The notes under the pieces: generated by a model
The model's input: the letters and a program-made list of their open reading frames with translations, nothing else
Database searches by the model: none
What the model was told of the DNA's origin: nothing
Shown here: one piece after another, positions 1 through 64,000 of the stretch
How positions within the stretch are numbered: position 1 is the stretch's first letter
Layout: each line of letters begins with the position of its first letter
Translations under genes and position numbers: made by a program
NCBI GenBank assembly: GCA_043797125.1
Contig: JAZDPX010000013.1
Span: 9,180 to 73,179 of the forward strand
Length of the DNA stretch: 64,000 bases
Reading direction: 5' to 3'
DNA from: Candidatus Omnitrophota bacterium
GTDB taxonomy: Bacteria > Omnitrophota > Gorgyraeia > JABMRG01 > JAFGKX01

Positions 1-393
1 TCGCAAAGCTGCAATTCCTTATCTATTGTCTCAAACGCTTTGCTTCTGTCAAAAAACGCGAGGTCCCAGTCATTGGAAAGCTTAATTCCTTCATGATCGG
101 CAATGCAGGCAGCTTCGCACTCGCCGCAGAATATGCACGTATCTGTATAATGTATCATCTGCCTTTTAGCTTGGCTTTCATTAACTATGTCTTTATTATC
201 AATAGCGCCTACAGGGCAGACCTCTTTACACGCTAAACACCCGACGCATTTTTCCTCATTGTATTTTGGCTGGCCCCTGAAATTAGGGTGCGCCACATGG
301 GGCTGTTTCGGGAACTTGGAGGTATACGGCCCGACTATCAACGCCTTAATCGCCTCTATTAGCTCTCTTATCTTAGGAAGTTTCATAATTCCA
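1..393 (-). CDS. NuoI/MbhN-like 2x[4Fe-4S] ferredoxin subunit of membrane-bound hydrogenase; start codon inside window, 3' end runs beyond window position 1
   Basis: Minus-strand ATG at 391-393 gives MKLPKIRELIEAIKAL... with two CxxCxxCxxxCP motifs (CVGCLACKEVCP, CIFCGECEAAC). Absent from the ORF track because there is no stop inside the window. Confidence 0.6.
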
Positions 394-427
394 CAATTTT
401 TAATTTTGCATTTTTAATTTTGAACTT

Positions 428-763
428 TTACTTCTCGCCTTCTTTATCCTCGGCGTACTTATCGACCACGCTCTTATCCCACAACTTGACACCTGCTTTA
501 TGCGCGCCGCGCGCTATCGCATGAGCCGCAACAGGGGATGTTAATATAATAAATATTATGCACAAAAACGCTTTTATGCCGGCAGCGGTAAACCCTACAA
601 TGATAAATGTTCCTAATAATATACCGCAGGTACCAAGAGTAACGCTCTTTGTGGAAGCCTGCAGGCGGTTATACACATCCGGAAGGCGCACAAGCCCCAG
701 GCATCCCAACAAATCAAATGCCAGCCCAATACTGATAAATATCAATCCAATAGTGCTATTCAT
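428..763 (-). CDS. Mrp/Mnh antiporter subunit G-like (MbhC-like)
   Basis: Matches the MrpG pattern (VRLPDVYNRLQASTK..TLG; TSPVAAHAIARGAH). Track ORF 428..793 starts at TTG. The ATG at 763 lies 5 nt after the MrpF stop and has a GGAAGAGGG SD, so it is the likelier start. Confidence 0.7.
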   Translation of the reverse strand: MNSTIGLIFISIGLAFDLLGCLGLVRLPDVYNRLQASTKSVTLGTCGILLGTFIIVGFTAAGIKAFLCIIFIILTSPVAAHAIARGAHKAGVKLWDKSVVDKYAEDKEGEK

Positions 764-1142
764 CAAACCCTCTTCCTTCCAAAAATTTAGCAAGCGCCAG
801 GGTACTGATAAAACTCTGTAAAGCCCAGGCTATTCCGATATCGATATACCATGACCTGCCGGTTGAAATAGTCAAGATGGCGCAAAGCCCTACAATCATA
901 ATGCCAAGTATGTCCATTGCTACAATCCTGTCAGCTCCGGTCGGACCTTTGGATATACGATAAAGGCATAAAAAGCAGGCAAGGATAATTATAAAAAGCG
1001 CCCTGCCTAAAAATCCCAGATGCGGCAAATCAGGATAAAATAAAAATGGAAGCGGCCGCACGATAATAAATGCCAGAATCGCCGTCAGCATAACCGCCCC
1101 CAGCAACCACCTAATAATTTTTATTCCTTTATTATTTTTCAT
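756..1142 (-). CDS. Mrp/Mnh antiporter subunit F-like
   Basis: Membrane protein with the MrpF pattern GPTGADRIVAMD...ALQSFISTLALAKF. Confidence 0.65.
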   Translation of the reverse strand: MKNNKGIKIIRWLLGAVMLTAILAFIIVRPLPFLFYPDLPHLGFLGRALFIIILACFLCLYRISKGPTGADRIVAMDILGIMIVGLCAILTISTGRSWYIDIGIAWALQSFISTLALAKFLEGRGFDE

Positions 1143-1636
1143 TCGAAAATTTTCTCCAGCACCCTCTCAAAGCGTCCGGCTATAATCTCGGAAGCATTAT
1201 CTATATCTTTATCTTTTACATCAATCCAGTGTATATACAAAATGCCTTTGTCTTTGTCAATGTCCACAGATAATGTGCCTGGCGTAAGCGTTATAGAGTT
1301 GGCTAAAAATGTAAGGCCAGTGTCTGTTTTTAATTTTGTTTTTATTTTAATTATGCCGGGATTTATCGGCAGATTAGGATGCAGAACGCGGTATGCAACA
1401 TCAATGTTTGCCTTCAAGCATTCCCATAAAAACAAAGGGATATAATATACAATAAAATACCAATATCGCAAAGGGTGCTTAAGGGCATACGGCCTTCTGA
1501 CAAACAAATCTCCTGTAATAAACGCAACAAAAGAAGCGACAAAGACGCCAACGATAACATGTTGTGAGTCTACAGGCCAGCTCAAAAACAGCCATACCAA
1601 AAGCGCCACAAAAAACAGAACTATCCTACTCTTCAT
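1139..1636 (-). CDS. Mrp/Mnh antiporter subunit E-like (MbhA-like)
   Basis: MrpE-like pattern (LTPGTLSVDID...LYIHWIDV) and 4-nt overlaps with both neighbours. Confidence 0.65.
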   Translation of the reverse strand: MKSRIVLFFVALLVWLFLSWPVDSQHVIVGVFVASFVAFITGDLFVRRPYALKHPLRYWYFIVYYIPLFLWECLKANIDVAYRVLHPNLPINPGIIKIKTKLKTDTGLTFLANSITLTPGTLSVDIDKDKGILYIHWIDVKDKDIDNASEIIAGRFERVLEKIFE

Positions 1637-1639
1637 TTG

Positions 1640-3142
1640 CTATATCCCCTTTAAGACCGTAACAGCGTGCGCCACGCCTTTTAAAACTGCGTCGGATGCC
1701 TGCTTAATAAAAATTTCGTTTAAACCCGGCACCAACAAAATGCCTCCTGCTAAACAGATAAGCGCCAATGCGCACATCGACAATTTCATAAAAACAGGCA
1801 CTTCTTTCAGGCCGGAAAATTTTTCTTTTAAACGGCCGAAGAACGCGTATTTCATAACCTTCATAAATGAGGCAAGGGTCATTATGCTCGCTAAAACAGC
1901 CCAAAAAGCATATCCATACCTGCCTGCTTCTACCGCAGCAATTATGATAATGAGCTTGCTCCAAAAACCATTAAAAGGCGGAATGCCCGCAATTGACATC
2001 GATGCTATCAGGCTTGTCGTTGAGGTAAAAGGCATCTTTGCGCTTAGCCCTCCCATTTCCTTCAAATCTCTTGTCCCTGTGGAATATTCGATAGCGCCTG
2101 AATTTAGAAACAACAAAGATTTAAATATAGAGTGATTAAAAAGATGAAAAAGCCCGCCTAACATCCCAAGAGGCGTGCCTAAACCAATACCAAGAAAAAC
2201 ATATCCTATCTGACTTATAGAGTGATATGCCAACAGCCTTTTAAAGTCCCACTGGCCTATGGCTAAAAATACGCCTATGACCATAGAAAGGGCCCCGAGC
2301 GCCATAAATATTAAAGATATATCGGAACTTATTCCAAAAATATTGTAGAATATCCTGCATAAGGTATAGATCCCAAGGGATTTTATCAGGACGCCTGAAA
2401 GCATAGCTGAAATAGGCGCCGGAGCAGAAGGATGCGCGTCAGGCAGCCAAGCATGAAACGGCACAAGCGCTGCCTTAAGCCCGAAACCCATAATAAACAA
2501 AATGCTCGTCAATAAAATAATATTGGCAGTTCCCTTTTCAGACAGAATCCTGGCCATGTCAGCCATATTCAGCGTGGATGTATAGCTGTATAAAAATCCT
2601 ATGCCCAGAAGCAAGAAAAGCGAGCCGACGGTGCTCATAATCGCGTATTTAAAAGCTGCCTCGAGTTCGTGTTTTTCCGTGCCGAAGGCAACCAGGGCAT
2701 AACTTGCAACCGAGGCTATTTCCAGAAACACAAAAAGATTAAATATGTCGCCTGTTATTACCACACCGTTCATTCCGCCAAGCATTAACAGAAATAAGGT
2801 GTAAAACTGCCATTTTGAAGTAAACCTCTCCATATAATCTATCGAATAAATTACAATAATAAATGCCACCAAATTTATAGTAACAAGCATAAATGATGTC
2901 AAGCCATCGAGTGTCACCTCTATTCCGAAGGGAGGCTGCCAAGCGCCTACGCTGTAAGAAAAAGCGCCGCCGGTATTAACCATCGCCACGGTCAAAAAAG
3001 ACAAGCTGCATAAAATAAAAGTGGTCAAAATACCTATGATATCCGGCAGCCGCTTTATCTTTTTCCCGAAAATAGAAATCAAAAATGCCCCTGCTAAAGA
3101 TATGGCAACAAAAAACGGTATTATGCCCGCTAACCGAATCAT
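1640..3142 (-). CDS. MrpD/NuoM/NuoN-family proton-pumping antiporter subunit
   Basis: 500-aa polytopic membrane protein carrying the conserved NuoL/M/N core (WLPDAHPSAPAPISAMLSG, GYVFLGIG). Confidence 0.8.
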   Translation of the reverse strand: MIRLAGIIPFFVAISLAGAFLISIFGKKIKRLPDIIGILTTFILCSLSFLTVAMVNTGGAFSYSVGAWQPPFGIEVTLDGLTSFMLVTINLVAFIIVIYSIDYMERFTSKWQFYTLFLLMLGGMNGVVITGDIFNLFVFLEIASVASYALVAFGTEKHELEAAFKYAIMSTVGSLFLLLGIGFLYSYTSTLNMADMARILSEKGTANIILLTSILFIMGFGLKAALVPFHAWLPDAHPSAPAPISAMLSGVLIKSLGIYTLCRIFYNIFGISSDISLIFMALGALSMVIGVFLAIGQWDFKRLLAYHSISQIGYVFLGIGLGTPLGMLGGLFHLFNHSIFKSLLFLNSGAIEYSTGTRDLKEMGGLSAKMPFTSTTSLIASMSIAGIPPFNGFWSKLIIIIAAVEAGRYGYAFWAVLASIMTLASFMKVMKYAFFGRLKEKFSGLKEVPVFMKLSMCALALICLAGGILLVPGLNEIFIKQASDAVLKGVAHAVTVLKGI

Positions 3143-3477
3143 CCTCTTAACTCCCTTATTTTCGTAATATCGAATGTGCCGTATTTCTCGTATATCTTCA
3201 TTGCAATGGCTACAAGCAGCGCTGTGGTCGCAAGCCCGATTACAATTGAGGTAAGCACCAATGCCTGGGGCAGGGGGTCAACCATGTTTTTTATTTCAGC
3301 TTCAGGAGAAAAAATCGGAGCGCGCCCGCCTATACGATATCCCGTCAATACAAGAAATAAGTTAACGGCATATTCTACCACCATGGCGCCTATAATAATC
3401 TTGATGATATTGCGTTTTCTTAAAATGCAATAAAGACCGGCGCAAAAAAGGATAAGGCAGAGTAAATATACAATCAT
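3139..3477 (-). CDS. MrpC/NuoK-like small membrane subunit
   Basis: 112 aa with three TM segments, in the position and size expected for MrpC/NuoK. Confidence 0.6.
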   Translation of the reverse strand: MIVYLLCLILFCAGLYCILRKRNIIKIIIGAMVVEYAVNLFLVLTGYRIGGRAPIFSPEAEIKNMVDPLPQALVLTSIVIGLATTALLVAIAMKIYEKYGTFDITKIRELRG

Positions 3478-3935
3478 TTTTTCTTCTCCGAATCAGTCGT
3501 TAAAACTACCAGCGCGACAAATATCATAAAAAGCCCGGCGCCCACCTTAAGGCTTATTGCGATATTGCACAGAGGGATAATCCCGGAGCTGAATAATTTA
3601 AACGGCTCGCCTTTGGGTATAAAATTCAAGAAAAACCAGCCGCCCGTGAAGCCTAAAAGCGCTATCGCTAAAAACATTATTGCGCCAAGGCTTTCAAAAA
3701 ATGACGCAGCCGCCTTAGGCAATCTTTTAAAAGCCTCTTCTTTGCCATATGCAAGCATAAGATGTATAAAAGAAAGCGCTATGATAACGCCGCCCGCAAA
3801 ACCTCCGCCCGGCGAAAGATGCCCGTGGGCGAGTATGTAAATCCCGTATAAAAGTATCAGCCCTACGGTAAGACGCGTAATGGTCTTTACAATCAGCGTC
3901 ATCCCTTTTTCTTGCTTTTTATTCACGGCTGTCAA
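3474..3935 (-). CDS. MnhB-domain membrane subunit (Mbh small subunit)
   Basis: 153-aa hydrophobic protein that is translationally coupled within the Mrp module. Confidence 0.55.
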   Translation of the reverse strand: MTAVNKKQEKGMTLIVKTITRLTVGLILLYGIYILAHGHLSPGGGFAGGVIIALSFIHLMLAYGKEEAFKRLPKAAASFFESLGAIMFLAIALLGFTGGWFFLNFIPKGEPFKLFSSGIIPLCNIAISLKVGAGLFMIFVALVVLTTDSEKKK

Positions 3936-4477
3936 TCCTCTTCCTTTATCTTCTCTCCGGGCTTCTTCCTGCCAATGCGCCGCACAACCGCTAAAATGCC
4001 TATAACTGCCGTAAACAATATTGTGGCCTCTCCTAAAGTATCGTATGCCCTATAATCAAGAATAATCGCCGCTACAATATTGGCAGCGCCTGTCTTTGAC
4101 AGCCCTTCCTGTAAATAGGTATTTGAAACCTTCATCAGCGGATAGCCGAATTCCGGCAAATCTTTAAGCGCCACAGCCGCGATAATCAGAAATGCCGCGA
4201 TAAATACTAATGTAATGAGAGTATTCAAAAACCATCTTCCTGTTGCTGAAAACGGCAAATCCTTCTTTAATGTTGCCCTTATTAATATGATAAGGCACAA
4301 TATCTCGACAACAAGTTGCGTAATAGCCAAATCTGGCGCTTTTAGCACCAGAAAAACTATTGACAGCCCCAGCCCTACAGCGCCTACCGCTATCACAGAA
4401 GAAAGCAAATCCTTTATCTCAATAGCCGCTATTGCGCCGATAATCATAAATATCAACAATGTATAAAGCTCTATCAT
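3932..4477 (-). CDS. MnhB/MbhE-like membrane subunit
   Basis: 181-aa hydrophobic protein inside the operon with a 4-nt overlap to its neighbour. Confidence 0.55.
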   Translation of the reverse strand: MIELYTLLIFMIIGAIAAIEIKDLLSSVIAVGAVGLGLSIVFLVLKAPDLAITQLVVEILCLIILIRATLKKDLPFSATGRWFLNTLITLVFIAAFLIIAAVALKDLPEFGYPLMKVSNTYLQEGLSKTGAANIVAAIILDYRAYDTLGEATILFTAVIGILAVVRRIGRKKPGEKIKEED

Positions 4478-4481
4478 ATAC

Positions 4482-6137
4482 CTACCTTAATAAAAAATAA
4501 AAAAGAATCAGCATTCCGAAGAGACACCACGCCATATATGTAGGCAAAATGCCGTTGTGCAGGTAACGCAACACGCCGTTAAACGCGAAAGTTGCACTAG
4601 CGCCCATTTCATAAATGTCAAATACCTTTTTTGCGGCTAACTTGTATATGAACGACAAAATCCCTATATCCTGGATTGTCTTGTAAAAATCAACTCCTGA
4701 AACACGCATCTCGGGGTATTCTTTTAATAGCTCGCCGCCTACAAACGCTTCAGTTTCTCTTGTCTTTGTTATTGTCCCAAGAAGATAAATTATAAAGCCA
4801 ACCATAATCCCTGCTATTATCAACATGGTTGCGATACTAGCGTTCCACACGCCGGAAAATTCCACTATCTTGCCTACGCTTGGAAGGATAAAAAGCTTTA
4901 ACGGCACTCTATTGGCAAACACGCCGAATATCACGCATAGCGCCGCGAGTATAACCATAGGAATTAGCATTGTTATAGATGTCTCTGCACCTTTGCTTTG
5001 GGCTGTGGGCTGTGGGCTTTGGGCTTTCTGCCCTAGAAACACCGCGTGAACGAGTTTCATAAAACTTGCCAGAGTAAGCGCTGAACCAAACATGGCGCAA
5101 ACAAGCCATATTATCCAAAGCATGGAACCGTTTTTACCCAAATCAATTATACCCTGGTAAATCATCCATTTCGAAACAAATCCGTTAAAAGGCGGGACGC
5201 CTGATATTGCAAATGACGCTATTAAAAATGTGATAAAAGTAACGGGCATAATCTTGGCAAGCCCGCCGAGCTTTTCCATGTCTGTTGTGTTGGCCTTCTT
5301 CTCGACCGCTCCGCCCGATAAAAACAGGCAGGCCTTATATATTGCATGATTAAGCATGTGGAATATGCCGCCTGCAATACCTACAGGATTACCTGTCCCT
5401 ATTCCTAATACCATATAACCAACCTGGCTAACAGCGTGATATCCGAGCAACCGTTTTAAATCATGCTGCACAAGCGCCATCATAACCGCGGCTACTATCG
5501 TAAAACTTCCGACGGTCATTAAGAAAATATTCATGCCTGTATCCATCCTAAACATATAAAGTGAAATCCTTGCAAGAAAATATATGCCCAACAGCTTATC
5601 CAAAGATGCAGGTAAAAATGCGGTTACAGGCGTTGGCGCATCTTCCGCTGTATCCGGCACCCATGTATGAAATGGCATTGCCCCTGCTTTTGCAAACGCG
5701 CCTGCCGCAAGGCAAAGATATGCCCATACAGCTGCTTTTGTATTCAGCGTTATGCTCATTGCATCCATTTTAAGAGAACCTGTAATCTTCAATATAAGCG
5801 CAAGGCCTAAAAGCATTAACGCGTCTGTGCCGCCTATTATTATAAACGCCTTTTTTGCGGTGTATGTTGTGTTTTCTTTTTCGCCGAAATCTATCAGAAG
5901 ATATAAAAGCAGCCCTAAGAATCCCCAGAACACCATAAGTAAAAGCAGGTTATTGGAAAATACAACACCCAGCGACGCAATTAATGTAAGGAGTATATAA
6001 AAATAGTACTTAATCAGGCCTTTTGTCTTTTTCATAAAGCCTATCGAGTATAACGCAATCAGCAGGGTGAATACTATAACAAATATCCCCACAAAATTTG
6101 CCAGGTTATCGAATTTAAAAAGCTGCTCAGGTATCAT
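4482..6137 (-). CDS. MrpA/NuoL/MbhH-like antiporter subunit
   Basis: 551 aa with the NuoL-family core (HTWVPDTAEDAPTPVTAFL, GYMVLGIGTG). A heptamer repeat at 4995-5032 encodes a KAQSPQPTAQSKG insertion. Confidence 0.8.
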   Translation of the reverse strand: MIPEQLFKFDNLANFVGIFVIVFTLLIALYSIGFMKKTKGLIKYYFYILLTLIASLGVVFSNNLLLLMVFWGFLGLLLYLLIDFGEKENTTYTAKKAFIIIGGTDALMLLGLALILKITGSLKMDAMSITLNTKAAVWAYLCLAAGAFAKAGAMPFHTWVPDTAEDAPTPVTAFLPASLDKLLGIYFLARISLYMFRMDTGMNIFLMTVGSFTIVAAVMMALVQHDLKRLLGYHAVSQVGYMVLGIGTGNPVGIAGGIFHMLNHAIYKACLFLSGGAVEKKANTTDMEKLGGLAKIMPVTFITFLIASFAISGVPPFNGFVSKWMIYQGIIDLGKNGSMLWIIWLVCAMFGSALTLASFMKLVHAVFLGQKAQSPQPTAQSKGAETSITMLIPMVILAALCVIFGVFANRVPLKLFILPSVGKIVEFSGVWNASIATMLIIAGIMVGFIIYLLGTITKTRETEAFVGGELLKEYPEMRVSGVDFYKTIQDIGILSFIYKLAAKKVFDIYEMGASATFAFNGVLRYLHNGILPTYMAWCLFGMLILFYFLLR

Positions 6138-7315
6138 TTCTTTTTAGTTCTTAGTTTTTCAGTCTTTTCCTGCGAAAGCCTTACTAAATCTTCGCCGCTG
6201 TAAAGTTTTTTTCCTTCAACATTGCGCACTGCCATTCTCTCTGTGCAGCAATAGCACGGGTCTATGGCAGCCAGAATTATTGTCGCATCAGATATGGTCT
6301 CGCCTACAACAGTTGCCTTGTATGTCGGCAGGTTCATAAACGTTGGCGCCCTTACTTTGTGGCGCGCCGGGCGGTTTGTGCCGTCACTTTTTACATAATG
6401 AAATGTCTCGCCTCTCGGGGCTTCTATGTGGCCTATGCCTTCACCGACAGGAATATTTTTTAGTTTCAGGTCTATTTCGCCCTCGGGCAAATTCTGCAGG
6501 CACCATTTCAAAATTTTTATAGACTCAAATGTCTCCAATATCCTTACAACTGCCTTATCAAACACATCCCCGTTTTCAGTAACAATCATATCCCATTCTA
6601 ATCTGTCGTAAACCCCGTACGGGCAATTCTTCCTTAAATCCCTGGCAACTCCCGATGCCCTTGCCGTAGGCCCGAGCGCGCTGAAATTTATAGCCTCTTC
6701 TTTAGTAAGAATCCCTATGCCTTTTGTCCTTGCGTGTAAAACAGGGTCGTCAATTACCGCCTTCTTAAGCATGACTAACGTAGGAATAATAGAATCTATT
6801 TTTTTTAATACCCCGGGTATGTCTATTGCTTTTATATCGCGCCTTACGCCGCCGGGCTTAAACATGGCGTAGTTATTTCTGTTGCCCGATAAAACTTCCA
6901 TTACGTCCAGTATTTCTTCTCTTAATTTCCACGCCCACATATAAACTGTATTATATCCCAAAAAGTGCCCTGCAAGCCCTAACCATAAAAGATGCGAATG
7001 CACCCTCTCGCCTTCGGCGATTATTGTCCTTATGAATTTAGCGCGCTCCGGGACTTCAACCGGTATTATATCCTCAACCGCCTTTGTATAAGCGTAGGGA
7101 TGGCTTGTCGAGCATATACCGCAGATTCTCTCCACTGCGAATGTTGACTGGTCAAATGTCTTGGATTCGGAGAGTTTCTCAATGCCGCGATGGTTATACC
7201 CAATGCGCACGTCTATGGCCACAACCTTCTCGCCTTCAACGGTAAGAGTGAAAAACTCCGGCTCTTCCTGCAATGGGTGATATGGGCCTATTGGCACTAT
7301 TGTTCTACTCATCAT
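6134..7315 (-). CDS. group 4 [NiFe]-hydrogenase large subunit (NuoD/MbhL/EchE-like)
   Basis: Both Ni-Fe ligand motifs are present: N-terminal RICGICSTSH and C-terminal DPCYCCTER. Confidence 0.85.
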   Translation of the reverse strand: MMSRTIVPIGPYHPLQEEPEFFTLTVEGEKVVAIDVRIGYNHRGIEKLSESKTFDQSTFAVERICGICSTSHPYAYTKAVEDIIPVEVPERAKFIRTIIAEGERVHSHLLWLGLAGHFLGYNTVYMWAWKLREEILDVMEVLSGNRNNYAMFKPGGVRRDIKAIDIPGVLKKIDSIIPTLVMLKKAVIDDPVLHARTKGIGILTKEEAINFSALGPTARASGVARDLRKNCPYGVYDRLEWDMIVTENGDVFDKAVVRILETFESIKILKWCLQNLPEGEIDLKLKNIPVGEGIGHIEAPRGETFHYVKSDGTNRPARHKVRAPTFMNLPTYKATVVGETISDATIILAAIDPCYCCTERMAVRNVEGKKLYSGEDLVRLSQEKTEKLRTKKK

Positions 7316-7788
7316 ACTCCTCTGTCTCTAATCGCGGACTTATCCCATTCTTTATAATCGCGGCGCAGCGGGTAAACGCCCTGCGGCCATTCATCAGGCA
7401 AAAGCAGCCTTCGTAAGTCAGGGTGGCCTTTGAAGTTTATGCCTAAAAGCTCGTGTATTTCTCTTTCCACCCAGTTTGCCGCTTCAAAGCTCGGGGCAAG
7501 CGAATCTATTTCCAATGTTTTAGATTTATCCAGCTTTACTCTTAATGAAATCACAAGATTAATCTGCTCTATTGTAAAATGGTAAAGTATCTCCATATGA
7601 TACCGCACATCCACGCCTGACGCTATATTAAATCTTGCGCCCAAGTCTTTAAAAATATAGTTGGCTATTTTAATTATAGATTCGGGCTTAATCTCGATAT
7701 ACACCCTTTTCGGAGTCTTATCAAAGACATCGATGATATCGCTCTTGAATTTTTCTTTTATGCTTTTTAATATTTCTTCTCTGTTCAT
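7312..7788 (-). CDS. NuoC/MbhK-like hydrogenase subunit
   Basis: 158 aa, NuoC-like (30 kDa subunit) by position and size, with 4-nt overlaps to both neighbours. Confidence 0.65.
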   Translation of the reverse strand: MNREEILKSIKEKFKSDIIDVFDKTPKRVYIEIKPESIIKIANYIFKDLGARFNIASGVDVRYHMEILYHFTIEQINLVISLRVKLDKSKTLEIDSLAPSFEAANWVEREIHELLGINFKGHPDLRRLLLPDEWPQGVYPLRRDYKEWDKSAIRDRGV

Positions 7789-8210
7789 TTTTTTCCGCCC
7801 ACTTTTTCTATCAGCTTCACCACGCCCGCGATAATCGCCTCAGGCTTGGGCGGGCATCCGGGAATATACGCGTCAACAGGAATAATCTTATCCAGCGGCA
7901 ACGGACAATTATAGCTGTGTATAAACATGCCTCGCGACATGGAACATTCGCCTATCGCGACAACAAGACATGGTTTTGGCACCTGCTCGTATAATCTCTT
8001 CAATATCGTAACCGACTTCCTGTTGCATGAACCTGTAATTAAAAGCACATCCGCGTGTTTTATGCTGCCTGCTAAAAGTATTCCAAAGCGCTCTATATCA
8101 AACCTCGGAGTAAGACAGTCCAGTATTTCAATATCGCAGTTGTTACAACTGCCTGTTGAAAGATGAAACACCCACGGAGATTTCAGTAATGCCTTTAGTT
8201 TTACGCTCAT
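7785..8210 (-). CDS. NuoB-like [NiFe]-hydrogenase small subunit
   Basis: Proximal-cluster cysteines are present (GSCNNCD, AIGECS, IPGCPP). Confidence 0.8.
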   Translation of the reverse strand: MSVKLKALLKSPWVFHLSTGSCNNCDIEILDCLTPRFDIERFGILLAGSIKHADVLLITGSCNRKSVTILKRLYEQVPKPCLVVAIGECSMSRGMFIHSYNCPLPLDKIIPVDAYIPGCPPKPEAIIAGVVKLIEKVGGKK

Positions 8211-8211
8211 A

Positions 8212-9135
8212 TTATCTTCCTGCCAATGCCAATATTACCGCCAATATTGCTATAATCGTCATCGGGCCCCAGAAAAACCTTACTGCATGGTCAATCCTGA
8301 CCCTGGGGTTTGTATTCCTTATGACCGTAATCAATGCCACAACGCCTACATATTTAAGCAAGCCATATAAAAGATGTATGCCGTCTAATCTTATGCCTCC
8401 CATAAACAAAATCACCAGAAAGAAAGGCAGGGTGAATAAAAGCATATTTTTCATGAGCTTGTATACTGCCAAGCCGGCGCCTGAATATTCTATCAGCGGG
8501 CCGCATACAATCTCGGTCTCTGCTTCAGGCATATCAAAGGGCACAAGAGCCAGTTTTGCCTGCACGCACATAAGCGCTACTATAAATGCCAAAACCCCGG
8601 AGAAGCTTCCTATAATAACACCGCTTTGCGCCTGATACTGCAATATATCCCCAATCCTTATGGAAAACCCTGATTTTGCGATAACTGCCGCTATCGCAAG
8701 TATAAATGGCAGCTCATAACCTAAAACTAATTTCATCTCGCGCGACGCGCCCAAGCTTGCGTACGGGTTTGCAGAAGCAAAACCGCCCATGATTATAGAT
8801 ATAGAAGGAATTACTAATAAATATACTATTACTATCAGGTCGCCTAAAAATGTATTCGCGGTATTAACATTATTCACCCATAATAAAGTAGAAACCAGCA
8901 TAACGCTCATGATGCCGATAACAGGCGCTGCTAAAAATACTGTTTTAGATACGCCATGCGGAATGAGCGTCTCTTTGCCTAAAAGCTTTACAATATCTAT
9001 CAGCGGCTGCAATAAAGGCGGGCCTACGCGATATTGCACCCTAGCTGTAACTTTTCTATCAACCCAGCTTGCAAAAAGCCCGATAACAGCTGTCAGCAGA
9101 AATCCGTAAAATAAAAGATAAACAATATAAATCAT
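8212..9135 (-). CDS. NuoH/HycD/MbhM-like membrane subunit
   Basis: 307-aa polytopic membrane protein placed between the ferredoxin gene and the small subunit. Confidence 0.7.
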   Translation of the reverse strand: MIYIVYLLFYGFLLTAVIGLFASWVDRKVTARVQYRVGPPLLQPLIDIVKLLGKETLIPHGVSKTVFLAAPVIGIMSVMLVSTLLWVNNVNTANTFLGDLIVIVYLLVIPSISIIMGGFASANPYASLGASREMKLVLGYELPFILAIAAVIAKSGFSIRIGDILQYQAQSGVIIGSFSGVLAFIVALMCVQAKLALVPFDMPEAETEIVCGPLIEYSGAGLAVYKLMKNMLLFTLPFFLVILFMGGIRLDGIHLLYGLLKYVGVVALITVIRNTNPRVRIDHAVRFFWGPMTIIAILAVILALAGR

Positions 9136-9139
9136 ATAT

Positions 9140-9640
9140 TTAAACCTTCTCCCTTGCCCAATGGGTAGAATGCGCTATTATATTATCTCCGACTAAAAAC
9201 ATATTCTCTTCCAATTTTATATCCGCATTTTTCAAACTCAACGCGCCATACGAACAGCTTTTTATGCACAGCGGCTCTTCCTTTTTATCTCTTCTATCTA
9301 AGCAAAAATCGCAGGCATTCGCCAGCATAGGAAGAAGCTCCGGGTAAATAGCGCCGTAAGGACATGCGTGCGAGCAGGACTTACAGCTTACGCAGCGCAT
9401 GTTGTGCCTTATTAATAATTTTTCCTTGTCCTTTTGCTGCTCGAGCGCTTCCACGGGGCATGCGTTTACGCAATGCGGCTCTTCACACCTCCTGCACACA
9501 AGCGCGTATGTAACTAGTTCAGCCACGGAAATAATACCGTTATTATCCGGATGATAAAAGTAACTGCACTTTAGCGCGCAAGCTTTGCATTGGCCGCTTG
9601 CGCAAATATCCAAGTCTATGAAGAGTTTTTCTTTTGCCAT
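9140..9640 (-). CDS. multi-[4Fe-4S] electron-transfer ferredoxin (HycB/HyfA-like)
   Basis: About 16 Cys arranged in four CxxCxxCxxxC(P)-type clusters. Confidence 0.75.
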   Translation of the reverse strand: MAKEKLFIDLDICASGQCKACALKCSYFYHPDNNGIISVAELVTYALVCRRCEEPHCVNACPVEALEQQKDKEKLLIRHNMRCVSCKSCSHACPYGAIYPELLPMLANACDFCLDRRDKKEEPLCIKSCSYGALSLKNADIKLEENMFLVGDNIIAHSTHWAREKV

Positions 9641-10465
9641 TTAGTCCCAAATCTCCGAGAACGTTTTTATCCTGCTGTATTGAAACACCGGGCCGTCTTT
9701 ACACGCGTAATATATGCCTATTCGGCAGTGCCCGCATTTTCCTATTCCGCATGACATGTTCTTTTCCATTGAAAGATATATATTTTCTTCCTTAAATCCC
9801 ATTTCAAGCGCTTTTTTGGTTGCAAACTTCATCATTATAGGCGGGCCGCAAATTATCGCGACGCCTTTTGAATAATCCATATCAACATCATCCAAAATAG
9901 AAGTTACAAGGCCTACGTTGCCCTTCCATGTTTCATCGCCGGAATCAACCGTGAGCTTAATATTCAAATCGCTTCTTGTGTGCCAGCTTTGGGTCTCGTC
10001 TTTATAAACCAGTTCCTTCGATGTCCTGCAGCCGCCTCTAAAAAACAGTTTCTTAAAATCCTTTGATCTGTCAAAAAGCGCGTACATAAGGCTTCTTAAA
10101 GGCGCGAAACCGCATCCTCCGCCGATAACCAATATCTCTTTGCCTTTAAAATCATCTAAAGGATAACCTTTTCCAAAAGGCCCTCTTAAACCAACCATGT
10201 CGCCTTTTTTAAGCTGATGTATCTTTTCAGTAACCTTACCCACTTTCATTATGCTTACTTCCATCGTGTCTTTAACAGCAGGCCTTGATGAGGGAGTAAA
10301 AGGCGCTTCCCCGACGCCGGGAATTGTCAATTCAATAAACTGGCCCGCGGCAAACGTTATCTGTTCTACGGGTTTAAGCTTCAGCGTTCTGATGGTCGGT
10401 GTTTCCGTTATAACATCAAGCACTTCTGTTTTAATAGGCCTGTATGGATTATTTATCTTATTCAT
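9641..10465 (-). CDS. HydG/AsrB/PyrK-like FAD/NAD(P)H oxidoreductase subunit with C-terminal [2Fe-2S]
   Basis: FNR-like fold (GGGCGFAPLRS) with a C-terminal CGIGKCGHCRIG motif. The ATG at 10465 forms an ATGA overlap with the upstream stop; the track start 10537 would overlap by 76 nt. Confidence 0.75.
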   Translation of the reverse strand: MNKINNPYRPIKTEVLDVITETPTIRTLKLKPVEQITFAAGQFIELTIPGVGEAPFTPSSRPAVKDTMEVSIMKVGKVTEKIHQLKKGDMVGLRGPFGKGYPLDDFKGKEILVIGGGCGFAPLRSLMYALFDRSKDFKKLFFRGGCRTSKELVYKDETQSWHTRSDLNIKLTVDSGDETWKGNVGLVTSILDDVDMDYSKGVAIICGPPIMMKFATKKALEMGFKEENIYLSMEKNMSCGIGKCGHCRIGIYYACKDGPVFQYSRIKTFSEIWD

Positions 10466-11484
10466 TTTGCTGTTAATCTTTTTAAGACTCTTCTTATATC
10501 TATTTTTGCCGGGCACGCTGTTATGCAGCGGCCGCATCCTGTGCAGGCATATACATCAGCGGCCTTCGGGAAAAAATCAAACTTTTTTTCAAACCTGTTC
10601 CTTAGCCTCATCCACAGGTGCGGCCTTGGATTAGCGCCTCCTGCAACTCTCGCAAAATACTTTACCATGCAGGAATCCCATATTCGCAAGCGCGCCATTT
10701 TACTTTCATCCTTCTGGTCATATAAAAGAAAACAATGGCAGGTGGGGCATATGGTATTGCACGCGCCGCATTCAACGCATGTCTTTGCCTCGTCCTCCCA
10801 TATACCGGACTCGTAATTTTTATCTATAATGTCTTTAAAAATATCCTGGTTGGGAACATTGTTTTCTTTTATGTTGGCCTCGACTTCCTTGGTTGTTTTT
10901 ACCCTTATGTTGTCCCGTTGAAGTAGAAAACCATTTTTTACTTCTTCAAATAAAGATGCGTGCTTGGAAATAATATTCTCGCCTTTTTTTGATCCTGTTT
11001 CTGCCAGAAAACCGCCATTAACTTGCGAAAGATTTATATCAAAATTCTCCTGCGCATACGGCTTTACGCCTAATGCCAGGCAGAAGCATGTCTTAATCGC
11101 GCAGGTGCAATCGCAGGATATGATAAGATTTTCTTCGCGGGCCTTTATATAAAACGGGTCCTGGTAATCGTGATTTTTAAATACAAAATCCTGGACCTTA
11201 AACCCTTTAAGATCGCATGCCTTAACCCCGACAACAGCAAATGGCTTGTTCTTGCTGGATGGTATATCCGCAGAAAAATCTTCCGCCACAATCTCTCTTG
11301 CCTTGCTGAAAAACGCTTTAACAGGCTCGAATGCCCTTACTTCACCTAGCACGATATCTTCACTCGGGCCTGTGTATTCTGCGTAAAAACGCTGCTGGTT
11401 CTTTTTTACAGGTGTAAAGACGCTGTAATCCTTTTTTAAGAAATCCAGCAGCCTAAATAGATTTTCCCGTGTAATATATTTCAT
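10462..11484 (-). CDS. HydB/AsrA-like iron-sulfur subunit (sulfhydrogenase beta-like)
   Basis: Cys clusters CDCTCAIKTCFC, CVECGACNTICPTCHC and CTGCGRCITACP. Translationally coupled (ATGA) to rex and to the HydG-like gene. Confidence 0.7.
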   Translation of the reverse strand: MKYITRENLFRLLDFLKKDYSVFTPVKKNQQRFYAEYTGPSEDIVLGEVRAFEPVKAFFSKAREIVAEDFSADIPSSKNKPFAVVGVKACDLKGFKVQDFVFKNHDYQDPFYIKAREENLIISCDCTCAIKTCFCLALGVKPYAQENFDINLSQVNGGFLAETGSKKGENIISKHASLFEEVKNGFLLQRDNIRVKTTKEVEANIKENNVPNQDIFKDIIDKNYESGIWEDEAKTCVECGACNTICPTCHCFLLYDQKDESKMARLRIWDSCMVKYFARVAGGANPRPHLWMRLRNRFEKKFDFFPKAADVYACTGCGRCITACPAKIDIRRVLKRLTAK

Positions 11485-12110
11485 TTTTTATTCGCCAGAA
11501 AGTACGAAAGCGTCGCGAGTTCTCTTGAAAGGTCAACGTCTTTCACCTTTACGTTCTCGGGCACTATCAATGCCGCTGGGGCAAAGTTTAATATGCACTC
11601 AACGCCTGAGGCGACTATCTTTTCCGCTACTTCCTGGGCCGCCTGCCCGGGAACAGCTATAATACCTATTGATATCTTTTTTTCCGCCATAACCTTCGGC
11701 ATTTTTTCAATAGGCTGTATAGCCACATCGCCGTGTTTTTTGCCGACTTTTCTCATATCAGAATCGAACGCAGCCACAATATTAAGCCCGCGTTCTTTAA
11801 AGCCCGGATATGCCAAAAGCGCGGTTCCTAAAGAACCAGCGCCTACGACAGCGACGTTCCAGGTCTTATTTTTTCCTAATATATTCTCAAGCGCCTGTTT
11901 TAGCTCATTTACATCGTAGCCGGAGCCGCTTACGCCGAACTGTCCGAAATGGCCCAGGTCTTTTCTTACCTGCGCGTCGCTTAAGTTTAACCTGTCGCCT
12001 AATTCAGCGGATGATATAGTGCGTATGTTTACCTTGGCTAATTCTGTAAGCTCTCTAAGATAAACAAACAGCCTTGAGATTGTGCTTTCGGGGATTTTCT
12101 TGGTATTCAT
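11481..12110 (-). CDS. rex: redox-sensing transcriptional repressor Rex
   Basis: N-terminal wHTH followed by a Rossmann domain (VAVVGAGSLG, AFDSD) with typical Rex length and layout. Confidence 0.85.
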   Translation of the reverse strand: MNTKKIPESTISRLFVYLRELTELAKVNIRTISSAELGDRLNLSDAQVRKDLGHFGQFGVSGSGYDVNELKQALENILGKNKTWNVAVVGAGSLGTALLAYPGFKERGLNIVAAFDSDMRKVGKKHGDVAIQPIEKMPKVMAEKKISIGIIAVPGQAAQEVAEKIVASGVECILNFAPAALIVPENVKVKDVDLSRELATLSYFLANKK

Positions 12111-12131
12111 ATTGTGTAAAAAATCACAGAC

Positions 12132-12149
12132 TTTGTGCTATTTTTCACA
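12132..12149 (-). promoter_or_regulatory. Rex operator (TTGTG-N8-CACAA)
   Basis: TTGTGCTATTTTTCACAA matches the Rex box TTGTGAANNNNTTCACAA at 16 of 18 positions. It lies immediately downstream of the -10 of the rex-hydrogenase promoter. Confidence 0.6.
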
Positions 12150-12178
12150 AAGTATATCAAAATAAAAAAATTTTGTCA
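12150..12178 (-). promoter_or_regulatory. sigma-70 promoter of the rex/hydrogenase operon
   Basis: The minus strand reads TTGACA, a 17-nt spacer, then TATACT. Confidence 0.55.
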
Positions 12179-13201
12179 AGTGGATTTTTTAAGGGGGGTT
12201 AATGCTATGCTTGCCAGGTTGACCAGTTCCTTTACCAATGCTATATCCCTGTCTGAAAAGTTGATATTCTTTCTCATGATGTTTAAATTTATAACCCCGT
12301 ACGCGCTTTCGCTGTTGGGCTTGCTAAAAGGCACGATCATGGAGGACGTTATGTCTTTTCTTTTCATCTTCCCGGAAATTGCCTTGTTGTCCTTGTCCTG
12401 AGGCAGAATAATGGGCTTTGATGTAGCTGCGGCAAGGCCTGCTATGCCCTCGCCCATCTTTACATTGGTATTATTAACTATTTCTTTATCGAGTTTCGAG
12501 GAAACTTTTATGTGCAGCATATTAGTAGATTCATTTAAAGTCATTACAGAGCCAGAATCCGCGTTAAGCGCCAGTGTGCATGAATTAAGCAAAGAATTCA
12601 GGATTTTATCTTCGTAATACCTTGAAAACCCGGGGTCAAGCTGCATTACCTCCGGCTTTATTTCGCCGAGGCGCTTTTTATGGTATCCTGCCTGCGCGAT
12701 ATGGGAAAACACCTCTGTCATAAGCTTGATAACTTCGTTTAACCTGTTATAAGTAAAAACAGGCATATCCAGGAGCGTGTCCATCAACTGCTCTAAATCT
12801 ATGCCAAACCTGCTTGCTTCTTTGGAATATGCGGAGGCATCTCCTCTTTTTGCCAACATTACAGGCCCGAGCGCTAAATAGGCGACAATTTCGTCTGCCA
12901 CCGCCATTATGGGGATAATAAAGGCATTAAGCCCGAACGGACAAATAATTTTTGTTTCTTTATCTATGCCCGATATGCTTTTTATTTTAGATTCCGCCAT
13001 GCAGACGTGTAAAACATCGGCATCTTTAGAAGCGTGCGGAAAAATAACCGCGCACAGGTGGTTAGGCCGGCTAGTCTTTGTCATGGCCTCACCGTCAAAT
13101 GAAAAGGTCCTTAAGCTCAGCTCAAGGACCTCTGAAAGAGAATCTTGTATTGCCTGCCAATCTTTAATATTTATAAGCTCTCTAAATAGCAGTTTTGTCA
13201 T
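12176..13201 (-). CDS. GAF-domain sensor protein with no output domain
   Basis: C-terminal GAF motif (MGEGIAGLAAATSKPIILPQD); the N-terminal domain is Cys-containing. The gene overlaps the downstream activator gene by 20 nt. Confidence 0.7.
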   Translation of the reverse strand: MTKLLFRELINIKDWQAIQDSLSEVLELSLRTFSFDGEAMTKTSRPNHLCAVIFPHASKDADVLHVCMAESKIKSISGIDKETKIICPFGLNAFIIPIMAVADEIVAYLALGPVMLAKRGDASAYSKEASRFGIDLEQLMDTLLDMPVFTYNRLNEVIKLMTEVFSHIAQAGYHKKRLGEIKPEVMQLDPGFSRYYEDKILNSLLNSCTLALNADSGSVMTLNESTNMLHIKVSSKLDKEIVNNTNVKMGEGIAGLAAATSKPIILPQDKDNKAISGKMKRKDITSSMIVPFSKPNSESAYGVINLNIMRKNINFSDRDIALVKELVNLASIALTPLKKST

Positions 13202-14609
13202 TTTCTATCTTATCAACAATCGTAATTTTATACTGGCGCAATTTGTTATAGAGAGTTGTCCTGTTCACCCCCAATTTTACAGCCGCCTTTTTCTTGTTCC
13301 ATCCGACTTCCTGTAAAATCTTCAATATATAAACCTTCTCCGGCTCTTTCATGGCGTCCTTAAGCGAAGAAAGTTTCTGGCGCTGCTGGATTGTAATGGC
13401 ATCGCTGACTTCTATTGCGCCGTTAAGTATCACATCGGGTAAATCATCGACATCTATCGCGCTGTCTGTATCAAGTATGACAGCTCTTTCAATAATATTC
13501 TCCAGCTCCCTTATGTTTCCGGGCCAATTGTAACTGGTGAGCGCATCCTGCGCCTGCTGCGAGATGCTATTTATTTTTTTATGGTTTTCTTCTGAATAAA
13601 GATTGACAAAATGCTCTATTAATAGAGGCAAGTCCTGCTTCCTGCTTCTTAAGGGAGGCAGGGTTATTGAAATTACATTAAGCCTGTAATATAAATCTTC
13701 CCGGAATTTTGCGTCTTTAATCGCCTTTTCAAGGTCCTGGTTGGTCGATGCGATAATGCGCACATCTGTTTTTAATGTTTTGTGGTCGCCGACACGCTCA
13801 TATTCCTTTTGCTGCAAAATCCTTAACAACTTGACCTGCAAATCCAGCGAGAAAGAATCTATATCATCTAAAAGCATCGTGCCGCCGTCTCCAAGCTCGA
13901 ATCTGCCTTTGCGGTCAGCTATGGCGCCTGTAAAAGCTCCCCTGGTATGCCCAAACAGCTCGCTCTCAATTATTTCTCTTGGCAGGGCGCCGCATGATAC
14001 TTCAATAAAAGGCTTATTGTGCCTTTTTTTATCGGCCTTATGTATTGCCTGCGCCAGCATTCTTTTTCCTGTGCCGCTTTCGCCGCGCAAAAGTATTGTT
14101 GCCTTTGTATTGGATATGCGGTTAATCAGGGAGTATATCTCTTTCATCTGGGGGCTGTTTCCCACAAGATTAAAGCATGCTCCTGCGTTCTTTGGGGGGT
14201 CTTTCGGGAATATTTGCTCTTTTACCGAGAGGGGAATATTGGCGAATGCCCTTTTTATAGCGCTTACAATCTTTTTATCTTCGACAGGCCTTACAAGATA
14301 ATCAAACGCGCCTATCTTTATGCTGTCAACCGCGGATTCTATGTTGCCGTACGAAGTAAGTATTATAATCTGGCAGGGGTAGTTTTGCTTCTTGATTATT
14401 TTAAGCAGCTCATTGCCGCTGCCGTTTACATCTGTTAATACTACGCGGCGGGGATTATTATCAAGGTGTTTTAAGGTTTCTTCTATTGAATCTGCGAGGT
14501 CAACTGCGTAGCCGTAGCGGCAAAGCATCTCGTAAATGGATTTCCTGGTGAGCTTATCATTGTTCACTACCAATACGTTTGGTTTGCCTGCCGGCTGTTG
14601 ATACTTCAC
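13182..14609 (-). CDS. sigma-54-dependent transcriptional activator (NtrC family) with atypical receiver
   Basis: AAA+ core (GESGTGK, ESELFGHTRGAFTGA) and a C-terminal Fis-type HTH. The receiver has NN in place of the acidic DD pair. Start codon is GTG. Confidence 0.85.
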   Translation of the reverse strand: MKYQQPAGKPNVLVVNNDKLTRKSIYEMLCRYGYAVDLADSIEETLKHLDNNPRRVVLTDVNGSGNELLKIIKKQNYPCQIIILTSYGNIESAVDSIKIGAFDYLVRPVEDKKIVSAIKRAFANIPLSVKEQIFPKDPPKNAGACFNLVGNSPQMKEIYSLINRISNTKATILLRGESGTGKRMLAQAIHKADKKRHNKPFIEVSCGALPREIIESELFGHTRGAFTGAIADRKGRFELGDGGTMLLDDIDSFSLDLQVKLLRILQQKEYERVGDHKTLKTDVRIIASTNQDLEKAIKDAKFREDLYYRLNVISITLPPLRSRKQDLPLLIEHFVNLYSEENHKKINSISQQAQDALTSYNWPGNIRELENIIERAVILDTDSAIDVDDLPDVILNGAIEVSDAITIQQRQKLSSLKDAMKEPEKVYILKILQEVGWNKKKAAVKLGVNRTTLYNKLRQYKITIVDKIENDKTAI

Positions 14610-14919
14610 TGATTTCTCTTTCTATTTTTACTGCGTAATTATTAAGCCTTTTCACTAGGGATGACGTCTTTCTTATGCCTTTTTTGGACTCAAGAAGGAA
14701 TTCTCTTCCCTGCGAATCTTCATCTATTGTTTGTAATGTCAAATTTATAAAACGATTTACCGTATCAATAGGGCTGCAAAGCTGATTTATTATATTCCTA
14801 GATACTTTACCCATTCGCATGAGCTTTTTGTATCGCTTGGATTTTCGGCCTGAGCTTTGCTGGCCATTTTGGCTGATTACGCCATTTTTAGGTAAGGTAG
14901 ATTGTACCATATTGTCCAT
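14557..14919 (-). CDS. hypothetical basic protein
   Basis: ORF only, with no clear RBS. It would fill a 380-nt gap that otherwise has no gene. Confidence 0.3.
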   Translation of the reverse strand: MDNMVQSTLPKNGVISQNGQQSSGRKSKRYKKLMRMGKVSRNIINQLCSPIDTVNRFINLTLQTIDEDSQGREFLLESKKGIRKTSSLVKRLNNYAVKIEREISEVSTAGRQTKRIGSEQ

Positions 14920-14966
14920 GACAGTGCAAGTAAAAAATACAATTTTTAAAAAGTATTAATAATGCC

Positions 14967-14991
14967 GTCATCCCCGCGAAAGCGGGGATCC
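14967..14991. repeat. repeat A: GTCATCCCCGCGAAAGCGGGGATCC (GC stem, GAAA loop)
   Basis: Exact copy that abuts the stop of the TPR gene. Confidence 0.85.
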
Positions 14992-14992
14992 A

Positions 14993-15865
14993 TTATGCAG
15001 GCAGTTCCTTCTTCAGCGCCTCTATCCTCTTTTCCAGAATAGCCTTAAATCTATTATCTACTGCCTTTTCTTTCATATCGCTATATATCTGTATCGCCTG
15101 CTGCGGCATTTTAAGTGTCTTCACATATATAAACTCCACGGCGGGAAGCTGTTGCTCAAAAGTAGACGGCGAAGGATAATTATTAATTATATCCTGCACC
15201 ATTTTGCCGGCATCCTCAAACTTTGTCAGGCCTACGTATGACTGCACAAGCAAGGTTGCTGCCATATATCCGAGCGCTGTTGCCTTGTTATCTTTTTCTG
15301 TTTTGCTGTAAAATGCCGCAGCTTCTGCATATGACTGCTCTGCGCGCACAGCATCACCTGCTTTTGAATAGTGATTTGCAATATAAAGCGCTGCCTGAAG
15401 TCCTAAAAATGTATTCGCGTATCTATCTTTTAGCGTGGTATATTCCTCTAACGCCTTGCTCCATTTGTCCTGCTTTTCATAGACGGTTGCCTTAAGAAAA
15501 TGCGCCTTGCTTAAAGTGGCAAGATCCCCGCCGGGCTTGCTGATGACAGTATCGATGCCGGTTATGGCTTTATCGTATTTATTTGTGGCTATGTAAAACT
15601 CTATCAGCACCATTTGCGCTGTCTTGGCAACATCTGTCTGCGAAAAGTTCTTTATTACCTTGTTTAAGTCGTTTTCAACCGAGGTAAACAGCTTTGGGGG
15701 TATTACATCCGGGTTTTGTGTTATCTTTTGGATATTTTTGGTTGCGCGGTAAAACAGCTTCTCCGCCTTGTACTCAGGGCTCTGCCCGTATATAGTGAGA
15801 AGTATATATACTATTATTAATATAAGCCCCAGGGAAAATATAATGCCTCTGATATTTAGCTTCAC
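14993..15865 (-). CDS. TPR-repeat protein with N-terminal TM anchor
   Basis: TPR-like helical repeats. A GTG start at 15865 with a GGAGG SD is preferred over track start 15907. Confidence 0.65.
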   Translation of the reverse strand: MKLNIRGIIFSLGLILIIVYILLTIYGQSPEYKAEKLFYRATKNIQKITQNPDVIPPKLFTSVENDLNKVIKNFSQTDVAKTAQMVLIEFYIATNKYDKAITGIDTVISKPGGDLATLSKAHFLKATVYEKQDKWSKALEEYTTLKDRYANTFLGLQAALYIANHYSKAGDAVRAEQSYAEAAAFYSKTEKDNKATALGYMAATLLVQSYVGLTKFEDAGKMVQDIINNYPSPSTFEQQLPAVEFIYVKTLKMPQQAIQIYSDMKEKAVDNRFKAILEKRIEALKKELPA

Positions 15866-15866
15866 T

Positions 15867-16715
15867 TTATTCCTCCGTATCCAGTAAAAACTGCGACGCG
15901 CACACAATTACAAAGCTGTCTATAAATATTGTAAGGACTATTCCTAATAATGTTATGGCAACGGTTATTTCAGGGAATGTCATCTGGGCCAGCTGTGTCG
16001 CGTTGCTTTTTAATAAAGCTATGGGTAAAAACAATAGCGACGGGACTAATATTAAAGCGAATAAACTGAAAAACCTGCGAAAGCCCAGGGAAATGCTTTT
16101 GCCCAATGCTTTTACCAGCGGGCTTTTTTGCATTACCATAATAGGCAGCGCAAGTATAAAAAATGTCTGCAATATGATGTTAGATGCAAATAAAAATAAT
16201 GACGCTCCTGAAAAATACGCCCTGCCTACAAAGCGCGGCGCTTGCTTCGCGGCGAGCCTTGCCAGTTTATTAAAAATAAACAAATCTGCCTTTTTTAATA
16301 AAAACAAAAGGATAATCATCAGAATACCAAAAGATAAAAACGCGCCGCATCTTTTTAAGGCGTTTTTTATAAAGGCGTTGGTCCTTAGCGGAAGGCCCTC
16401 TTTGACGTTCCTGAATATATTAATGGAAACGCCGGTTAAAAATACGGCTATAAAGATGTAAATCAGTATTTGAAGGTAATAAAATATATTAGGCAATATA
16501 ATGACATTGCCGGGATAGTGCAGGGAGGCTTCGCCGTAAAATTTTCTTATAACGGGCCCGGCTATTATTGATAGGGGCTTCCTTGATGAAAAATAAATTA
16601 GTTCAACTGCCAGGCACTCAAAAAAGGCAGTAATAATAAAAGGCAAAAGAATGATAGGCTTTGCCTTCAGCAAATCAAATGCCGATACCCAATTTTTCCT
16701 TAAGTTATAGTTCAT
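15867..16715 (-). CDS. polytopic membrane protein, function unknown
   Basis: 282 aa with at least six hydrophobic segments. Confidence 0.55.
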   Translation of the reverse strand: MNYNLRKNWVSAFDLLKAKPIILLPFIITAFFECLAVELIYFSSRKPLSIIAGPVIRKFYGEASLHYPGNVIILPNIFYYLQILIYIFIAVFLTGVSINIFRNVKEGLPLRTNAFIKNALKRCGAFLSFGILMIILLFLLKKADLFIFNKLARLAAKQAPRFVGRAYFSGASLFLFASNIILQTFFILALPIMVMQKSPLVKALGKSISLGFRRFFSLFALILVPSLLFLPIALLKSNATQLAQMTFPEITVAITLLGIVLTIFIDSFVIVCASQFLLDTEE

Positions 16716-16770
16716 ATTTTATATTATATCACAACTCTGAACTTTTTCTACTTTTTTTAGAAAGTGCTTA

Positions 16771-16849
16771 AAAAAAATGCCATCACTACGGCCTTTTATT
16801 ACAGTGGGAGAACACAAAACTTTTCTTGCAAGAGCCTTGTGCTCTCCCC
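16771..16849 (-). terminator. hairpin (GGGAGAGCACAA/TTGTGTTCTCCC) followed by T8 tract downstream of PEP-CTERM gene
   Basis: A 12-bp stem with one mismatch sits at 16806-16849, and a T8 run on the minus strand at 16771-16778. Confidence 0.4.
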
Positions 16850-16907
16850 CATAAGCATGCTTACTAGGTTCAAGCAAAAGCTCCCACCTTAATTAAAAGA
16901 TAAGGAG

Positions 16908-17480
16908 CTATTTGCTGAACTTATTTCTTACTGCTCCAACACCAATTCCTAAAAGGCCGAGGCCTAATAGAGCCATTGTTGCCGGTTCCGGTACTCCGGG
17001 CGCTTTTGACGTGCCTGTTGCATCTTCGTCGGTTTGATTCCACGCTGCTGCAGTTGTAAAATAAGGCATGTGAACGCTTTTTACTCTGAACTCACCTTGC
17101 GATTCACCTATATCCAGCTGATACCCATAATCTGCATCCCAACCAAAAGTCATAGGATATGGATTCCAATCCCATCCGGTCGGCGTATTTACTTCTATCA
17201 CGCTAACAACCGACGGTTTATCCAGCGCGAAATCTGTAAGATATGTGTCGTAACTAATATTCGTAAGCATATACTCATATCCCCAGTAACCTGTCCCGTA
17301 AACGAAATTGCCGGCTGAATTATCAGAAGGATCCCATATGCCTAAATCCAGCTGTGCATTTCCGTCCACGCAGGTTAGTATCGACGTAAACGTTGAAGTA
17401 AACGCCCATGCGCCTGAAGTAACGCTTAACATCATTGCTGCGAACATCATTATTGTTAATATTCTTTTCACTTGTTTCAC
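16908..17480 (-). CDS. PEP-CTERM sorting-domain secreted protein
   Basis: Signal peptide, and the C-terminus is VPEPATMALLGLGLLGIGVGAVRNKFSK (PEP motif, TM helix, basic tail). Confidence 0.85.
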   Translation of the reverse strand: MKQVKRILTIMMFAAMMLSVTSGAWAFTSTFTSILTCVDGNAQLDLGIWDPSDNSAGNFVYGTGYWGYEYMLTNISYDTYLTDFALDKPSVVSVIEVNTPTGWDWNPYPMTFGWDADYGYQLDIGESQGEFRVKSVHMPYFTTAAAWNQTDEDATGTSKAPGVPEPATMALLGLGLLGIGVGAVRNKFSK

Positions 17481-17600
17481 CTCCTTTTTTTAAAAAATAT
17501 TTATCACAGATGACCGCAGATTAAAGGATACAGATGATCACAGATATAATATCTGCGATCATCTTGCATTTTTTTATCTGTGCTAATCTGTGTCAATTTG

Positions 17601-18248
17601 TTATCTTTTCCTTCTGAATAAAAGCCCTGCCGCGCCTAATCCAACTAACGCCAATGTAATAGGCTCGGGATTTGCTTGCGCGTCATGCGACGGCGGAACA
17701 AATTTATTATTAGGATTGCCACTGTTTGAAAAATAATACCCGTATGCGTCTATATGTAAGCTGTTAAGGCCTGAAGATGTTACATTGAATTCTAAGATGG
17801 TTCCGTCGGCTGTGCCGCTGCCGGGCATATCCTGCACCGTTTCTGATCCCAAAGGAATATAGCCAAGCGAATGTTCCGCATAATAAGCCGGATATATCCC
17901 GTGAGGCGGCAGTGAGGATGTAAACGGCTCGCCATCTATGGTGTAAGTTTTGAAAGGCGTACCATGCGCAAACGTAGAATATGTATAATAATCATTCGTG
18001 CCATCAGGATTAACGGTTATTGAACCTGCATTGTCGTCACCGGTCGCAAATGTCAAATATACGCCGTATAAATCCTTGTTAGCCGCGATAAACCAAAGCT
18101 CAAAATTGGTTGACCCAAAATGCCAGCTCTGGTCAGCGTCTACATATGTGCCGCCGGGTATATATACCTGCATATCAGGAACAGCATACGCGTTCGCGGC
18201 GAATAACAACCCCAGCACCATTAGCGCCAATAATAATTTCGTTTTCAT
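17601..18248 (-). CDS. PEP-CTERM sorting-domain secreted protein
   Basis: Signal peptide MKTKLLLALMVLGLLFAANAYA, and the C-terminus is NPEPITLALVGLGAAGLLFRRKR. Confidence 0.85.
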   Translation of the reverse strand: MKTKLLLALMVLGLLFAANAYAVPDMQVYIPGGTYVDADQSWHFGSTNFELWFIAANKDLYGVYLTFATGDDNAGSITVNPDGTNDYYTYSTFAHGTPFKTYTIDGEPFTSSLPPHGIYPAYYAEHSLGYIPLGSETVQDMPGSGTADGTILEFNVTSSGLNSLHIDAYGYYFSNSGNPNNKFVPPSHDAQANPEPITLALVGLGAAGLLFRRKR

Positions 18249-18976
18249 ATTCTCCTCTTTCTGCGCAAAGCGCCGAAACCTAAAGCTCCCAAGCCAAGCA
18301 AAATAACCGACGCCGGCTCGGGCGTTACAGTATAAGAACCGCTCATATAATCATTTGCGCATGTGGCAGCTGCCCAATAAACATTCATGGGCCCGAGCTC
18401 TTCCATAAATAAATTATACGGCACTGAAACATCTCTACGGTTAAAATCATAGCCATTGCTTAGTGTGCCTACCTTAGTAAAGGTAACAGTTCCGTCATAA
18501 AGTTCGCTATCATAATTTGCCGCTGTTACATTATTGTTAAACATACTGCCCGAATACCCGTAATATGATTTCCATTGATACGACGTGTTCCACTGGGTAG
18601 TGCCGGAGTAAAGATTGCCTTCACTAAATTGCGGATTACCCGAAGCTGTTGGTGTGCCATGATCAGTCATGGCTATGGCAAAATCTTTCGTACCTGTATT
18701 TCCCGGCACGGTAATTTTTATATCACCACAGAAAAGTTGCCCAATTCCGCTTTCCGGAAAACCGCTGTATAATTGAAACGTAAGCATTGAGCCATTTTGT
18801 GCGATATCTATTCCATATCCTTCATAACGTGGATCGCCAAGGCGCTCATATGTGCTGCTTGTGCTATAGCTCCAATAATCCTCGATGGTAAATTCAGCAG
18901 GCGGCGTAACTACGCAAAACGCAGTTTTGGCAGCCAGCAAAATCATCATACAAACCAGTACAATTATCATCTTCAT
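18245..18976 (-). CDS. PEP-CTERM sorting-domain secreted protein
   Basis: C-terminus TPEPASVILLGLGALGFGALRRKRRI. The signal peptide begins at the internal MKMIIVLV (ATG 18976); the 16-aa N-terminal extension in the track is a translated heptamer repeat. Confidence 0.8.
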   Translation of the reverse strand: MKMIIVLVCMMILLAAKTAFCVVTPPAEFTIEDYWSYSTSSTYERLGDPRYEGYGIDIAQNGSMLTFQLYSGFPESGIGQLFCGDIKITVPGNTGTKDFAIAMTDHGTPTASGNPQFSEGNLYSGTTQWNTSYQWKSYYGYSGSMFNNNVTAANYDSELYDGTVTFTKVGTLSNGYDFNRRDVSVPYNLFMEELGPMNVYWAAATCANDYMSGSYTVTPEPASVILLGLGALGFGALRRKRRI

Positions 18977-19024
18977 ATTCTTTTTCCCCTGCCCACAGCT
19001 CAAGGCCCACAGCCCACAGCTCAA

Positions 19025-19798
19025 TTATCTTGCTCCTCTTCCCGCCGCTACAACAAAAACTGTCCTGAACAATATCCTCACATCCGTCATCAGGCACATT
19101 CTTTTTATATATAAAAGGTCATACTTTATTTTCTTCCTTACGTCCTGTATGGTCTCATCGTATTTGTGCCATACTTGCGCAAGACCGGTTATGCCCGGCT
19201 TTACCGCGTATCTTTTTCTGTAATCAGAAATTTCCTTGCTAAGCGTTTTTACAAAAACAGGGCGTTCGGGCCTTGGGCCTACAATACTCATCTCGCCGCT
19301 TAAAACATTAAAAAGCTGCGGTATCTCATCGATATGCGCTTTTCTTATTATCTTGCCGAATTTAATAAGGCGGGGGTCATTCTCTCTTGCCCAGATGGGG
19401 CCTGTTTCTTTTTCAGCGTCAAGTTTCATCGTGCGGAATTTGTATATATCAAAAAGCTTGCCACTTCTGCCCATTCTCTCTTGTTTATAAAAAACCGGAC
19501 CCGGCGAAACAATTTTAATCAGCATTGCCGTTAAAAGCATAATAGGCGCTGTAACAACTAAGCCTACAGATGCTACTGTTACATCAAAGCATCTTTTAAA
19601 TTCCTCGAAGCGCTTTCTGGCAAACCTGATCACCCAGCCAATAATGCCTGTTGATATCAAAGCAAGACTGCTTGGTTCAGGAGCTATTACGCGTCCGGTG
19701 CCGTTTTGGGCATAAACAAGCTCTATCATGTAGAACGCGAATAGGCCTAAAAATAAAAACAGAATTGCTAAATTAAGGTGGGCTTTAATTCTTTTCAT
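19025..19798 (-). CDS. polyprenyl-phosphate sugar phosphotransferase (bacterial sugar transferase, EpsB/WbaP C-domain type) with PEP-CTERM-like N-terminal anchor
   Basis: Catalytic-domain motifs (SPGPVFYKQERMGRSGKLFDIYKFRTM, IVGPRPERP). The N-terminal 63 aa are a signal-like helix followed by APEPSSLALISTGIIGWVIRFARKR. Confidence 0.8.
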   Translation of the reverse strand: MKRIKAHLNLAILFLFLGLFAFYMIELVYAQNGTGRVIAPEPSSLALISTGIIGWVIRFARKRFEEFKRCFDVTVASVGLVVTAPIMLLTAMLIKIVSPGPVFYKQERMGRSGKLFDIYKFRTMKLDAEKETGPIWARENDPRLIKFGKIIRKAHIDEIPQLFNVLSGEMSIVGPRPERPVFVKTLSKEISDYRKRYAVKPGITGLAQVWHKYDETIQDVRKKIKYDLLYIKRMCLMTDVRILFRTVFVVAAGRGAR

Positions 19799-19943
19799 AA
19801 ACTGCGCGTAATGATTTCTGACTTAGATCTCTTTGCTTTCGCGAATAACGCCTTGCTAAAAGATATATGCCGAATCCGTCTTTCACGTCCTCCAAAACTT
19901 CTTTTATTTTTTCTATCATTTCTTTCATTTTATTTCTCTATTT

Positions 19944-19968
19944 GTCATCCCCGCGAAAGCGGGGATCC
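19944..19968. repeat. repeat A
   Basis: Exact copy inside the sigma-54 leader. Confidence 0.85.
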
Positions 19969-19996
19969 AAATTATATTACATTACACTTACTATAT

Positions 19997-20013
19997 AAGC
20001 ATATTCCGTGCCA
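19997..20013 (-). promoter_or_regulatory. sigma-54 (-24/-12) promoter upstream of sugar-transferase/PEP-CTERM operon
   Basis: The minus strand reads TGGCACGGAATATGCTT, with GG and GC at the canonical 12-nt spacing. Confidence 0.6.
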
Positions 20014-20207
20014 GAATGCCTTTTTTGGCATAAAAAATCACATGTACAAAGTTTTCTATCTTATTGCAAATAAAGGAGTTACAACCTAAGATTTTCTGAT
20101 AATATCCAACAAACTATGACAATATAGGACTGTCATTGATAGGTGATTGGATTAGATTAGACACTATTTGGAGTGGGTGTTCACTTGCGTGGACATGAGA
20201 ATATTTT

Positions 20208-20232
20208 GTCATTCCCGCGCAAGCGGGAATCC
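20208..20232. repeat. repeat A variant (GTCATTCCCGCGCAAGCGGGAATCC)
   Basis: Immediately upstream of the abiEi -35 element. Confidence 0.85.
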
Positions 20233-20236
20233 CCCC

Positions 20237-20265
20237 TTGACATTCTTTAAAACATCGTGTATACT
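20237..20265 (+). promoter_or_regulatory. sigma-70 promoter of abiEi-abiEii
   Basis: TTGACA, a 17-nt spacer, then TATACT. The inverted repeat AATCATttATGATT at 20279-20292 lies between the -10 and the RBS. Confidence 0.55.
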
Positions 20266-20307
20266 TGTTTCTGGAATTAATCATTTATGATTAAATGAGG
20301 AAATAAC

Positions 20308-20949
20308 ATGAACTATAACGAATTCAAAAAAGAAACACAAAATCAGCCGCTTGTTTTAAGCAGCGATCTTTTAGCTCTTAAAGAAAGCAAACAGGCCATC
20401 CGCAACCAGCTCGAACGCTGGCGCAAGAAAAAGCTGCTTATCAGGCTTAAGCGCGGCGTATTCCTGCTTAATCAAAGCGATAGGAAACTAAACATTTCCA
20501 GGGCTTATATTGCCAATCAGTTATATAGTCCGTCATACGTAAGCGTGGAATATGCCCTTAATTATTACGGCTTGATTCCTGAGCGAACAAATGATTTAAC
20601 CAGTGTCAGCGCCAAAAAAACTTTGCGTATTGTAAACGAAACGGGAAACTTCATCTACCAGCATATTAAGCCGCAGGCTTTCAGGGGATTTAAAGCGCAA
20701 AAAGACGACGCCGGGCTTGCCTTTTTTATTGCTGTGCCTGAAAAGGCAATTGTTGATTTTATTTATTTAAACCTTAACAAGTTTAAGGTTCAGGATAAAA
20801 GTATCTTTGAAGAATCCTATCGTTTTCAAAATTTAGAGGTTTTAAAAACGAAAATCATTATGGAATTCGCCAAGGGTTTTAATAGTGATAAATTATTGCG
20901 CGTGTGTAAACTTTTTTGTGAATTCGCGAAGAAAGAAGGTGCAAAATGA
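20308..20949 (+). CDS. AbiEi-family antitoxin/transcriptional regulator (type IV TA)
   Basis: N-terminal wHTH region and AbiEi-like layout. The gene is paired with the downstream nucleotidyltransferase by a 4-nt overlap. Confidence 0.6.
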   Translation: MNYNEFKKETQNQPLVLSSDLLALKESKQAIRNQLERWRKKKLLIRLKRGVFLLNQSDRKLNISRAYIANQLYSPSYVSVEYALNYYGLIPERTNDLTSVSAKKTLRIVNETGNFIYQHIKPQAFRGFKAQKDDAGLAFFIAVPEKAIVDFIYLNLNKFKVQDKSIFEESYRFQNLEVLKTKIIMEFAKGFNSDKLLRVCKLFCEFAKKEGAK

Positions 20950-21755
20950 TAGAAGTTCTTAAGCAATATATTGCCGCGGAAGCGTCGAGTGAAAAAAAGG
21001 CTAACCTACTAAGAGAGCTGCTTCAGCTTTTATTCCTGAAAATATTGCATGATAAGGGGTATTTTGCAAAAATTGCTTTTGTCGGCGGTACAGCGCTTAG
21101 AGTATTGTATGATACGAGGCGCTTTTCAGAAGATTTGGATTTTTCACTTATTGATAAAAAGGGCTATAGCTTCTTAGCGATGATTTCCGCGTTAGAGCGC
21201 GAATTGGGCTTAAATGGTTTGAAAATAAGCGCGAAAACAAAAATCGCAAAAACTGTCCAGTCCGGTATGCTTAAATTTCCCGGGCTTTTACAGCAACTGG
21301 GCTTATCTGCTGTTAAAGAACAGAATCTGTCCATTAAAATTGAGCTTGATTCCAACCCGCCTTCCGGATGGCAGCTTGAAAATACGCTTATTAATAAAAC
21401 GTATGTATGCAATATCACGCATTTTGCTCTGCCGTCTCTATACGCCACTAAGCTTCATGCTTGTTTTTTTAGAAAGTACATCAAGGGACGGGACTTTTAT
21501 GACCTGATTTGGTATCTGGGTAAAAAAATCAAGCCTAATTATAAATTGCTTAATAACGCCATAAAACAAACGCACGGGGAATCCCCTGAATTAGGCGAAA
21601 ACAATATAAAAGATTTTCTTCTTAAGAAATTAGAAAAGATTGATTTTTGCGCGGTTAAAAAAGATGTGGAAAGGTTCCTTGAGGATGAAAACGAACTAAA
21701 GCTTCTGGAATTATCGATTATCTCAAAAAGCGTCAGGGATGTTTTCTCGTTATAA
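20946..21755 (+). CDS. AbiEii/AbiGii-family nucleotidyltransferase toxin (DUF1814)
   Basis: Conserved AbiEii motifs FVGGTALRVLY...RFSEDLDFSL. Confidence 0.7.
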   Translation: MIEVLKQYIAAEASSEKKANLLRELLQLLFLKILHDKGYFAKIAFVGGTALRVLYDTRRFSEDLDFSLIDKKGYSFLAMISALERELGLNGLKISAKTKIAKTVQSGMLKFPGLLQQLGLSAVKEQNLSIKIELDSNPPSGWQLENTLINKTYVCNITHFALPSLYATKLHACFFRKYIKGRDFYDLIWYLGKKIKPNYKLLNNAIKQTHGESPELGENNIKDFLLKKLEKIDFCAVKKDVERFLEDENELKLLELSIISKSVRDVFSL

Positions 21756-21785
21756 GGGTTCGATTTATCGAACCCTTTATTTGGG
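21756..21785 (+). terminator. rho-independent terminator after abiEii
   Basis: GGGTTCGAT-tt-ATCGAACCC stem followed by TTTATTT. A second hairpin, GGGCGCCATaaATGGCGCCC, lies at 21783-21802. Confidence 0.6.
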
Positions 21786-21812
21786 CGCCATAAATGGCGC
21801 CCCTACTTCATA

Positions 21813-21838
21813 GTAGCGGAGCCTTAAGGCTCCGCTAC
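21813..21838. repeat. repeat B: 26-nt perfect palindrome GTAGCGGAGCCTTAAGGCTCCGCTAC
   Basis: Exact copy located after the abiEii terminator. Confidence 0.9.
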
Positions 21839-21850
21839 TTTAATTTTCCT

Positions 21851-21924
21851 GTCATCCCCGCGCAAGCGGGGATCCATTCTTGTCATCCCCGCACCCTCTG
21901 TCATGCCCGCGAAAGCGGGAATCC
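21851..21924. repeat. repeat A tandem cluster (two full copies and one half copy)
   Basis: Copies at 21851-21875, 21882-21892 and 21900-21924. They contain the EpsI stop codon. Confidence 0.85.
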
Positions 21925-22542
21925 ATACTCCAGTTCTTCCACCACTCTCTTCATAAAATCCTTCAGCTCCACCAGCGTCGCTTCTTCGTTACTGCCCAGC
22001 GGCGCTGAAATCCTCACCGTCGCTCCACCGGCACGCCTGCCGAGCAGCTGATTAATCGCAAACAACGCCTGCTGCAGATAATAATTCTCCGTATAAAAAT
22101 TCCCAACCTTATAACAATAAAGCACTAACTCTTTTCCTGTATCATCCCCAATGTAAAGTTTATTGGTAAGGAATTTATATTTATCAAAACTCATCTCTTC
22201 GCTTTTTTTATCCAGTATCTTTAAGCCACTTCCTATCATGCACACTTCTGGCGGGTGAAACACCGAGCGGTTTGTCTCCGAATATATTATAAAGGCCCAT
22301 ATCTTTTCATTGGAAGGATTAATATATTCACGGAAGATTAAATTTCTCGTCTCTAAAATCTCGTAATCTCTTTCTTCTATCTTTATATCTTTCCCTTCCC
22401 ACTCGCCTAGTTTATATGGAAAGGTATGTATATCGAGTATGTCATGTGAGCTCTTCTGCTTGAAAAATAGATTAATAGAGAAAAAGCTGGCGACTACTAG
22501 CATGGTAATTATAATAATATAGCCGATTTTAGTTTTATTCAT
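21901..22542 (-). CDS. EpsI-family exosortase-associated protein
   Basis: Signal or anchor peptide (MNKTKIGYIIIITMLVVASFF) followed by a periplasmic domain, directly downstream of exosortase. ATG at 22542. The last 7 aa and the stop codon lie inside a repeat-A copy. Confidence 0.6.
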   Translation of the reverse strand: MNKTKIGYIIIITMLVVASFFSINLFFKQKSSHDILDIHTFPYKLGEWEGKDIKIEERDYEILETRNLIFREYINPSNEKIWAFIIYSETNRSVFHPPEVCMIGSGLKILDKKSEEMSFDKYKFLTNKLYIGDDTGKELVLYCYKVGNFYTENYYLQQALFAINQLLGRRAGGATVRISAPLGSNEEATLVELKDFMKRVVEELEYGFPLSRA

Positions 22543-23374
22543 GTTTATTCTCAAGCCCCTTCCCCACCCAAAACAACAACCCAAACGCCACCACGAATAC
22601 CATAAATCCCGCAAACCCATGAAAAAACCCGTTCGCCGCTTTTTCTCCATATAAATCATTTACTATGGAAACTGATGTTATTCGCAGGACATTAGAAAAT
22701 ATAGCTATTGGCACCGACGATAAAAGCAGCGTTGTCTTTTTAATATACGACGCCTTCATTGTAAAAGCAAAAACCAGGCCCAGCGTAAGCAAAGAAATCA
22801 AAGACCGCAAGCCACTGCAGGGATCTGCCACGAGAATAAAAGAATTTGGCATTCTTATGTAGCCGCCGTCTTTAATGGCCTGGAATCCAATCCTGTTAAG
22901 CAAAAACACCGAGCCATCCATAGCCAAAAGCTTAAGCCGCACAACCAAGTTTCCAATTAATACAAGTGGAAGCGGTATCATCGCCAATAAGAAAAATACA
23001 GGAAATATAAGGCATTTCGCTATTTCCTTTCCAAAGAAAAACAAAACCAACCCATACAGCGCGAATACAAATGAAAATCCCGATATAAAATAGACCTTAA
23101 GCGCCGCGCAGATAATATGTATCAACAAACTTGCGGCAATAATTATTACTCCCGACATCGAGCTTGACATTTTTGCTTTCTTAAGCAGCTCTTTCCTGCT
23201 CCACACAAAATACAGCGCCACTACCGGTATAAGCATCCCATGCCCGTAGTAGGACTCTTTGGCAAACCATCTGTCAATCATCCAATCCAGCATTGGAATA
23301 TAGGCGATTAGCAGCAATATCGCGCTTGAGGCAAATTGAATTATACGTTTAGTATTATCTTTCATTTTTGTCAC
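22535..23374 (-). CDS. exosortase (EpsH/XrtA family)
   Basis: Eight-TM protein with the catalytic motif LVADPCSGLRSL and conserved Arg (NVLRITS) and His (FHGFAG). Confidence 0.85.
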   Translation of the reverse strand: MTKMKDNTKRIIQFASSAILLLIAYIPMLDWMIDRWFAKESYYGHGMLIPVVALYFVWSRKELLKKAKMSSSMSGVIIIAASLLIHIICAALKVYFISGFSFVFALYGLVLFFFGKEIAKCLIFPVFFLLAMIPLPLVLIGNLVVRLKLLAMDGSVFLLNRIGFQAIKDGGYIRMPNSFILVADPCSGLRSLISLLTLGLVFAFTMKASYIKKTTLLLSSVPIAIFSNVLRITSVSIVNDLYGEKAANGFFHGFAGFMVFVVAFGLLFWVGKGLENKHE

Positions 23375-23868
23375 TCTGCCAATATTTCTTCTATTTTAAG
23401 TACAAAATCTTTCGCGTCTTCTATAATCCATTCAGCATCATCATTTGTAAGGATTTCGACGCCATACTGTTCTATAACCCTTTCCCCTTGCGCTTTATCA
23501 AGCGTTTCCGCGTATTTCTTCTCAAGCTGCTTTGCCTTTTTTATATAGTTGATATACTCTACTGCTACCTTTCCCCGCTCAACGTAGAATTTCTTAAAAG
23601 CAGCTATGGCGCAATAATGAGCTGTGGCACGAATGCCTATCTTATATAAAGCAGCTAAAACCGAATGATACATCGCATAATATCCGCAGATAACAGCCCA
23701 GTCAAATAAACCATTATCGAACATTATTTTCATAGCGCGCAAATTTTTATGCGCTTTATCGATATGCTGCCCTGCCCTTTCTGTGCTTACAGGCACCCTA
23801 TGAAGATTTGGCTTTCCCTCCCTGGGCTTAAAACATCCGCGTAAAGTCTTTTCTGTATCTTTAGGCAT
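23371..23868 (-). CDS. HEPN-domain protein (toxin of HEPN/MNT pair)
   Basis: Helical protein of 165 aa, overlapped 8 nt by the upstream nucleotidyltransferase gene. Confidence 0.55.
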   Translation of the reverse strand: MPKDTEKTLRGCFKPREGKPNLHRVPVSTERAGQHIDKAHKNLRAMKIMFDNGLFDWAVICGYYAMYHSVLAALYKIGIRATAHYCAIAAFKKFYVERGKVAVEYINYIKKAKQLEKKYAETLDKAQGERVIEQYGVEILTNDDAEWIIEDAKDFVLKIEEILAE

Positions 23869-24496
23869 ATGCCTTGCCTCCCTCTTTAATCAGTTGCCAA
23901 AATAAGAATTCATTATACAAAACAATCCTATCTTTCCACAAATCGGCGTAAAATTCGGTTTTTTTGCGGAAGCCCTCTGTAAATTTTTCAGTCGTAGTGC
24001 TTATCGGCCTTATTTCTAATAACGGGCCTACATCTGTTTTCGCCTCGTTCAACGCCGCTGTTATATCCTTCTCTTTGCCGGATACAACCGCCAGAATATC
24101 TATGTCGCTATCCTTAGACCACTCACCCCTTGCCACAGAACCAAAAAGAATTACCAGCTGGATTTTTTTGTTTGATAGTTTTATTATATCCTGAGCGTAT
24201 TTTTGCAATAACCGCGCTATTTTTTTATTGGAATCATAGAATTTCTTCTTTTTTTCTAGCTCTAAGTATTCAAATATCTTCAGAAGAGCCTCATTTTCAA
24301 GGTTAGGTTTAAAAAATACCATATTTGATACTTCCCGCCTTTGGAACATATCGTCTTTTACAAATAAACGCAAGGAGTTGTCTACGTTATTTAACGAGAC
24401 TTTCGATAGGCGGGCAATTTCCCTAAGATGTATCTCTTTAAACGGATTTTTTAGAAAAACCTCCAACACTTTCTTTCTCATGATTGGTATCAACAT
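23861..24496 (-). CDS. minimal nucleotidyltransferase (MNT) with N-terminal HTH (antitoxin of HEPN/MNT pair)
   Basis: GSVARGEWSKDSDIDIL nucleotidyltransferase motif together with an N-terminal HTH. Confidence 0.7.
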   Translation of the reverse strand: MLIPIMRKKVLEVFLKNPFKEIHLREIARLSKVSLNNVDNSLRLFVKDDMFQRREVSNMVFFKPNLENEALLKIFEYLELEKKKKFYDSNKKIARLLQKYAQDIIKLSNKKIQLVILFGSVARGEWSKDSDIDILAVVSGKEKDITAALNEAKTDVGPLLEIRPISTTTEKFTEGFRKKTEFYADLWKDRIVLYNEFLFWQLIKEGGKAYA

Positions 24497-24568
24497 AATT
24501 GCTCCTGTTCTATTATATGGTGCAACTGTACTATATTATAGGACAATAACCTTTGTTTTGTCAATCAT

Positions 24569-24594
24569 ATAGTTTCGACTGTATTCGAAACTAT
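24569..24594 (-). promoter_or_regulatory. palindromic operator upstream of MNT/HEPN operon
   Basis: ATAGTTTCGA-ctgtat-TCGAAACTAT has perfect 10-bp arms. A third AGTTTCGA copy sits at 24603-24611. Confidence 0.45.
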
Positions 24595-24733
24595 TTGGCT
24601 AAAGTTTCGATTTTGCTTGTAATAGGCAACTTCAGCTAAAATTGTATTTTTTGAGCTCACTTATATACCCCCATATGGTATCTAAATAGAATTAAAACAT
24701 ACAATTTACCCTTTGCCAAGCAGAAATATTCCT

Positions 24734-24777
24734 GTCATCCCCGCGCCTCACTGTCATGCCCGCGCAGGCGGGCATCC
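24734..24777. repeat. repeat A half copy plus variant copy
   Basis: They encode the C-terminus and stop of the GT4 gene. Confidence 0.8.
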
Positions 24778-25949
24778 ATAAATATCCCCTCCAACTTCGC
24801 CACCGAGCTTTCCCAGGAATAATTATTCTCTATAAATCTTCTTGCGTTTCTAGACACGCTATTTCTTAATTCAGCATTATTCAAAAGCTCGATAACACGT
24901 GCGGCAAAATCATCGGGCTTGTCTTCAACAAATATTTCCCTGCCTCTCTCAACCTGCAAGCTGTCGTAACCAATGCTCATAGTAACAACCGGCAAACCCA
25001 TAGCCATTGCCTCCAATATCTTATTCTGCTGTCCTGAACCAACCCTTAGGGGGCAAACAAACACTGAAGACTTATCAAGCAGAGGCCTTGTATCCTCCGC
25101 GTTGCTAATAACCTCAACACAAGCGTCATTTTTAACCCTATCAAGCTTTTTATTCCAATCAGCGCCTATAATGGTGAATGTAATGTCTGGTATGCTCTTT
25201 TTAATAATCGGCAAAATATTATCATAAAAATTTAAAATAGCGTCTATGTTATAAAATGTGCCGAGATATCCCAAGAATGACACATTCTTCCGCTTGCTGC
25301 TATTCGCGGTTACCGGTTTAAAATATTCATAATCAACGCCGTTATTTACTATGTTAACATCAGCGTTAACTCCGTTTTTGCCGAAAATATATTCTTTATC
25401 CGTGTTTGATATTAAAAGCACTCTATCAAAATCTTTCGCCGCTATTTTTTCGTATCTTTTAATCTTAAGCCATTCAAACAAATACACCGGCCAAAGAATG
25501 CTTCTGTTAAATTTTATCGTCCTTTTAAGATGCAAGGAAACAGCGTCACACAAATCAAGCGCCTTTGTCGCGCCATTTATATATTTCGCGTAATGCGCCA
25601 TTCTGAATAAATGCGCGTATACAGCGTCAAATTTGTTGTTTGCGTTAAGCTCCTGCAGCTTCTTTCGCATTTCGCCTGAATAATAATACGCCACCTGCAA
25701 GGGAGCAGGCGAAAAAACATTGATAAGGCAGTTTAAATATGACTGCCATTTCTTTAATAATACAACCTCGACGCTACTGCAATATTTCTTAAGCTCATCT
25801 ACAAGGCCGAGCTGATCTTCCGCTTCTATGAAAGATAGAAGCGTCACAGAGTGCTTTTTAGATAGGCCTTTTATAAGATTAAACACTCTTAGCTTATCCC
25901 CCCTGTTCGGCGGATACGGTAATCTTGATGTTAAAAATAGTATTTTCAT
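24735..25949 (-). CDS. GT4 glycosyltransferase, PEP-CTERM/EpsH1-system-associated type
   Basis: N-terminal RLPYPPNRGDKLRVFNLIKGLSKKHSVTLLSF and a GT4 C-terminal domain. Start MKILF at 25949 is preferred. The C-terminal MDARLRGHDSEARG and the stop codon are encoded by repeat-A copies. Confidence 0.75.
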   Translation of the reverse strand: MKILFLTSRLPYPPNRGDKLRVFNLIKGLSKKHSVTLLSFIEAEDQLGLVDELKKYCSSVEVVLLKKWQSYLNCLINVFSPAPLQVAYYYSGEMRKKLQELNANNKFDAVYAHLFRMAHYAKYINGATKALDLCDAVSLHLKRTIKFNRSILWPVYLFEWLKIKRYEKIAAKDFDRVLLISNTDKEYIFGKNGVNADVNIVNNGVDYEYFKPVTANSSKRKNVSFLGYLGTFYNIDAILNFYDNILPIIKKSIPDITFTIIGADWNKKLDRVKNDACVEVISNAEDTRPLLDKSSVFVCPLRVGSGQQNKILEAMAMGLPVVTMSIGYDSLQVERGREIFVEDKPDDFAARVIELLNNAELRNSVSRNARRFIENNYSWESSVAKLEGIFMDARLRGHDSEARG

Positions 25950-25955
25950 ATTCTT

Positions 25956-26050
25956 GTCATCCCAACGCAAGCCAGCGGCCTTGCTGCTTCAAAGTAGCGG
26001 AGCCTTAAGGCTCCGCTACTTTGTTGTCATTCCCGCGCAAGCGGGAATCC
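25956..26050. repeat. composite: degenerate repeat A, repeat B, repeat A
   Basis: 25956-25980, 25994-26019 and 26026-26050. Confidence 0.8.
25994..26019. repeat. repeat B palindrome
   Basis: Exact copy, flanked by repeat-A copies. Confidence 0.9.
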
Positions 26051-28134
26051 ATTCCTTCAATCATCTCCGCTATTCTTTCCCTCTCCTTCAGCAACAACTC
26101 CCCGTCCTTCGTATAATCATACACCGTCTTCACTATACTTTCATCCACAGCCAGCAGGCGCTCTGCCTCTTTAATCAGCGCATTATCAGGATCCTGCGCC
26201 TTAAGCTGTTGTGTTAAATCATTCAATATATACATATATTCATAATCTTCTATGCCGTCTCTGATTGCTTCTATCCTTATTGTATCAACAGGGCCTCTAT
26301 CCCCGGGGTAAAGCAAACAGCCGTTTCCGTTTTGATTCGGCCAGGTTTGCGCTGTTTCCCATGGGTTTTTCTGCCAGTAATTTATGCACCAGTAAAGAAC
26401 GCCTGTTACTTTATACTTCCAGTTCATCCAGAATAAAATCCTGTGATCAATAGCCGGCTGGTCTATATTAAAAGCTGGGGTGCCTGTACGCAAGCCTGAA
26501 ACATACCACCAAACATCTTTTCCTTTTAATCTTTCCTTTTCAGCGACGTCTTCTCTAAAATTTATCAGTTGCGGGCACCAGATGTCTATATCATCGCCCC
26601 ATAGCTCACCGGGGCCGACAGTAACGAGTGTCTTTAAATCCGGGTGCACACTATGTATTAATTTAGTTATATGGCGTATCTTTTCCGCGTTCTCCTGGCC
26701 TGGTTCATCAAACACATAAATATACGCCATATCAAAAAGCTTTCGCATTTTTAAATAGTCAGCGTATGATAATAACACCCCGCGCACTTCTTCATCCTGT
26801 CCCCATTTGTTGTCGTTTTCGCCGCCCCATTCGCGCACTATTGAAAAAGCGCTTAGGCCTTTTTCCAGGCAAAACATCATACTTTCATCGTATTCATCAA
26901 AATTCAAATACAACGACCCCGTATTATCTACCTGTTGAGGTAATTCACCATATATATAAATAGGGCTTATATGATGGCGCAGCATATCGTCGTAATATAC
27001 GCGCTCCATTTGCCTGTTATATTCATTTTTACTGCTGTAAAACTTTTTTATATATATATCATATAAGTCAAAAGCTGTTTTCAGGTGCGGGCGCGTAGGC
27101 AAAGTGAAATTATACACTTTTAGTTTTAGCGCTATTTTGGTCGGCTGGGCGCCTTCGGGCTTTAATTCTATGGAGCCTTCGTAGTCGCCCGGCTGAGTAT
27201 CTTCCGGGATATATAAAGTAAACCATAAAGGCTGAACCTCGCCAACCGCCACGTTCACTGCTTTTGAGTCTAACAAAGGGTCCGGCCACCATCCGACATG
27301 CTCAACAGGATAATCCGCGACGTTTTCTGTTTTTACATATCCTACGGGATTAACATGCAGATTTTCAGCTCCTATTATGCCGTTGCCGTTAATCTGGCGC
27401 AGGGGCAAATTCATCACAGAAACGTTTTTAAGGTCTGCTTTAACAGGCATCAAAACAAGCTGAAAAGATTCATATTCATTTCTCGCGGCTTGAATGCTTA
27501 CCTCGCTTTGCATATCCGATGAAAAATTTGTTATCTCGCGGAATATTTTATTAATTGGCTTCTCAACGCTGACATAATAATCCCTGTCTCCCTGTTTTTG
27601 CATAGCCAGAGCATAGATTTCCTTCATCTTGTCTTCGATTGATACTTTTTTGCCCTTTAAAACTTTTATCGTGCCGACAGAGTGCGCGTTTTTATTTGTA
27701 TAGGGTAAGCGCGCGTATCCTTCGCTACCGTCGGATTTCTTTTTTTCATAGAACAGCCCCATCTCTATTGAATACATTCCCAAGGGAGCGTCTTCATCAA
27801 CAAATATCTGCATCGGCCCTATCTTTGTTATTTCCCCGGGCTTCCATTCGCTTGAAGCCGGTAATGGAAATCTGTCCGCATTTATCCACCCCTTGCCTAT
27901 GCCTGTATACAGGTGCACAAACAGTTTATAATTACGGTCTATCCGGCGCTGCGGCTTAAAATACGCATTCATCAAGAAAAATTCGCCTTGCTTTGCAGTC
28001 TTTGGCGCTTCCAATTTTACAAATTCAATATACGGCTCTTCTTCCAGCACATCGCTGGTTAAGTCCTCATATCTTCCCTTTAACATACTAAACACAATGG
28101 TTTTAACTCTATCAATAAAATCCCGTCCCAGCAT
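26005..28134 (-). CDS. large glycoside-hydrolase-like protein (DUF4091/GH123-like, tentative)
   Basis: 709 aa containing WWYVSG...LYWCINYW...GDRGP. The family call rests on memory only. The C-terminal MDSRLRGNDNK tail is encoded by repeat A. Confidence 0.45.
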   Translation of the reverse strand: MLGRDFIDRVKTIVFSMLKGRYEDLTSDVLEEEPYIEFVKLEAPKTAKQGEFFLMNAYFKPQRRIDRNYKLFVHLYTGIGKGWINADRFPLPASSEWKPGEITKIGPMQIFVDEDAPLGMYSIEMGLFYEKKKSDGSEGYARLPYTNKNAHSVGTIKVLKGKKVSIEDKMKEIYALAMQKQGDRDYYVSVEKPINKIFREITNFSSDMQSEVSIQAARNEYESFQLVLMPVKADLKNVSVMNLPLRQINGNGIIGAENLHVNPVGYVKTENVADYPVEHVGWWPDPLLDSKAVNVAVGEVQPLWFTLYIPEDTQPGDYEGSIELKPEGAQPTKIALKLKVYNFTLPTRPHLKTAFDLYDIYIKKFYSSKNEYNRQMERVYYDDMLRHHISPIYIYGELPQQVDNTGSLYLNFDEYDESMMFCLEKGLSAFSIVREWGGENDNKWGQDEEVRGVLLSYADYLKMRKLFDMAYIYVFDEPGQENAEKIRHITKLIHSVHPDLKTLVTVGPGELWGDDIDIWCPQLINFREDVAEKERLKGKDVWWYVSGLRTGTPAFNIDQPAIDHRILFWMNWKYKVTGVLYWCINYWQKNPWETAQTWPNQNGNGCLLYPGDRGPVDTIRIEAIRDGIEDYEYMYILNDLTQQLKAQDPDNALIKEAERLLAVDESIVKTVYDYTKDGELLLKERERIAEMIEGMDSRLRGNDNKVAEP

Positions 28135-28208
28135 TAATCCGGTGATAAAAATAGCTATTATGACTATTATTATAATAATTTTTTTCTTTTACATATCTTA
28201 GACTCGTC

Positions 28209-28327
28209 TGTCATCCCAGCAAAAACCCGCCTCTCCGTCATTGCAAGTAGCGGAGCCTTAAGGCTCCGCTACTACTACCTGTCATTCCCGCGAAACTTGT
28301 CCCCGTGAAAACGGGGAGCGGGGATCC
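28209..28327. repeat. composite: degenerate repeat A copies, repeat B, repeat A with 20-nt nested hairpin insertion
   Basis: The copy at 28281-28327 is GTCATTCCCGCGAAA[CTTGTCCCCGTGAAAACGGGGAG]CGGGGATCC. Confidence 0.8.
28247..28272. repeat. repeat B palindrome
   Basis: Exact copy, flanked by repeat-A copies. Confidence 0.9.
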
Positions 28328-31266
28328 AATAACTTTATATACAAATCCTGCGTCTTATTAATCATATTCCCCAATGAAAATATTGTCCTTACGCGCTCAT
28401 AAGCAGAATCTGCCACCACCTGGCACAATTCTGGAGATTTTATAAACTTCTCTATTGCTTTTGCCAGAGATACACTATCAGCGACAGGGACAAATGATTC
28501 TTCGGTGTCAATAAGTTCTCTATTCCCGCCTATATTAGTAACTATCACAGGCCTTTTCCTTGCCATAGCTTCCAAAATAACTATAGGAATACCCTCATAC
28601 AAAGAAGGCACTGCTATTATATTGCTAGCATCCATAATATCCGCAATATCTTTCCTAAATCCAGTAAATATAACTTTATCTTTTAGCTCTAGACCATCGA
28701 CCATTGACCATAGACTTTCTTTTATCGGCCCATCCCCGACTACTAGCAATTTAATATTATAATTTCCGTTTAAATGGCTAATAGCCTCGAACAAATACTT
28801 ATGCCCCTTCTGCTCAACTAATCTGCCTATAATCGCCAACACAATTTCATCATCCTTAATTCCCAACCCTCTTTTTACTGATGACTGATAACTGATGACT
28901 GATAACTTTTTTATTTCTATACCATTATATATAACGTCTATTTTATCTGCAGCAACCTTTGCGTTTTCTATATAGGCATTTTTAACTTCCTCACCTACTG
29001 CTATAATGCGGTTTGGTAATTTGGCTAAGAATTTTTCAAAGAATACTTCTAATTTATTATCCGCGAACTCTGTATTATGTATGGTTGTAATGCATTTTAT
29101 TCCCGCAATCTTAGCAGCTATAGTTCCCCACAAATTCGCTCCCCAAAGATGGGTATGCACAATATCAATATCGTAACTTTTCATAACCCTTACAAGCTTC
29201 CTGATTATAAATAAGTCGATCTTGCCCTTTTTGTGAAGTTCTAAAACCGGTATGCCTTCTTTTTCTAAGTTTTCCGCAAACACGCCTTTTTGATTAAGGC
29301 AGCATACAGCGACATTGAATCTGCTCTTATCCAGCCCTTTTGCCAGGTTGATTACAACTTGCTCCGCTCCTCCAAGCCCTAGGGACCAAATTACATACAT
29401 AACGTTTAATTTGCTGTGGGCTATGGGCTGTGAGCTGTGGGCTTTTTGTACCCAGCGATGCAATAAGTCGTACGAGCCAGCGAGCTTCTTCCTAAAATCA
29501 AACATACTATCAAACCCGCTGACTTCAGTCCTTTTCAGCTCGAACTGATCCTGCCCGGGTAAATTTGCTCCGGGCTTAATCGAACACGCTACTTTAAAAC
29601 CTGCTTTAGCTGTCAGGAATTTTACTTCCGCGTTAAAATCGCCTTTTGGATAACAGAAGAAGTCGCACTTTAATCCGTAGGACTCTATTATTTTTTTAGA
29701 ACCCTCAATTTCTAATTTAGCTTCTTCTATTGCCGCACCGGCTAACTTAACATGATTTAAAGTGTGCGCTCCAAACTCTATGGCATTTCGCGACATCTGT
29801 TGTATCTGGTCCCAGCTTAGAAATCCCTCTTTGCCCACTGATTCAGTAGCAACAAACACTGTTGCCGGCAAATTATATTCCTTTAATATCGGAAACGCAT
29901 TCGTATAATTATCTTCATACCCGTCATCAAACGTTATTACCACCTTCTTGGCCCACGAACTTACTTCTTTCAATCCTACAACCTCAAAATGCTCCTTTAA
30001 CCACTCCATCTGCTTCCTAAACTCACCCACCTTAACGCACAACCTGTCGTACGGACGATTATCGCTAACTCGATGATACATCAAAATTCTTACGCCGTCT
30101 TTCTGTCTAGACAAAACATAGGATAAATTGCTTGATATAGCTCTTATCTGTTTTTTCGGAGCTACAGCATTAGTTTCTTTAACAAAATATTGCATAATAT
30201 GCTCATTAGCATTAATCCAATATTTTTCATCAAATAAACTCTCTGCTCGCTTCCTTCCTGCTTCAGCCATAGAGTGCATCTTGGCCTTATCCTTTAGCAA
30301 CCCAATTATTGCTGATGTCAAAGCACCTGCATTGCCGGGCTTAATTAAAATACCGGTTACGCCATCTCTGACAACTTCCGGGCAACCTCCTATATTCGTA
30401 GCTATAACAGGCTTTCCCATTGCCATCGCTTCTCTTGCTGATTGAGGAAAAGACTCCCTTGTTGAGGACAATACAAATAAATCCATAATAGATAAAAATC
30501 TTGGAATGTCTTTTTGCAATCCAACAAATACAACCTTATCTTTTAATCCCAGACCATCGACCATAGACCATAGACTATCTTTCAATGGCCCATCGCCAAC
30601 AAAAATAAATCTTGCCCGTGGGAATTCCCTTAATACAACAGGCATTGCTTCTATAATATATTCCTGGCCCTTTTCCGGTGAAAGCCTTGCGACTGTTCCA
30701 ATTATAATATCATCTGGGGAAAACCCGAGTTCCCGCAAAAGCTCTTTATCTTTTTCTCGTGGAGAGAATCTATTCAAATCAATTCCGCTATGCACAACTA
30801 TTGTCTTATTTTGACTTAATCCCCACCTAATTAATCTGTTTCTTTCATATTCAGATTCGAATATCACCAATCTGCTGGCTAAATTTAAAATTATTCCGGA
30901 TATAAATAAGCTAAATTTTGAATGTATATTATGTATGGTGGTAATTACCGGCTTTTTTGCGCTATTAGCAAACAAAACCGCCAAAGTTGTGCGTATAGAT
31001 TGGGGCGCGATAATATCTATTTTTTCTTTTTCTATTATATTCTTAAGGGAGTTTGCTGATTCACGCAATTTTTTAAGCGAATTAAAATGAAAGTCTACGC
31101 TATAGTATTTCCCTCCTAAAGAAGTTATGTTTTGCGCAAATTTTCTATCCCTGCATGTCACAACAACATTGTGTCCGCGCTTTACAAGCTCCTTGGTAAA
31201 GGCAAAAATATCCTTCTGCGCCCCGCCAACTTCTAAGGAATGCGTTAAAAGATATAAGATATTCAT
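28282..31266 (-). CDS. tri-domain GT4 glycosyltransferase / NodB-type polysaccharide deacetylase / GT4 glycosyltransferase
   Basis: GT4 N-terminal domain, NodB motifs (ITFDDGYEDNYTNAFPILKEYNLPATVF; AHTLNH), then a second GT4 domain (EGIPIVILEAMA). Heptamer repeats are embedded at 28691, 28871, 29413 and 30551. The stop codon lies inside repeat A. Confidence 0.8.
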   Translation of the reverse strand: MNILYLLTHSLEVGGAQKDIFAFTKELVKRGHNVVVTCRDRKFAQNITSLGGKYYSVDFHFNSLKKLRESANSLKNIIEKEKIDIIAPQSIRTTLAVLFANSAKKPVITTIHNIHSKFSLFISGIILNLASRLVIFESEYERNRLIRWGLSQNKTIVVHSGIDLNRFSPREKDKELLRELGFSPDDIIIGTVARLSPEKGQEYIIEAMPVVLREFPRARFIFVGDGPLKDSLWSMVDGLGLKDKVVFVGLQKDIPRFLSIMDLFVLSSTRESFPQSAREAMAMGKPVIATNIGGCPEVVRDGVTGILIKPGNAGALTSAIIGLLKDKAKMHSMAEAGRKRAESLFDEKYWINANEHIMQYFVKETNAVAPKKQIRAISSNLSYVLSRQKDGVRILMYHRVSDNRPYDRLCVKVGEFRKQMEWLKEHFEVVGLKEVSSWAKKVVITFDDGYEDNYTNAFPILKEYNLPATVFVATESVGKEGFLSWDQIQQMSRNAIEFGAHTLNHVKLAGAAIEEAKLEIEGSKKIIESYGLKCDFFCYPKGDFNAEVKFLTAKAGFKVACSIKPGANLPGQDQFELKRTEVSGFDSMFDFRKKLAGSYDLLHRWVQKAHSSQPIAHSKLNVMYVIWSLGLGGAEQVVINLAKGLDKSRFNVAVCCLNQKGVFAENLEKEGIPVLELHKKGKIDLFIIRKLVRVMKSYDIDIVHTHLWGANLWGTIAAKIAGIKCITTIHNTEFADNKLEVFFEKFLAKLPNRIIAVGEEVKNAYIENAKVAADKIDVIYNGIEIKKLSVISYQSSVKRGLGIKDDEIVLAIIGRLVEQKGHKYLFEAISHLNGNYNIKLLVVGDGPIKESLWSMVDGLELKDKVIFTGFRKDIADIMDASNIIAVPSLYEGIPIVILEAMARKRPVIVTNIGGNRELIDTEESFVPVADSVSLAKAIEKFIKSPELCQVVADSAYERVRTIFSLGNMINKTQDLYIKLLDPRSPFSRGQVSRE

Positions 31267-31267
31267 A

Positions 31268-32428
31268 TTAGTTTATGGTTGGTAAATATGACCAGAACTT
31301 GTTGTTCAGCTTGCAGCATTTGGCGCAAGCCGGCAACAGTTTATGTTTTCTCAAGGTATTTCTAAAATTCCTGTATTTCTTGCTATTCCAGATTGTTTTT
31401 AGGGATTCGTTACGTATATTACCCATTGCTACATCAATTGAGCAGGGATAGATGTTCCCATAAGGATCCAGCCTTGTCTCAAACCAGGGGTAAAAACACT
31501 TATCGCAATATGACATATTCGGGTTAATAAACCTATCCTGCATCTCTTCTTCTTTTAGCGGCGGCCTAAAATTCAAGACAACGTTCTTCTTCTTAGCCTT
31601 TTCTTTGGCCCTTCTCACAGAATCTCTAAAAGCTTGAGGGTCAATATCCTTTACTTCATCGGATATATTCTGATTTTCTGGCTTTAATCGGTTCATATCA
31701 AGCATATTTGAAGTTTTATCCATGGCTTCATCAGATGTATAAAATAAATAAAGCATATTCACCAGGTTTACTTTTAATTCGGAAGCAATATCAACCACAT
31801 CATCAATATTGTGCTGGTTTAAGGCCGACATGGTAAAATTAAGGTTAATTTTAGGGTTTTCGTTTCCATTCTTTGCTTTTTGTATTGTTTGGATGGTTGA
31901 GTAAATCTTGGAAAATGAATCTCCGCAACCTCTTATATTGTTGTGTATATCCTTAGGCCCGTCTAAAGAAAAGCTAATAACCTCATTGCCTATATTAGCT
32001 AACTCTTTAGCCATTGATTCATTAATCAAAGTGCCGTTTGTGATAACAGAACAGTAGATGCCTGTCTCTTTTACATATCTTAGTATATCGAGCATATCTT
32101 TTCTCAAAAATGGCTCGCCGCCTGTTATCATAAGAGCTTTTGTTTTAAATGATTTCAGCTCATCAACAAAACTTTTTATTGTATTTGTATCCAGTTCCTT
32201 TGCGGTAAGCTGCTGGATTTCCTTTTTGCCCTCATCGCCTTTGAAATTCGCCAAAGGGCACATTCTACAAAGCAAGTTACATCTGAAAGTAATCTCAAAA
32301 ACCACCCTTAGCGGATTTAAGGCATTGCCGCCAAAAAAATTATATGGGATAAGGTAATATGGCGTAAGAGCCGCATCAGCGCTAATGCCTAATTTTTTCA
32401 TTATTTTTTTAATTGCAGTAATATCCAT
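31268..32428 (-). CDS. radical SAM protein with C-terminal SPASM-like Cys-rich domain
   Basis: CNLLCRMCPL (Cx3Cx2C) and C-terminal cysteines CDKCFYPW...PCS...CAKCCKL. Confidence 0.75.
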   Translation of the reverse strand: MDITAIKKIMKKLGISADAALTPYYLIPYNFFGGNALNPLRVVFEITFRCNLLCRMCPLANFKGDEGKKEIQQLTAKELDTNTIKSFVDELKSFKTKALMITGGEPFLRKDMLDILRYVKETGIYCSVITNGTLINESMAKELANIGNEVISFSLDGPKDIHNNIRGCGDSFSKIYSTIQTIQKAKNGNENPKINLNFTMSALNQHNIDDVVDIASELKVNLVNMLYLFYTSDEAMDKTSNMLDMNRLKPENQNISDEVKDIDPQAFRDSVRRAKEKAKKKNVVLNFRPPLKEEEMQDRFINPNMSYCDKCFYPWFETRLDPYGNIYPCSIDVAMGNIRNESLKTIWNSKKYRNFRNTLRKHKLLPACAKCCKLNNKFWSYLPTIN

Positions 32429-33557
32429 AACTTTTCTCAGACAATAAACCTGTATAAGCGTTTTCTAAGCCGCTAATCATAGCATTTAAACTAAAATTTT
32501 GTTCTACGATTTTTTTTGCGTTTTCTGCTATCTGCTGAGCAGCGCTCCTATTTTTTAGTAAATAAACTATTTTGTCTTTCATAACCAATGCATCCCCAAC
32601 GCCAACCAAAAACCCGGTTTCGCTATCTTTTATTAACTCTTTATTGCCACCTACGCTTGTCGCAACCACAGGTGTGCCAAGCGCCATCGATTCCAAAATT
32701 GCATTAGACATTCCCTCTGAAAAAGAAGCATTCACTGAAACATCCATCAAGCCATATAAATCTTTTACATCTGTACGTATGCCTAAAAAAATAATTTTAT
32801 CTTTTATACACAAAGAATCTGCTTGCTGCATTAATTGATCTTTTAGGGGACCATTTCCTACAATCAAAAATTTTACATTGGGCATTTCTTCTAAAACTAA
32901 TCTCGCTGCTTCTATAAACAGCTTGTGGCCTTTTACCCAGGTTAAACTAGCCACAATCCCAACCACAAAAGCTTCTTCTATTCCTAGTTTTTTTCTTAAT
33001 TGCACCTTATCCATTATGCCTTTTAAATTCTTTATATCTATACCATTACAAATAGTTAAAATCTTCTTATATTCAACGCCTTCGTATTTATGCACTATCT
33101 CTTGTACATCATCGCTTACTGCAAAAACCATATCTGCTAATTTATGAGCGAACCTATAAGCTATGCGATGTTGCCATCTACCTTCACGATGAATACCTAC
33201 GTCCCTGCGACCGGATATAATAAGTGGCGCTTTCGCCAGCTTAGCAGCAATATTACCAGCAATATTTGCACTAAAAAGAAGCGTATGTACAATATCAAAT
33301 TGATTTTCTTTTATATATGAAATTAATTTAACAATACCCTTAATGCCGCTTATTCCGTATATTCTTTTTATATTAAACGCTTTATAACTAATTTTCAGCT
33401 TTTTTAATTCGGGCTCCAATGCACCTATACGCACAAGGCAGCATAAAGAAACTTCAAATGTGTCTCTATTTATATTTTGCAATATTTCTAAAAGATGGCG
33501 CTGCGTGCCTCCTATATCCATCTTATCTATTACGTATAGTATTTTTATTTTTTTCAT
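32409..33557 (-). CDS. GT4 glycosyltransferase
   Basis: MKKIKILYVIDKMDIGGTQRH N-terminus and a GT4 C-terminal domain (EGMSNAILESMALGTPVVAT). Confidence 0.8.
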   Translation of the reverse strand: MKKIKILYVIDKMDIGGTQRHLLEILQNINRDTFEVSLCCLVRIGALEPELKKLKISYKAFNIKRIYGISGIKGIVKLISYIKENQFDIVHTLLFSANIAGNIAAKLAKAPLIISGRRDVGIHREGRWQHRIAYRFAHKLADMVFAVSDDVQEIVHKYEGVEYKKILTICNGIDIKNLKGIMDKVQLRKKLGIEEAFVVGIVASLTWVKGHKLFIEAARLVLEEMPNVKFLIVGNGPLKDQLMQQADSLCIKDKIIFLGIRTDVKDLYGLMDVSVNASFSEGMSNAILESMALGTPVVATSVGGNKELIKDSETGFLVGVGDALVMKDKIVYLLKNRSAAQQIAENAKKIVEQNFSLNAMISGLENAYTGLLSEKSYGYYCN

Positions 33558-35004
33558 TTTTCTTACTTTTTTGCTCTTCTATAATTATCTGTTTTGACTT
33601 AAAAATACATGCAGTCAATATCCAGAAAAGACCGGTTACTTCCTGACTATCTAAGCGCGTACCAAACATATTACACACTAATAATCCTACGGTACCGGCT
33701 AAAAAACCCAAAGCAAATGACTTTATAAACGTATCTTTAGTTCTGCGGTAAACAAACCATGCATTTTTTAGTATAAGCAGCATAATCCACAAGAAAACCA
33801 TTAACCCCACTAAACCCAATTCAGCCGCCAGGGTAATATAGGTATTGTGAGAATCTACCTTATGTATAGACGCATAACTGGATATAGTTGATGGAAAAAG
33901 ACCGTAACCTATACCAAAGAGAGGGTGCTCTTCAATCATCAAGATTGCACCCTCCCATATCGTTATTCTTCTCTGCGCGCTCGGCTCAAGGCTATCTTTA
34001 ACATCACCTTGCGCTGCTTGACCTTCTTCTAAAAAGGTGGAAGAAAACCTCTCGTAAAGAGCAGAGGGCATCAGTTTAGGGTTTAATACAACAAAAACAA
34101 GAGAGAAAATAAGTAAAATAAAAATTATTTTATTCCTGATAAACGTCATAAATAAAATCGCAAATAAGAAAGCTGCAATTGCTCCTCGGGAAAATGTATA
34201 CATCAATGCGCGCGCCTGAACTAAAATAGGAAATATTAAGAACCAATGTTTAAATGAACGCAGATTATTTAAGAAAATAGCGAATAGAATGAGTCCATAA
34301 TAGACAAAAAAAGCGCCGGCACGGTTTGGTTGGCCAAAGATTCCGGAGACGCGCATTTTATCAAAGTCTTCCGCTCCCCTCACTCTCAAATATTCAAAAA
34401 CCAAGAGAAAAGAAATACAAACCGTAATCAATACTACTAAGCTTACGATACGCCTGATCTCATCCTTATCTTTTACAGATATTAAAAATACATAAAACAA
34501 TAGCATCGGGCTAAGCCATTGTTTTAAAGAGGTAAAGAATTCCTCAAGATATACGTAACCTATGTTTTGGTAGGATACAAAGAATGAAATAATATTGATA
34601 ACGCAGAAAATTGCAATTGGAATACTAAGTGAGGATTTGGGGATTATGTTGATATTTGCCTTCATCTTTTCCATCAGAATAGCAATAATCATTAGTACAA
34701 AAAAGATATTCGTTAAATTCAAAGCCCATGTACCTGTGCCAAAATCCCCAGGTAAAAGCCTGCTGAAAGGCAAATATATTACGAATAATAAACTAAGTTT
34801 CCCAATATCTACTAAAGCCAGTAAAAATACAGCTGCTATGGTAATTATACCCAAACCCACAATTACCGGCTTGCTAAGGACAATGGTATTTAGAGAAACA
34901 AGCCCTAAGAAAATTAACCCTACAACAAACACAAAATATAAGAAATAATCATTAGAGCTATTTGCCCTGGCGATGCTTTTCTCTTTCATAGTTAATGTTT
35001 TCAT
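33523..35004 (-). CDS. O-antigen ligase/Wzy-like polymerase (exosortase-system-associated O-glycosylation ligase type)
   Basis: At least ten TM helices and a Wzy_C-like loop (FSRGAIAAF). Confidence 0.6.
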   Translation of the reverse strand: MKTLTMKEKSIARANSSNDYFLYFVFVVGLIFLGLVSLNTIVLSKPVIVGLGIITIAAVFLLALVDIGKLSLLFVIYLPFSRLLPGDFGTGTWALNLTNIFFVLMIIAILMEKMKANINIIPKSSLSIPIAIFCVINIISFFVSYQNIGYVYLEEFFTSLKQWLSPMLLFYVFLISVKDKDEIRRIVSLVVLITVCISFLLVFEYLRVRGAEDFDKMRVSGIFGQPNRAGAFFVYYGLILFAIFLNNLRSFKHWFLIFPILVQARALMYTFSRGAIAAFLFAILFMTFIRNKIIFILLIFSLVFVVLNPKLMPSALYERFSSTFLEEGQAAQGDVKDSLEPSAQRRITIWEGAILMIEEHPLFGIGYGLFPSTISSYASIHKVDSHNTYITLAAELGLVGLMVFLWIMLLILKNAWFVYRRTKDTFIKSFALGFLAGTVGLLVCNMFGTRLDSQEVTGLFWILTACIFKSKQIIIEEQKSKKNEKNKNTIRNR

Positions 35005-36170
35005 TGATAGAAAACCTTATTGATGCTTGCCTTAATCTTTGCCGGCAATAATAATTTAGTGAATCGAAAAAGGCAAATCTTTAATCGTAAACATTCAATC
35101 AATATGATTCCCTTGATATTTGTTGAAGCAACTATATTCTGCTTTATTCTTACATCATTAGACCAGCGCATTTTATGCAATTCCTCACCCCTTAGCATAT
35201 CACATACTTTAATTCCATTATTTATTGCATATTCTAATATATAACCCATAAGCAATTGCCCAACGCCATATTTAACAAATTTCGGGTTAAGCCCTGATTG
35301 ATAGAAATAATAAATATCTTTATAGCTAAAACCGCATTTCGCAGCTACATCATTTCCGTCGAGATTTAAAAAAAATAGGTACATCCATTTCTTCTCACCG
35401 AATAAAGCACGTATCTGTTTATAGAACTCTTTATATTTATTATCGCTGAAGCGGCTGAAAGTATTCTTTTGCACCCTTCTTAGTGAATGTAGCTTTATAA
35501 ATTTCTCAAATTCAGCATCAGAAATAAAAGCATCATTGGATTTACGAATATTTAATTCCTTAAAATGCTTCTCTATCTTTCTCCTCCCTCTTTTTATATT
35601 TATCTGCATATTTTTCGGTAATGACTTTATATACTTATCCCAACTGCTCGGCAGCTGCACAATAGGACAAAATGGCTTTTTCTCTGTAATAAGATATGTG
35701 GTTTTAGTGTTATTAAATATATCAATTAAGCAGGAAATGTTAAGTGATGGCTTCGCCAAATCAAAGATTGCTAGCATATGCCATTTTCTTTCTCTATAAA
35801 CTAAAAAATCCCAAAAAGCCTGCATAACCTGCCTCTCTTCTCCTTTTGCACAAATAAAATCTAAGTATTCAGAAGTGACGCCCCCTCCACAACCTAACAT
35901 TTTTAATTCTGCCATATATATAATACCGAGAATTTTTGTACTCTTTATATACAAAGGTGCTATCCCCTGGAGTAATCCATTTTCATTTCTTAGGGCAAGG
36001 GTATAAAGTTCTTTATTACCGCCATAGACTTGCCACCACGCATAAAGCCATTCCCATGTAAGAAAAACGGTATCGCTATGGCTATTGTCCAATAATGCGC
36101 CCCATCCCCCCCTTAATGCCTGGAACTTTTCTGGTGTATCTATGATTTCTATGTTATAATTCTCATTCAT
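35001..36170 (-). CDS. FemAB-like/GNAT acyltransferase (PEP-CTERM-locus FemAB-related type)
   Basis: Acetyltransf_6/FemAB-like architecture of 389 aa, in the locus position typical of this family. Confidence 0.5.
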   Translation of the reverse strand: MNENYNIEIIDTPEKFQALRGGWGALLDNSHSDTVFLTWEWLYAWWQVYGGNKELYTLALRNENGLLQGIAPLYIKSTKILGIIYMAELKMLGCGGGVTSEYLDFICAKGEERQVMQAFWDFLVYRERKWHMLAIFDLAKPSLNISCLIDIFNNTKTTYLITEKKPFCPIVQLPSSWDKYIKSLPKNMQINIKRGRRKIEKHFKELNIRKSNDAFISDAEFEKFIKLHSLRRVQKNTFSRFSDNKYKEFYKQIRALFGEKKWMYLFFLNLDGNDVAAKCGFSYKDIYYFYQSGLNPKFVKYGVGQLLMGYILEYAINNGIKVCDMLRGEELHKMRWSNDVRIKQNIVASTNIKGIILIECLRLKICLFRFTKLLLPAKIKASINKVFYQ

Positions 36171-38323
36171 TTCATCAACTCAAATAAAACTTTAGCCGCG
36201 AATAAAGGCATTCTCGTTTCATAGGTAGGGAGTCTTTTTATCTCAAATAAATCTGTATCATTGGTATTTAAACAACCGCCTATTGCAGTTACGGCACATT
36301 GATAACCCGCCCTTTTTAATAAGTCTTTGATTTCCGGGTTAAAATCTTCCTTCATGCCATTAGGATAGCAAAATGCAATTACGGGCTTATTAGCATGTTT
36401 TTCTATCTCTTCTTTTGATTCTTTAATTTCCTTCCAGGCCTCTTCTAGGGGAATATTAGTCAAAATAGGATGGTTTACTGTATGCCCACCAAAATCTATA
36501 GCCTCTTTAGCCATTTCTCCAATTTCTTGCCCGTTAAGCATTCCCTGACTATCAGATATGCCTTTAGGGTCAACACTTACTTCTCTTTCAATCTCAGCTA
36601 AAACCTCTTTCTTTATTATCTCGTTTGTTCTCTTTAACGACTCTTTTATACGTTCTATAGCTTTCTTCCTATCTTTATCGGTCAAAAGTGCAAACTTCTC
36701 ACTATACCCGTCAATTTTAACTGTTAGAGTTGGTTTATTAGTTTTTTGTACTAAATAACTAATCTTATCAGTCCAGATTAATCTACCATTACCTAATAAG
36801 CCGGTCGCAAGAAAAATCGTTGCCGGCAAACCATATCTTTTTAAAATGGGAAATGCGCAGTCGTAAGTATTCTTATACCCATCGTCAAAAGTAATTACTG
36901 CCCTATTGGCCTTTATGTAATTTTTGTGTGCTAGTAATTCTGGGAAGCCTACCACATTAAAATATCTTCTTATGAAGTCGACCTGTTTTTCAAATACCTG
37001 AACTGGTAATCCGCTAAAAACCGATTTTCCCTCAAGCACTTTATGGTACATAAAAATAACGGTCTTTTTATTCTTTATAAATAATTTTAGAGCTAATTGC
37101 GTTAGGCCGCAATAATAAAGGATATAACAGATAAAATGTTTTATAATGTCGTACAAAAAATTCTTTTTATTGCATTCTTGGATCAGCGTATTATAAAATT
37201 TCTCAATATTTCTTACTGTCTTATTGATATTAAAATTCTCTTCTACTCTTAACCTACCGGCCCTTCCCATTTGTTGTGATAATTCATTATCCTCTAATAA
37301 AATATTGATATAACGTGCTAAAGCCTTATAATCTCCGGGAGGAGATAAAAATCCAGTTTTCCCTTCTTGAATAATCTCTGGAGGCGCTCCTATGTTTGTT
37401 GCAATAATTGGTTTACCTGCAGCCATCGCCTCAATTATGACCAAGCCAAACGGTTCGGGGTCAGTGGAAGCGTGAACAACAACATCCAACCCCTTTAAAA
37501 CGCTATTGATATCCTTCTGCCAACCTGTAAAAATAACGCTGTTATCCAGTTGTAAATCGGAGCGTAATTTTTTTAATTCTTTTAAATAAGCCTTCTTGCT
37601 TGTTAGGTCGTCACCAATAATGTAGAATTTTGCGTAAGGAAATTTCTCTAAGGTCAACTTGGCTGCTCTAATAAAAACATCCTGACCTTTCCAGTCATCA
37701 ATCCTGCCTAAGATGCCGACTTTTTTAAAATTCCCGCTATTTAATATCGCTTTATTTACGGATCTGTCAAATTCCTTCAAATCAATTCCATTATAAATTG
37801 TTACTAATTTATCCCAGCCAATCTGACGCGCATATCCTTCGGCACCAGCTTCAGAAACCATAATAAACCTGTATATGAACCTCCCAAATACTCTTTCTAT
37901 AAATGTTAGCCTCTCTATACCATGGGGCTGACAGATAACCTTCCTGCCAGTAATCATACCAGCTATGATTGCCGGAATGTGCGCATATATTTCGTTATTA
38001 AGATGGATATAATTGATTTTCTTTCTCAAAATCAAGCCTACAAGCCAAAAAGCATAAGGAATTTCGCTAAATAAAAAAAACTGCGTTCTGCATAAATATC
38101 TTATTATTGCTGAGTTTTTTTCACTATAGCCAAAATCACGTGGCCCCTTTACAATAACTTCCTTCCCGCAGCGCATCAATTCTTTTATCCTCTCACCGCA
38201 ACTATACGCAATAACCACGGGGTAGAATTTTTCCTCATTAAGGTGTGTAAGGAGCATACTTAATATCTTAGCTGAACCACCACTACCACTCCCTGCTTCA
38301 ATAAATAAAATTCTTGTCTGCAT
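36167..38323 (-). CDS. GT4 glycosyltransferase fused to NodB-type polysaccharide deacetylase
   Basis: GT4 N-terminal half (GLVIIEAMAAGKPIIAT) and a C-terminal CE4 domain (VITFDDGYKNTYDCAFPILKRYGLPATIF; GHTVNHP). Confidence 0.8.
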   Translation of the reverse strand: MQTRILFIEAGSGSGGSAKILSMLLTHLNEEKFYPVVIAYSCGERIKELMRCGKEVIVKGPRDFGYSEKNSAIIRYLCRTQFFLFSEIPYAFWLVGLILRKKINYIHLNNEIYAHIPAIIAGMITGRKVICQPHGIERLTFIERVFGRFIYRFIMVSEAGAEGYARQIGWDKLVTIYNGIDLKEFDRSVNKAILNSGNFKKVGILGRIDDWKGQDVFIRAAKLTLEKFPYAKFYIIGDDLTSKKAYLKELKKLRSDLQLDNSVIFTGWQKDINSVLKGLDVVVHASTDPEPFGLVIIEAMAAGKPIIATNIGAPPEIIQEGKTGFLSPPGDYKALARYINILLEDNELSQQMGRAGRLRVEENFNINKTVRNIEKFYNTLIQECNKKNFLYDIIKHFICYILYYCGLTQLALKLFIKNKKTVIFMYHKVLEGKSVFSGLPVQVFEKQVDFIRRYFNVVGFPELLAHKNYIKANRAVITFDDGYKNTYDCAFPILKRYGLPATIFLATGLLGNGRLIWTDKISYLVQKTNKPTLTVKIDGYSEKFALLTDKDRKKAIERIKESLKRTNEIIKKEVLAEIEREVSVDPKGISDSQGMLNGQEIGEMAKEAIDFGGHTVNHPILTNIPLEEAWKEIKESKEEIEKHANKPVIAFCYPNGMKEDFNPEIKDLLKRAGYQCAVTAIGGCLNTNDTDLFEIKRLPTYETRMPLFAAKVLFELMK

Positions 38324-38334
38324 TTATAGTACCT

Positions 38335-39555
38335 TTAATTTAACGCCGGTTTACTATTGCGCATCAGCGAACAGTAAGCATTTTGAATTTCCTTGGAAAT
38401 TACATCCCAATTGAATCTCTTGCTTACAAATTCATAACCATTTTTCCCTAAAGTTAAACACCACTTATCATCTGCAATCAATCTTTCTATATTCTTAGCG
38501 AGTGCTTCTATGTCTTCGACGTCAGAAACAACTAACCCATTCTCACCGTGCCTCACAGTTTCTAATAATCCCCCATTAGCAGATGCTAAAACTGGTATGC
38601 CAGTGGCCATTGCCTCTATGGCTATATTACCCAAGCCCTCTTTCACTATTGATGGTATAACTAAAATGTCACCTAAGAGATAATATCTATCAATTTGTTC
38701 ATAAGGTATTTTATCGGTAAACATAACTTTATCGTTTGCGCTTTTGCGTGCTAATCTTTTAATATATGAAAAGTACTGTCTGCATTCCGCATCCTCGGGG
38801 CTTGCACCACCCACGATTACTAATCTTACCTTTCCGTTTTTTTCAATTATTCTAGTGAGTGCCTCTATTAATAGATGTATGCCCTTATTTTGAGCAATCC
38901 TGCCGACATATAAAATCACCTTCTCATCTCTGGTTATTTTAAACTTTTCTCTAATCACTTCTCTTTCTTTATTCCTTAACCAATGAGGCATGAATCTATT
39001 TTGGTCATATCCGTTGTATATATGAACTATATTTTGATAGCCAGGAAGTTTCTTTTTCGTTTCTTTGGCTAAAAACATGCTGCATCCAATTAGCAAATCT
39101 ATCTTTCTTAAAATCTTACTATTCCATACCCGCTTAATATCTAGAATGGCTAATTGATGAATATGTAAAATAATTTTAGATTTAGGATTGAGAAATTTTA
39201 TTACAGGCACAAATTGTATGCGGTTATGTATGTGAATTATATCGGGTTTTAACCTACGTATTTTCCATGCACACCAGAACGAATAAGGGAGCCAATAAAG
39301 ATAAGAATTACTCCTTTTAAAAGGCAGTTTATAAGTCAAAGTAAAAAGCTTAGAAATTACCCCGGGTTTAAAACGATAGTAAGTTATGTTTTCCTTCTTT
39401 TCGTATTTAGAAAGTTTCTTCTCGTATATAGATAAACAGTAAATCTTGAATGACTTGGGCAAACGAATCATTATTTCAAAAATCCAAGCTTCAACAGCGC
39501 CTCCCCTTGTGGGGGGTACAGGTAATGTCTCCGGAGAAATAAATATTATTTTCAT
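38335..39555 (-). CDS. GT4 glycosyltransferase
   Basis: GT4 C-terminal motif (GLGNIAIEAMATGIPVLAS). Confidence 0.75.
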   Translation of the reverse strand: MKIIFISPETLPVPPTRGGAVEAWIFEIMIRLPKSFKIYCLSIYEKKLSKYEKKENITYYRFKPGVISKLFTLTYKLPFKRSNSYLYWLPYSFWCAWKIRRLKPDIIHIHNRIQFVPVIKFLNPKSKIILHIHQLAILDIKRVWNSKILRKIDLLIGCSMFLAKETKKKLPGYQNIVHIYNGYDQNRFMPHWLRNKEREVIREKFKITRDEKVILYVGRIAQNKGIHLLIEALTRIIEKNGKVRLVIVGGASPEDAECRQYFSYIKRLARKSANDKVMFTDKIPYEQIDRYYLLGDILVIPSIVKEGLGNIAIEAMATGIPVLASANGGLLETVRHGENGLVVSDVEDIEALAKNIERLIADDKWCLTLGKNGYEFVSKRFNWDVISKEIQNAYCSLMRNSKPALN

Positions 39556-40412
39556 AACTTAAATTTAACTAATCTCCTATAAGCATATCCTAAGAAAAAG
39601 GATATTTTACAAGTATGGGCTATCCTTTCTTCTGAATTAAAAAAATTGAATGTTAAATTTACAATATTAGATAGAGTCTTTCTTATTCTCCACTTCTGAA
39701 AATTTTGGTTATTATCAATATCAAAGCGCGCCATATCGTTTCCGCTCAGATAATACCATTTAATGAAATAAGATTTTGTGGCTCTCTGTTTTGTAATCAT
39801 ATGATATACAATTAAAGCGGGGTTATAAACAATACATTCTTTGTCTCGAATTATTTTACTAAATGCCGAATCTTCTCGGCAATACGGTAAAAATAGCGTT
39901 TTTTCAAATACTTTTCTTCTACAGGCCATATTGCAACCTATGGCATATCTAATTTCTTTTGTCTCGTTCCCATTATTAATATCAACTATTGGCTCTTTTA
40001 CTTTAGATGAATACCATCGCGGGATTTCACAAGGCCAGATCGGAATAACTCTGCCACTTATTACATTTACACTATCGTCTAGGAAGGTTCCCCATATAGT
40101 TTGCAGCCAATCAGAAGGCAAAGTGATATCATCATCCGTAAAAGCAATGATGTCTCCCATCGCTTCTTTTATACCTCTATTTAAAGCGTAAGACTTTCCT
40201 TGCTGGGGTTCAAATAAATACTTTAATCTACGGTTAGATTTTCTAATATAGGATTCGATTAAATCCTTTGTTCCATCATTTGAATTATTATCTATAATAA
40301 TTATCTCGTAATCAAAATAATCCTTAAACTCCTGCTTAAGAAGAGATTGTAATAAATTATTTAGACTATAATGGCGATTATATGTACTAATTATAACGCT
40401 TACGCTTAGCAT
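39552..40412 (-). CDS. GT2 glycosyltransferase
   Basis: VSVIISTYNRHYSL...IIIDNNSNDGT N-terminal GT2 motif. Confidence 0.8.
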   Translation of the reverse strand: MLSVSVIISTYNRHYSLNNLLQSLLKQEFKDYFDYEIIIIDNNSNDGTKDLIESYIRKSNRRLKYLFEPQQGKSYALNRGIKEAMGDIIAFTDDDITLPSDWLQTIWGTFLDDSVNVISGRVIPIWPCEIPRWYSSKVKEPIVDINNGNETKEIRYAIGCNMACRRKVFEKTLFLPYCREDSAFSKIIRDKECIVYNPALIVYHMITKQRATKSYFIKWYYLSGNDMARFDIDNNQNFQKWRIRKTLSNIVNLTFNFFNSEERIAHTCKISFFLGYAYRRLVKFKL

Positions 40413-41373
40413 ATCTTACCCCTATCTTTAATATTAAACCCACAAAGCTTTTCCAATATTTTAATTCCAATGGGTTTAATTGTATAATTTCTTTGTAAAA
40501 AGATAATCTGTTCCTTGGATCTTCTAGTTGCCACGTCTTCTCCCAAAATTTTTCTGCAAGATACCTTTTCCCTAAAATATACCTATAGTTAGTGAAAAGA
40601 TTTTCAGTTAACTTATTTAAACATTTTAGCTGATACGTTTCTATTACTTTTATGCTCTCTTTATTCCAACCTGCAAGATAAAATCTATATATACTTAACG
40701 GCTTATTAATATATCCTACGTTCTTAATCTTAGGGTGCAAAATACATCGCCACCACATATCATTATCTTCGTAATACTTTAGCGAACAATCAAATAATTC
40801 ATTTAATTCGTTCAATAAAAACTGCCTGTTAAGAAAAATTGTGTAAGTAGTACAACCTAAAATTTTAAGAGCAATTTTTAAAAAACTTTTTTGTTTTATA
40901 ACGTATTTATTTGCACAATTACAAATACTATTATTTTCTAAAGGGAAAAAACTTGTGTAGTTACTTATCTTTAGCCGCGGTGATAGCATATCTAAATTAT
41001 GTAGTTCTTGCTCAGAGTGAACTTCGTAAAAATCCGAAAATGTAATTATTAAACTATTTTGTTCTGAAAATCTTACGAGTTCATCTAGCCTATCTGGTAG
41101 CATTAAGTCGTCGGCATCTAAAAATGCTATGTATTCTCCTGTGGCCTGCCGAATTCCTAAATTCCGCGCTGAAGAAACACCTTTATTTTCTTGATAAAAA
41201 TACCTAATTTTATTATTATATTTGGATAGGATTTCTTTTGTATTGTCAGTTGAACCGTCGTCAATTACAACAATTTCATAATCAGTGTAAGTTTGAGCTA
41301 AAACGCTATCGACGGCTTCAGATATAAAGCTGGCATTATTATAAGTTGGTATTATGACACTAACTAGTGACAT
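40387..41373 (-). CDS. GT2 glycosyltransferase
   Basis: VSVIIPTYNNASFI...VVIDDGSTDNT and a DAD motif (FLDADDL). Confidence 0.8.
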   Translation of the reverse strand: MSLVSVIIPTYNNASFISEAVDSVLAQTYTDYEIVVIDDGSTDNTKEILSKYNNKIRYFYQENKGVSSARNLGIRQATGEYIAFLDADDLMLPDRLDELVRFSEQNSLIITFSDFYEVHSEQELHNLDMLSPRLKISNYTSFFPLENNSICNCANKYVIKQKSFLKIALKILGCTTYTIFLNRQFLLNELNELFDCSLKYYEDNDMWWRCILHPKIKNVGYINKPLSIYRFYLAGWNKESIKVIETYQLKCLNKLTENLFTNYRYILGKRYLAEKFWEKTWQLEDPRNRLSFYKEIIQLNPLELKYWKSFVGLILKIGVRYAKRKRYN

Positions 41374-42577
41374 CTTGAAAGACTTCCTCTATCAGTTTCT
41401 CCACTATCTTTATATCATATCTAGACTGAATATATTTATAGCCTTCTTGACTTAATCGCAGCCCCAATTCAAAGTTGTTCATTAAATTCACACAACTTTT
41501 TGCAAAACTGTTCACGTCATCCGCTAAAATGCCATGCACACCGGAGGTTATTCCTAAGCCTTCCGCTCCAATAGAAGTAGAAACTACGGGCCTCCTACAG
41601 GCTAAGGCTTCTAAAATTTTAATCCGTGTTCCTCCCGCAATTCTTAGCGGTACCACCACAAGCGAACTGTTCTCATAATATGGGGCTACATCGGGAACGG
41701 AAGGAAAAAGAAAGACTGATTTATCGTCTGCAAGTTTTAAAACTTCTTCCTTTGGAGCCATCCCGACTATATGAAATTTTACCTGAGGTTCCTTTTGTTT
41801 TATCAATGGCAGTACATCTTTCACAAACCATCTTACTGCATCTACATTTGGACCGTATGAAAGAAGCCCACAGAATAAAATTATCTTTTTACTGTAAGTT
41901 GCCTTATTAAAATCAACTATATTATCGTAGGTAGAGATATTAACAGAATTCGGAATAACGCTAATATTCTTAAGTAGCCTTTCTTTTCTAAGATAATGGC
42001 TGTCTTTATCTGAGCAAACCAAAACACTTTGGAAAAACTTGAGTCTCTTATAGTAGCTTCTCAATAACCAATTATTGTATTTTCTTCGTAATTTATCATA
42101 TAAATTTTTACTTTTAGTTAAGCTTATTTTACGACTAACCTTTATAAATTCAATATCATCTAAATCTACTATTGCCTTGCTCTTAATTTTATGTCTATTT
42201 TTAATGAAATATTGCGCTAAATCTATATGGCGAGTAAAAACTATATCGAAATTATGCGTGCTAATGATTTCTAGGAATTTACGATTTACTCCCTCAGAGT
42301 ATCTTTCATAAATTTCCCAAGGAATTCCCTTAAGTAAGTTCTGTGTTCTTTGCCATTTATTTATCTGTTCTAGTTTTAATCGATCGCTAACGGCAGGATA
42401 AAACCACATATTTTTAAAATATTGTACGTTTTTCTGATGATCGTCATTGTTAGATGCTAAATAAAACATGCTTAATTCATGTTCACGATAAAGACTCCTC
42501 ACAAAGTTCCAAATCCTTATTCTACTACCACAATTTAGGGGAAATGGTGGCTGGTTTTCTAGAATCAGAATCCTCAT
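41360..42577 (-). CDS. GT4 glycosyltransferase
   Basis: GT4 C-terminal domain (RIKILEALACRRPVVSTSIGAEG). Confidence 0.7.
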   Translation of the reverse strand: MRILILENQPPFPLNCGSRIRIWNFVRSLYREHELSMFYLASNNDDHQKNVQYFKNMWFYPAVSDRLKLEQINKWQRTQNLLKGIPWEIYERYSEGVNRKFLEIISTHNFDIVFTRHIDLAQYFIKNRHKIKSKAIVDLDDIEFIKVSRKISLTKSKNLYDKLRRKYNNWLLRSYYKRLKFFQSVLVCSDKDSHYLRKERLLKNISVIPNSVNISTYDNIVDFNKATYSKKIILFCGLLSYGPNVDAVRWFVKDVLPLIKQKEPQVKFHIVGMAPKEEVLKLADDKSVFLFPSVPDVAPYYENSSLVVVPLRIAGGTRIKILEALACRRPVVSTSIGAEGLGITSGVHGILADDVNSFAKSCVNLMNNFELGLRLSQEGYKYIQSRYDIKIVEKLIEEVFQDVTS

Positions 42578-42578
42578 A

Positions 42579-43826
42579 TTATTCCTTCTTTGACCATATC
42601 GCTGGCATACTAATCACAGCATTGCCTTTTATGCTCATTTCCGCAGGATTCTGAATTTTAAATATAGCCTTATCGCTTGAGGCATAAGGATGGATCAAAT
42701 CTTTATCCCAAATACCTGTTTTTGCTATATACACACCTGGGGCTAAACTTATTTTTCCTAATTCAACTCTGACTTTTCCTTTATTTTGTATATTCGGCAT
42801 TGAAAATCCATTATCCGCAGTATTTGATGAGCAACAGAGCACGCCATCAGCGCGGATTATATCCAAGGAGAATATGGGATTTTCTATCTTTCCTTTCGAT
42901 TCATACTCTATTTCTAAAGATATCGATTCACCAATTTGAAAGTTTTCTTTACTGTTATATTGCCCGTCAAAAAGAGAAACGTTTAAAATTTTAACTAGGG
43001 TCTCCGCATTAGGTTTTACTTCATAGCTAGTAGAGATAAACTTTCTTTTTAATTCCTCCTCACTTTTTCTATAAACAATATTTTGATAGTATGGAATTAC
43101 TCCATCGGGAGAGCCTTCTTTGACGGTTTCGCCTTTATCAAGCAAAATAACCCTTTTACACATATTCTGAATTAATGAAAGATTGTGGGAAACCAATACT
43201 ATTGTGGCTCCTGTATTAAGCAACTCCCGCATCTTCTGGGCGCATTTTGCCTGAAAAGCCATATCTCCTACAGCTAAAACTTCGTCCACTATTAACACAT
43301 CGGGATCCATATGAGCGGCAACTGAAAAACCTAATCTCGCATGCATGCCTGATGAGTATCTTTTTACCGGCGTATCAATAAATTCCCTAATCCCTGAGAA
43401 TTCTACTATCTCCTCAAATTTTGTATCGATTTCTTTTTTCCTCATCCCAAGGATAGTGCCATTAAGATAAATATTTTCCTTCCCTGTTAAGTCATCGTGA
43501 AAACCGGCGCCTACTTCAATTAGGGCTGAAAGGCGGCCTCTAATTTCAATTTTGCCTTTGGTTGGTTCCATAATTTTGGAAAGCAGTTTCAAAATCGTGC
43601 TTTTACCTGCACCGTTTGGACCTATAACACCTAATACTTCGTTTCTTTTAACTTCAAAATTTACATCCCGTAATGCCCAGAAGTCTTTATTATTCTTTAA
43701 GTTGCCGTTAATTCCATTCTTGTTTTTAAAATTACTAAAGAAATTGGGAATAGCATCTCTTAAAGAGTTAAATTTTTCTCCTTTTCTAAATTTTTTCCAC
43801 ACATGATTAAATTCTATTACATTCAT
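42579..43826 (-). CDS. ABC transporter ATP-binding protein, Wzt-type polysaccharide exporter with C-terminal extension
   Basis: Walker A GPNGAGKST, signature YSSGMHARL, Walker B LIVDEVLAVGD, plus an extra C-terminal domain of about 170 aa. Confidence 0.85.
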   Translation of the reverse strand: MNVIEFNHVWKKFRKGEKFNSLRDAIPNFFSNFKNKNGINGNLKNNKDFWALRDVNFEVKRNEVLGVIGPNGAGKSTILKLLSKIMEPTKGKIEIRGRLSALIEVGAGFHDDLTGKENIYLNGTILGMRKKEIDTKFEEIVEFSGIREFIDTPVKRYSSGMHARLGFSVAAHMDPDVLIVDEVLAVGDMAFQAKCAQKMRELLNTGATIVLVSHNLSLIQNMCKRVILLDKGETVKEGSPDGVIPYYQNIVYRKSEEELKRKFISTSYEVKPNAETLVKILNVSLFDGQYNSKENFQIGESISLEIEYESKGKIENPIFSLDIIRADGVLCCSSNTADNGFSMPNIQNKGKVRVELGKISLAPGVYIAKTGIWDKDLIHPYASSDKAIFKIQNPAEMSIKGNAVISMPAIWSKKE

Positions 43827-43834
43827 TTTCGCTC

Positions 43835-44611
43835 CTAAATATTCTCTGCAAATAGCGGTTCTGCCTTATGAAATATACTCATGCCTATGAAAAATATAGC
43901 TGTTGAAACAATTCCCGTATAAGTAAACCAGAACATATCCGGCGCCTGATGCAAAACTATCACGCTGTTCATTGCTTCAAGCAGGCTTCCAATAGGATTT
44001 GCCAGCAAGACAGGCGCCCATTTCCCGAACATGCTGGCATCATAAAAAACAGGGGTAAAAAATATCCCGAACATAAGTATTATCTCAACCACATATTTAA
44101 TATCCCTATAGAAAAGATTTGCCGCTGCCATAAGAAGCCCCAAGCCTGCTGTAAAAAGAACCAGAAATATTATAAGCACAGGAAGCCATAAAATATAAAC
44201 GCTTATCCCTATCTTTGCTACCGCAAGAATAATTGCTAAAGTAATGCTTGCAATTGCAAAATCAAATAAGCAGGCTAGTATCGATGAAAGGGTAAGTACT
44301 TCTCTTGGAAAATATATTTTTGTAACCAGGTTTTTATTTCCGACAAGGCTTTGCACTGCAAATTTTATTGCATTGATAAAAAACGTCCACGGCAATACTT
44401 TAATTGAAATAGAAACCACGCCTTTTAAATCCATAGGCTCCCCAGAAACTACTGACATTGCCTTTTTCACTATAAGGCCGGCTAAAACCGCCACTATAGG
44501 CATAAATATAGCCCATACAAATCCCATGACTGCCTGTTTATAGCGGATTCTTATATCTCTTAGTGTAAGCATAAGTAAAAGGTCGCGGTATTTTATTATT
44601 TCTTTAAACAC
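43835..44611 (-). CDS. ABC-2 type permease (Wzm-like)
   Basis: 258 aa with six TM helices, adjacent to the Wzt-type ATPase. Confidence 0.8.
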   Translation of the reverse strand: MFKEIIKYRDLLLMLTLRDIRIRYKQAVMGFVWAIFMPIVAVLAGLIVKKAMSVVSGEPMDLKGVVSISIKVLPWTFFINAIKFAVQSLVGNKNLVTKIYFPREVLTLSSILACLFDFAIASITLAIILAVAKIGISVYILWLPVLIIFLVLFTAGLGLLMAAANLFYRDIKYVVEIILMFGIFFTPVFYDASMFGKWAPVLLANPIGSLLEAMNSVIVLHQAPDMFWFTYTGIVSTAIFFIGMSIFHKAEPLFAENI

Positions 44612-44639
44612 TGATATCTCCTTCTTCTCTAGCTAAAAT

Positions 44640-46547
44640 TTACAAAACTGGCACTTTAATTTCTGTGTTACAAATATACTCCCTATGCCACATCTCAAAC
44701 ATAAACCATGCCCAGATGAGGCGCCAGTTTTGCAGGTATTTCCCGCTGTAAAATTGTTCAATTGTCTTTTTTACAAATTCTATATCAAAGTAGGTATGTA
44801 TGCTGCTGTCAGATGACAAAACATGATCTAAAATCATATCTTTAAACTCATTTCTCATCCATTTTCTGTAAGGAGGCTCAAAACCTGTCTTGCGGTTTGT
44901 TAAAACATAATCCGGCAGGTGCTTCCCAAAAGTCTTTTTCAGTATGTACTTTTTTATTGGGTTAAATACACCTTTAATCTTATACTCAAGCGGAATAGTA
45001 GAAATAAAATCCATAACCTCAATATCCAAAAATGGCGTTCTGAATTCCATTGAGCTGGCGCTAAGCATACGGTCTACTTTAACAAGCAAATCATCCTGAA
45101 GGAAAAACAAAACATCTTTATAGAGAAGTTGATCTATAAAATCGCTTCTGTTTGATTCAGAGAACCATTTGCTGTTTATTGCTAAAGAAATATCGCCGTT
45201 TATCTGTTTTTTAAAATCATCATTGTAAATCTTTTCCTTTTTTGAATAAGGCAGAATATCTTTTCTGGTTGAGAAGCGTTCATAAAGCGACAGGCATTCA
45301 ATTTTGGTGTTCCTGATTATTTTTTCGCAAAGGACATTATTCGTTTCCATGGTACATATTGGCTTTAAAAGCGGGCTTAAAACTCTGCATCTTAAGACCT
45401 CCGGCAATAAGCGCAGCTGCTTTTTCCATTCCGCATAAACTATACTGCCGCCTAAAAGCTGATCTGAACCGTCTCCTGTGAATACCACATCAGAATTTTT
45501 ACTGGCAACTAATCCGCCATAATAAGTAGGGATTGCCGAGGAATCATAAAACGGCAAATCAGTATGCCTAATTATTTTGGGCAGGGTATCTTTTGCCATT
45601 TCTGCATCCACTACTACATCGTGCATCTGGACATCTAAAAAGTTTGCGGTTTTTTTGGCATACGGGAGCTCGTCATACTCTTGGTCATCAAAACCAACTG
45701 AGAAAACATTAAATTTTTTATTTAACACCTGTTTCATAAGAAAGGTAACTACGCTTGAATCTATGCCGCTGCTTAAAAATGCGCCTGCGTTGCTTTCTCC
45801 TTCAAGACGTTTTTTTACTGATTTTGCTAATAAACTGTATAAACTTTCAGAGCACTCTTTCTCATTAAGTTTTATATCTACGGACTTACTATTGTATTTC
45901 CAATAGGGTATAATTTTGGTTTCATCATTACTACAAATAAGAAAAGAGCCTGCCGGCACCTGTTTAACTCCTTTGAAAAGCGTGTCAGGGCAAGGCACAT
46001 CATGAAGCGTAAAATAGGCATCAATGCTTATTGGGTCAATCTCTCTTTCAATGCTTGGATCTGCCAAAATTGCCTTTATTTCCGAACCAAAGATTATGGA
46101 GTCTTGCTTCTGGTAGTAATATAGGGGTTTATTGCCTGAATGATTCCTGGCTAAAATAAGCTTACGGCTAATCCCATCCCAAAGACAAAAAGCAAACTCG
46201 CCATCTATCAATTTAATAAAATCTTCTCCGCGTAAATCGTAAAGCATTGTTAAGATCTCTGATTCCGCTTTCTTAGAAAGCGATCCGTTTTCACCAGGGA
46301 TTAAAGAGCATAGTTCTTTCTTATTAAAGATTTTACCGTCTAACACACACCAAAGATTTTTTCTGCCATCATGCCCTGATTGGACATCGCGCCTGGAATA
46401 TTGTACTGCCAGGCCTATATTATTATTAATATAGGCCTCTCTAAAATGCGGGCCTCTATGCTTAATCGTGCTCGACATTTTGTTGAGTAAATCGGGGCTT
46501 ATCAGGTCCTTTGAGTTATAATTATATATCCCGCAAATTCCGCTCAT
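44640..46547 (-). CDS. asparagine synthetase (glutamine-hydrolysing) family amidotransferase, EPS-locus type
   Basis: N-terminal nucleophile region (SGICGIY) and the PP-loop SGGIDSS. The Cys is residue 5 of the called start, not residue 2. Confidence 0.8.
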   Translation of the reverse strand: MSGICGIYNYNSKDLISPDLLNKMSSTIKHRGPHFREAYINNNIGLAVQYSRRDVQSGHDGRKNLWCVLDGKIFNKKELCSLIPGENGSLSKKAESEILTMLYDLRGEDFIKLIDGEFAFCLWDGISRKLILARNHSGNKPLYYYQKQDSIIFGSEIKAILADPSIEREIDPISIDAYFTLHDVPCPDTLFKGVKQVPAGSFLICSNDETKIIPYWKYNSKSVDIKLNEKECSESLYSLLAKSVKKRLEGESNAGAFLSSGIDSSVVTFLMKQVLNKKFNVFSVGFDDQEYDELPYAKKTANFLDVQMHDVVVDAEMAKDTLPKIIRHTDLPFYDSSAIPTYYGGLVASKNSDVVFTGDGSDQLLGGSIVYAEWKKQLRLLPEVLRCRVLSPLLKPICTMETNNVLCEKIIRNTKIECLSLYERFSTRKDILPYSKKEKIYNDDFKKQINGDISLAINSKWFSESNRSDFIDQLLYKDVLFFLQDDLLVKVDRMLSASSMEFRTPFLDIEVMDFISTIPLEYKIKGVFNPIKKYILKKTFGKHLPDYVLTNRKTGFEPPYRKWMRNEFKDMILDHVLSSDSSIHTYFDIEFVKKTIEQFYSGKYLQNWRLIWAWFMFEMWHREYICNTEIKVPVL

Positions 46548-46939
46548 TTGTGCTCTCTTCCATAATCATCCTCGAGCCTCTCGATATCGTCTTCCTCCAA
46601 ATACTTACCGCACTGGACTTCGATGATGCGAAGGGGCTTGTTAAGCTTGTTTTCAAGGCGGTGAAGCTCGCCCTTCGCGATGTAGGCGCTTTGGTTGGGC
46701 TTTAGGGTGTGGGCTTTTTTGTCTTCAACAATCTTTGCCTCGCCTTCGACTACTACCCAATGCTCGCTGCGCTTGTGGTGTTTCTGAAGGCTTAGTTTTT
46801 TGTTGGGGGATACTTCCACAAGCTTGACTTTGTAGCCATTGCCTTCGATTAGGACTGTGTATGAGCCCCAGGGACGTGTTACTGCTTTAGTCTTTATATT
46901 ATATTTAGTATTATTCATTCTGGGTCCTTTCGTCTTCAT
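46544..46939 (-). CDS. cupin-domain protein (type II mannose-6-phosphate isomerase-like cupin)
   Basis: Cupin motifs (QKHHKRSEHWVVVEGEA; GELHRLEN). Confidence 0.65.
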   Translation of the reverse strand: MKTKGPRMNNTKYNIKTKAVTRPWGSYTVLIEGNGYKVKLVEVSPNKKLSLQKHHKRSEHWVVVEGEAKIVEDKKAHTLKPNQSAYIAKGELHRLENKLNKPLRIIEVQCGKYLEEDDIERLEDDYGREHK

Positions 46940-46943
46940 TGGG

Positions 46944-47948
46944 TTAGGGTTTTTTGGAAAACCAATCGACGGTTTTACGGAGGCCGTCTTCGAAATTGAC
47001 CTGCGGTTTGAAGTTTAGGATTTTGCTGATTTTGGTGATGTCAGCACAGGTGCGCTTGACATCTCCGGCTCGCGGAGGGGTGTGGGTTGGCTTTATTTTT
47101 TTGCCCATTATTTTGTTGAGGGTGTCTACGAGTTCTAGGATACTGTGGTCATCGCCGGCGGCGACGTTGAAAACTTCGCAGAAGGTTTTGCAGGCTATGA
47201 GCTGTGGGCTATGAGCTGTGGGCTTTGAGCTTTGAGCTGGCACAGTTGCAGCTAGAATATTTGCGTTTACGACGTTGTCGATGTAGGTGAAGTCCCGGGA
47301 CTGAAGCCCATCGCCGTGAATTGGGGGATGCTCATTATTTAGCATGCAGTGTATAAATTTTGGGATTACTACAGCGTACTCGTCGTCTAAAGACTGTCTG
47401 GGCCCGAAGACATTGAAATATCTTAAGTTTACTGTTTCAAGGCCGTAGTTTTCGCTGAATACTCTGCTGTAATACTCTGCCGCGAGTTTTGTTAAAGCGT
47501 AAGGTGATATAAGAAGCGGCATATCTGTTTCTGATTGCGGAAACTTGCTGACATCGCCGTAAACTGAACTGGATGAAGCTATAACTACGCGCTTTACTTT
47601 TGCTTTCAGGGCCGCTTCGAGTATGTTAAGGGTGCCGTCTATGTTAACCGCGTTGTATTCGTGCGGCATTGTCATTGATTTCGGCACACTTCGCAGGGCT
47701 GCCTGGTGCAGGATGTAGTCGATGTTTTTGCAGGCGCGGGTGCAGGTGGCGGAGTCGCGGATGTCGCCTTTGATTAGTCTATAGTCAATGGTCGATGGTC
47801 GATGGCCTGAAACAAAAGATAGATTCTCTTCTTTACCGCTTGAGAAATTATCCAGCACGCGAACACTGTGGCCTTCTTTTAATAATCTTTCTGTTATATG
47901 GGAACCGATGAATCCAGCTCCGCCGGTCACAAGAAATTTCATATACAT
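46944..47948 (-). CDS. NAD-dependent sugar epimerase/dehydratase (extended SDR)
   Basis: Rossmann motif VTGGAGFIGSH and YALTKLAAE (YxxxK). It carries two heptamer-repeat-encoded insertions (HRPSTIDYR; PAQSSKPTAHSPQLIA). Confidence 0.85.
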   Translation of the reverse strand: MYMKFLVTGGAGFIGSHITERLLKEGHSVRVLDNFSSGKEENLSFVSGHRPSTIDYRLIKGDIRDSATCTRACKNIDYILHQAALRSVPKSMTMPHEYNAVNIDGTLNILEAALKAKVKRVVIASSSSVYGDVSKFPQSETDMPLLISPYALTKLAAEYYSRVFSENYGLETVNLRYFNVFGPRQSLDDEYAVVIPKFIHCMLNNEHPPIHGDGLQSRDFTYIDNVVNANILAATVPAQSSKPTAHSPQLIACKTFCEVFNVAAGDDHSILELVDTLNKIMGKKIKPTHTPPRAGDVKRTCADITKISKILNFKPQVNFEDGLRKTVDWFSKKP

Positions 47949-47958
47949 CTCCTTGTAT

Positions 47959-47983
47959 GGATCCCCGCTTTCGCGGGGATGAC
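47959..47983. repeat. repeat A (reverse orientation)
   Basis: GGATCCCCGCTTTCGCGGGGATGAC, upstream of the epimerase start. Confidence 0.85.
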
Positions 47984-47988
47984 ATATT

Positions 47989-48261
47989 CTATTTTCGTTT
48001 TCTAAGCTTGAACATTCCCAACCCTGCTAAACCTACGCCGACTAGCGCAAGAGTTGCCGGCTCGGGATTGTGCGGCGCTCTGCTTGAGCCGCTGCCAGAG
48101 TCGTATGAGCTGCTGCTTGAGTTTTCGGCAAACATAGTGCCTTGCGCTCCCGATGATGATCCGTCGGAAAAGCCGGCGACTTCACTTGCCTTCTCGTTGC
48201 AGCCAGTTAGCGCCAGAGTCGCTGCTATGCAGCAGGCTAGCACTACTAATTTATATCCCAT
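47989..48261 (-). CDS. small PEP-CTERM lipoprotein
   Basis: Lipobox LALTGC, a Ser/Gly-rich middle, C-terminus NPEPATLALVGVGLAGLGMFKLRKRK, and a GAGGAGG SD. Confidence 0.75.
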   Translation of the reverse strand: MGYKLVVLACCIAATLALTGCNEKASEVAGFSDGSSSGAQGTMFAENSSSSSYDSGSGSSRAPHNPEPATLALVGVGLAGLGMFKLRKRK

Positions 48262-48275
48262 GTTACTCCTCCTCT

Positions 48276-49070
48276 TTATTTATACTCACTATATTCCTGA
48301 ATGTATCTATATAAATACTGCGGCAGGTGATATTCCACATTCGTCATTACGATACCGAGAATTTTTGCTCCTGCCTGATGTAACCTGCTCTGTGCGTGCT
48401 GTATTGTGCCATGCTGGGTCCTTGCTGCCTGGATAACTAAAATTGCTCCGTCAACCATAGGCGCAAGTATACACGCGTCTGTTAAAGGCACAACAGGCGG
48501 TGAATCTATAAAAATATAATCAAACCTGCTTTCAAGCGAATTAAGGAGCGTTTGCATTCTCTTTGAGCCTAAGAGCTCCGACGGCTTATTTGATACGCTG
48601 CCTGAAACCATTATTGTAAGATTATCAATCCCCGGGGTGACAAATGCGGAATCTTCATTTATTTTGCCTTCCAAGACTTCAGAAAGCCCTGGGGCAGGAT
48701 CAAGACCTAAATATTTCGCTACTCTTCCCTTTCGCATATCAGCGTCTATTAAAAGTATGGATTTATTATTTAAGTCCTGCGCCATTGCTATTGCAAGGTT
48801 TATGGATGTTATGGTCTTGCCTTCCGAGTTTACCGAGCTTGTGATAAGAAACTTTTTATAGCCCCTTTTGCTTTTAAGCGATTGAATGTTGGTGCGCAAT
48901 ATTTTATATTGCTCGCCGACAGGAGATGTGGGGTCATGAAAAGATACCACGTGCTCGTCGATTTTTGTATCTTCGACGCGCTTTACCACATACTGGATCT
49001 CGGGTTTCTTCAGTATTCTTGTAATGCGCTCATCGCTTACTTTCTTTAATGCTTCGGTGATTCGACCCAT
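48276..49070 (-). CDS. BY-kinase-like P-loop ATPase (EpsG / chain-length-determinant tyrosine autokinase type)
   Basis: MinD/ParA-like fold (SSVNSEGKT; LLIDADMRKG) and a Tyr-rich C-tail (YHLPQYLYRYIQEYSEY). Confidence 0.7.
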   Translation of the reverse strand: MGRITEALKKVSDERITRILKKPEIQYVVKRVEDTKIDEHVVSFHDPTSPVGEQYKILRTNIQSLKSKRGYKKFLITSSVNSEGKTITSINLAIAMAQDLNNKSILLIDADMRKGRVAKYLGLDPAPGLSEVLEGKINEDSAFVTPGIDNLTIMVSGSVSNKPSELLGSKRMQTLLNSLESRFDYIFIDSPPVVPLTDACILAPMVDGAILVIQAARTQHGTIQHAQSRLHQAGAKILGIVMTNVEYHLPQYLYRYIQEYSEYK

Positions 49071-49105
49071 TTTAGCTCCTTTGGATTCCAGCTTATCTAG
49101 CCGGT

Positions 49106-49159
49106 CCGTAGCGGAGCCTTAAGGCTCCGCTACGGTTATGGATATACTGTTGTGGATAA
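49106..49159. repeat. repeat B palindrome (CCG-extended) plus TGTGGATAAC tail
   Basis: Palindrome at 49108-49133 and TGTGGATAA at 49151-49159, in the spacer between two genes of the export operon. Confidence 0.9.
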
Positions 49160-49160
49160 C

Positions 49161-50024
49161 TTAATTTACTCCCACTACGATTACTTTTTCGCTTGGTTTA
49201 TGAAGAGGCATGTATGTGGTCCTGTGCATTAGGTCTTCTATTGCCTCAACTGCTATTTCCCTTGTTATTTGTTTTACTTCATACAAAAGCCCGCTTATTA
49301 ATGTGATATGGCAGGCAAGGTTTATAAGCCGGGGAATACCGCCTGAATATCTGTATATTTCATCGATTGCTTCTTTTGTGAATATGTCGACGTTTTCATT
49401 GCCTGCGGTCTTTAGCCTGTGTTGTATGTAGCGCTCTGTTTCGCTCTCGTTTAACGACGATAAATGATAATAGAAAACAATCCTCTGGCTGAATTGCGCG
49501 AGTTTATGATGCGCCAGCTTAGCGCGTAATTCCGGCTGGCCTATCAATATAATCTGGATAAGCTTTTCTGTCTCTGTCTCCATGTTAGAGAGCATCCTTA
49601 TCTCTTCAAGCACAGACGCGGTAAGATTCTGCGCTTCATCTATGATGAGCACGACATTTACCTCTTTTGCCGCCTGCTCTAATAAAAATTTGTTGAGCGC
49701 TGATAAAAGGCGCGGCTTTGAGGTTGCGTGGTATTCCACCCCAAAATCATCGAGTATAGTCTCGAGCAGCTCCTTTTTGCTTAAATGCGTATTAAGAATT
49801 AAAGCAATTTTTGTTGACGGATCCAAGCGGCTTAGCAGGGCTCTTGAGGTTGTTGTTTTTCCAGAGCCGATGTCGCCTGTAATAACAGCGAAGCCGTTTC
49901 TTTCGCTTATAGCGAGTAGGAGCCGATTAAGCGCTTCCTCGTGTTTTGAGCTTGCGAAGAAAAATTTTGAATCCGGTGTCAGGTTAAAAGGCCTGTCGGT
50001 AAAACCGTAGAATTTCTCGTACAT
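49161..50024 (-). CDS. ExeA/GspA-like AAA ATPase (PEP-CTERM-locus secretion ATPase type)
   Basis: Walker A GDIGSGKTT and Walker B VLIIDEAQ. Confidence 0.7.
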   Translation of the reverse strand: MYEKFYGFTDRPFNLTPDSKFFFASSKHEEALNRLLLAISERNGFAVITGDIGSGKTTTSRALLSRLDPSTKIALILNTHLSKKELLETILDDFGVEYHATSKPRLLSALNKFLLEQAAKEVNVVLIIDEAQNLTASVLEEIRMLSNMETETEKLIQIILIGQPELRAKLAHHKLAQFSQRIVFYYHLSSLNESETERYIQHRLKTAGNENVDIFTKEAIDEIYRYSGGIPRLINLACHITLISGLLYEVKQITREIAVEAIEDLMHRTTYMPLHKPSEKVIVVGVN

Positions 50025-50063
50025 GTTATTGTCTCCTTATTAAAATATTAAATTCTGCCAGCC

Positions 50064-50097
50064 AACCGTAGCGGAGCCTTAAGGCTCCGCTACGGTT
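50064..50097. repeat. repeat B palindrome extended to 34 bp (AACCG...CGGTT)
   Basis: Core at 50068-50093. The tail is degenerate (GTTGTAGACAAC). Confidence 0.9.
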
Positions 50098-50118
50098 GTA
50101 GACAACTCGTAATTATAT

Positions 50119-51423
50119 TTACCCCAATACAATATTGAATATTATAACAACCAACAAAACCACGCCTGTTATAATAGACAGGCCTGTTATTTTCATCCTG
50201 CGCATTCTTTGGGCGTTTAAGTCGGCGACTGTGATTATCTTCGGTATCGCGCCTAATATCGGCAAATCAAGCGTTTGCTTTGCCTGGTCAATTCCTAAAA
50301 ATGAATGGTCTAATAATTCAGCTATAAACACCATGCCCGCGCCTGCGCATATGCCCAGGAATATTGACATAAATAAAACAAGCGGCTTATTCGGCTTTAC
50401 AGGTTTTAACGGCAGTCTTGCAGGATCAAGAATTGTATATTTTGTGCCTTCTTTTGATGATTCAAGCCGCTGGGTGATTTTTGCTGTTTCTAAACGCTGA
50501 AGCAGGGTATCGTATAATCTTTGGTTTACGTTTGCGTCCCTGGCCGCGACATTGTCAATTCTTTCAAGAAGCAGGAGTTTGTATAGCTTGTCGTTTGTAG
50601 CTTCGGAGAACATTGTCCTGTTTGCGCCGGTGCTTGAGCCGTCAAGGCCGGTCGCGGTGAGCTCTTCCTTCATTTTTCCTAAATCATCCCTTAGGCCTGA
50701 TAATTCGCTGTCTGAACTTGCTATGGTTGATGTATTAATATTGTATATACCTTTTTCTAATTCGCCTTTAGCCTGCTCTATTTTCTTTTTTAGCTCCACA
50801 ACCACAGGATGTTTCTCTGTAGAATCAACGCGCAGTTTTTCAAGCTGGTCCTGCATTGCCGATATTTCGGATTGCTTAAGTTTTTTCTGATAAAGTTCGA
50901 GTTGGTCATTTATAAAATTAATGGCGTTGTCGGTTTCCTGCGTCTGCTGGCGCAGGTTTTCAGCGATGAATATGTCTGTTATTGTCTTTACTATATTCTG
51001 CGATTCCAGCGCGTCCTTGCCGTCGTAGGAAATAGTTACGAGGCTATCGCCGCGTAGTTTCACTATGATATTCTGGCGCAAGTTCTTAACTAAATTTTCA
51101 AACTGCTCCTGGCTTCTTACGTCCTTTGCAAGGTTAAGCTTTGTTATAAGCTGATTTATCCTGTCCCAGCCAAGTATCTGCTCGCGCAATACAGCCAATC
51201 GCTGAGCTGTGCTGGTTGATACTGCCAAACCCTGCACAAGCGGATTTATTATCCTGCCTTCTTCAACAAGAATAAGTGTCGATGCCCTGTATGCCTTAGG
51301 AAGGGCGTTGGCAGCTATTACGCCGAGCGCAATTGCTATCACTGTCGGGATAATAACAAGCCATTTCCTTCTGAAGAAGATTTTCAGATAATCTAAAGGT
51401 TTTTTCTCTGATCCTGTATACAT
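50119..51423 (-). CDS. polysaccharide chain-length determinant (Wzz/GumC-like)
   Basis: N- and C-terminal TM helices flank a long coiled-coil periplasmic domain. Confidence 0.7.
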   Translation of the reverse strand: MYTGSEKKPLDYLKIFFRRKWLVIIPTVIAIALGVIAANALPKAYRASTLILVEEGRIINPLVQGLAVSTSTAQRLAVLREQILGWDRINQLITKLNLAKDVRSQEQFENLVKNLRQNIIVKLRGDSLVTISYDGKDALESQNIVKTITDIFIAENLRQQTQETDNAINFINDQLELYQKKLKQSEISAMQDQLEKLRVDSTEKHPVVVELKKKIEQAKGELEKGIYNINTSTIASSDSELSGLRDDLGKMKEELTATGLDGSSTGANRTMFSEATNDKLYKLLLLERIDNVAARDANVNQRLYDTLLQRLETAKITQRLESSKEGTKYTILDPARLPLKPVKPNKPLVLFMSIFLGICAGAGMVFIAELLDHSFLGIDQAKQTLDLPILGAIPKIITVADLNAQRMRRMKITGLSIITGVVLLVVIIFNIVLG

Positions 51424-51452
51424 TTGAAGCTCCTTTAACCCTTCCGTATTCT

Positions 51453-51490
51453 GTAGCGGAGCCTTAAGGCTCCGCTACGGTTGTGGATAA
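51453..51490. repeat. repeat B palindrome plus TGTGGATAA tail
   Basis: Core at 51453-51478 and TGTGGATAA at 51482-51490, which abuts the Wza-like gene stop. Confidence 0.9.
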
Positions 51491-52501
51491 CTACATCGCT
51501 AATGCTGCGCCGCTTGCTGCAGCGCCCGCTGCTTCGCTTGTGGCATTGGTCACCGGAGATATTACGCGGATTATCTTTGCCATTGCTGTTGCCGGTATAT
51601 ACAGCACATCGCCCGGCTTCATATCGATATTTTCTTTAAGGTCGCCTTCGTATAGTAATTTATACACGTTTACGTAAGTGTAATTATTCCTGCCGGTGTT
51701 ATTAGGCGTAATCAGTCGGCATTTTCTCATGGCTGCGGAATATGTGGGAAGCCCTGACTGCACAAGGGCCTCTCTTATAGTAATAGTATTTCCTCTCATA
51801 TAATATTTGCCCGGGTTTGCTGCCTCGCCTACTACGTAGAAAACCTTGCTTAGATAGGCAACTATTGTTACATCGACTTCCGGCGCGATAAGAAAATCCG
51901 AGAGGATTTCAGTCAGCCTTTTATTAAGCTGCAATTTTGTAAGGCCACTAACGGCAATATCCCCTACAAACTTGTATTCAATCTTTCCCTCTGAATTAAC
52001 TGTATACTGGCCGCTGAATTCGGGATGCCTTCTTACCTCAATTGAAACCACGTCATTGGGCCCGAGGGTGTATTTGACCTCTTCCATAATATCTACGACT
52101 GTTGGCGGTGTGCCTGCAACAGGAAGAGCGCTAAGGTTTATATCGACAGATTTCGGGGTCTCAACCACGCCTTGAGTCTTGGCAAAATTTGTCTGGGCGA
52201 AAGATGTACCAGCGCATAAGAAATACGCTGCAAGCGCAACAGACAACGCAAAGATGATGATAGATAAAGTCTTGGCGTAATTTGCTGCTGCAGCTACGGT
52301 TTCCTCATATTCATAGGAGCTTTCGTAGAATTTCCTGATTTCTTCTACCTCATCCTTTTGATAAAACCTCCAGCCGCGCCAGTCTCTTTTTGATTTCTTT
52401 ATTTTGCCGGCCTTCTCCCACCTCATAATGGTGCGGGGAGTCACGCCAATGTATTTTGCCGCATCTGTGATGCTTAATCTATTGCTTATTGCCATAGCCA
52501 T
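51491..52501 (-). CDS. Wza-like polysaccharide export protein with in-frame N-terminal MerR/excisionase-type HTH
   Basis: Poly_export/SLBB-like body (PGDVLYIPA) after a signal or anchor helix. The first 60 aa are an HTH (LSITDAAKYIGVTPRTIMRWEKAG). Confidence 0.7.
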   Translation of the reverse strand: MAMAISNRLSITDAAKYIGVTPRTIMRWEKAGKIKKSKRDWRGWRFYQKDEVEEIRKFYESSYEYEETVAAAANYAKTLSIIIFALSVALAAYFLCAGTSFAQTNFAKTQGVVETPKSVDINLSALPVAGTPPTVVDIMEEVKYTLGPNDVVSIEVRRHPEFSGQYTVNSEGKIEYKFVGDIAVSGLTKLQLNKRLTEILSDFLIAPEVDVTIVAYLSKVFYVVGEAANPGKYYMRGNTITIREALVQSGLPTYSAAMRKCRLITPNNTGRNNYTYVNVYKLLYEGDLKENIDMKPGDVLYIPATAMAKIIRVISPVTNATSEAAGAAASGAALAM

Positions 52502-52581
52502 TTTCCATTCCTCCTGTATTATTATGGGTTATTATGGTTGCTGTCTATGAAATACCATGACAGGTATGCACTTACATATAT

Positions 52582-52598
52582 AAGCATTATCCGTGCCA
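52582..52598 (-). promoter_or_regulatory. sigma-54 (-24/-12) promoter upstream of the Wza/Wzz/kinase export operon
   Basis: The minus strand reads TGGCACGGATAATGCTT. It shares the core TATATAAGCAT-T-ATCCGTGCCA with the copy at 19997. Confidence 0.6.
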
Positions 52599-52662
52599 AA
52601 CTTAAGTTTTTGCGAAAAAATTATATAGTGATGTAACTTGTTGTAGATAAAAGAGTTGTAAG

Positions 52663-52698
52663 CACACGTAGCGGAGGCTTAAGCCTCCGCTACGTGTG
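52663..52698. repeat. repeat B variant, 36-bp perfect palindrome (centre GGCTTAAGCC)
   Basis: CACACGTAGCGGAGGCTTAAGCCTCCGCTACGTGTG. Confidence 0.9.
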
Positions 52699-52764
52699 CT
52701 CTTGCGTTTCCTATGTTGAATTATATAGACACGTGTATCTAAAACTGCTAAAATATATCCCCTT

Positions 52765-54051
52765 ATGCAACACAAACTAGCACACCACCATAAAATGCTT
52801 CAGAAAATGGCTCTTACGCCTCAAATGAAGCAATCTATCCAGCTTTTGGGTATGTCTACAAAGGACTTAAATGAATATGTTGATGCTGCGTTAGAAAAAA
52901 ATCCATTTTTAAAAAAAGAGATTACAGCGCCAAGGACTGCCAAGGCTTCGGATGATGACTACGATTACACTGCAAACATACGCCAGGAAGAAAATCCCCG
53001 CATGAACTTTATTTCCCAGCTTGAAATAATGGATATTGAAACAGGCTTGTTGGACATTGCTAAATACCTTATATATGAAATGGATGATAATGGTTATATT
53101 AATATTGATTTAGAAGATGCTGCGCAGGAACTTGCTGCTGATACGACTGATATTGAGGCAGCGCTTGCCATTGTGCAGTCAATGGAGCCGGCAGGCATTG
53201 GCGCAAGAAATATTCAGGAGTGTTTGAGCCTGCAGCTTAAAAGAAGGGGCAAGGAAGATTCTGTTGAGTACAGGATAGTGAATGGGTTCTTAAATGAGCT
53301 TACTAGAAATGATGCTGAAAAAATAGCGAAACAACTAAAAATAAGCAGCCAACAGGCTGAAACCGCGATTAAGACTATAAAGCTGCTTAACCCTCGGCCA
53401 ACGAGCACTCTTTTTAGTAAGGAAGCTCATGCTGTAACGCCTGATTTAATTGCAGAGGTTGGGGGCAAGAAATTGCGCCTGTGGCTGAACAGGCAATGGC
53501 TGCCTAATATTACATTCTACAATCCTTATGAGGACGAACCTGAAATAACCGAGGATGCAACAGCAAAAAAATTCATTACGGAGAATAAGCAGGCTGCCAA
53601 AGGCCTGATAGACGGCTTAAAGAGGCGCGAGGAGACTTTGCTTAAGGTAGCGCAATATCTGCTGGGTTTTCAGCTGGATAGCTTCATAGACGAGAGCCGG
53701 CACATAAAAAGCCTCGCGATAAAAGATGTGGCTTCTGCCTTAAAAATGCATACTACCACAATAAGCAGGACCGTTTCCCACAAATATGTGCAGATAAATA
53801 ATCAGACCATGCCGTTAAAGGGCCTGCTAAGCGGGGAAATCAAGAATAAAGACGGGCAAGTTACATCAAAGGCATCTATCAAAACTAAAATTAACGCGCT
53901 TGTTAAAGCTGAGGACAAAACGCATCCTTTAAGCGATAAACAAATAAAAGAATCTCTCGAGAAAGAAGGCATCTCCATTAACCGGCGCACCGTAGCAAAA
54001 TACCGCGACTCGCTGCGCCTTTTGCCTGCGCATTTAAGAAGAAAATCGTAG
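52765..54051 (+). CDS. rpoN: RNA polymerase sigma-54 factor
   Basis: Region I (MALTPQMKQSIQLLGMSTKDL) and a C-terminal RpoN box (NRRTVAKYRDSL). Confidence 0.9.
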   Translation: MQHKLAHHHKMLQKMALTPQMKQSIQLLGMSTKDLNEYVDAALEKNPFLKKEITAPRTAKASDDDYDYTANIRQEENPRMNFISQLEIMDIETGLLDIAKYLIYEMDDNGYINIDLEDAAQELAADTTDIEAALAIVQSMEPAGIGARNIQECLSLQLKRRGKEDSVEYRIVNGFLNELTRNDAEKIAKQLKISSQQAETAIKTIKLLNPRPTSTLFSKEAHAVTPDLIAEVGGKKLRLWLNRQWLPNITFYNPYEDEPEITEDATAKKFITENKQAAKGLIDGLKRREETLLKVAQYLLGFQLDSFIDESRHIKSLAIKDVASALKMHTTTISRTVSHKYVQINNQTMPLKGLLSGEIKNKDGQVTSKASIKTKINALVKAEDKTHPLSDKQIKESLEKEGISINRRTVAKYRDSLRLLPAHLRRKS

Positions 54052-54073
54052 CGGAGCCTTAAGGCTCCGCTAC
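54048..54073. repeat. repeat B palindrome overlapping rpoN stop codon
   Basis: The TAG stop of rpoN is the GTAG at the start of the palindrome. Confidence 0.9.
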
Positions 54074-54122
54074 GTCCGAGTCTAGGGGGCAGGTTGCCGA
54101 ACGATTGCGTAAACGGTACTGG

Positions 54123-54758
54123 TTATTTGAAGATAAACCCGGTTTGGGAGCTCCAGAAAAGAAGATCCAGGCAACCTAAGGGGATGTTGACTTTTTTGGC
54201 GAAGCGCTGCATCTTCTTTTCGATTTCAAGGTATGCCTTTTTGGTGATTGAGGGCGGGATTGTATCTATTACGCCGTATTTTTTTAAATTCCGCAAGATA
54301 TGCACATCAAGTATCGCTAAATTCTCGCCCATTCCGATATTTCGCAGGAAATGGCTTGCTTCTTTATAGCCTAAACCCTTTACGTTTTTAACCAGCCAGC
54401 CCCTTGTCGCTTGAGGGTCTTTGGGATTTAGCTTTGTCTTTATATCGATTTGTTTTGCGCTGTTTTGAAAAAATTTCCTGGCGCCTGCTAAGTACTTGGC
54501 TTTATTATTGGGAAATCTTACGCGCTGTAAGTATTTTCGAATTCTTCTGTTGCAGCCCCAGAAAAGTACTTTTGTGTTTTTTAGGGTTTTCACCGCTTCA
54601 TCGCAGTAAACTGCTTTTGATTGCGGTGTTAAAAGGCAAAAACAAAGCTCAGAGAATATGTCTTTATCGCCGGCTTTACCCAGCCGGCTAAACTCCTTAA
54701 GCCTGTTATTTATTTCTCTCTTTTTCTTGTTATAATCCCGGACTAAGGCCTTCGTCAT
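54123..54758 (-). CDS. HhH-GPD N-glycosylase/DNA lyase (Ogg2-type 8-oxoguanine glycosylase-like)
   Basis: HhH-GPD signature (VKGLGYKEASHFLRNIG...LDVH), about 210 aa. Confidence 0.65.
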   Translation of the reverse strand: MTKALVRDYNKKKREINNRLKEFSRLGKAGDKDIFSELCFCLLTPQSKAVYCDEAVKTLKNTKVLFWGCNRRIRKYLQRVRFPNNKAKYLAGARKFFQNSAKQIDIKTKLNPKDPQATRGWLVKNVKGLGYKEASHFLRNIGMGENLAILDVHILRNLKKYGVIDTIPPSITKKAYLEIEKKMQRFAKKVNIPLGCLDLLFWSSQTGFIFK

Positions 54759-55672
54759 TTCTGCTGGCCTAAATACCGAAAAGCGCTAAGAAGGGCCTTC
54801 GCGCCTTCTCCTGCCGCGATTACAATTTGTTTTTCCGGCACGTTTGTAACATCACCTGCTGCAAATACGCCGGGAATGTTTGTGCTGTTACGGCAATCTA
54901 TTTCTATTTCTCCGCGCGTGTTTCTCTTTAAGTCTAAACCTTTGGCAAATTCCGTATTAGGCACAAGCCCTATCTCAACAAAGACCCCCTGTAAAGAAAT
55001 GGTTTTTTCTCCGTCATTAGTCTCTATCTTTATAGCGTTAACCATTTTATCGCCAAGGACCTGTTTTGCTTTTGCGTTCAGCAAAAGCGTGACCTTTTCG
55101 CTCTTTTTAATTTTCTCCTGCATAATAGAATCGCCGTTTAGCTTGGGGCCGACTTCGATAAGGTAAATATGCTTTGCTATGTTCATTAACTGCAGCACGG
55201 CTTCTAAGCCCGCGTTACCTGCGCCCACAACAGCGACATCCTTGCCTGCAAAAAGCGGGCCATCGCAGGTAGCGCAATATGTTAAGCCTTTGTTTTTGAA
55301 TTCCTTTTCACCCGGGATGTTAAGCTCTCTTGATTTTCCGCCGGTCGCGATTATCACCGCCTTTGCCTGATATTGTGTCTTATCTGTCTTTATGTTTATT
55401 ATATTATCCTGCTTCTTAAGTTCTATTATCTGCTCGTTCTGTTTCAGCTTTACATTATATTTCTTCATGTGCTCCTGAAATTTCGCTGTCAAATCCATGC
55501 CGCTGATAAACTGATACCCTGTATAATTTTCTATATCGCCTGTCCATGCGGTCTGTCCGCCTACATCCTTGCTTATCACAAGAAAGTTCATTCTTTTTCT
55601 GGCAGCATACACGCTTGCCGTAATGCCGGCAGGCCCTGCGCCTATAATTATCAAATCATACGCATCTGCCAT
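54755..55672 (-). CDS. trxB: thioredoxin-disulfide reductase
   Basis: FAD motif GAGPAG, redox-active CATCDG, NAD(P) motif GAGNAG. Confidence 0.85.
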   Translation of the reverse strand: MADAYDLIIIGAGPAGITASVYAARKRMNFLVISKDVGGQTAWTGDIENYTGYQFISGMDLTAKFQEHMKKYNVKLKQNEQIIELKKQDNIINIKTDKTQYQAKAVIIATGGKSRELNIPGEKEFKNKGLTYCATCDGPLFAGKDVAVVGAGNAGLEAVLQLMNIAKHIYLIEVGPKLNGDSIMQEKIKKSEKVTLLLNAKAKQVLGDKMVNAIKIETNDGEKTISLQGVFVEIGLVPNTEFAKGLDLKRNTRGEIEIDCRNSTNIPGVFAAGDVTNVPEKQIVIAAGEGAKALLSAFRYLGQQK

Positions 55673-55676
55673 AATA

Positions 55677-56411
55677 TCATCCTAACATTTTAAGCAGCGC
55701 CATAAAAACAATACCCAAAACGAAAGTCACAAAAGCAATGTTTGCCCTTTTTGCGTCTTTCTGCTTATGAAGTTCCGGTATTAAATCAGAGGCCGCAATA
55801 TATATAAAGCCTCCGGCAGTAATGGCTAACAAATAGAATGTAACGCCTTCTATAACGCTGGAGAGCAGGTATCCGATAACAGCGCCTAAAACAGCTGTAA
55901 GCGCGCATATAAAGTTTGCCAGCAAGGCCTTCTGTTTGCTAAAGCCTCCATAAACCAATATCCCAAAATCGCCCATCTCTTGGGGAATTTCATGGAATAC
56001 AACAGCCAAAGTAGTAGCAATACCTAATTTAAAGTCAGTCATAAAGCTTGCTGCTATAACAAGCCCGTCCATAAAATTATGAAAGCCGTCGCCTATAAGG
56101 CTTAAATATGTAAAGGCGTGAATCTCACAAACGCCTTCATGGCAATGCCTCCAGTGAAAATATCTTTCCAGCATAAAAAATAAGCAAAAGCCGATTATTG
56201 TGTATAAAAAAGCCGTGCTGCTGCCGCATTCTTCTATAGCCTCCGGCAAAAGATGCAAAAACGCGCCGCCAATTAAACCCCCTGCCGCGAAACCTATAAG
56301 CAGCACAAGTATCTTTTCCATGGAATTTTTCTTCATCCCAAAGGTAAAAATACCTATCAGTGAAATAGCGCTAACTATTATGGTCGCTGTTAAAATCCAT
56401 ATTAATGTCAT
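55677..56411 (-). CDS. ZIP-family divalent metal transporter (ZupT-like)
   Basis: HEIPQEMGDFGIL signature and eight TM helices. Confidence 0.8.
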   Translation of the reverse strand: MTLIWILTATIIVSAISLIGIFTFGMKKNSMEKILVLLIGFAAGGLIGGAFLHLLPEAIEECGSSTAFLYTIIGFCLFFMLERYFHWRHCHEGVCEIHAFTYLSLIGDGFHNFMDGLVIAASFMTDFKLGIATTLAVVFHEIPQEMGDFGILVYGGFSKQKALLANFICALTAVLGAVIGYLLSSVIEGVTFYLLAITAGGFIYIAASDLIPELHKQKDAKRANIAFVTFVLGIVFMALLKMLG

Positions 56412-56420
56412 ATAAGCCTT

Positions 56421-56657
56421 TTAAATATCGAGCGCGCTGCTTATTGCCTGGGGGTCGAAACCTACGATTGCCTCATCATCAATAAGCACCACAGGCACAC
56501 CCATCTGGCCGGTCTTGTTTATCATCTCTTCCACTTTCGCGGGATCTGCCGAAACATCTATCTCTTCAAAAACAACGTTGTTTTCCTTTAAAAATTGCTT
56601 GACCTTGATGCAGTACGGGCAGGTCGGGGTGCTGTATACTGTTACTTTTTTGCTCAT
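56421..56657 (-). CDS. glutaredoxin-like protein (NrdH/YruB-type)
   Basis: 78 aa with a CPYC active site. Confidence 0.8.
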   Translation of the reverse strand: MSKKVTVYSTPTCPYCIKVKQFLKENNVVFEEIDVSADPAKVEEMINKTGQMGVPVVLIDDEAIVGFDPQAISSALDI

Positions 56658-56674
56658 GCTCAGCTCTCTTGTTT

Positions 56675-57118
56675 TTACAGGATTGTCTCGTTAATCCACG
56701 CGCCGTGCAGGTTACATAACGCTATCGCGGTAAGCTTGCCGCTATTTGCCTTAAGGTGAAGGCTAGCTGCGGGATTAAGCTTGCCCGGTGTTAATATAAC
56801 CCTGGCAATGAATTCTTTATCAACATAGAAGTCGATATGAATAATATAATGTTCAGCCAGCATCGGGTGCCCAACTTCGCCAAGCCTTACATGCACATCT
56901 GTGCAGCCATCCGGAATAAGGCCGCATTTTTTCACAACATTAATAACAGGCACATGTTTTTTCTCAAGGTCAGTTTTATTTTTCGGATCTTGCGGCGTTT
57001 TAACAGCGTCGTCTTTTTCCTGAAAAGCAGACTTTGGCGCGTGGCACACAGGACAAAACTCAGGCGCGCTCCCGTTAATCGCAATATATCCACAAATTTT
57101 GCATACAATCCCTTTCAT
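56675..57118 (-). CDS. superoxide reductase (desulfoferrodoxin-like) with rubredoxin-type N-terminal domain
   Basis: N-terminal CKICGY...CPVCH and the SOR centre motif EKKHVPV. ATG at 57118 is preceded by a GGGAGG SD. The track start 57151 falls inside the intergenic nested inverted repeat. Confidence 0.75.
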   Translation of the reverse strand: MKGIVCKICGYIAINGSAPEFCPVCHAPKSAFQEKDDAVKTPQDPKNKTDLEKKHVPVINVVKKCGLIPDGCTDVHVRLGEVGHPMLAEHYIIHIDFYVDKEFIARVILTPGKLNPAASLHLKANSGKLTAIALCNLHGAWINETIL

Positions 57119-57132
57119 GAAACCTCCCTCAT

Positions 57133-57227
57133 GGGGACGGTTCTCACCCAAGATTGAGAAGTGTCCCCGCTATACTGTTTCTCTTCGGTTAGGGGACATT
57201 TCTCACGCTTGGGCGAGAACCGTCCCC
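57133..57227. repeat. nested inverted-repeat element between rubrerythrin and SOR genes
   Basis: Outer arms GGGGACGGTTCTCACCCAAG (57133-57152) and CTTGGGCGAGAACCGTCCCC (57208-57227), with 1 mismatch. Inner arms GAGAAGTGTCCCC (57156-57168) and GGGGACATTTCTC (57192-57204). Confidence 0.7.
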
Positions 57228-57233
57228 TTTCTT

Positions 57234-57824
57234 TTAGTAGTTCTCGCACAGCACTTCGTAATACGCCTGCGGGTGCTTGCACGCCGGGCACTCATCCGGA
57301 GCAACTTTACTTTCATGCACGTATCCGCAATTTCTGCAATGCCATTTTACAATTGCGTCTTTCTTAAATACCTTATTCCCTTTTACATTTGCCAAAAGCT
57401 TCTTGTATCTTTTCTCATGCTCTTCCTCAACTTCCGCTATCTCTTTGAATTGGACCGCTATTTCCTCAAAGCCTTCTTTGCGCGCCGTATCTTCTGCCTC
57501 TTTATACAGCTTTGTCCATTCAAGATTCTCGCCTGCCGCGGCAGCTGCAAGATTCTGCGCAGTATCAGCTATTACGCCGGCAGGATAAGACGCTGTAATT
57601 TTTACCTCGCCGCCCTGTAAATATTTGAAGAATCTCTTGGCATGTTCCTTTTCGTTTTCAGCGGTCTCTAAAAATATCGCTGATATTTGTTCATACCCTG
57701 CCTTTTTTGCGACGCTCGCAAAATAGGTGTAGCGGTTTCTTGCCTGAGATTCGCCTGCAAATGAGGCAAGCAGGTTCTGCTCCGTCTTTGTGCCTTTTAG
57801 GCTTTTTTGTTTTGTCGCTTCCAT
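57234..57824 (-). CDS. rbr: rubrerythrin
   Basis: Ferritin-like di-iron domain (E..EKEHA, EEEHEKR) with a C-terminal rubredoxin domain (CRNCGY...CPACKHP). The internal ATG at 57824 has an AGGGAGGAG SD. Confidence 0.85.
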   Translation of the reverse strand: MEATKQKSLKGTKTEQNLLASFAGESQARNRYTYFASVAKKAGYEQISAIFLETAENEKEHAKRFFKYLQGGEVKITASYPAGVIADTAQNLAAAAAGENLEWTKLYKEAEDTARKEGFEEIAVQFKEIAEVEEEHEKRYKKLLANVKGNKVFKKDAIVKWHCRNCGYVHESKVAPDECPACKHPQAYYEVLCENY

Positions 57825-57859
57825 AATTTTCTCCTCCCTCATACTGTTACGTCACCCAA

Positions 57860-57897
57860 GTAGCGCAGGCTTAAGCCTGCGCTACTGCTGTGGATAA
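57860..57897. repeat. repeat B variant (GTAGCGCAGGCTTAAGCCTGCGCTAC) plus TGTGGATAA tail
   Basis: The central TTAA provides the stop codon of the PNPOx-like gene. Tail at 57889-57897. Confidence 0.9.
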
Positions 57898-58359
57898 CCT
57901 ATGCGGCGTTAAATCGACTATCTCGTAGACTTCCACGTCTATCAGGTACTCCGGCTCTGGCAGAAATATCTCCGGGTGCGCCTTGTGGCCTTTTTCGCCT
58001 TTTATGTTGCGCAGGATTCTTTGAGTAATCCTGCTTGTTATCCTTTCATCCCATGCCTTTTTTACGCTTGATTTAAGTTTTTTATTTTCCGCTATAGTCG
58101 CTTTTCCCTTCAGGCAGCAGCCTCTGAATTTATGCTCATCAACGGCTGTGAGGCTTATGTTCGGGTTTTGCCTTAGGTTCTGGCTTGTCCTTGCCTTGTA
58201 AAGATCCAGTAAATACACGTGGCCGTTCTTGTCAATTTCAACTATGCCCTTACAGGAAGCGTGCGGCGTACCGTTTTCATCTATGGTTGAAACAATGACA
58301 AAACCCTGCCGAAGCAGAAACAGGACTGTCGCCTCAGGTATAGGAATGGGGGTTGGCAT
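57871..58359 (-). CDS. pyridoxamine 5'-phosphate oxidase-like FMN-binding protein
   Basis: PNPOx-like split-barrel protein of 162 aa. The last 6 codons and the TAA stop are supplied by palindrome repeat B. Confidence 0.55.
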   Translation of the reverse strand: MPTPIPIPEATVLFLLRQGFVIVSTIDENGTPHASCKGIVEIDKNGHVYLLDLYKARTSQNLRQNPNISLTAVDEHKFRGCCLKGKATIAENKKLKSSVKKAWDERITSRITQRILRNIKGEKGHKAHPEIFLPEPEYLIDVEVYEIVDLTPHRLSTAVAQA

Positions 58360-58362
58360 AAA

Positions 58363-58488
58363 TTAACCCGATATCTTCTCCATGGGCTGCTCGCAGCAGA
58401 CAAGCTCGCCGCCGCCTGCCTTTGTTACAACAACTTCATTGCCGCAGATATTGCACAGATATTTTTCATTCACCTTTTCTACCGCCAT
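58363..58488 (-). CDS. desulforedoxin (small Cys4 iron protein)
   Basis: 41-aa ORF MAVEKVNEKYLCNICGNEVVVTKAGGGELVCCEQPMEKISG with the Dx signature CxxCG...GGG.LVCC and an AAGGAGG SD. It is missing from the ORF track because it is under 60 aa. Confidence 0.75.
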   Translation of the reverse strand: MAVEKVNEKYLCNICGNEVVVTKAGGGELVCCEQPMEKISG

Positions 58489-58542
58489 TTATGCCTCCTT
58501 GCCCTCGGCTCCGCCGAGAGGCGAGCCTCGCCGTCAGGCAGG

Positions 58543-58959
58543 CTATCTAAAAAAATCGAAATATACAGCCGCAATTATAGCAAGCGCCGATAAAAAGAAT
58601 ATAAAAAAGTAATTAATTGTATCCTTTTTTGAACTTAAAGCGCAAAGTATTGCGCCTATAACGTTGAAATCTTCTTTTGTTAAAGGCTTTTGGCCTCTAA
58701 TCTTATCTACCAGGTCAGCCTTGTTTATCAGTTTAGCCCTGGCGCGGTTGATATTAAATTTGTATACAAAAAACGCAAAAAAACCAATCACGCCCACATA
58801 CCAGGCAATTTTTCCGTAAATAGGGTTTATATCAATTAAAATAGTAACAATGCGAAGAGCCGCGGTCGCGATAATGCCTATTATAAAAAATATCCACGAG
58901 GCAAAACTATCCTCGCATCTTTTATTCTCCGAACAATTCAGGCATTTGTCTGTTTGCAT
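58543..58959 (-). CDS. small membrane protein with N-terminal Cys cluster
   Basis: CLNCSENKRCE followed by three TM helices. Confidence 0.5.
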   Translation of the reverse strand: MQTDKCLNCSENKRCEDSFASWIFFIIGIIATAALRIVTILIDINPIYGKIAWYVGVIGFFAFFVYKFNINRARAKLINKADLVDKIRGQKPLTKEDFNVIGAILCALSSKKDTINYFFIFFLSALAIIAAVYFDFFR

Positions 58960-58960
58960 A

Positions 58961-59605
58961 TTAATTTATTATGTTTTTTAGTTTAATTATGTCGTCTATT
59001 ACAAAATCCGGTTTTGCCTTGATTATGTCTTGCCTTTTGCCGATTCCGTAAGTAACGCCGCATGTGGCGATGCCGGCTTCTTTGCCTGCCTGTATATCCA
59101 CCGGCATATCGCCTACTATAATCGTCTTTTCCTTATTCACGTTTAGCTTGAGCATTGTTTTATTCAATGGGCAGGAAGAGGGCTTCATGCAGGCTGAATC
59201 ATCCCCGCCTAAAATATCTTCAAAATAACTTGATATCCCAAGGGCCTTTAGCGCAATTTTTGCGAATTTTGATTTTCTGTTTGTCACAACGGCTTTTCTT
59301 TTGTCGCTGAAATACTTTAACGTCTCTTTGGTGTTAGGATAGAGGGCGCTGTTGTCAGTGGAATGCTTTGTAAAATATTCCTCAAACACAAGCACCGCTT
59401 TATCCATAAGAACTGGCGCTTTTTTACCTAAAGATTTCCTGATCAGGTCATTTACGCCTGTGCCGATAAAAGCCGCTATCTGGCCTTCGCTTTTTTCGCG
59501 CAGCCCGAGGCTTTTCAGCGTAAAATTAACAGCGCTAACTATGTCCTTTTTTGAATCGACAAGCGTGCCGTCTAAGTCAAATATTATGAGGTCCACGGAT
59601 TTCAT
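58961..59605 (-). CDS. HAD-superfamily phosphatase (phosphoglycolate phosphatase-like)
   Basis: Motif I IIFDLDGTLVDS and motif IV GDMPVDIQAG. Confidence 0.8.
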   Translation of the reverse strand: MKSVDLIIFDLDGTLVDSKKDIVSAVNFTLKSLGLREKSEGQIAAFIGTGVNDLIRKSLGKKAPVLMDKAVLVFEEYFTKHSTDNSALYPNTKETLKYFSDKRKAVVTNRKSKFAKIALKALGISSYFEDILGGDDSACMKPSSCPLNKTMLKLNVNKEKTIIVGDMPVDIQAGKEAGIATCGVTYGIGKRQDIIKAKPDFVIDDIIKLKNIIN

Positions 59606-59606
59606 T

Positions 59607-60326
59607 TTAATATCCCGCGAAATTCTCCGTTACTATGCTGGTTGGTTTAAGCGATAATTTATTTCTTAAAATATCGGTCAGGGCTGCCACCATAACAGGG
59701 GGACCGCACAAGTAAAAAATTCTTTCCATATAATCCGGGATTTCCAGGGTTATCATTTTATCGTCGATATACCCAATCCTGCCCGTCCATTTGCTTTTAT
59801 CAATATCCGGGGCGGTCAGGGTATAGACGGCTCGGATATTTTTGTTGGCAGCTGCCATGTTATCAAAATCTGCCTTAAATATAATATCTTCTTCTTTATT
59901 GTTGCCGTATAAAAGTACAATATCAGCGCCCAGTTTCTTATCTGCAATAAACTTACATATGCTTCTTATCGGCGTTATACCGATTCCTCCGGAGAGAAAA
60001 GCTATTTTTTTATATTCGGGCTTGTATGTAAAAGAGCCGTAGGGCATCCTTAGCCGCGCCAAGTCGCCGAGTTTTAGTCCATCCAGCGCCTTTGAATATT
60101 CGCTTGATGTTATTCTTTTGGTGAATTCTATATGTTGACTCTCTGTAGGAGAACTTGAAAACGAGAAATGCTTGCTTTTTTCGATGCCCGCGACATTAAT
60201 TTTAACAAAAAAATACTGCCCTGCCTGAAAATCAGCGCCTTGCCTTGTCTTAAACCTGAAACTTTTTACTCCCGGGGCTCTTTTTATTACGTCTGTTACT
60301 TCGGTGTCAAATTCCACGACGCCCAT
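59607..60326 (-). CDS. FNR-family FAD/NAD(P)H oxidoreductase
   Basis: FAD (HFSFSS) and NAD (GGIGITPIRS) motifs; no Fe-S domain. Confidence 0.7.
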   Translation of the reverse strand: MGVVEFDTEVTDVIKRAPGVKSFRFKTRQGADFQAGQYFFVKINVAGIEKSKHFSFSSSPTESQHIEFTKRITSSEYSKALDGLKLGDLARLRMPYGSFTYKPEYKKIAFLSGGIGITPIRSICKFIADKKLGADIVLLYGNNKEEDIIFKADFDNMAAANKNIRAVYTLTAPDIDKSKWTGRIGYIDDKMITLEIPDYMERIFYLCGPPVMVAALTDILRNKLSLKPTSIVTENFAGY

Positions 60327-60327
60327 A

Positions 60328-60549
60328 TCAGACCGCGATTACTTTTTTTACCTGGGGGACTTCTTTTCTTATGGTCTGCTCAACGCCTGCTTTTAAAGTC
60401 ATCTGGCTCATCGGGCAATGGCTGCACGCGCCTGTCAGCTTCACCTTCACTACGCCGTCGGCTGACACGTCCACAAGTTTTACGTCGCCGCCGTCTGCCT
60501 GAAGCGACGGCCTTATTTTATTTAAAGCAGCTTCCACCTTATCTTTCAT
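60328..60549 (-). CDS. NifU C-terminal-domain (Nfu-type) Fe-S assembly protein
   Basis: 73 aa with a CxxC motif (LTGACSHCP). Confidence 0.75.
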   Translation of the reverse strand: MKDKVEAALNKIRPSLQADGGDVKLVDVSADGVVKVKLTGACSHCPMSQMTLKAGVEQTIRKEVPQVKKVIAV

Positions 60550-60587
60550 ATTTTATTTCCTCCTATCTAATGCTCATATATCATCAA

Positions 60588-60625
60588 GTAGCGGAGCCTT
60601 AAGGCTCCGCTACAGCTGTGGATAA
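60588..60625. repeat. repeat B palindrome plus TGTGGATAA tail
   Basis: Core at 60588-60613 and tail at 60617-60625, which abuts the ferritin stop. Confidence 0.9.
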
Positions 60626-61126
60626 CTATTTCCTCTCTGTCAATTCCAAGTCTATCTTTGCAAGGCCTTCTTTAGCTGTCCCAACGGATTTAATCTTTTC
60701 CAAAATTCCCGCAGGAGCTGCCTCCTCTTCCATCTGTTCCTTTACAAACCACTGCAGATATTCAGCTGTCTTTTCATCCTTTTCCGCCTTTGCCAGGCTA
60801 ACAAGGCCGTTTATTAAGCCTGTCACCTTTTTTTCGTGCTCTAATGTCCTTTTAAACAGTTCCGGAGCGGATGTAAAATCCTGAGGCGGCGTCTCGATAT
60901 CTTCCAGGATAACTTTATTCCCTTGAGAAATTATATAGTCAAACAGCTTATCCGCGTGAAAAAGCTCTTCCTTAAACTGTATCTTAAACCAGTTCGCGAA
61001 GCCCTTCAGGCCTAAAGATGCGGCATAGGCAGCCATGCCTAAATAGAAATAGCCAGAATAAATTTCCCTGTTAACCTGATAATTAAGCGCCTTTGCCAAA
61101 TTTTTGCTTAGCATTTTTGACTCCAA
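60626..61126 (-). CDS. ferritin (non-haem, bacterial type)
   Basis: Ferritin-like di-iron ligands (EELFHADKLFDYI; E..HEK). Confidence 0.8.
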   Translation of the reverse strand: MESKMLSKNLAKALNYQVNREIYSGYFYLGMAAYAASLGLKGFANWFKIQFKEELFHADKLFDYIISQGNKVILEDIETPPQDFTSAPELFKRTLEHEKKVTGLINGLVSLAKAEKDEKTAEYLQWFVKEQMEEEAAPAGILEKIKSVGTAKEGLAKIDLELTERK

Positions 61127-61139
61127 TAAACTACCTTGG

Positions 61140-61177
61140 GTAGCGCAGGCTTAAGCCTGCGCTACGGTTGTGGATAA
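61140..61177. repeat. repeat B variant plus TGTGGATAA tail
   Basis: Core at 61140-61165 and tail at 61169-61177. Confidence 0.9.
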
Positions 61178-61230
61178 CTTTTTTGTTATTGCCTAAATAT
61201 ACAATACATCAACCGGTTTGTAAAGAATTA

Positions 61231-61527
61231 TTATAAATCGTAACGACCTTTTTGCCTGTCTGCCAGCTCTCCTACCTTGCTTTTGTTCCAGTTCTCTATT
61301 TTTGAATAATAGCCCACAACGCGCGTGACATGCTGCACGTCCTTTCCTTGAATTATCTGCCTGTGCAGAGCCGGCCAATCGTTATTTTCTATAGCATCTT
61401 CGGAAAAATGAGCTTTTGTATCGAGCTTCTCAGAACGCACAAAATATCCTTTATTGCCGTCATGTTCGCCCTCTGCCCACTCATAGCCGTAATCTACGCA
61501 TTTGTTTATAAACTCATTTGTCTTCAT
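61231..61527 (-). CDS. small protein with anaerobic-RNR (NrdD) C-terminal-like glycyl-radical motif (tentative)
   Basis: 98 aa containing VTRVVGYYSKIENWNKSKVGELADRQ, which resembles the RVxGY glycyl-radical loop and the following W-N-x-GK segment of class III RNR. Confidence 0.4.
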   Translation of the reverse strand: MKTNEFINKCVDYGYEWAEGEHDGNKGYFVRSEKLDTKAHFSEDAIENNDWPALHRQIIQGKDVQHVTRVVGYYSKIENWNKSKVGELADRQKGRYDL

Positions 61528-61537
61528 ATTGCCCCCT

Positions 61538-62260
61538 CTATTTTTTTATATCGCCCTGGATGCCTATTGTTATTTCCTTTATGGGAATATTTTTGCCGGA
61601 TATGCCTAATGCCTCTTTAGCGATATTAATCAGTCCGAAACAGCAAGGCACTTCCATGTGCACGCATGTTATGGATTTTATATTATTATGCTTGAAAATA
61701 TCAGCAACCTTTTCTTTGTAATACTCTGCGTCATCAAGCTTCGGGCAACCCACCAAAAGAACCTTGCCTTTTAACAGCTCCTCATGAAAATCAGCATAAG
61801 CAAAAGGCACGCAGTCTCCGACTATGAGCAAATCAGCATCTTGTAAATATGGCGCGTGCGCAGGCACAAGTTTAATCTGCACCGGCCATTGATTTAGCTG
61901 GCTTTGGGCTGCCTGCTTTGGGCTGCCTGCCCCGTACCCGAGCGAAGCGAGTGGTACGGGGTGGGCTTTCTTAAACTGCATTACTTTTGTACCCGGACAG
62001 CCACATTCAAGCGGCTTGGAAGCTGCCAGATGGTCTTTAACCTTCTTCTCGTCAAATGCCTTGGCTTCTCTTTCCTCTATAGTAATAGCGCCCTGCGGGC
62101 AATGCCCTAAACACGCGCCCAGACCATCGCAGAATACCTCGCTTACAAGCCGGGCCTTACCGTTAACAATCTTGAGCGCCCCTTCCTGGCAATTAGGGAC
62201 GCATAAGCCGCAGCCGTTACATTTTGACTCATCTATATTGATTATTTTTCTCTTTGCCAT
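61538..62260 (-). CDS. 2x[4Fe-4S] ferredoxin fused to MvhD/FlpD-like Cys domain (tentative)
   Basis: CNGCGLCVPNC and CDGLGACLGHCP, plus C-terminal cysteines (GDC...GCP...PCC). The linker GSPKQAAQSQ is encoded by a heptamer repeat at 61901-61935. Confidence 0.6.
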   Translation of the reverse strand: MAKRKIINIDESKCNGCGLCVPNCQEGALKIVNGKARLVSEVFCDGLGACLGHCPQGAITIEEREAKAFDEKKVKDHLAASKPLECGCPGTKVMQFKKAHPVPLASLGYGAGSPKQAAQSQLNQWPVQIKLVPAHAPYLQDADLLIVGDCVPFAYADFHEELLKGKVLLVGCPKLDDAEYYKEKVADIFKHNNIKSITCVHMEVPCCFGLINIAKEALGISGKNIPIKEITIGIQGDIKK

Positions 62261-62275
62261 ATGTTTTAACCTTTT

Positions 62276-62674
62276 TTATTTTATAAAAGATGCGATATTA
62301 ATAGCATTCAATTCGGATATAACGTACTTCTCTATGCAATCTATTTTTTCTTTTATGTTACAGCATTTTACATTCGGGCATTTCTTTTTCTTAAAAGTAT
62401 GGTCATTAAACATAACCGGCCCCTGGAAAATCGCTACTATGCCAGCCAAAGAAATTTTCTCAGGGCCCACAAGCAGGGCAAAGCCGCCGCCTTTACCTTT
62501 ATACGAACGTATCAAGTCCTTTTTGCTTAGGATCTGGAGTATCTTTCTTAAAAACGGCCTTGGTATCTTTAATGCTTTCACCAGCTCGCTTACAGAAACT
62601 ATTTTTTCTTTCTGTTTTGCGATACAGCAAAGCGCCCTAACAGCATAATCAGTATCTCTCGTAATTAATTTCAC
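62276..62674 (-). CDS. Rrf2-family transcriptional regulator (IscR-like, Cys-ligand type)
   Basis: N-terminal wHTH and a C..CC..C cluster (CPNVKCCNIKEKIDC). Start codon is GTG. Confidence 0.8.
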   Translation of the reverse strand: MKLITRDTDYAVRALCCIAKQKEKIVSVSELVKALKIPRPFLRKILQILSKKDLIRSYKGKGGGFALLVGPEKISLAGIVAIFQGPVMFNDHTFKKKKCPNVKCCNIKEKIDCIEKYVISELNAINIASFIK

Positions 62675-62849
62675 TCTTTATCCTTTATCCTTTATCCTTT
62701 AACCTTTAACCTTTTAAAAAAGAGGCCTTTTAAAGTCATGCCCAGGACACTATACTGCAGCCCTCTTTACAATGAGCTACAGGCCTTAGTTTAAACCTAT
62801 CTGTCCACATATTTGCCTCCTCTTCTAAAATACCTTTTAGCTTTATTAT

Positions 62850-62879
62850 AATGATACCATATTAGTATCATTTTGTCAA
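62850..62879 (-). promoter_or_regulatory. sigma-70 promoter with embedded palindromic operator upstream of Rrf2 gene
   Basis: The minus strand reads TTGACA, 17 nt, TATCAT, TATAAT. The palindrome AATGATAC-catatta-GTATCATT (62850-62872) spans the spacer and the -10. Confidence 0.5.
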
Positions 62880-62892
62880 GAGAAAAAAATTA

Positions 62893-63504
62893 TTATTCTT
62901 TGAAATGCTTTTTTATGTAGTCCTGCAAAAGGCGCGCCGCCTCATCCTTGCACTGGCCGCACACCGTGCCTATCTTTGTCTTTTCCTGCAGCTGATAGAG
63001 AGTCCTCGCGCCCTCAAGTACAGCGTCTTCTATCTCTTTATCCGTAACGTTCATACATTTACACACCACGCGCGCTTGCTGCTTTTCGATTTTGCCGGTT
63101 ATGCCGTTTCTTTTATAATAATCCTCTATCGCGGCGCGCAACGCCTTGTCTCCGAGAACAGAGCAGTGTATTTTGTGTTCAGGCAGGCCGTCAAGTTTTT
63201 TGGCAATATCTTTCGGGGAAAGTTTATACGCTTCTTCCAAAGGCATGCCCTTTACCATTTCAGACATTGCAGAAGTGCTGGCAATAGCGCTTGCGCAGCC
63301 GTAGGTCTTCCACTTGCAATCCGTTATTATGCCTTTGGTTTTATCGACTTTTATAGCGACCATCATCTCGTCGCCGCACTTTATGTTTCCCACAACGCCT
63401 TTGCCGTCATCCTTGTAAGCCTCTTCGTCCTCAAGGATGTTTCTCGGATGCATAAAGTGGTCTTTTACCTTTTCCGTATATATCCAATTATTCTTTTCTT
63501 CCAT
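62893..63504 (-). CDS. nifU: NifU-type Fe-S scaffold (IscU domain + BFD-like [2Fe-2S] domain)
   Basis: IscU motifs (GNIKCGDEM; CKWKTYGCASAIAS) and BFD-like CKCMNVT...CGQCK. Confidence 0.85.
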   Translation of the reverse strand: MEEKNNWIYTEKVKDHFMHPRNILEDEEAYKDDGKGVVGNIKCGDEMMVAIKVDKTKGIITDCKWKTYGCASAIASTSAMSEMVKGMPLEEAYKLSPKDIAKKLDGLPEHKIHCSVLGDKALRAAIEDYYKRNGITGKIEKQQARVVCKCMNVTDKEIEDAVLEGARTLYQLQEKTKIGTVCGQCKDEAARLLQDYIKKHFKE

Positions 63505-64000
63505 TATCCGCTTCCTTTATATATACGCTGGACATATTCCTTATCTTATCTATCACTTCCACTAAGGCATCTATAACATACAAAATTTCTTCTTTGGTGG
63601 TATCTCTTCCCATGCTTATGCGTATTGAGCTATTAATGCGTTCCGGCGGAATGCCTGTTGCCACTAATACATGAGACGGGTCAAGCGAACCTGATGCGCA
63701 AGCAGAGCCTGTTGAAACCGCAATGCCTTTTTGATCCAGGTATAACAATATAGATTCTCCTACGGCGCCGTCAAACGATACATTCAAAGTATTTGCAAGG
63801 CAGTCGGTTGGGTGGCCATTAAACCATACGGCCGGAATTTTCTCTTCAATGCCTTTTTTAAGAATTGCCTTTAAAGTTTTAAGCCTTTTTTCTTCATCCT
63901 TCATTTCCTTGACGCGCATCTGGACTGCTTTTCCAAGCGCGATTATCCCGAGTGTGTTTTCCGTACCTGCGCGCCTTCCTCTTTCCTGATGCCCACCCCT
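63488..64000 (-). CDS. cysteine desulfurase NifS/IscS, C-terminal part (5' end beyond window)
   Basis: Active-site loop STGSACASGS. The reading frame stays open upstream of the track's Met to position 64000. Confidence 0.8.
   Translation of the reverse strand, partial: RGGHQERGRRAGTENTLGIIALGKAVQMRVKEMKDEEKRLKTLKAILKKGIEEKIPAVWFNGHPTDCLANTLNVSFDGAVGESILLYLDQKGIAVSTGSACASGSLDPSHVLVATGIPPERINSSIRISMGRDTTKEEILYVIDALVEVIDKIRNMSSVYIKEADNGRKE

What the first reader, a model, noticed from the sequence alone, without database searches (positions are those of the whole stretch)
1..12178. Rex-controlled operon fusing a HydB/HydG-type NAD(P)H module to a membrane-bound group-4 [NiFe]-hydrogenase and a full Mrp antiporter module
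Seventeen translationally coupled genes run rex, HydB-like FeS, HydG-like FAD/[2Fe-2S], polyferredoxin, NuoH-like, small subunit, NuoC-like, large subunit, MrpA-like, four small Mrp subunits, MrpD-like, MrpE, MrpF, MrpG and a NuoI-like ferredoxin. The large subunit keeps both Ni-ligating CxxC motifs (RICGICSTSH and DPCYCCTER), so it is a real hydrogenase and not an Mbx or complex-I relic. The classical Mbh/Ech enzymes use ferredoxin. The sulfhydrogenase-type beta/gamma pair here suggests an NAD(P)H-linked, ion-translocating hydrogenase. A Rex box overlapping the promoter and rex as first gene fit NADH-responsive control. This architecture deserves a close look as a possibly undescribed group-4 subtype.
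Basis: partly seen in the sequence, partly recalled or inferred. Interest (0 to 1): 0.75.

Follow-up and report, generated by a model that had tools for sequence, protein, structure and literature searches.

The report
Rex-controlled Hun membrane hydrogenase operon
This is a real, intact operon for a membrane-bound, ion-translocating [NiFe] hydrogenase with an NAD(P)H-type flavoprotein module. The architecture was already described and named "Hun" in 2021, so only its electron donor and its widespread Rex (NADH-sensor) control remain open.

Summary
On the minus strand, 12179 to 1, a strong sigma-70 promoter and two tandem Rex-type palindromes precede rex and 16 tightly packed genes. These are AsrA/HydB-like, AsrB/HydG-like, a 16-Cys polyferredoxin, NuoH, NuoB, NuoC, a NuoD-type [NiFe] large subunit (CGIC and CYCC motifs), two antiporter-like subunits, all Mrp-type small subunits, and a NuoI/HycF-like ferredoxin cut by the window edge.

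The organism is a Candidatus Omnitrophota MAG. The architecture is not undescribed. Glass et al. (bioRxiv 10.1101/536078) named this 16-gene operon "Hun", with HunG in HydDB group 4g and a CGIC–CYCC signature, and listed Omnitrophica among its hosts. Matheus Carnevali et al. 2019 flagged a similar cluster. Both papers assumed or left open the donor, and neither mentions Rex.

I found relatives in at least 598 species genomes. The 80 loci examined come from more than 15 phyla and keep almost the same gene order. Three results here favour an NAD(P)H link:
- HunB's FAD, NAD(P) and 2Fe-2S motifs are invariant in 68 sequences.
- 21 of 23 perfect Rex boxes in 1 Mb of Hun loci lie directly upstream of hunA or rex.
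- One Cloacimonadota locus swaps HunAB for a GltD-type NAD(P)H flavoprotein.

The NAD(P)H link remains unproven.

The parts
12151..12179 (-). sigma-70-type promoter, TTGACA-17 nt-TATACT with TG before the -10
   Evidence: Best-scoring promoter-like site (11 of 12) in window 1-15000. Sequence read.
12134..12149 (-). Rex box 1, TGTGAAAAATAGCACA (core of TTGTGAAAAATAGCACAA). It starts 1 nt after the -10 hexamer.
   Evidence: It has one mismatch to TGTGA-N6-TCACA. Only two such sites occur in 64 kb, against 0.17 expected.
12113..12128 (-). Rex box 2, TGTGATTTTTTACACA. It ends 2 nt before the rex ATG.
11481..12110 (-). rex, the NADH/NAD+-sensing repressor (209 aa) and first gene of the operon
   Evidence: NCBIfam Rex models: NF003993 253 bits (cut-off 217), NF003992 242 (226), NF003994 213 (130). 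Pfam Put_DNA-bind_N + CoA_binding. It overlaps hunA by 4 nt.
10462..11484 (-). hunA, an AsrA/HydB-like Fe-S subunit (340 aa, 17 Cys)
   Evidence: Pfam Fer4_22. NCBIfam ShyB 191, HydB 161 and AsrA 123 bits, all below the equivalog cut-offs. PDB 9nez_B, P. furiosus sulfhydrogenase I beta, E 6e-43.
9641..10462 (-). hunB, an AsrB/HydG-like FAD / NAD(P) / [2Fe-2S] flavoprotein (273 aa). The longer ORF reaching 10537 is probably not used.
   Evidence: Pfam FAD_binding_6, NAD_binding_1 and DHODB_Fe-S_bind. PDB 9nez_C, sulfhydrogenase I gamma, E 2e-55. The motifs GE.PFTPSS, GGGxGxAPxRS, CGPP and the 2Fe-2S Cys are invariant in 68 homologues.
9140..9640 (-). hunC, a HycB/DmsB-type polyferredoxin (166 aa, 16 Cys, enough for four [4Fe-4S] clusters)
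   Evidence: Pfam Fer4_11. PDB hits include HDCR HycB4 7qv7_B, E 4e-11. Cys count.
8212..9135 (-). hunD, the NuoH/MbhM-like membrane anchor
   Evidence: Pfam NADHdh, E 1.7e-67.
7785..8210 (-). hunE, the NuoB-type hydrogenase small subunit (CxxC...C...CPP)
   Evidence: Pfam Oxidored_q6. Cys positions.
7312..7788 (-). hunF, the NuoC-like subunit
   Evidence: Pfam Complex1_30kDa.
6134..7315 (-). hunG, the [NiFe] large subunit (393 aa): L1 RICGICSTSH, L2 DPCYCCTER, 33-aa C-terminal tail
   Evidence: Pfam Complex1_49kDa + NiFeSe_Hases. Best PDB hit is MbhL 6cfw_L at 7e-89, then HycE 7z0s_E at 4e-81. Motifs. 100% identical to an NCBI Ca. Omnitrophota MAG protein.
4482..6137 (-). hunH, the proximal antiporter-like subunit (NuoL/MrpA-N/MbsH'-like, 551 aa)
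   Evidence: Pfam Proton_antipo_M. PDB MbhH 6cfw_H at 3e-52, and a near full-length match to MBS chain 6u8y_X.
3932..4477 (-). hunI, a MbhD+MbhE fusion equivalent to the MrpA C-terminal domain
   Evidence: Pfam MbhD and MbhE.
3474..3935 (-). hunJ, MrpB/MnhB-like
   Evidence: Pfam MnhB.
3139..3477 (-). hunK, MrpC/NuoK-like
   Evidence: Pfam Oxidored_q2.
1640..3142 (-). hunL, the MrpD-like antiporter subunit (500 aa)
   Evidence: Pfam Proton_antipo_M, E 2e-69. NCBIfam MrpD-type models score best.
1139..1636 (-). hunM, MrpE
   Evidence: Pfam MNHE, E 3.5e-47.
756..1142 (-). hunN, MrpF
   Evidence: Pfam MrpF_PhaF.
428..793 (-). hunO, MrpG (the likely start is the ATG at 763)
   Evidence: Pfam PhaG_MnhG_YufB. 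Translation.
1..386 (-). hunP, a NuoI/HycF-like 2x[4Fe-4S] ferredoxin. Only its first 128 aa are in the window.
   Evidence: Start found. Pfam Fer4 families. The full-length orthologue in L001 (205 aa) hits HycF 7z0s_F best at 4e-15, then MbhN 6cfw_N at 9e-10.

Best explanation
The locus is an autoregulated rex-hunABCDEFGHIJKLMNOP operon of a Candidatus Omnitrophota bacterium. It encodes a Hun-type (HydDB group 4g), Mrp-linked, membrane-bound [NiFe] hydrogenase.

Shown:
- Gene content, order and tight coupling.
- Intact Ni-Fe ligands.
- A strong promoter with two Rex operators between the -10 hexamer and the rex start codon.
- Conservation of the whole arrangement across many phyla.

Inferred mechanism:
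- HunB (FAD, [2Fe-2S]) exchanges a hydride with NAD(P)H.
- Electrons then run through the Fe-S clusters of HunA, the four-cluster polyferredoxin HunC, the HycF-like HunP and the small subunit HunE to the Ni-Fe site of HunG.
- This is the same wiring logic as formate hydrogenlyase, with formate dehydrogenase replaced by an NAD(P)H dehydrogenase.
- The redox step is coupled through HunD and HunH to the complete Mrp-type module HunI-O, which moves H+/Na+.
- Rex lifts repression when NADH/NAD+ rises. The likely physiological direction is therefore disposal of reducing equivalents as H2.
- NADH to H2 is uphill at standard conditions (about +18 kJ/mol, textbook potentials). The membrane arm probably lets ions flow in to drive the reaction, or the enzyme runs near equilibrium at very low H2. 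It probably does not pump as ferredoxin-driven Mbh does.
- Ferredoxin may feed in as well, through HunC or HunP.
For: Architecture and coupling.

Ni-Fe motifs and cleavable tail. hycI-hypAFCDE follows hunP in a complete Omnitrophota genome (L001) and in a Thermotogae-type locus (L002-L004).

HunA and HunB are the closest sequence relatives of the beta and gamma subunits of NADPH-linked P. furiosus sulfhydrogenase I (9nez_B 6e-43, 9nez_C 2e-55).

HunB's FAD, NAD(P) and 2Fe-2S motifs are at least 95-100% conserved in 68 sequences from more than 15 phyla.

The order A-B-C-D-E-F-G-H-I-J-K-L-M-N-O is conserved in nearly all of 80 loci. At least 598 species genomes carry a relative of the large subunit.

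Rex:
- Two boxes in the window.
- rex is adjacent in 11 loci and divergent in 3 more.
- 21 of 23 perfect TGTGA-N6-TCACA sites in 1.02 Mb of Hun loci lie in the 28 kb directly upstream of hunA or rex. A composition-matched simulation expects 0.02. The loci concerned come from Thermotogae-type, Clostridia, Bacteroidales, Omnitrophota, Nitrospirota, Planctomycetota, Ratteibacteria and Endomicrobia genomes.

Non-orthologous replacement: in a Cloacimonadota locus (L029), HunAB is replaced by a ferredoxin-domain + GltD-type NAD(P)H flavoprotein.

HunP is closest to HycF and HunC is HycB-like.
Against: No biochemistry exists for any Hun enzyme.

The papers that describe it assume ferredoxin as donor (10.1101/536078; PMC8542988; PMC9324843).

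Rex also represses the ferredoxin-dependent Ech [NiFe] hydrogenase of C. bescii (PMC6391272), so Rex control does not identify the substrate.

About two thirds of Hun loci, including all Ignavibacteria and Neomarinimicrobiota loci, show no Rex box.

NADH to H2 is thermodynamically unfavourable without low H2 or energy input.

HunB shares with NADPH-specific HydG a conserved [K/R]-[T/S]...Y-K pattern after the second beta strand. That pattern would suit NADPH, which Rex does not sense.

The L029 replacement is a single case.
Confidence: 0.55

Rival explanations
1. Ferredoxin-only Hun, as published. HunABC merely accept electrons from reduced ferredoxin and wire them to the Ni-Fe site. H2 evolution then drives H+ pumping and Na+/H+ exchange exactly as in Mbh. 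The nucleotide site of HunB would be vestigial or regulatory.
For: This is the interpretation in 10.1101/536078, PMC8542988 and PMC9324843. The core is most similar to ferredoxin-dependent Mbh (6cfw_L 7e-89). It is thermodynamically straightforward. Rex is known to control a ferredoxin-dependent Ech. According to PMC8542988, Omnitrophota MAGs with this enzyme also encode Rnf, which could pass NADH electrons to ferredoxin.
Against: Mbh takes ferredoxin directly at MbhN and needs no flavoprotein. HunB's glycine-rich NAD(P) motif, CGP motif and FAD motif are invariant across more than 15 phyla, which argues for a used nucleotide site. The one observed replacement of HunAB is by another NAD(P)H-type flavoprotein.
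Confidence: 0.3
2. An uptake enzyme. Hun oxidises H2 and reduces NAD(P)+ (about -18 kJ/mol at standard conditions) while exporting ions. It would act as an energy-conserving H2:NAD(P)+ oxidoreductase for H2-consuming or acetogenic members.
For: The direction is exergonic. Sulfhydrogenase-type HydBG modules are reversible (own knowledge). Some Omnitrophota with this hydrogenase carry a Wood-Ljungdahl pathway (PMC8542988).
Against: Rex derepresses when NADH is high. That is the wrong signal for an NADH-producing enzyme. Most hosts are described as fermenters that need to dispose of reductant.
Confidence: 0.12
3. The HydB/HydG-like genes belong to an unrelated pathway, such as an AsrABC-type sulfite reductase or a cytosolic sulfhydrogenase, and only happen to sit next to the hydrogenase genes.
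For: NCBIfam's best hit for HunB is AsrB (244 bits), and HunA hits ShyB, HydB and AsrA.
Against: All scores are below the equivalog cut-offs. The overlaps are 4 nt and 1 nt, with no internal promoter or terminator. No asrC was found among the window ORFs scanned. The A-B-C-D... order is conserved in about 60 loci of many phyla.
Confidence: 0.02

Closest known systems
Hun complex (Ni-Fe hydrogenase-Na+/H+ antiporter supercomplex; Glass et al., bioRxiv 10.1101/536078 (dated 2021); the HunG large subunit is placed in HydDB group 4g)
   Same: The same 16 genes in the same order. HunAB are AsrAB-like, HunC is a polyferredoxin, HunD-G and HunP form the hydrogenase module, and HunH-O form the antiporter modules. 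The diagnostic CGIC / CYCC motifs are the same. Omnitrophica is listed among the hosts.
   Different: Nothing structural differs. In the window, and in a subset of loci from several phyla, rex is the first gene and/or Rex operators precede hunA. That paper does not mention Rex (0 occurrences). The paper assumes ferredoxin as donor; I favour NAD(P)H.
Pyrococcus furiosus membrane-bound hydrogenase Mbh (group 4d; PDB 6CFW)
   Same: It gives the best solved-structure hits for the large subunit (7e-89) and for the antiporter-like subunit. It shares NuoB/C/D/H/I-type core subunits plus MrpB/C/D/E/F/G-type subunits.
   Different: Mbh has 14 subunits, one antiporter-like subunit and no flavoprotein or polyferredoxin. 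Its Mrp genes come first in the operon, and its large subunit has no long C-terminal tail (own knowledge for the gene order and subunit count). Hun adds HunABC and a second antiporter-like subunit (HunH), and its large subunit carries a 33-aa tail; a hycI gene follows hunP in related loci.
E. coli formate hydrogenlyase (group 4a; PDB 7Z0S)
   Same: It is the second-best structural relative of the large subunit (4e-81). HunP is closest to HycF and HunC is HycB-like. The C-terminal tail after DPCxxCxxR and the HycI-type protease are shared. The wiring logic is the same: a soluble dehydrogenase, then a polyferredoxin, a HycF-type subunit, the small subunit and Ni-Fe.
   Different: Hun has no formate dehydrogenase. 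The input module is HunAB, and Hun carries a full Mrp module that FHL-1 lacks.
P. furiosus cytosolic sulfhydrogenase I beta/gamma (HydB/HydG; PDB 9NEZ) and Salmonella-type AsrA/AsrB
   Same: HunA and HunB are homologous along their whole length. They have the same FAD / NAD(P) / [2Fe-2S] and Fe-S cysteine patterns.
   Different: The partner is a group-4 membrane hydrogenase, not a group-3b dimer or a sirohaem AsrC. Scores lie far below the NCBIfam equivalog cut-offs, so HunAB form a separate sister family.
Rex-controlled hydrogenase operons of Firmicutes (for example C. bescii ech and hyd; PMC6391272)
   Same: A Rex operator of the TTGTGAA-N4-TTCACAA type lies in front of hydrogenase structural genes, and rex is autoregulated.
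   Different: Here rex is fused into the operon as its first gene. The association recurs in many non-Firmicute phyla.

Membership tests
Hun complex (Glass et al. 2021) | Sixteen co-linear genes: AsrA-like, AsrB-like, polyferredoxin, NuoH, NuoB, NuoC, NuoD-type large subunit, antiporter-like subunit, Mrp-type small subunits, MrpD, MrpE, MrpF, MrpG, NuoI-like | tested here: met
   The order is identical to that of 60+ loci from other phyla. hunP is cut by the window edge, but its first 128 aa are present.
Hun complex (Glass et al. 2021) | Large-subunit Ni-Fe motifs CGIC (L1) and CYCC (L2) | tested here: met
   RICGICSTSH and DPCYCCTER. Among the 150 representatives at 50% identity, CYCC occurs only in the closest cluster and its fragments.
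Hun complex (Glass et al. 2021) | No asrC (sirohaem subunit) in the operon | tested here: met
   No NIR_SIR-type protein appears among the ORFs scanned. About 40 of the roughly 65 window ORFs were scanned.
HydDB [NiFe] group 4g | Classification of the large subunit by the HydDB classifier or a reference phylogeny | not testable with these tools
   HydDB is not available here. The literature places HunG and the Omnitrophota Mrp-linked enzymes in 4g. L029 and L072 are MAGs whose hydrogenases were published as 4g.
Functional group-4 [NiFe] hydrogenase (as opposed to Mbx/Mbs, Ehr or complex I) | All four Ni-ligating cysteines present, small-subunit proximal cluster cysteines present, maturation genes present | tested here: met
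   Both CxxC pairs are present and HunE has CxxC...C...CPP. hycI-hypAFCDE follows the operon in relatives. The window itself ends before that point.
Mbh (group 4d, P. furiosus type) | 14-subunit composition with one antiporter-like subunit, ferredoxin taken directly at the NuoI-like subunit, no flavoprotein | tested here: not met
   There are two Proton_antipo_M subunits plus HunA, HunB and HunC. It is homologous to Mbh but has a different composition.
AsrABC anaerobic sulfite reductase | AsrA and AsrB reaching the equivalog scores, together with AsrC | tested here: not met
   AsrA scores 122.8 against a cut-off of 323. AsrB scores 243.8 against 288.6. No AsrC was found.
Group 3b sulfhydrogenase (HydBGDA / ShyBCDA) | Beta and gamma subunits partnered with group-3 small and large subunits | tested here: not met
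   HydB 161 against 750, ShyB 191 against 690, HydG 192 against 650. The partner large subunit is of the Complex1_49kDa / group 4 type.
Rex regulon member | A Rex protein plus a TTGTGAA-N4-TTCACAA-type operator at the promoter | tested here: met
   Rex passes the equivalog cut-offs. Two operators, each with one core mismatch, lie between the -10 hexamer and the ATG. Perfect operators stand at the same place in 19 of 58 related loci.
Rex regulon member | NADH-sensitive binding of Rex to the operator | not testable with these tools
   This needs a gel-shift (EMSA) or in vivo assay.
NAD(P)H-linked hydrogenase (functional class) | NAD(P)H-dependent H2 evolution or H2-dependent NAD(P)+ reduction | not testable with these tools
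   Only sequence evidence is available: intact and invariant FAD and NAD(P) motifs in HunB.

The most novel reading that the evidence does not exclude
Hun is not a ferredoxin-driven pump. It is a Rex-controlled NAD(P)H:H+ oxidoreductase, in effect a complex I that uses protons instead of quinone. It spends Na+/H+ motive force through its complete Mrp module to push NAD(P)H electrons uphill to H2. Fermenters and syntrophs in more than 15 phyla could then dispose of NADH as H2 without ferredoxin or flavin-based bifurcation. The cross-phylum Rex operator in front of hunA would be its regulatory signature.
Probability: 0.35. Interest if true: 0.75.

Novelty: already known. Interest (0 to 1): 0.4.

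Why it matters
Hun-type hydrogenases are common. At least 598 species-level genomes carry a relative of the large subunit, and the 80 loci examined come from more than 15 mostly uncultured anaerobic phyla. They are strongly conserved: more than 120 Omnitrophota protein clusters are at least 83% identical to the window's large subunit. None has been studied biochemically.

Metabolic reconstructions currently book the enzyme as a ferredoxin-driven ion pump. If it is instead NAD(P)H-linked and consumes or balances ion-motive force, then the energy budgets and H2 thresholds inferred for Omnitrophota, Atribacteria, Marinimicrobia, Ignavibacteria and others would need revision. A new coupling mode between the pyridine-nucleotide pool, H2 and the membrane potential would also be established.

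For this window the practical message is simpler. The operon is a good, complete and typical example of a named but uncharacterised enzyme. It is not a new subtype.

Tried and rejected
- Exact look-up of the window's own large subunit (P0001) found no record. I used the 88%-identical P0046 from a complete genome instead.
- Context look-ups for the more distant representatives P0121 and P0124 returned only 2-3 kb contigs and gave no information.
- I suspected that the long gaps inside some hun operons (L059 between B and C, L064 between E and F, several Omnitrophota between G and H) would hold the molybdopterin oxidoreductase reported by others. They hold unrelated genes: a pilin-like protein, an amidase, a PD40 protein and a PhoU-domain protein.
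- I considered that the PocR-GAF protein and the sigma-54 response regulator just upstream (12176-14609) might regulate the hydrogenase. They sit at the edge of a large exosortase/PEP-CTERM polysaccharide island that also contains rpoN. The hun promoter is sigma-70-type, so I assign them to the island.
- The comparative Rex-regulon paper by Ravcheev et al. 2012 is not held. I therefore cannot say whether it already listed a Kosmotoga hun operon.
- HydDB classification and a proper phylogeny were not possible with these tools.
- I did not run structure prediction, because sequence matches to solved subunits were already unambiguous.

Full report
**1. What is in the window**

All the genes in the finding exist. 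They lie on the minus strand, so the operon reads from about 12180 down to position 1 and runs off the left edge.

Pfam and NCBIfam give these assignments, in order:
- rex, 11481-12110. It passes three NCBIfam Rex equivalog cut-offs.
- An AsrA/HydB-like Fe-S protein, 10462-11484.
- An AsrB/HydG-like FAD / NAD(P) / [2Fe-2S] protein, 9641-10462.
- A 16-cysteine polyferredoxin, 9140-9640.
- NuoH-like, 8212-9135.
- NuoB-type small subunit, 7785-8210.
- NuoC-like, 7312-7788.
- The NuoD-type [NiFe] large subunit, 6134-7315.
- An antiporter-like subunit, 4482-6137.
- A MbhD+MbhE fusion, 3932-4477.
- MnhB, 3474-3935.
- NuoK/MrpC, 3139-3477.
- MrpD, 1640-3142.
- MrpE, 1139-1636.
- MrpF, 756-1142.
- MrpG, 428-793.
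- A NuoI-like ferredoxin that starts at 386 and is cut at base 1.

That is rex plus 16 genes.

Intergenic distances range from -38 to +41 nt, and nine junctions are 4-nt overlaps. rex to the HydB-like gene overlaps by 4 nt. The HydB-like to HydG-like junction overlaps by 1 nt. The flavoprotein pair therefore cannot be a separate transcription unit.

The large subunit carries RICGICSTSH (aa 63-72) and DPCYCCTER (aa 352-360). A 33-residue tail follows the second motif.

**2. Promoter and Rex sites**

The best sigma-70-like site in the first 15 kb is TTGACA-17-TATACT at 12179-12151, with an extended -10 TG.

Two palindromes lie directly downstream:
- TGTGAAAAATAGCACA at 12149-12134.
- TGTGATTTTTTACACA at 12128-12113.

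Each has one mismatch to the Rex core TGTGA-N6-TCACA. They are the only two matches to TGTGA-N7-CACA in the 64-kb window, where 0.17 are expected. The first abuts the -10 hexamer. The second ends 2 nt before the rex start codon. This is the classical geometry of an autoregulated repressor.

**3. Whose genome, and what surrounds the operon**

The large subunit is 100% identical to a protein of an NCBI 'Candidatus Omnitrophota bacterium' MAG. More than 120 protein clusters at 83-91% identity come largely from Omnitrophota.

A complete 1.55-Mb Omnitrophota genome (CP070837.1, locus L001) has a large subunit 88% identical to the window's. It carries the same rex-plus-16-gene operon. There, hycI, hypA, hypF, hypC, hypD and hypE follow directly. 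This fits a matured, active [NiFe] enzyme, and it shows what lies beyond the window's left edge.

Upstream in the window (12.2-53 kb) lies a large polysaccharide island with low-GC parts. It contains an exosortase, a choice-of-anchor protein, many glycosyltransferases, Wzy-like, GNVR and Poly_export proteins, a sigma-54 response regulator and rpoN. I assign the PocR-GAF protein and the NtrC-type regulator next to the hun promoter to that island. No asrC-like gene turned up among the window ORFs that were scanned.

**4. Relatives elsewhere**

A search of 1.84 billion representatives at 50% identity gave two close full-length clusters, at 57-58% identity. The next full-length relatives drop to 46% identity or less. 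The CYCC variant of the L2 motif is confined to the closest cluster and its fragments.

I scanned one genome per GTDB species with the peptides MWAWK[YL]RE and DPCY[CS]CTE. The 80 best loci come from:
- Thermotogae/Petrotogales
- Ignavibacteria and Melioribacter
- Neomarinimicrobiota
- Calditrichota
- Aminicenantes/Acidobacteriota
- Clostridia
- Bacteroidales and Cytophagia
- Omnitrophota
- Kiritimatiellia
- Chitinispirillaceae
- Desantisbacteria
- Nitrospirota
- Planctomycetota
- Ratteibacteria
- Margulisbacteria
- Endomicrobia
- Auribacterota
- Cloacimonadota

.

I labelled the ORFs of all loci with phmmer, using the window proteins as queries. Wherever the contig is long enough, the order is A-B-C-D-E-F-G-H-I-J-K-L-M-N-O in nearly every locus. 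Thermotogae-type loci (L002-L004) also end with hycI-hypF-hypC-hypD.

**5. Already described**

Glass et al. (bioRxiv 10.1101/536078) describe a 16-subunit 'Hun' (Ni-Fe hydrogenase-Na+/H+ antiporter) operon. They report it in Atribacteria, Firmicutes, Omnitrophica, Elusimicrobia, Bacteroidetes and Kosmotoga. In their description:
- HunAB are similar to AsrAB, and AsrC is absent.
- HunC is an Fe-S protein.
- HunE, F, G and P form the hydrogenase module.
- HunG is classed by HydDB as group 4g but is distant from other 4g sequences, with the signature CGIC-CYCC.
- P-like and Na-like membrane modules are present.

This matches the window gene for gene and motif for motif.

Williams et al. report 'Group 4g, Mrp-linked' hydrogenases in Omnitrophota, Cloacimonadota and Auribacterota (PMC8542988; PMC9324843). 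Two of their MAGs are among my loci (L029, L072). Matheus Carnevali et al. flagged an 'enigmatic' group-4 cluster with asrA, asrB, cooF and Mrp genes, whose closest relatives are in Zixibacteria and Omnitrophica (PMC6349859).

All these papers assume ferredoxin or leave the donor open. None mentions Rex (0 occurrences).

**6. Evidence on the electron partner**

(a) HunA and HunB align over their whole length with the beta and gamma subunits of P. furiosus sulfhydrogenase I (9nez_B 6e-43, 9nez_C 2e-55). NCBIfam names those subunits NADPH-dependent. By NCBIfam, HunA and HunB fall between ShyB/HydB/AsrA and AsrB/HydG, below every equivalog cut-off, so they form a sister family of their own.

(b) I aligned 68 HunB sequences from the loci. 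Several features are 95-100% conserved:
- The flavin motif G-E-x-P-F-T-P-S-S.
- The nucleotide motif G-G-G-x-G-x-A-P-x-R-S.
- The C-G-P-P motif.
- The four [2Fe-2S] cysteines.

Such conservation across phyla argues that the nucleotide site is used. The pattern [K/R]146-[T/S]147...Y153-K154 resembles HydG, so NADPH cannot be excluded.

(c) Rex. Among 58 non-redundant loci with upstream sequence, rex is directly upstream in 11 and divergent in 3 more. Perfect TGTGA-N6-TCACA palindromes occur 23 times in 1.02 Mb of locus DNA. Twenty-one of them lie in the 28 kb (2.8%) just upstream of hunA or rex, spread over 19 loci. A first-order Markov simulation of those same upstream windows expects 0.02 sites. 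The loci come from Thermotogae-type, Clostridia, Bacteroidales/Rikenellaceae, Omnitrophota, Nitrospirota, Planctomycetales, Ratteibacteria and Endomicrobia genomes. Many of these carry the box without an adjacent rex. Relatedness inflates the count somewhat, but the spread over phyla is real. Ignavibacteria and Neomarinimicrobiota loci have no box.

(d) In the Cloacimonadota locus L029, HunC to HunO are intact. In place of HunAB stands a 619-aa protein with a 2x[4Fe-4S] domain followed by a GltD-type (Fer4_20 + Pyr_redox_2) NAD(P)H flavoprotein, plus a CBS protein. This is a non-orthologous swap of one pyridine-nucleotide Fe-S flavoprotein for another.

(e) HunP's best solved relative is HycF of formate hydrogenlyase (4e-15), ahead of MbhN (9e-10). 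HunC is a HycB-type four-cluster protein. The soluble arm is thus built like FHL, with the substrate dehydrogenase replaced by HunAB.

Counter-evidence:
- In C. bescii, Rex represses the ferredoxin-dependent Ech hydrogenase (PMC6391272). Rex control therefore shows a link to the NADH pool but does not identify the substrate.
- From textbook potentials (NAD+/NADH -320 mV, H+/H2 -414 mV), NADH to H2 costs about +18 kJ/mol. It becomes only weakly exergonic below roughly 10^-3 to 10^-4 atm H2.

**7. Most likely mechanism**

Shown: composition, coupling, motifs, operators and conservation.

Inferred:
- NAD(P)H donates a hydride to FAD in HunB.
- Electrons pass the [2Fe-2S] cluster, the HunA clusters, the four HunC clusters, the two HunP clusters and the HunE cluster to reach Ni-Fe in HunG.
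- The redox reaction is coupled through HunD and HunH to the Mrp-like HunI-O module. HunH matches MBS MbsH' along its whole length.
- Rex derepression at high NADH points to H2 evolution as the direction in vivo.
- Given the energetics, the membrane arm would either import ions to drive the reaction or work close to equilibrium at low H2.
- A mixed input, with ferredoxin at HunC or HunP and NAD(P)H at HunB, is also possible.

I give the NAD(P)H-linked reading 0.55. The published ferredoxin-only reading gets 0.30, an uptake (H2 to NAD(P)+) role 0.12, and an unrelated-pathway reading 0.02.

**8. Verdict**

- Right: a real hydrogenase, flavoprotein genes that belong to the operon, and Rex control.
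- Wrong: the claim of novelty.
- Unresolved: NAD(P)H as the partner.

The object itself is already known as Hun (group 4g). These additions sharpen a testable hypothesis about an abundant, uncharacterised enzyme.

Noticed in passing
window 12176-54051: A large exosortase/PEP-CTERM-type polysaccharide island sits directly upstream of the hun promoter. It holds a PocR-GAF protein, a sigma-54 response regulator, a choice-of-anchor N protein, a polyprenyl glycosylphosphotransferase, an exosortase, many GT1/GT2/GT4 glycosyltransferases (two fused to polysaccharide deacetylase domains), a Wzy-like protein, a GH123-like protein, asparagine synthase, GNVR and Poly_export proteins, and rpoN on the + strand. 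Its 30-46 kb part has markedly lower GC (0.33-0.37 against 0.42-0.45). In the complete genome L001, oxidative-stress genes and mnmA occupy the corresponding position upstream of rex. The island may therefore be an insertion.
   Followed up: partly
window 20308-21755 (+): An AbiEi-family antitoxin-like gene and an overlapping 269-aa ORF, possibly the cognate toxin, lie on the opposite strand inside the polysaccharide island.
   Followed up: no
window 31268-32428 (-): A radical SAM/SPASM protein is embedded among the glycosyltransferases of the island.
   Followed up: no
L029 5213-7476 (Ca. Celaenobacter antarcticus, Cloacimonadota): HunAB are replaced by a 619-aa ferredoxin-domain + GltD-type NAD(P)H flavoprotein and a CBS-pair protein. 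A second, different group-4 hydrogenase cluster lies immediately upstream (208-5193).
   Followed up: partly
L046 7313-7939; gaps of similar size (about 600-630 nt) in L051, L057, L060, L062, L066 and L085: Several loci, most of them Omnitrophota (L066 is Planctomycetales), have a gap of about 620 nt between hunG and hunH. In L046, the only one scanned, the gap holds a PhoU-domain ORF. The window lacks this gap: hunG and hunH overlap by 4 nt.
   Followed up: partly
L059 3369-6841 and L064 7037-9565: Unrelated genes interrupt otherwise complete hun operons. In the Nitrospirota locus L059 these are a pilin-like protein and two proteins with no Pfam match. In the Ratteibacteria locus L064 they are an amidase and a PD40-repeat protein. 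They could be assembly errors or real insertions.
   Followed up: partly
L063 410-4439 (Planctomycetales): A second HunA/HunB-like pair next to a weakly matching hydrogenase large subunit sits just upstream of the hun operon. It is probably a group-3b sulfhydrogenase. Both kinds of HydBG-type module would then coexist in one genome.
   Followed up: no
L002-L004 about 90-500 nt upstream of hunA (e.g. L003 5429-5836): Thermotogae-type Hun loci have no rex. They carry a perfect Rex box immediately upstream of the annotated hunA start. They also carry a 135-aa zinc-ribbon protein of unknown role just upstream.
   Followed up: partly
window 9641-10537 (-): The longest ORF for the HydG-like gene extends 75 nt into the HydB-like gene. 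Homologues (272-273 aa) and the 1-nt stop/start overlap indicate the true start at 10462.
   Followed up: yes

What the first reader, a model, noticed from the sequence alone, without database searches (positions are those of the whole stretch)
4995..5032. Family of imperfect heptanucleotide tandem repeats (GCTNTGG type) inserted in-frame in unrelated genes
Blocks of 4-6 units of 7 nt occur on the plus strand at 4995-5032 (MrpA-like), 29413-29447 (GT4-CE4-GT4), 47194-47240 (epimerase), 61901-61935 (ferredoxin) and 18992-19026 (intergenic). Each coding copy spans a multiple of 21 nt and encodes a Q/S/P/A/H-rich linker (KAQSPQPTAQSKG, AHSSQPIAHSKLN, PAQSSKPTAHSPQLIA, GSPKQAAQSQ). These segments are absent from the conserved core of these protein families, so they look like insertions. 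This points to a genome-specific mechanism that seeds and amplifies heptamer satellites while keeping the frame. The repeats could also allow slippage-driven variation.
Basis: seen in the sequence. Interest (0 to 1): 0.65.

Follow-up and report, generated by a model that had tools for sequence, protein, structure and literature searches.

The report
Heptamer microsatellite cassettes inside Omnitrophota genes
The 7-base tandem repeats are real, but they are a lineage-wide microsatellite habit of Omnitrophota bacteria that fills tolerant loops of proteins, mostly without changing protein length, rather than fresh insertions peculiar to this genome.

Summary
The five blocks exist. Period 7 (with its multiple 14) is the only tandem period enriched in the window, and shuffles give none. 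The window is from a Candidatus Omnitrophota MAG.

Three stated details fail:
- Block lengths are 30-47 nt, not multiples of 21.
- The ferredoxin block is a 14-mer x2.
- The intergenic copy is inverted.

The window also holds other heptamer families: CATCGAC/GTCNATG x3, a TAACTGA-type array encoding LSVISYQ, and GATAAAG upstream of an Rrf2 gene.

Only the epimerase copy is a clear net insertion against orthologues. The MbhH/MrpA-like loop and two GT4 helix segments align gap-free to orthologues, so there the array replaces native sequence of equal length.

Other Omnitrophota genomes carry different heptamer families at exactly the same protein sites, and each genome reuses its own family at many loci. 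Arrays cluster at 30-34 nt. Epimerase site 2 is quantised: a 7-aa baseline against +10-12 aa.

This is a heptanucleotide microsatellite (LSSR/STRR-like) system. Frame-keeping reflects selection. How the arrays are written is unresolved.

The parts
4995..5032 (-). Family A array. The coding strand reads AGCCCAA/AGCCCAC and encodes KAQSPQPTAQSK in a TM-TM loop of the MbhH/MrpA-like antiporter subunit (ORF 4482-6137). It replaces a loop of equal length and is not an insertion.
   Evidence: TRF; translation; loop alignment of 120 orthologues; best PDB match 6cfw_H (MbhH) with the loop present; arrays in the same loop in L208 and L209; the only canonical G4 motif in the window, 5000-5023 on the + strand.
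29413..29447 (-). Family A array encoding KAHSSQPIAHSK in the CE4-to-GT4 interdomain linker of the 994-aa GT4-CE4-GT4 protein (ORF 28282-31266).
   Evidence: Orthologue linkers are 8-40 aa, and several are 14 aa like the window's.
47194..47240 (-). Family A array (AGCTCAA/AGCCCAC/AGCTCAT) encoding PAQSSKPTAHSPQLIA at hot spot 2 of the SDR epimerase (ORF 46944-47948). This is the one clear net insertion, +16 aa over the baseline.
   Evidence: The AF2 model shows coil with pLDDT about 51 here.
61901..61935 (-). 14-mer x2.1 (coding strand AGCAGGCAGCCCAA) encoding GSPKQAAQSQ in a hypervariable linker of a 4Fe-4S protein (ORF 61538-62260). A weak member of family A.
   Evidence: The linker is variable in length in 60 homologues.
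61930..61961 (-). GC-rich hairpin CCCCGTACC-N14-GGTACGGGG inside the same ORF (encodes HPVPLASLGYG), directly abutting the 14-mer array.
   Evidence: Unique in the window, none in shuffles. RNA fold -32.4 kcal/mol, z = -3.4.
18991..19026 (+). Family A array in inverted orientation. It fills the 48-nt spacer between the sugar-transferase stop (19025) and the likely ATG of the PEP-CTERM gene (about 18976). The G-rich strand is the mRNA sense strand.
   Evidence: A relaxed G4 motif lies at 18986-19015 on the minus strand.
28690..28715 (-). Family B array (coding strand GTCNATG) encoding SLWSMVDGL in the C-terminal GT4 domain. It aligns gap-free to orthologues, so it is an equal-length replacement inside the fold.
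   Evidence: The Pfam Glycos_transf_1 match shows no insertion.
30551..30575 (-). Family B array (GTCNATG) encoding the same SLWSMVDGL at the homologous position of the N-terminal GT4 domain, again as an equal-length replacement.
   Evidence: The orthologue P0242/L124 has an AAGTCAC array (SHKSQVTSHK) over exactly the same 10 codons.
47775..47805 (-). Family B in the opposite orientation (coding strand CATCGAC) encoding HRPSTIDYRL at epimerase hot spot 1.
   Evidence: The same unit sits at the same site in L207 and L210. PSTIDHR occurs about six times in P0009.
28877..28907 (-). TAACTGA/TGACTGA-type array (plus strand ACTGATG/ACTGATA) encoding KLSVISYQSS in the second GT4 domain, as an equal-length replacement.
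   Evidence: LSVISYQ is the reverse-orientation peptide described for TAACTGA repeats in PMC4679880.
62676..62714 (-). Intergenic array, the most regular in the window (5.6 copies, 96%). The mRNA sense strand reads AAAGGTT/AAAGGAT x5 and ends 2 nt before the GTG start of the Rrf2 regulator. It supplies repeated Shine-Dalgarno-like AAGGA.
395..430 (.). A/T-rich period-7/14 array (AATTTTT x5.1) just downstream of the stop of ORF 428-793. Membership is uncertain because of low complexity.

Best explanation
These are heptanucleotide microsatellite arrays of the LSSR/STRR kind, and they are a lineage-wide feature of Omnitrophota rather than of this genome.

**What is shown**
- Each genome carries a few unit families. 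Here they are AGCCCAC-type, CATCGAC/GTCNATG-type, one TAACTGA-type and GATAAAG.
- The arrays are short and imperfect, about 4-5 units and modally 30-34 nt.
- They are scattered in both orientations, in short intergenic spacers and inside genes.

**Why the frame is kept**
Three 7-nt units make exactly 7 codons and use all three frames in turn. An array therefore encodes the same 7-aa repeat whatever its phase. Inside genes, arrays survive only where three conditions hold:
1. The orientation has no stop codons.
2. The total length change is a multiple of 3.
3. The protein tolerates the peptide. Examples are a loop between TM helices, an interdomain linker, two surface loops of the epimerase and one poorly conserved helix of GT4 domains.

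Frame-keeping is therefore a filter of purifying selection, not a property of the generator.

**The arrays are old residents of these sites.** Orthologues at 65-90% identity carry arrays at the same codons, either of the same family (CATCGAC at epimerase site 1) or of the family typical of their own genome.

**How the arrays are written (inferred, not shown)**
- Misalignment of the nascent strand in a 7-nt register during replication or repair. Realignment after a transient slip would template substitutions with no length change. Stable slips would change copy number, and inside genes only 21-nt steps survive.
- Templating or conversion between arrays of one family, which would keep a genome's arrays alike.

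The coding copies are most likely neutral passengers. Intergenic copies may have been co-opted as RBS or structure elements.
For: **Period 7 is specific**
- It is the only enriched period in the window and in Omnitrophota loci L001, L124, L205-L210.
- Density is about 0.11 arrays/kb in the window against 0.021/kb in 771 kb of unrelated control loci, where period 7 is still the commonest class. This fits the Mrazek 2007 result as summarised in PMC4679880.

**Source:** Omnitrophota MAG.

**Families recur within a genome**
- Window: A x5, B x3.
- L205: 7 of 7 arrays are ACTCAAT, in both orientations, coding and intergenic.
- L206: five arrays of CCCTATA/CCCTAAA.

**The same protein site hosts different families in different genomes**
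- Epimerase sites 1 and 2.
- MbhH loop: AGCCCAM in the window, CCACAAG in L208, AAAATCA in L209.
- GT4 helix: GTCNATG in the window, AAGTCAC in L124, over the same 10 codons.

**Equal-length replacement:**

**Stability**
- L207 and L210 (79% nt identity) have an orthologous array of equal length.
- L001 and L002 are identical apart from one SNP.

**7-aa step expansion:** P0009.

**Permissive sites:** coil with low pLDDT in the epimerase model; hypervariable columns in all four alignments.
Against: - Simple local slippage should amplify whatever 7-mer is present locally. It does not predict that one genome reuses the same unit at many unrelated loci.
- It does not predict the sharp length mode at 30-34 nt, seen in 21 of 36 arrays.
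- It does not predict that GC-rich palindromic elements of the same size occupy the same sites interchangeably.
- Building a heptamer array unit by unit inside an essential gene would pass through frameshifted intermediates.
- No direct evidence of slippage is available, such as read-level length heterogeneity.
Confidence: 0.55

Rival explanations
1. The arrays are discrete cassettes of about 30-33 nt. They would be a miniature mobile element, or the product of templated patch repair from a small genome-specific template. They are installed or exchanged as whole blocks, either added to a site or overwriting an equal length. GC-rich palindromic elements would be a second cargo of the same process.
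For: - Array length mode is 30-34 nt in both coding and intergenic DNA.
- Epimerase site 2 is bimodal. Twenty proteins have the 7-aa baseline and 26 have 17-19 aa, with longer classes near multiples.
- An exact 33-nt indel separates L207 and L210, which are 89% identical in protein core.
- Close relatives carry unrelated fillers of equal length: P0002/P0003 at 88% identity with 18 vs 19 aa, and P0027/P0033 at 85% with 19 vs 19 aa.
- The family is a property of the genome and the site is a property of the gene.
- Many MbhH orthologues have a +10-aa class.
- ACTCAAT arrays in L205 mostly start and end in the same phase.
Against: - No target-site duplication or conserved terminal sequence is visible at array flanks.
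- No candidate enzyme or template was identified.
- The clean 33-nt indel is a palindromic element, not a heptamer array.
- Array boundaries blend into native codons with partial units.
- GCTNTGG arrays in other phyla have a broad length distribution of 22-112 nt, which looks like slippage.
- Selection for loops of about 10-11 aa could give the same quantisation.
Confidence: 0.25
2. The coding arrays are contingency (phase-variation) loci of the neuO type. Slippage by one or two units would switch surface-polysaccharide genes off and on, and by three units would change linker length.
For: - Several host genes belong to a large exopolysaccharide/PEP-CTERM cluster.
- neuO shows that a heptanucleotide array in a coding region can work this way, with translation only when the copy number is divisible by 3 (PMC13001214).
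- P0009 carries an expansion in 7-aa steps.
- Some arrays in relatives are perfect: L001 10714-10744, L205 10702-10731, L124 8420-8461.
Against: - The window's coding arrays are short (3.6-6.4 units) and imperfect (73-92%), which disfavours frequent slippage.
- Arrays also sit in an energy-conserving hydrogenase subunit, a ferredoxin-like protein and a phosphoglucomutase, not only in surface genes.
- Arrays are mid-gene, and two lie within a folded helix.
- No copy-number difference is seen between two assemblies of one strain or between orthologues at 79% nt identity.
Confidence: 0.1
3. The arrays are selected nucleic-acid signals, such as G-quadruplexes, protein- or ribosome-binding sites, or hairpin terminators. 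The coding copies would be the subset placed where proteins tolerate them.
For: - Array 62676-62714 ends 2 nt before a start codon and carries five AAAGG(A/T) units.
- Array 18991-19026 fills an operon spacer and gives a relaxed G4 motif on the sense strand.
- Array 5000-5023 is a canonical G3N4 G4 motif on the antisense strand.
- Inverted array pairs form hairpins between genes in L205 (7382-7465) and L206 (1800-1864).
- Published parallels exist: TAACTGA repeats upstream of start codons and GGGNATC repeats with a preference for four units.
Against: - Eight of 11 arrays in the window are inside genes, whereas the published signal-type repeats are under-represented in coding DNA.
- Only 1-2 of the 5 family A arrays satisfy a G4 motif, and most families have no G tracts.
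- Units differ completely between genomes at the same site, which is hard to reconcile with one conserved binding partner.
Confidence: 0.15

Closest known systems
Heptanucleotide long simple sequence repeats (LSSR) of prokaryotes (Mrazek, Guo & Shah 2007, as summarised in PMC4679880 and PMC4692102)
   Same: Tandem 7-nt units are the dominant repeat class and are far longer than chance allows. Their taxonomic distribution is patchy. A 7-nt polymerase-slippage register was proposed as the cause.
   Different: That survey reported that units in multiples of three were the ones most likely to be found in coding regions. Here most arrays are intragenic. They recur at the same codons in orthologues and often replace native sequence without any length change.
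Cyanobacterial STRR short tandemly repeated repetitive sequences (Mazel et al. 1990; unit sequences recalled from memory, existence cited in PMC4692102)
   Same: A few sequence-specific heptamer families are dispersed in many copies through a genome, and their origin is unexplained.
   Different: The phylum differs (Omnitrophota) and so do the units. None of the arrays found here has CCCCAGT, TTGGTCA or CAACAGT.
TAACTGA direct repeats of Beggiatoaceae, Cyanobacteria and Bacteroidetes (MacGregor 2015, PMC4679880)
   Same: Array 28877-28907 alternates TAACTGA and TGACTGA. It sits in the stop-free 'reverse' orientation inside an ORF and encodes exactly the predicted LSVISYQ. The argument that orientation and position are filtered by coding potential is the same.
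   Different: In BOGUAY most copies are intergenic, in forward orientation, just upstream of start codons, and the intragenic ones lie at protein termini. Here there is a single copy, mid-domain, as an equal-length replacement.
GGGNATC G-quadruplex-forming heptamer repeats of Xanthomonas and Nostoc (Rehm et al. 2015, PMC4692102)
   Same: Both are heptamer arrays with a marked preference for about four units. The G-rich strand avoids the mRNA sense strand inside ORFs. Intergenic copies lie between co-directional genes.
   Different: Those repeats are under-represented in coding DNA, and the four-unit preference was attributed to G4 formation. Here non-G-rich families show the same length preference, so G4 cannot be the general cause.
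neuO heptanucleotide contingency locus of E. coli K1 (PMC13001214)
   Same: A 7-nt array lies inside a coding region and is read through as a peptide repeat. In-frame states differ by three units.
   Different: neuO has 3-53 perfect units at the 5' end and switches at measurable rates. The arrays here have 4-6 imperfect units, lie mid-gene and show no observed length polymorphism.
Small selfish repeats tolerated in frame inside genes: Rickettsia palindromic elements (Ogata et al. 2000) and Nostoc small dispersed repeats (Elhai et al. 2008). Both are cited from memory. The Elhai paper could not be read
   Same: Repeated DNA sits in frame at permissive, surface-exposed sites of conserved proteins. 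Presence or absence and content differ between orthologues.
   Different: RPEs are palindromic elements of about 100-150 nt and SDRs are unique sequences of 21-27 nt. Here the filler is a tandem heptamer array of about 31-33 nt, or a palindrome of about 33 nt in relatives.

Membership tests
Heptanucleotide LSSR (Mrazek 2007) | Head-to-tail tandem copies of a 5-11-nt unit | tested here: met
   TRF gives period 7 with 3.6-6.4 copies at 10 sites, plus one 14-mer.
Heptanucleotide LSSR (Mrazek 2007) | Arrays longer than expected from the composition of the genome | tested here: met
   No arrays in 20 dinucleotide shuffles, against 6-7 observed at period 7.
Heptanucleotide LSSR (Mrazek 2007) | The heptanucleotide class dominates other unit sizes | tested here: met
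   No arrays at periods 4-6, 8-13 or 15 in the window. The same holds in L001, L124 and L205-L210, apart from single arrays at period 8, 9 or 12.
Cyanobacterial STRR | Units STRR1-3 (CCCCAGT, TTGGTCA, CAACAGT; recalled from memory) | tested here: not met
   None of the TRF consensus units or their rotations or complements match.
Cyanobacterial STRR | Host is a (heterocystous) cyanobacterium | tested here: not met
   The nearest proteins are annotated Candidatus Omnitrophota, with 100% matches on a 142,993-bp MAG contig.
Cyanobacterial STRR | A few heptamer families dispersed in many copies per genome | tested here: met
   Family A x5 and family B x3 in 64 kb. L205 has 7 of 7 arrays of one family.
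TAACTGA direct repeats (MacGregor 2015) | Tandem unit TAACTGA | tested here: inconclusive
   Array 28877-28907 is (TGACTGA TAACTGA)x2.2, so every second unit is exact. It is the only such array in the window.
TAACTGA direct repeats (MacGregor 2015) | Intragenic copies only in reverse orientation, encoding LSVISYQ | tested here: met
   The translation is KKLSVISYQSSV, which matches section 9 of PMC4679880.
TAACTGA direct repeats (MacGregor 2015) | Mostly intergenic, in forward orientation, within a few nt upstream of start codons | tested here: not met
   The single copy here is mid-ORF. An array of a different unit (62676-62714) has that position.
neuO-type contingency locus | Long perfect array whose unit number sets the reading frame (ON only when divisible by 3) | tested here: not met
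   The arrays have 3.6-6.4 imperfect units and non-integer unit numbers. Their spans are not multiples of 21.
neuO-type contingency locus | Copy-number polymorphism within a population or between strains | not testable with these tools
   No reads are available. The only same-strain pair (L001/L002) and the closest orthologue pair (L207/L210) show no length difference.
G4-forming heptamer repeats (Rehm 2015) | Four or more G3 tracts with short loops | tested here: inconclusive
   Met by 5000-5023. Met only with an 11-nt loop by 18986-19015. Not met by the other three family A arrays or by other families.
G4-forming heptamer repeats (Rehm 2015) | Under-represented in coding regions | tested here: not met
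   Eight of 11 arrays in the window lie inside ORFs.
In-frame selfish repeats (RPE / SDR type) | Repeated element inserted in frame at a permissive site of a conserved protein, absent from some orthologues | tested here: met
   Epimerase site 2 has a 7-aa baseline in 20 orthologues and +10-12 aa in 26. The site is coil with low pLDDT.
In-frame selfish repeats (RPE / SDR type) | Element has a defined non-tandem sequence with conserved ends (palindromic for RPE) | tested here: not met
   The window's elements are tandem heptamers without conserved flanks.

The most novel reading that the evidence does not exclude
Omnitrophota may have an active, family-specific process that writes cassettes of about 30-33 nt into permissive sites. 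The cargo would be either 4-5 heptamer units or a GC-rich palindrome. The process could overwrite an equal length of native coding sequence inside folded domains, and cassettes of different families would replace one another at the same codons as lineages diverge. That would be a new kind of miniature mobile element or templated patch-repair system. It would also give a comparative handle on the origin of STRR-type heptamer repeats, which has been unexplained since 1990.
Probability: 0.2. Interest if true: 0.8.

Novelty: new variant of a known kind. Interest (0 to 1): 0.55.

Why it matters
Heptamer repeat families have been known for decades in cyanobacteria, Xanthomonas, Burkholderia and Beggiatoaceae. 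How they arise and spread is still unexplained, and they were described as mainly intergenic.

In Omnitrophota they sit inside conserved enzymes, so orthologue alignments show precisely what each array replaced. The pattern seen here is:
- the family follows the genome and the site follows the gene;
- replacement is often of equal length;
- array size is quantised at about 31-33 nt, a size shared with palindromic elements.

This pattern constrains the mechanism much more tightly than intergenic data can.

There are practical consequences too. These segments inflate apparent protein divergence. They create spurious 'low-complexity linkers' in annotations and structure predictions of MAG proteins. 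They could also mislead alignment-based phylogenies of this phylum.

Tried and rejected
- **Chance or low complexity.** Rejected by shuffles and by the exclusivity of period 7.
- **Assembly artefact.** Rejected. The arrays are in frame inside intact ORFs. L001 and L002, two independent assemblies, are identical there.
- **Cyanobacterial origin (my first guess from STRR).** Rejected by protein homology to Omnitrophota.
- **'Multiple of 21 nt' rule.** Rejected.
- **G4 as a general explanation.** Rejected. Only 1-2 arrays qualify.
- **Looking up the window's own contig by exact protein.** Failed.
- **DNA for P0009, the six-fold PSTIDHR expansion.** Not available.
- **Metagenome scan with the epimerase alignment.** I used these loci as a control set instead.
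- **Coding-orientation calls in those mostly high-GC loci.** They rest on stop-free frames only, so I did not use them.
- **Protein-level 7-aa periodicity with a strict score.** Too insensitive for arrays of two 7-aa units or fewer, so I replaced it with run counts.
- **Elhai 2008 SDR paper.** Could not be read.
- **Literature search for Omnitroph* together with heptamer.** No paper found.
Full report
**1. Observation**

All five reported blocks are present. TRF gives the following:
- 4995-5027: period 7, 4.7 copies, 92% matches.
- 29413-29443: period 7, 4.4 copies, 83%.
- 47194-47238: period 7, 6.4 copies, 78%.
- 18991-19020: period 7, 4.3 copies, 73%.
- 61901-61930: period 14 only, 2.1 copies, 100%.

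With one scoring scheme applied to periods 4-15, the window has 6 arrays at period 7 and 5 at period 14. It has none at any other period, and 20 dinucleotide shuffles give none at all. The quoted peptides are correct.

Three details are wrong:
- The spans are 30-47 nt, not multiples of 21.
- The ferredoxin block is a 14-mer.
- The intergenic block is inverted relative to the others.

- GTCNATG at 28690-28715 and 30551-30575.
- Its complement CATCGAC at 47775-47805.
- A TAACTGA/TGACTGA array at 28877-28907.
- GATAAAG/GTTAAAG at 62676-62714.
- An A/T-rich array at 395-430.

Eight of these 11 arrays lie inside ORFs. Nearly all ORFs are on the minus strand.

**2. Source and hosts**

The host proteins have 100% matches annotated as Candidatus Omnitrophota on one 142,993-bp MAG contig. 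Their nearest relatives are also Omnitrophota. The hosts are:
- An antiporter-like subunit whose best solved relative is MbhH of the Pyrococcus membrane-bound hydrogenase, 6cfw_H. It sits in an Mbh/Mrp-type cluster, judged by synteny with L209.
- A 994-aa GT4-CE4-GT4 protein.
- An SDR sugar epimerase.
- A 4Fe-4S protein.

**3. Insertion or not**

*Epimerase.* Orthologues vary at two hot spots, one after NLSF and one after ILAAT. At site 2 the length is bimodal. Twenty proteins have a 7-aa baseline (TPGIKCE) and 26 have 17-19 aa, with longer classes beyond. The window's 23 aa is a true net insertion. In the AlphaFold model both sites are coil with pLDDT 51-65.

*MbhH-like loop.* The segment between FLGQ and ET has the same length in almost all 120 orthologues. 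It also exists, 3-5 residues shorter, in MbhH and Bacillus MrpA. The window's array therefore replaces a loop rather than adding one.

*GT4-CE4-GT4.*
- The family A array lies in a linker that is 8-40 aa long in orthologues, so the window's 14 aa is ordinary.
- The two SLWSMVDGL arrays and the LSVISYQ array align without gaps to orthologues inside the GT4 fold.
- The Pfam match shows no insertion there.

*Ferredoxin-like protein.* The array lies in a linker whose length varies in every homologue.

In summary, there is one clear insertion, at least three equal-length replacements, and two sites that cannot be decided.

**4. The same sites in other genomes**

Runs of at least 4 identities at an offset of 7 aa are commoner than at any other offset among the epimerase orthologues: 10, against 0-5. 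Almost all fall at the two hot spots.

DNA from relatives confirms heptamer arrays of other units at the same codons:

| Protein site | Unit (locus) |
|---|---|
| Epimerase site 2 | AGTCCAC (L001), ACTCAAT (L205), CCCTAAA (L206) |
| Epimerase site 1 | CATCGAC (L207, L210, as in the window), CCCTATA (L206), ACTCAAT (L205) |
| MbhH loop | CCACAAG (L208), AAAATCA x4.9 (L209) |
| GT4 helix | AAGTCAC over the same 10 codons (L124), and again at the homologous helix of a second GT4 gene |

Each genome reuses its own family elsewhere:
- All 7 arrays in 21 kb of L205 are ACTCAAT, in both orientations, coding and intergenic.
- L206 has five CCCTATA/CCCTAAA arrays.

So the family follows the genome and the site follows the gene.

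In some relatives the same sites are filled instead by GC-rich palindromic elements of the same size. Close relatives can differ by unrelated fillers of equal length, or by presence against absence. P0119 and P0093 are 89% identical in core sequence, and their DNA differs by exactly 33 nt at site 2.

**5. Length and stability**

Of 36 arrays in the Omnitrophota loci, 21 are 30-34 nt long, in both coding and intergenic DNA. Orthologous CATCGAC arrays in L207 and L210 (79% nt identity) have the same length. Two assemblies of one strain are identical at their arrays. One orthologue, P0009, has about six PSTIDHR units, an expansion in 21-nt steps.

**6. How general**

- GCTNTGG x3 arrays occur in more than 120 contigs from many phyla. 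Those loci carry many other period-7 arrays as well.
- In 771 kb of unrelated control loci, period 7 is still the commonest class but about five-fold sparser, and it is concentrated in a few contigs.

This matches published work:
- Heptanucleotides are the most abundant long SSR class in many prokaryotes, with polymerase slippage proposed as the cause (Mrazek 2007).
- TAACTGA repeats have intragenic copies only in the LSVISYQ orientation.
- GGGNATC repeats show a preference for four units.
- neuO is a coding heptanucleotide phase switch.

No paper linking Omnitrophota with heptamers was found.

**7. Mechanism**

*Shown:*
- A 7-nt register.
- Genome-specific families.
- Permissive sites.
- Stop-free orientation.
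- Frequent equal-length replacement.
- A size mode of about 31-33 nt.

*Follows from arithmetic:* three units equal seven codons, so an array encodes the same peptide repeat in any phase. Frame-keeping needs only selection on total length.

*Inferred (best explanation, 0.55):* misalignment in a 7-nt register during replication or repair.
- Transient misalignment would give templated substitutions without length change.
- Stable slips would give copy-number change.
- Exchange between arrays of one family would keep a genome's arrays alike.
- Selection would then filter the outcomes.

*Main rival (0.25):* discrete cassettes of about 33 nt written or exchanged by an unidentified element. This explains the quantisation, the family-genome link and the interchange with palindromes better. 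It lacks ends, target duplications or an enzyme.

*Other rivals:*
- Phase variation (0.1) is disfavoured by short imperfect arrays, housekeeping hosts and the absence of observed polymorphism.
- A signal role (0.15) is plausible only for intergenic copies. Array 62676-62714 supplies repeated AAGGA just before a start codon. Array 18991-19026 fills an operon spacer. Inverted array pairs form hairpins in L205 and L206.

**8. Verdict**

The arrays are a new, mainly intragenic variant of the known heptanucleotide LSSR/STRR phenomenon, in a phylum where it has not been described. The comparative pattern found here may make the origin of such repeats testable.

Noticed in passing
window 21812-21839, 25990-26023, 28246-28273, 49106-49135, 50063-50098, 51453-51478, 54047-54074, 60588-60613; variant at 52661-52700, 57859-57886, 61140-61165: A family of perfect zero-loop palindromes, GTAGCGGAGCCTT|AAGGCTCCGCTAC, with a variant GTAGCGCAGGCTTAAGCCTGCGCTAC. 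They sit at 11 or more intergenic sites, typically just after ORF stops. They look like REP-like or terminator-like dispersed elements and are unrelated to the heptamers.
   Followed up: no
window 61930-61961: A unique GC-rich hairpin (9-bp stem, 14-nt loop) lies inside the ferredoxin-like ORF and abuts the 14-mer array. It encodes HPVPLASLGYG. The RNA fold has z = -3.4.
   Followed up: partly
L003 10001-11047; L207 site 2; proteins P0029, P0033, P0040, P0044, P0050, P0058: GC-rich palindromic elements are translated in frame at the same two epimerase hot spots. Examples are CATTGCGAGGAGC...GCAATC giving VIARSEATKQS or HCEEPRRGDEAIS, and GGGACTGTCCC giving GLSPKGTVP. They come in units of about 33 nt, and L207 and L210 differ by an exact 33-nt indel.
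   Followed up: partly
L205 7382-7465; L206 1800-1864: Intergenic heptamer arrays occur as inverted pairs that would form long hairpins. They lie between a stop codon and the next gene's RBS or start.
   Followed up: no
L206 1800-1864, 11099-11128: One Omnitrophota family is (CCCTAAA)n/(TTTAGGG)n, which is identical to the plant-type telomere repeat. This is probably coincidence.
   Followed up: no
L001 about 10130-10165 (epimerase site 1): At a site that holds heptamers in other genomes, this genome has a period-8 array, GGTGACCT x3.8 (30 nt), encoding GDLVTWCPGD. So the array size is conserved while the period is not.
   Followed up: no
window 30000-46000: G+C drops to 0.33-0.37, against 0.42-0.45 elsewhere, across the glycosyltransferase/Wzy-type part of the polysaccharide cluster. 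This may be a horizontally acquired or fast-evolving surface-polysaccharide island.
   Followed up: no
window 428-12110: A run of co-directional ORFs is syntenic with an Mbh/Mrp-type group 4 [NiFe]-hydrogenase cluster seen in L209. The components there include MbhD/E, MnhB, NiFe large subunit, Complex1_30kDa and HycI.
   Followed up: partly
L149, L168, L185 (metagenome control loci): A few unrelated contigs with GC of 0.69, 0.35 and 0.51 each carry 3-4 heptamer arrays, while most control loci have none. So heptamer-rich lineages are scattered outside Omnitrophota.
   Followed up: no
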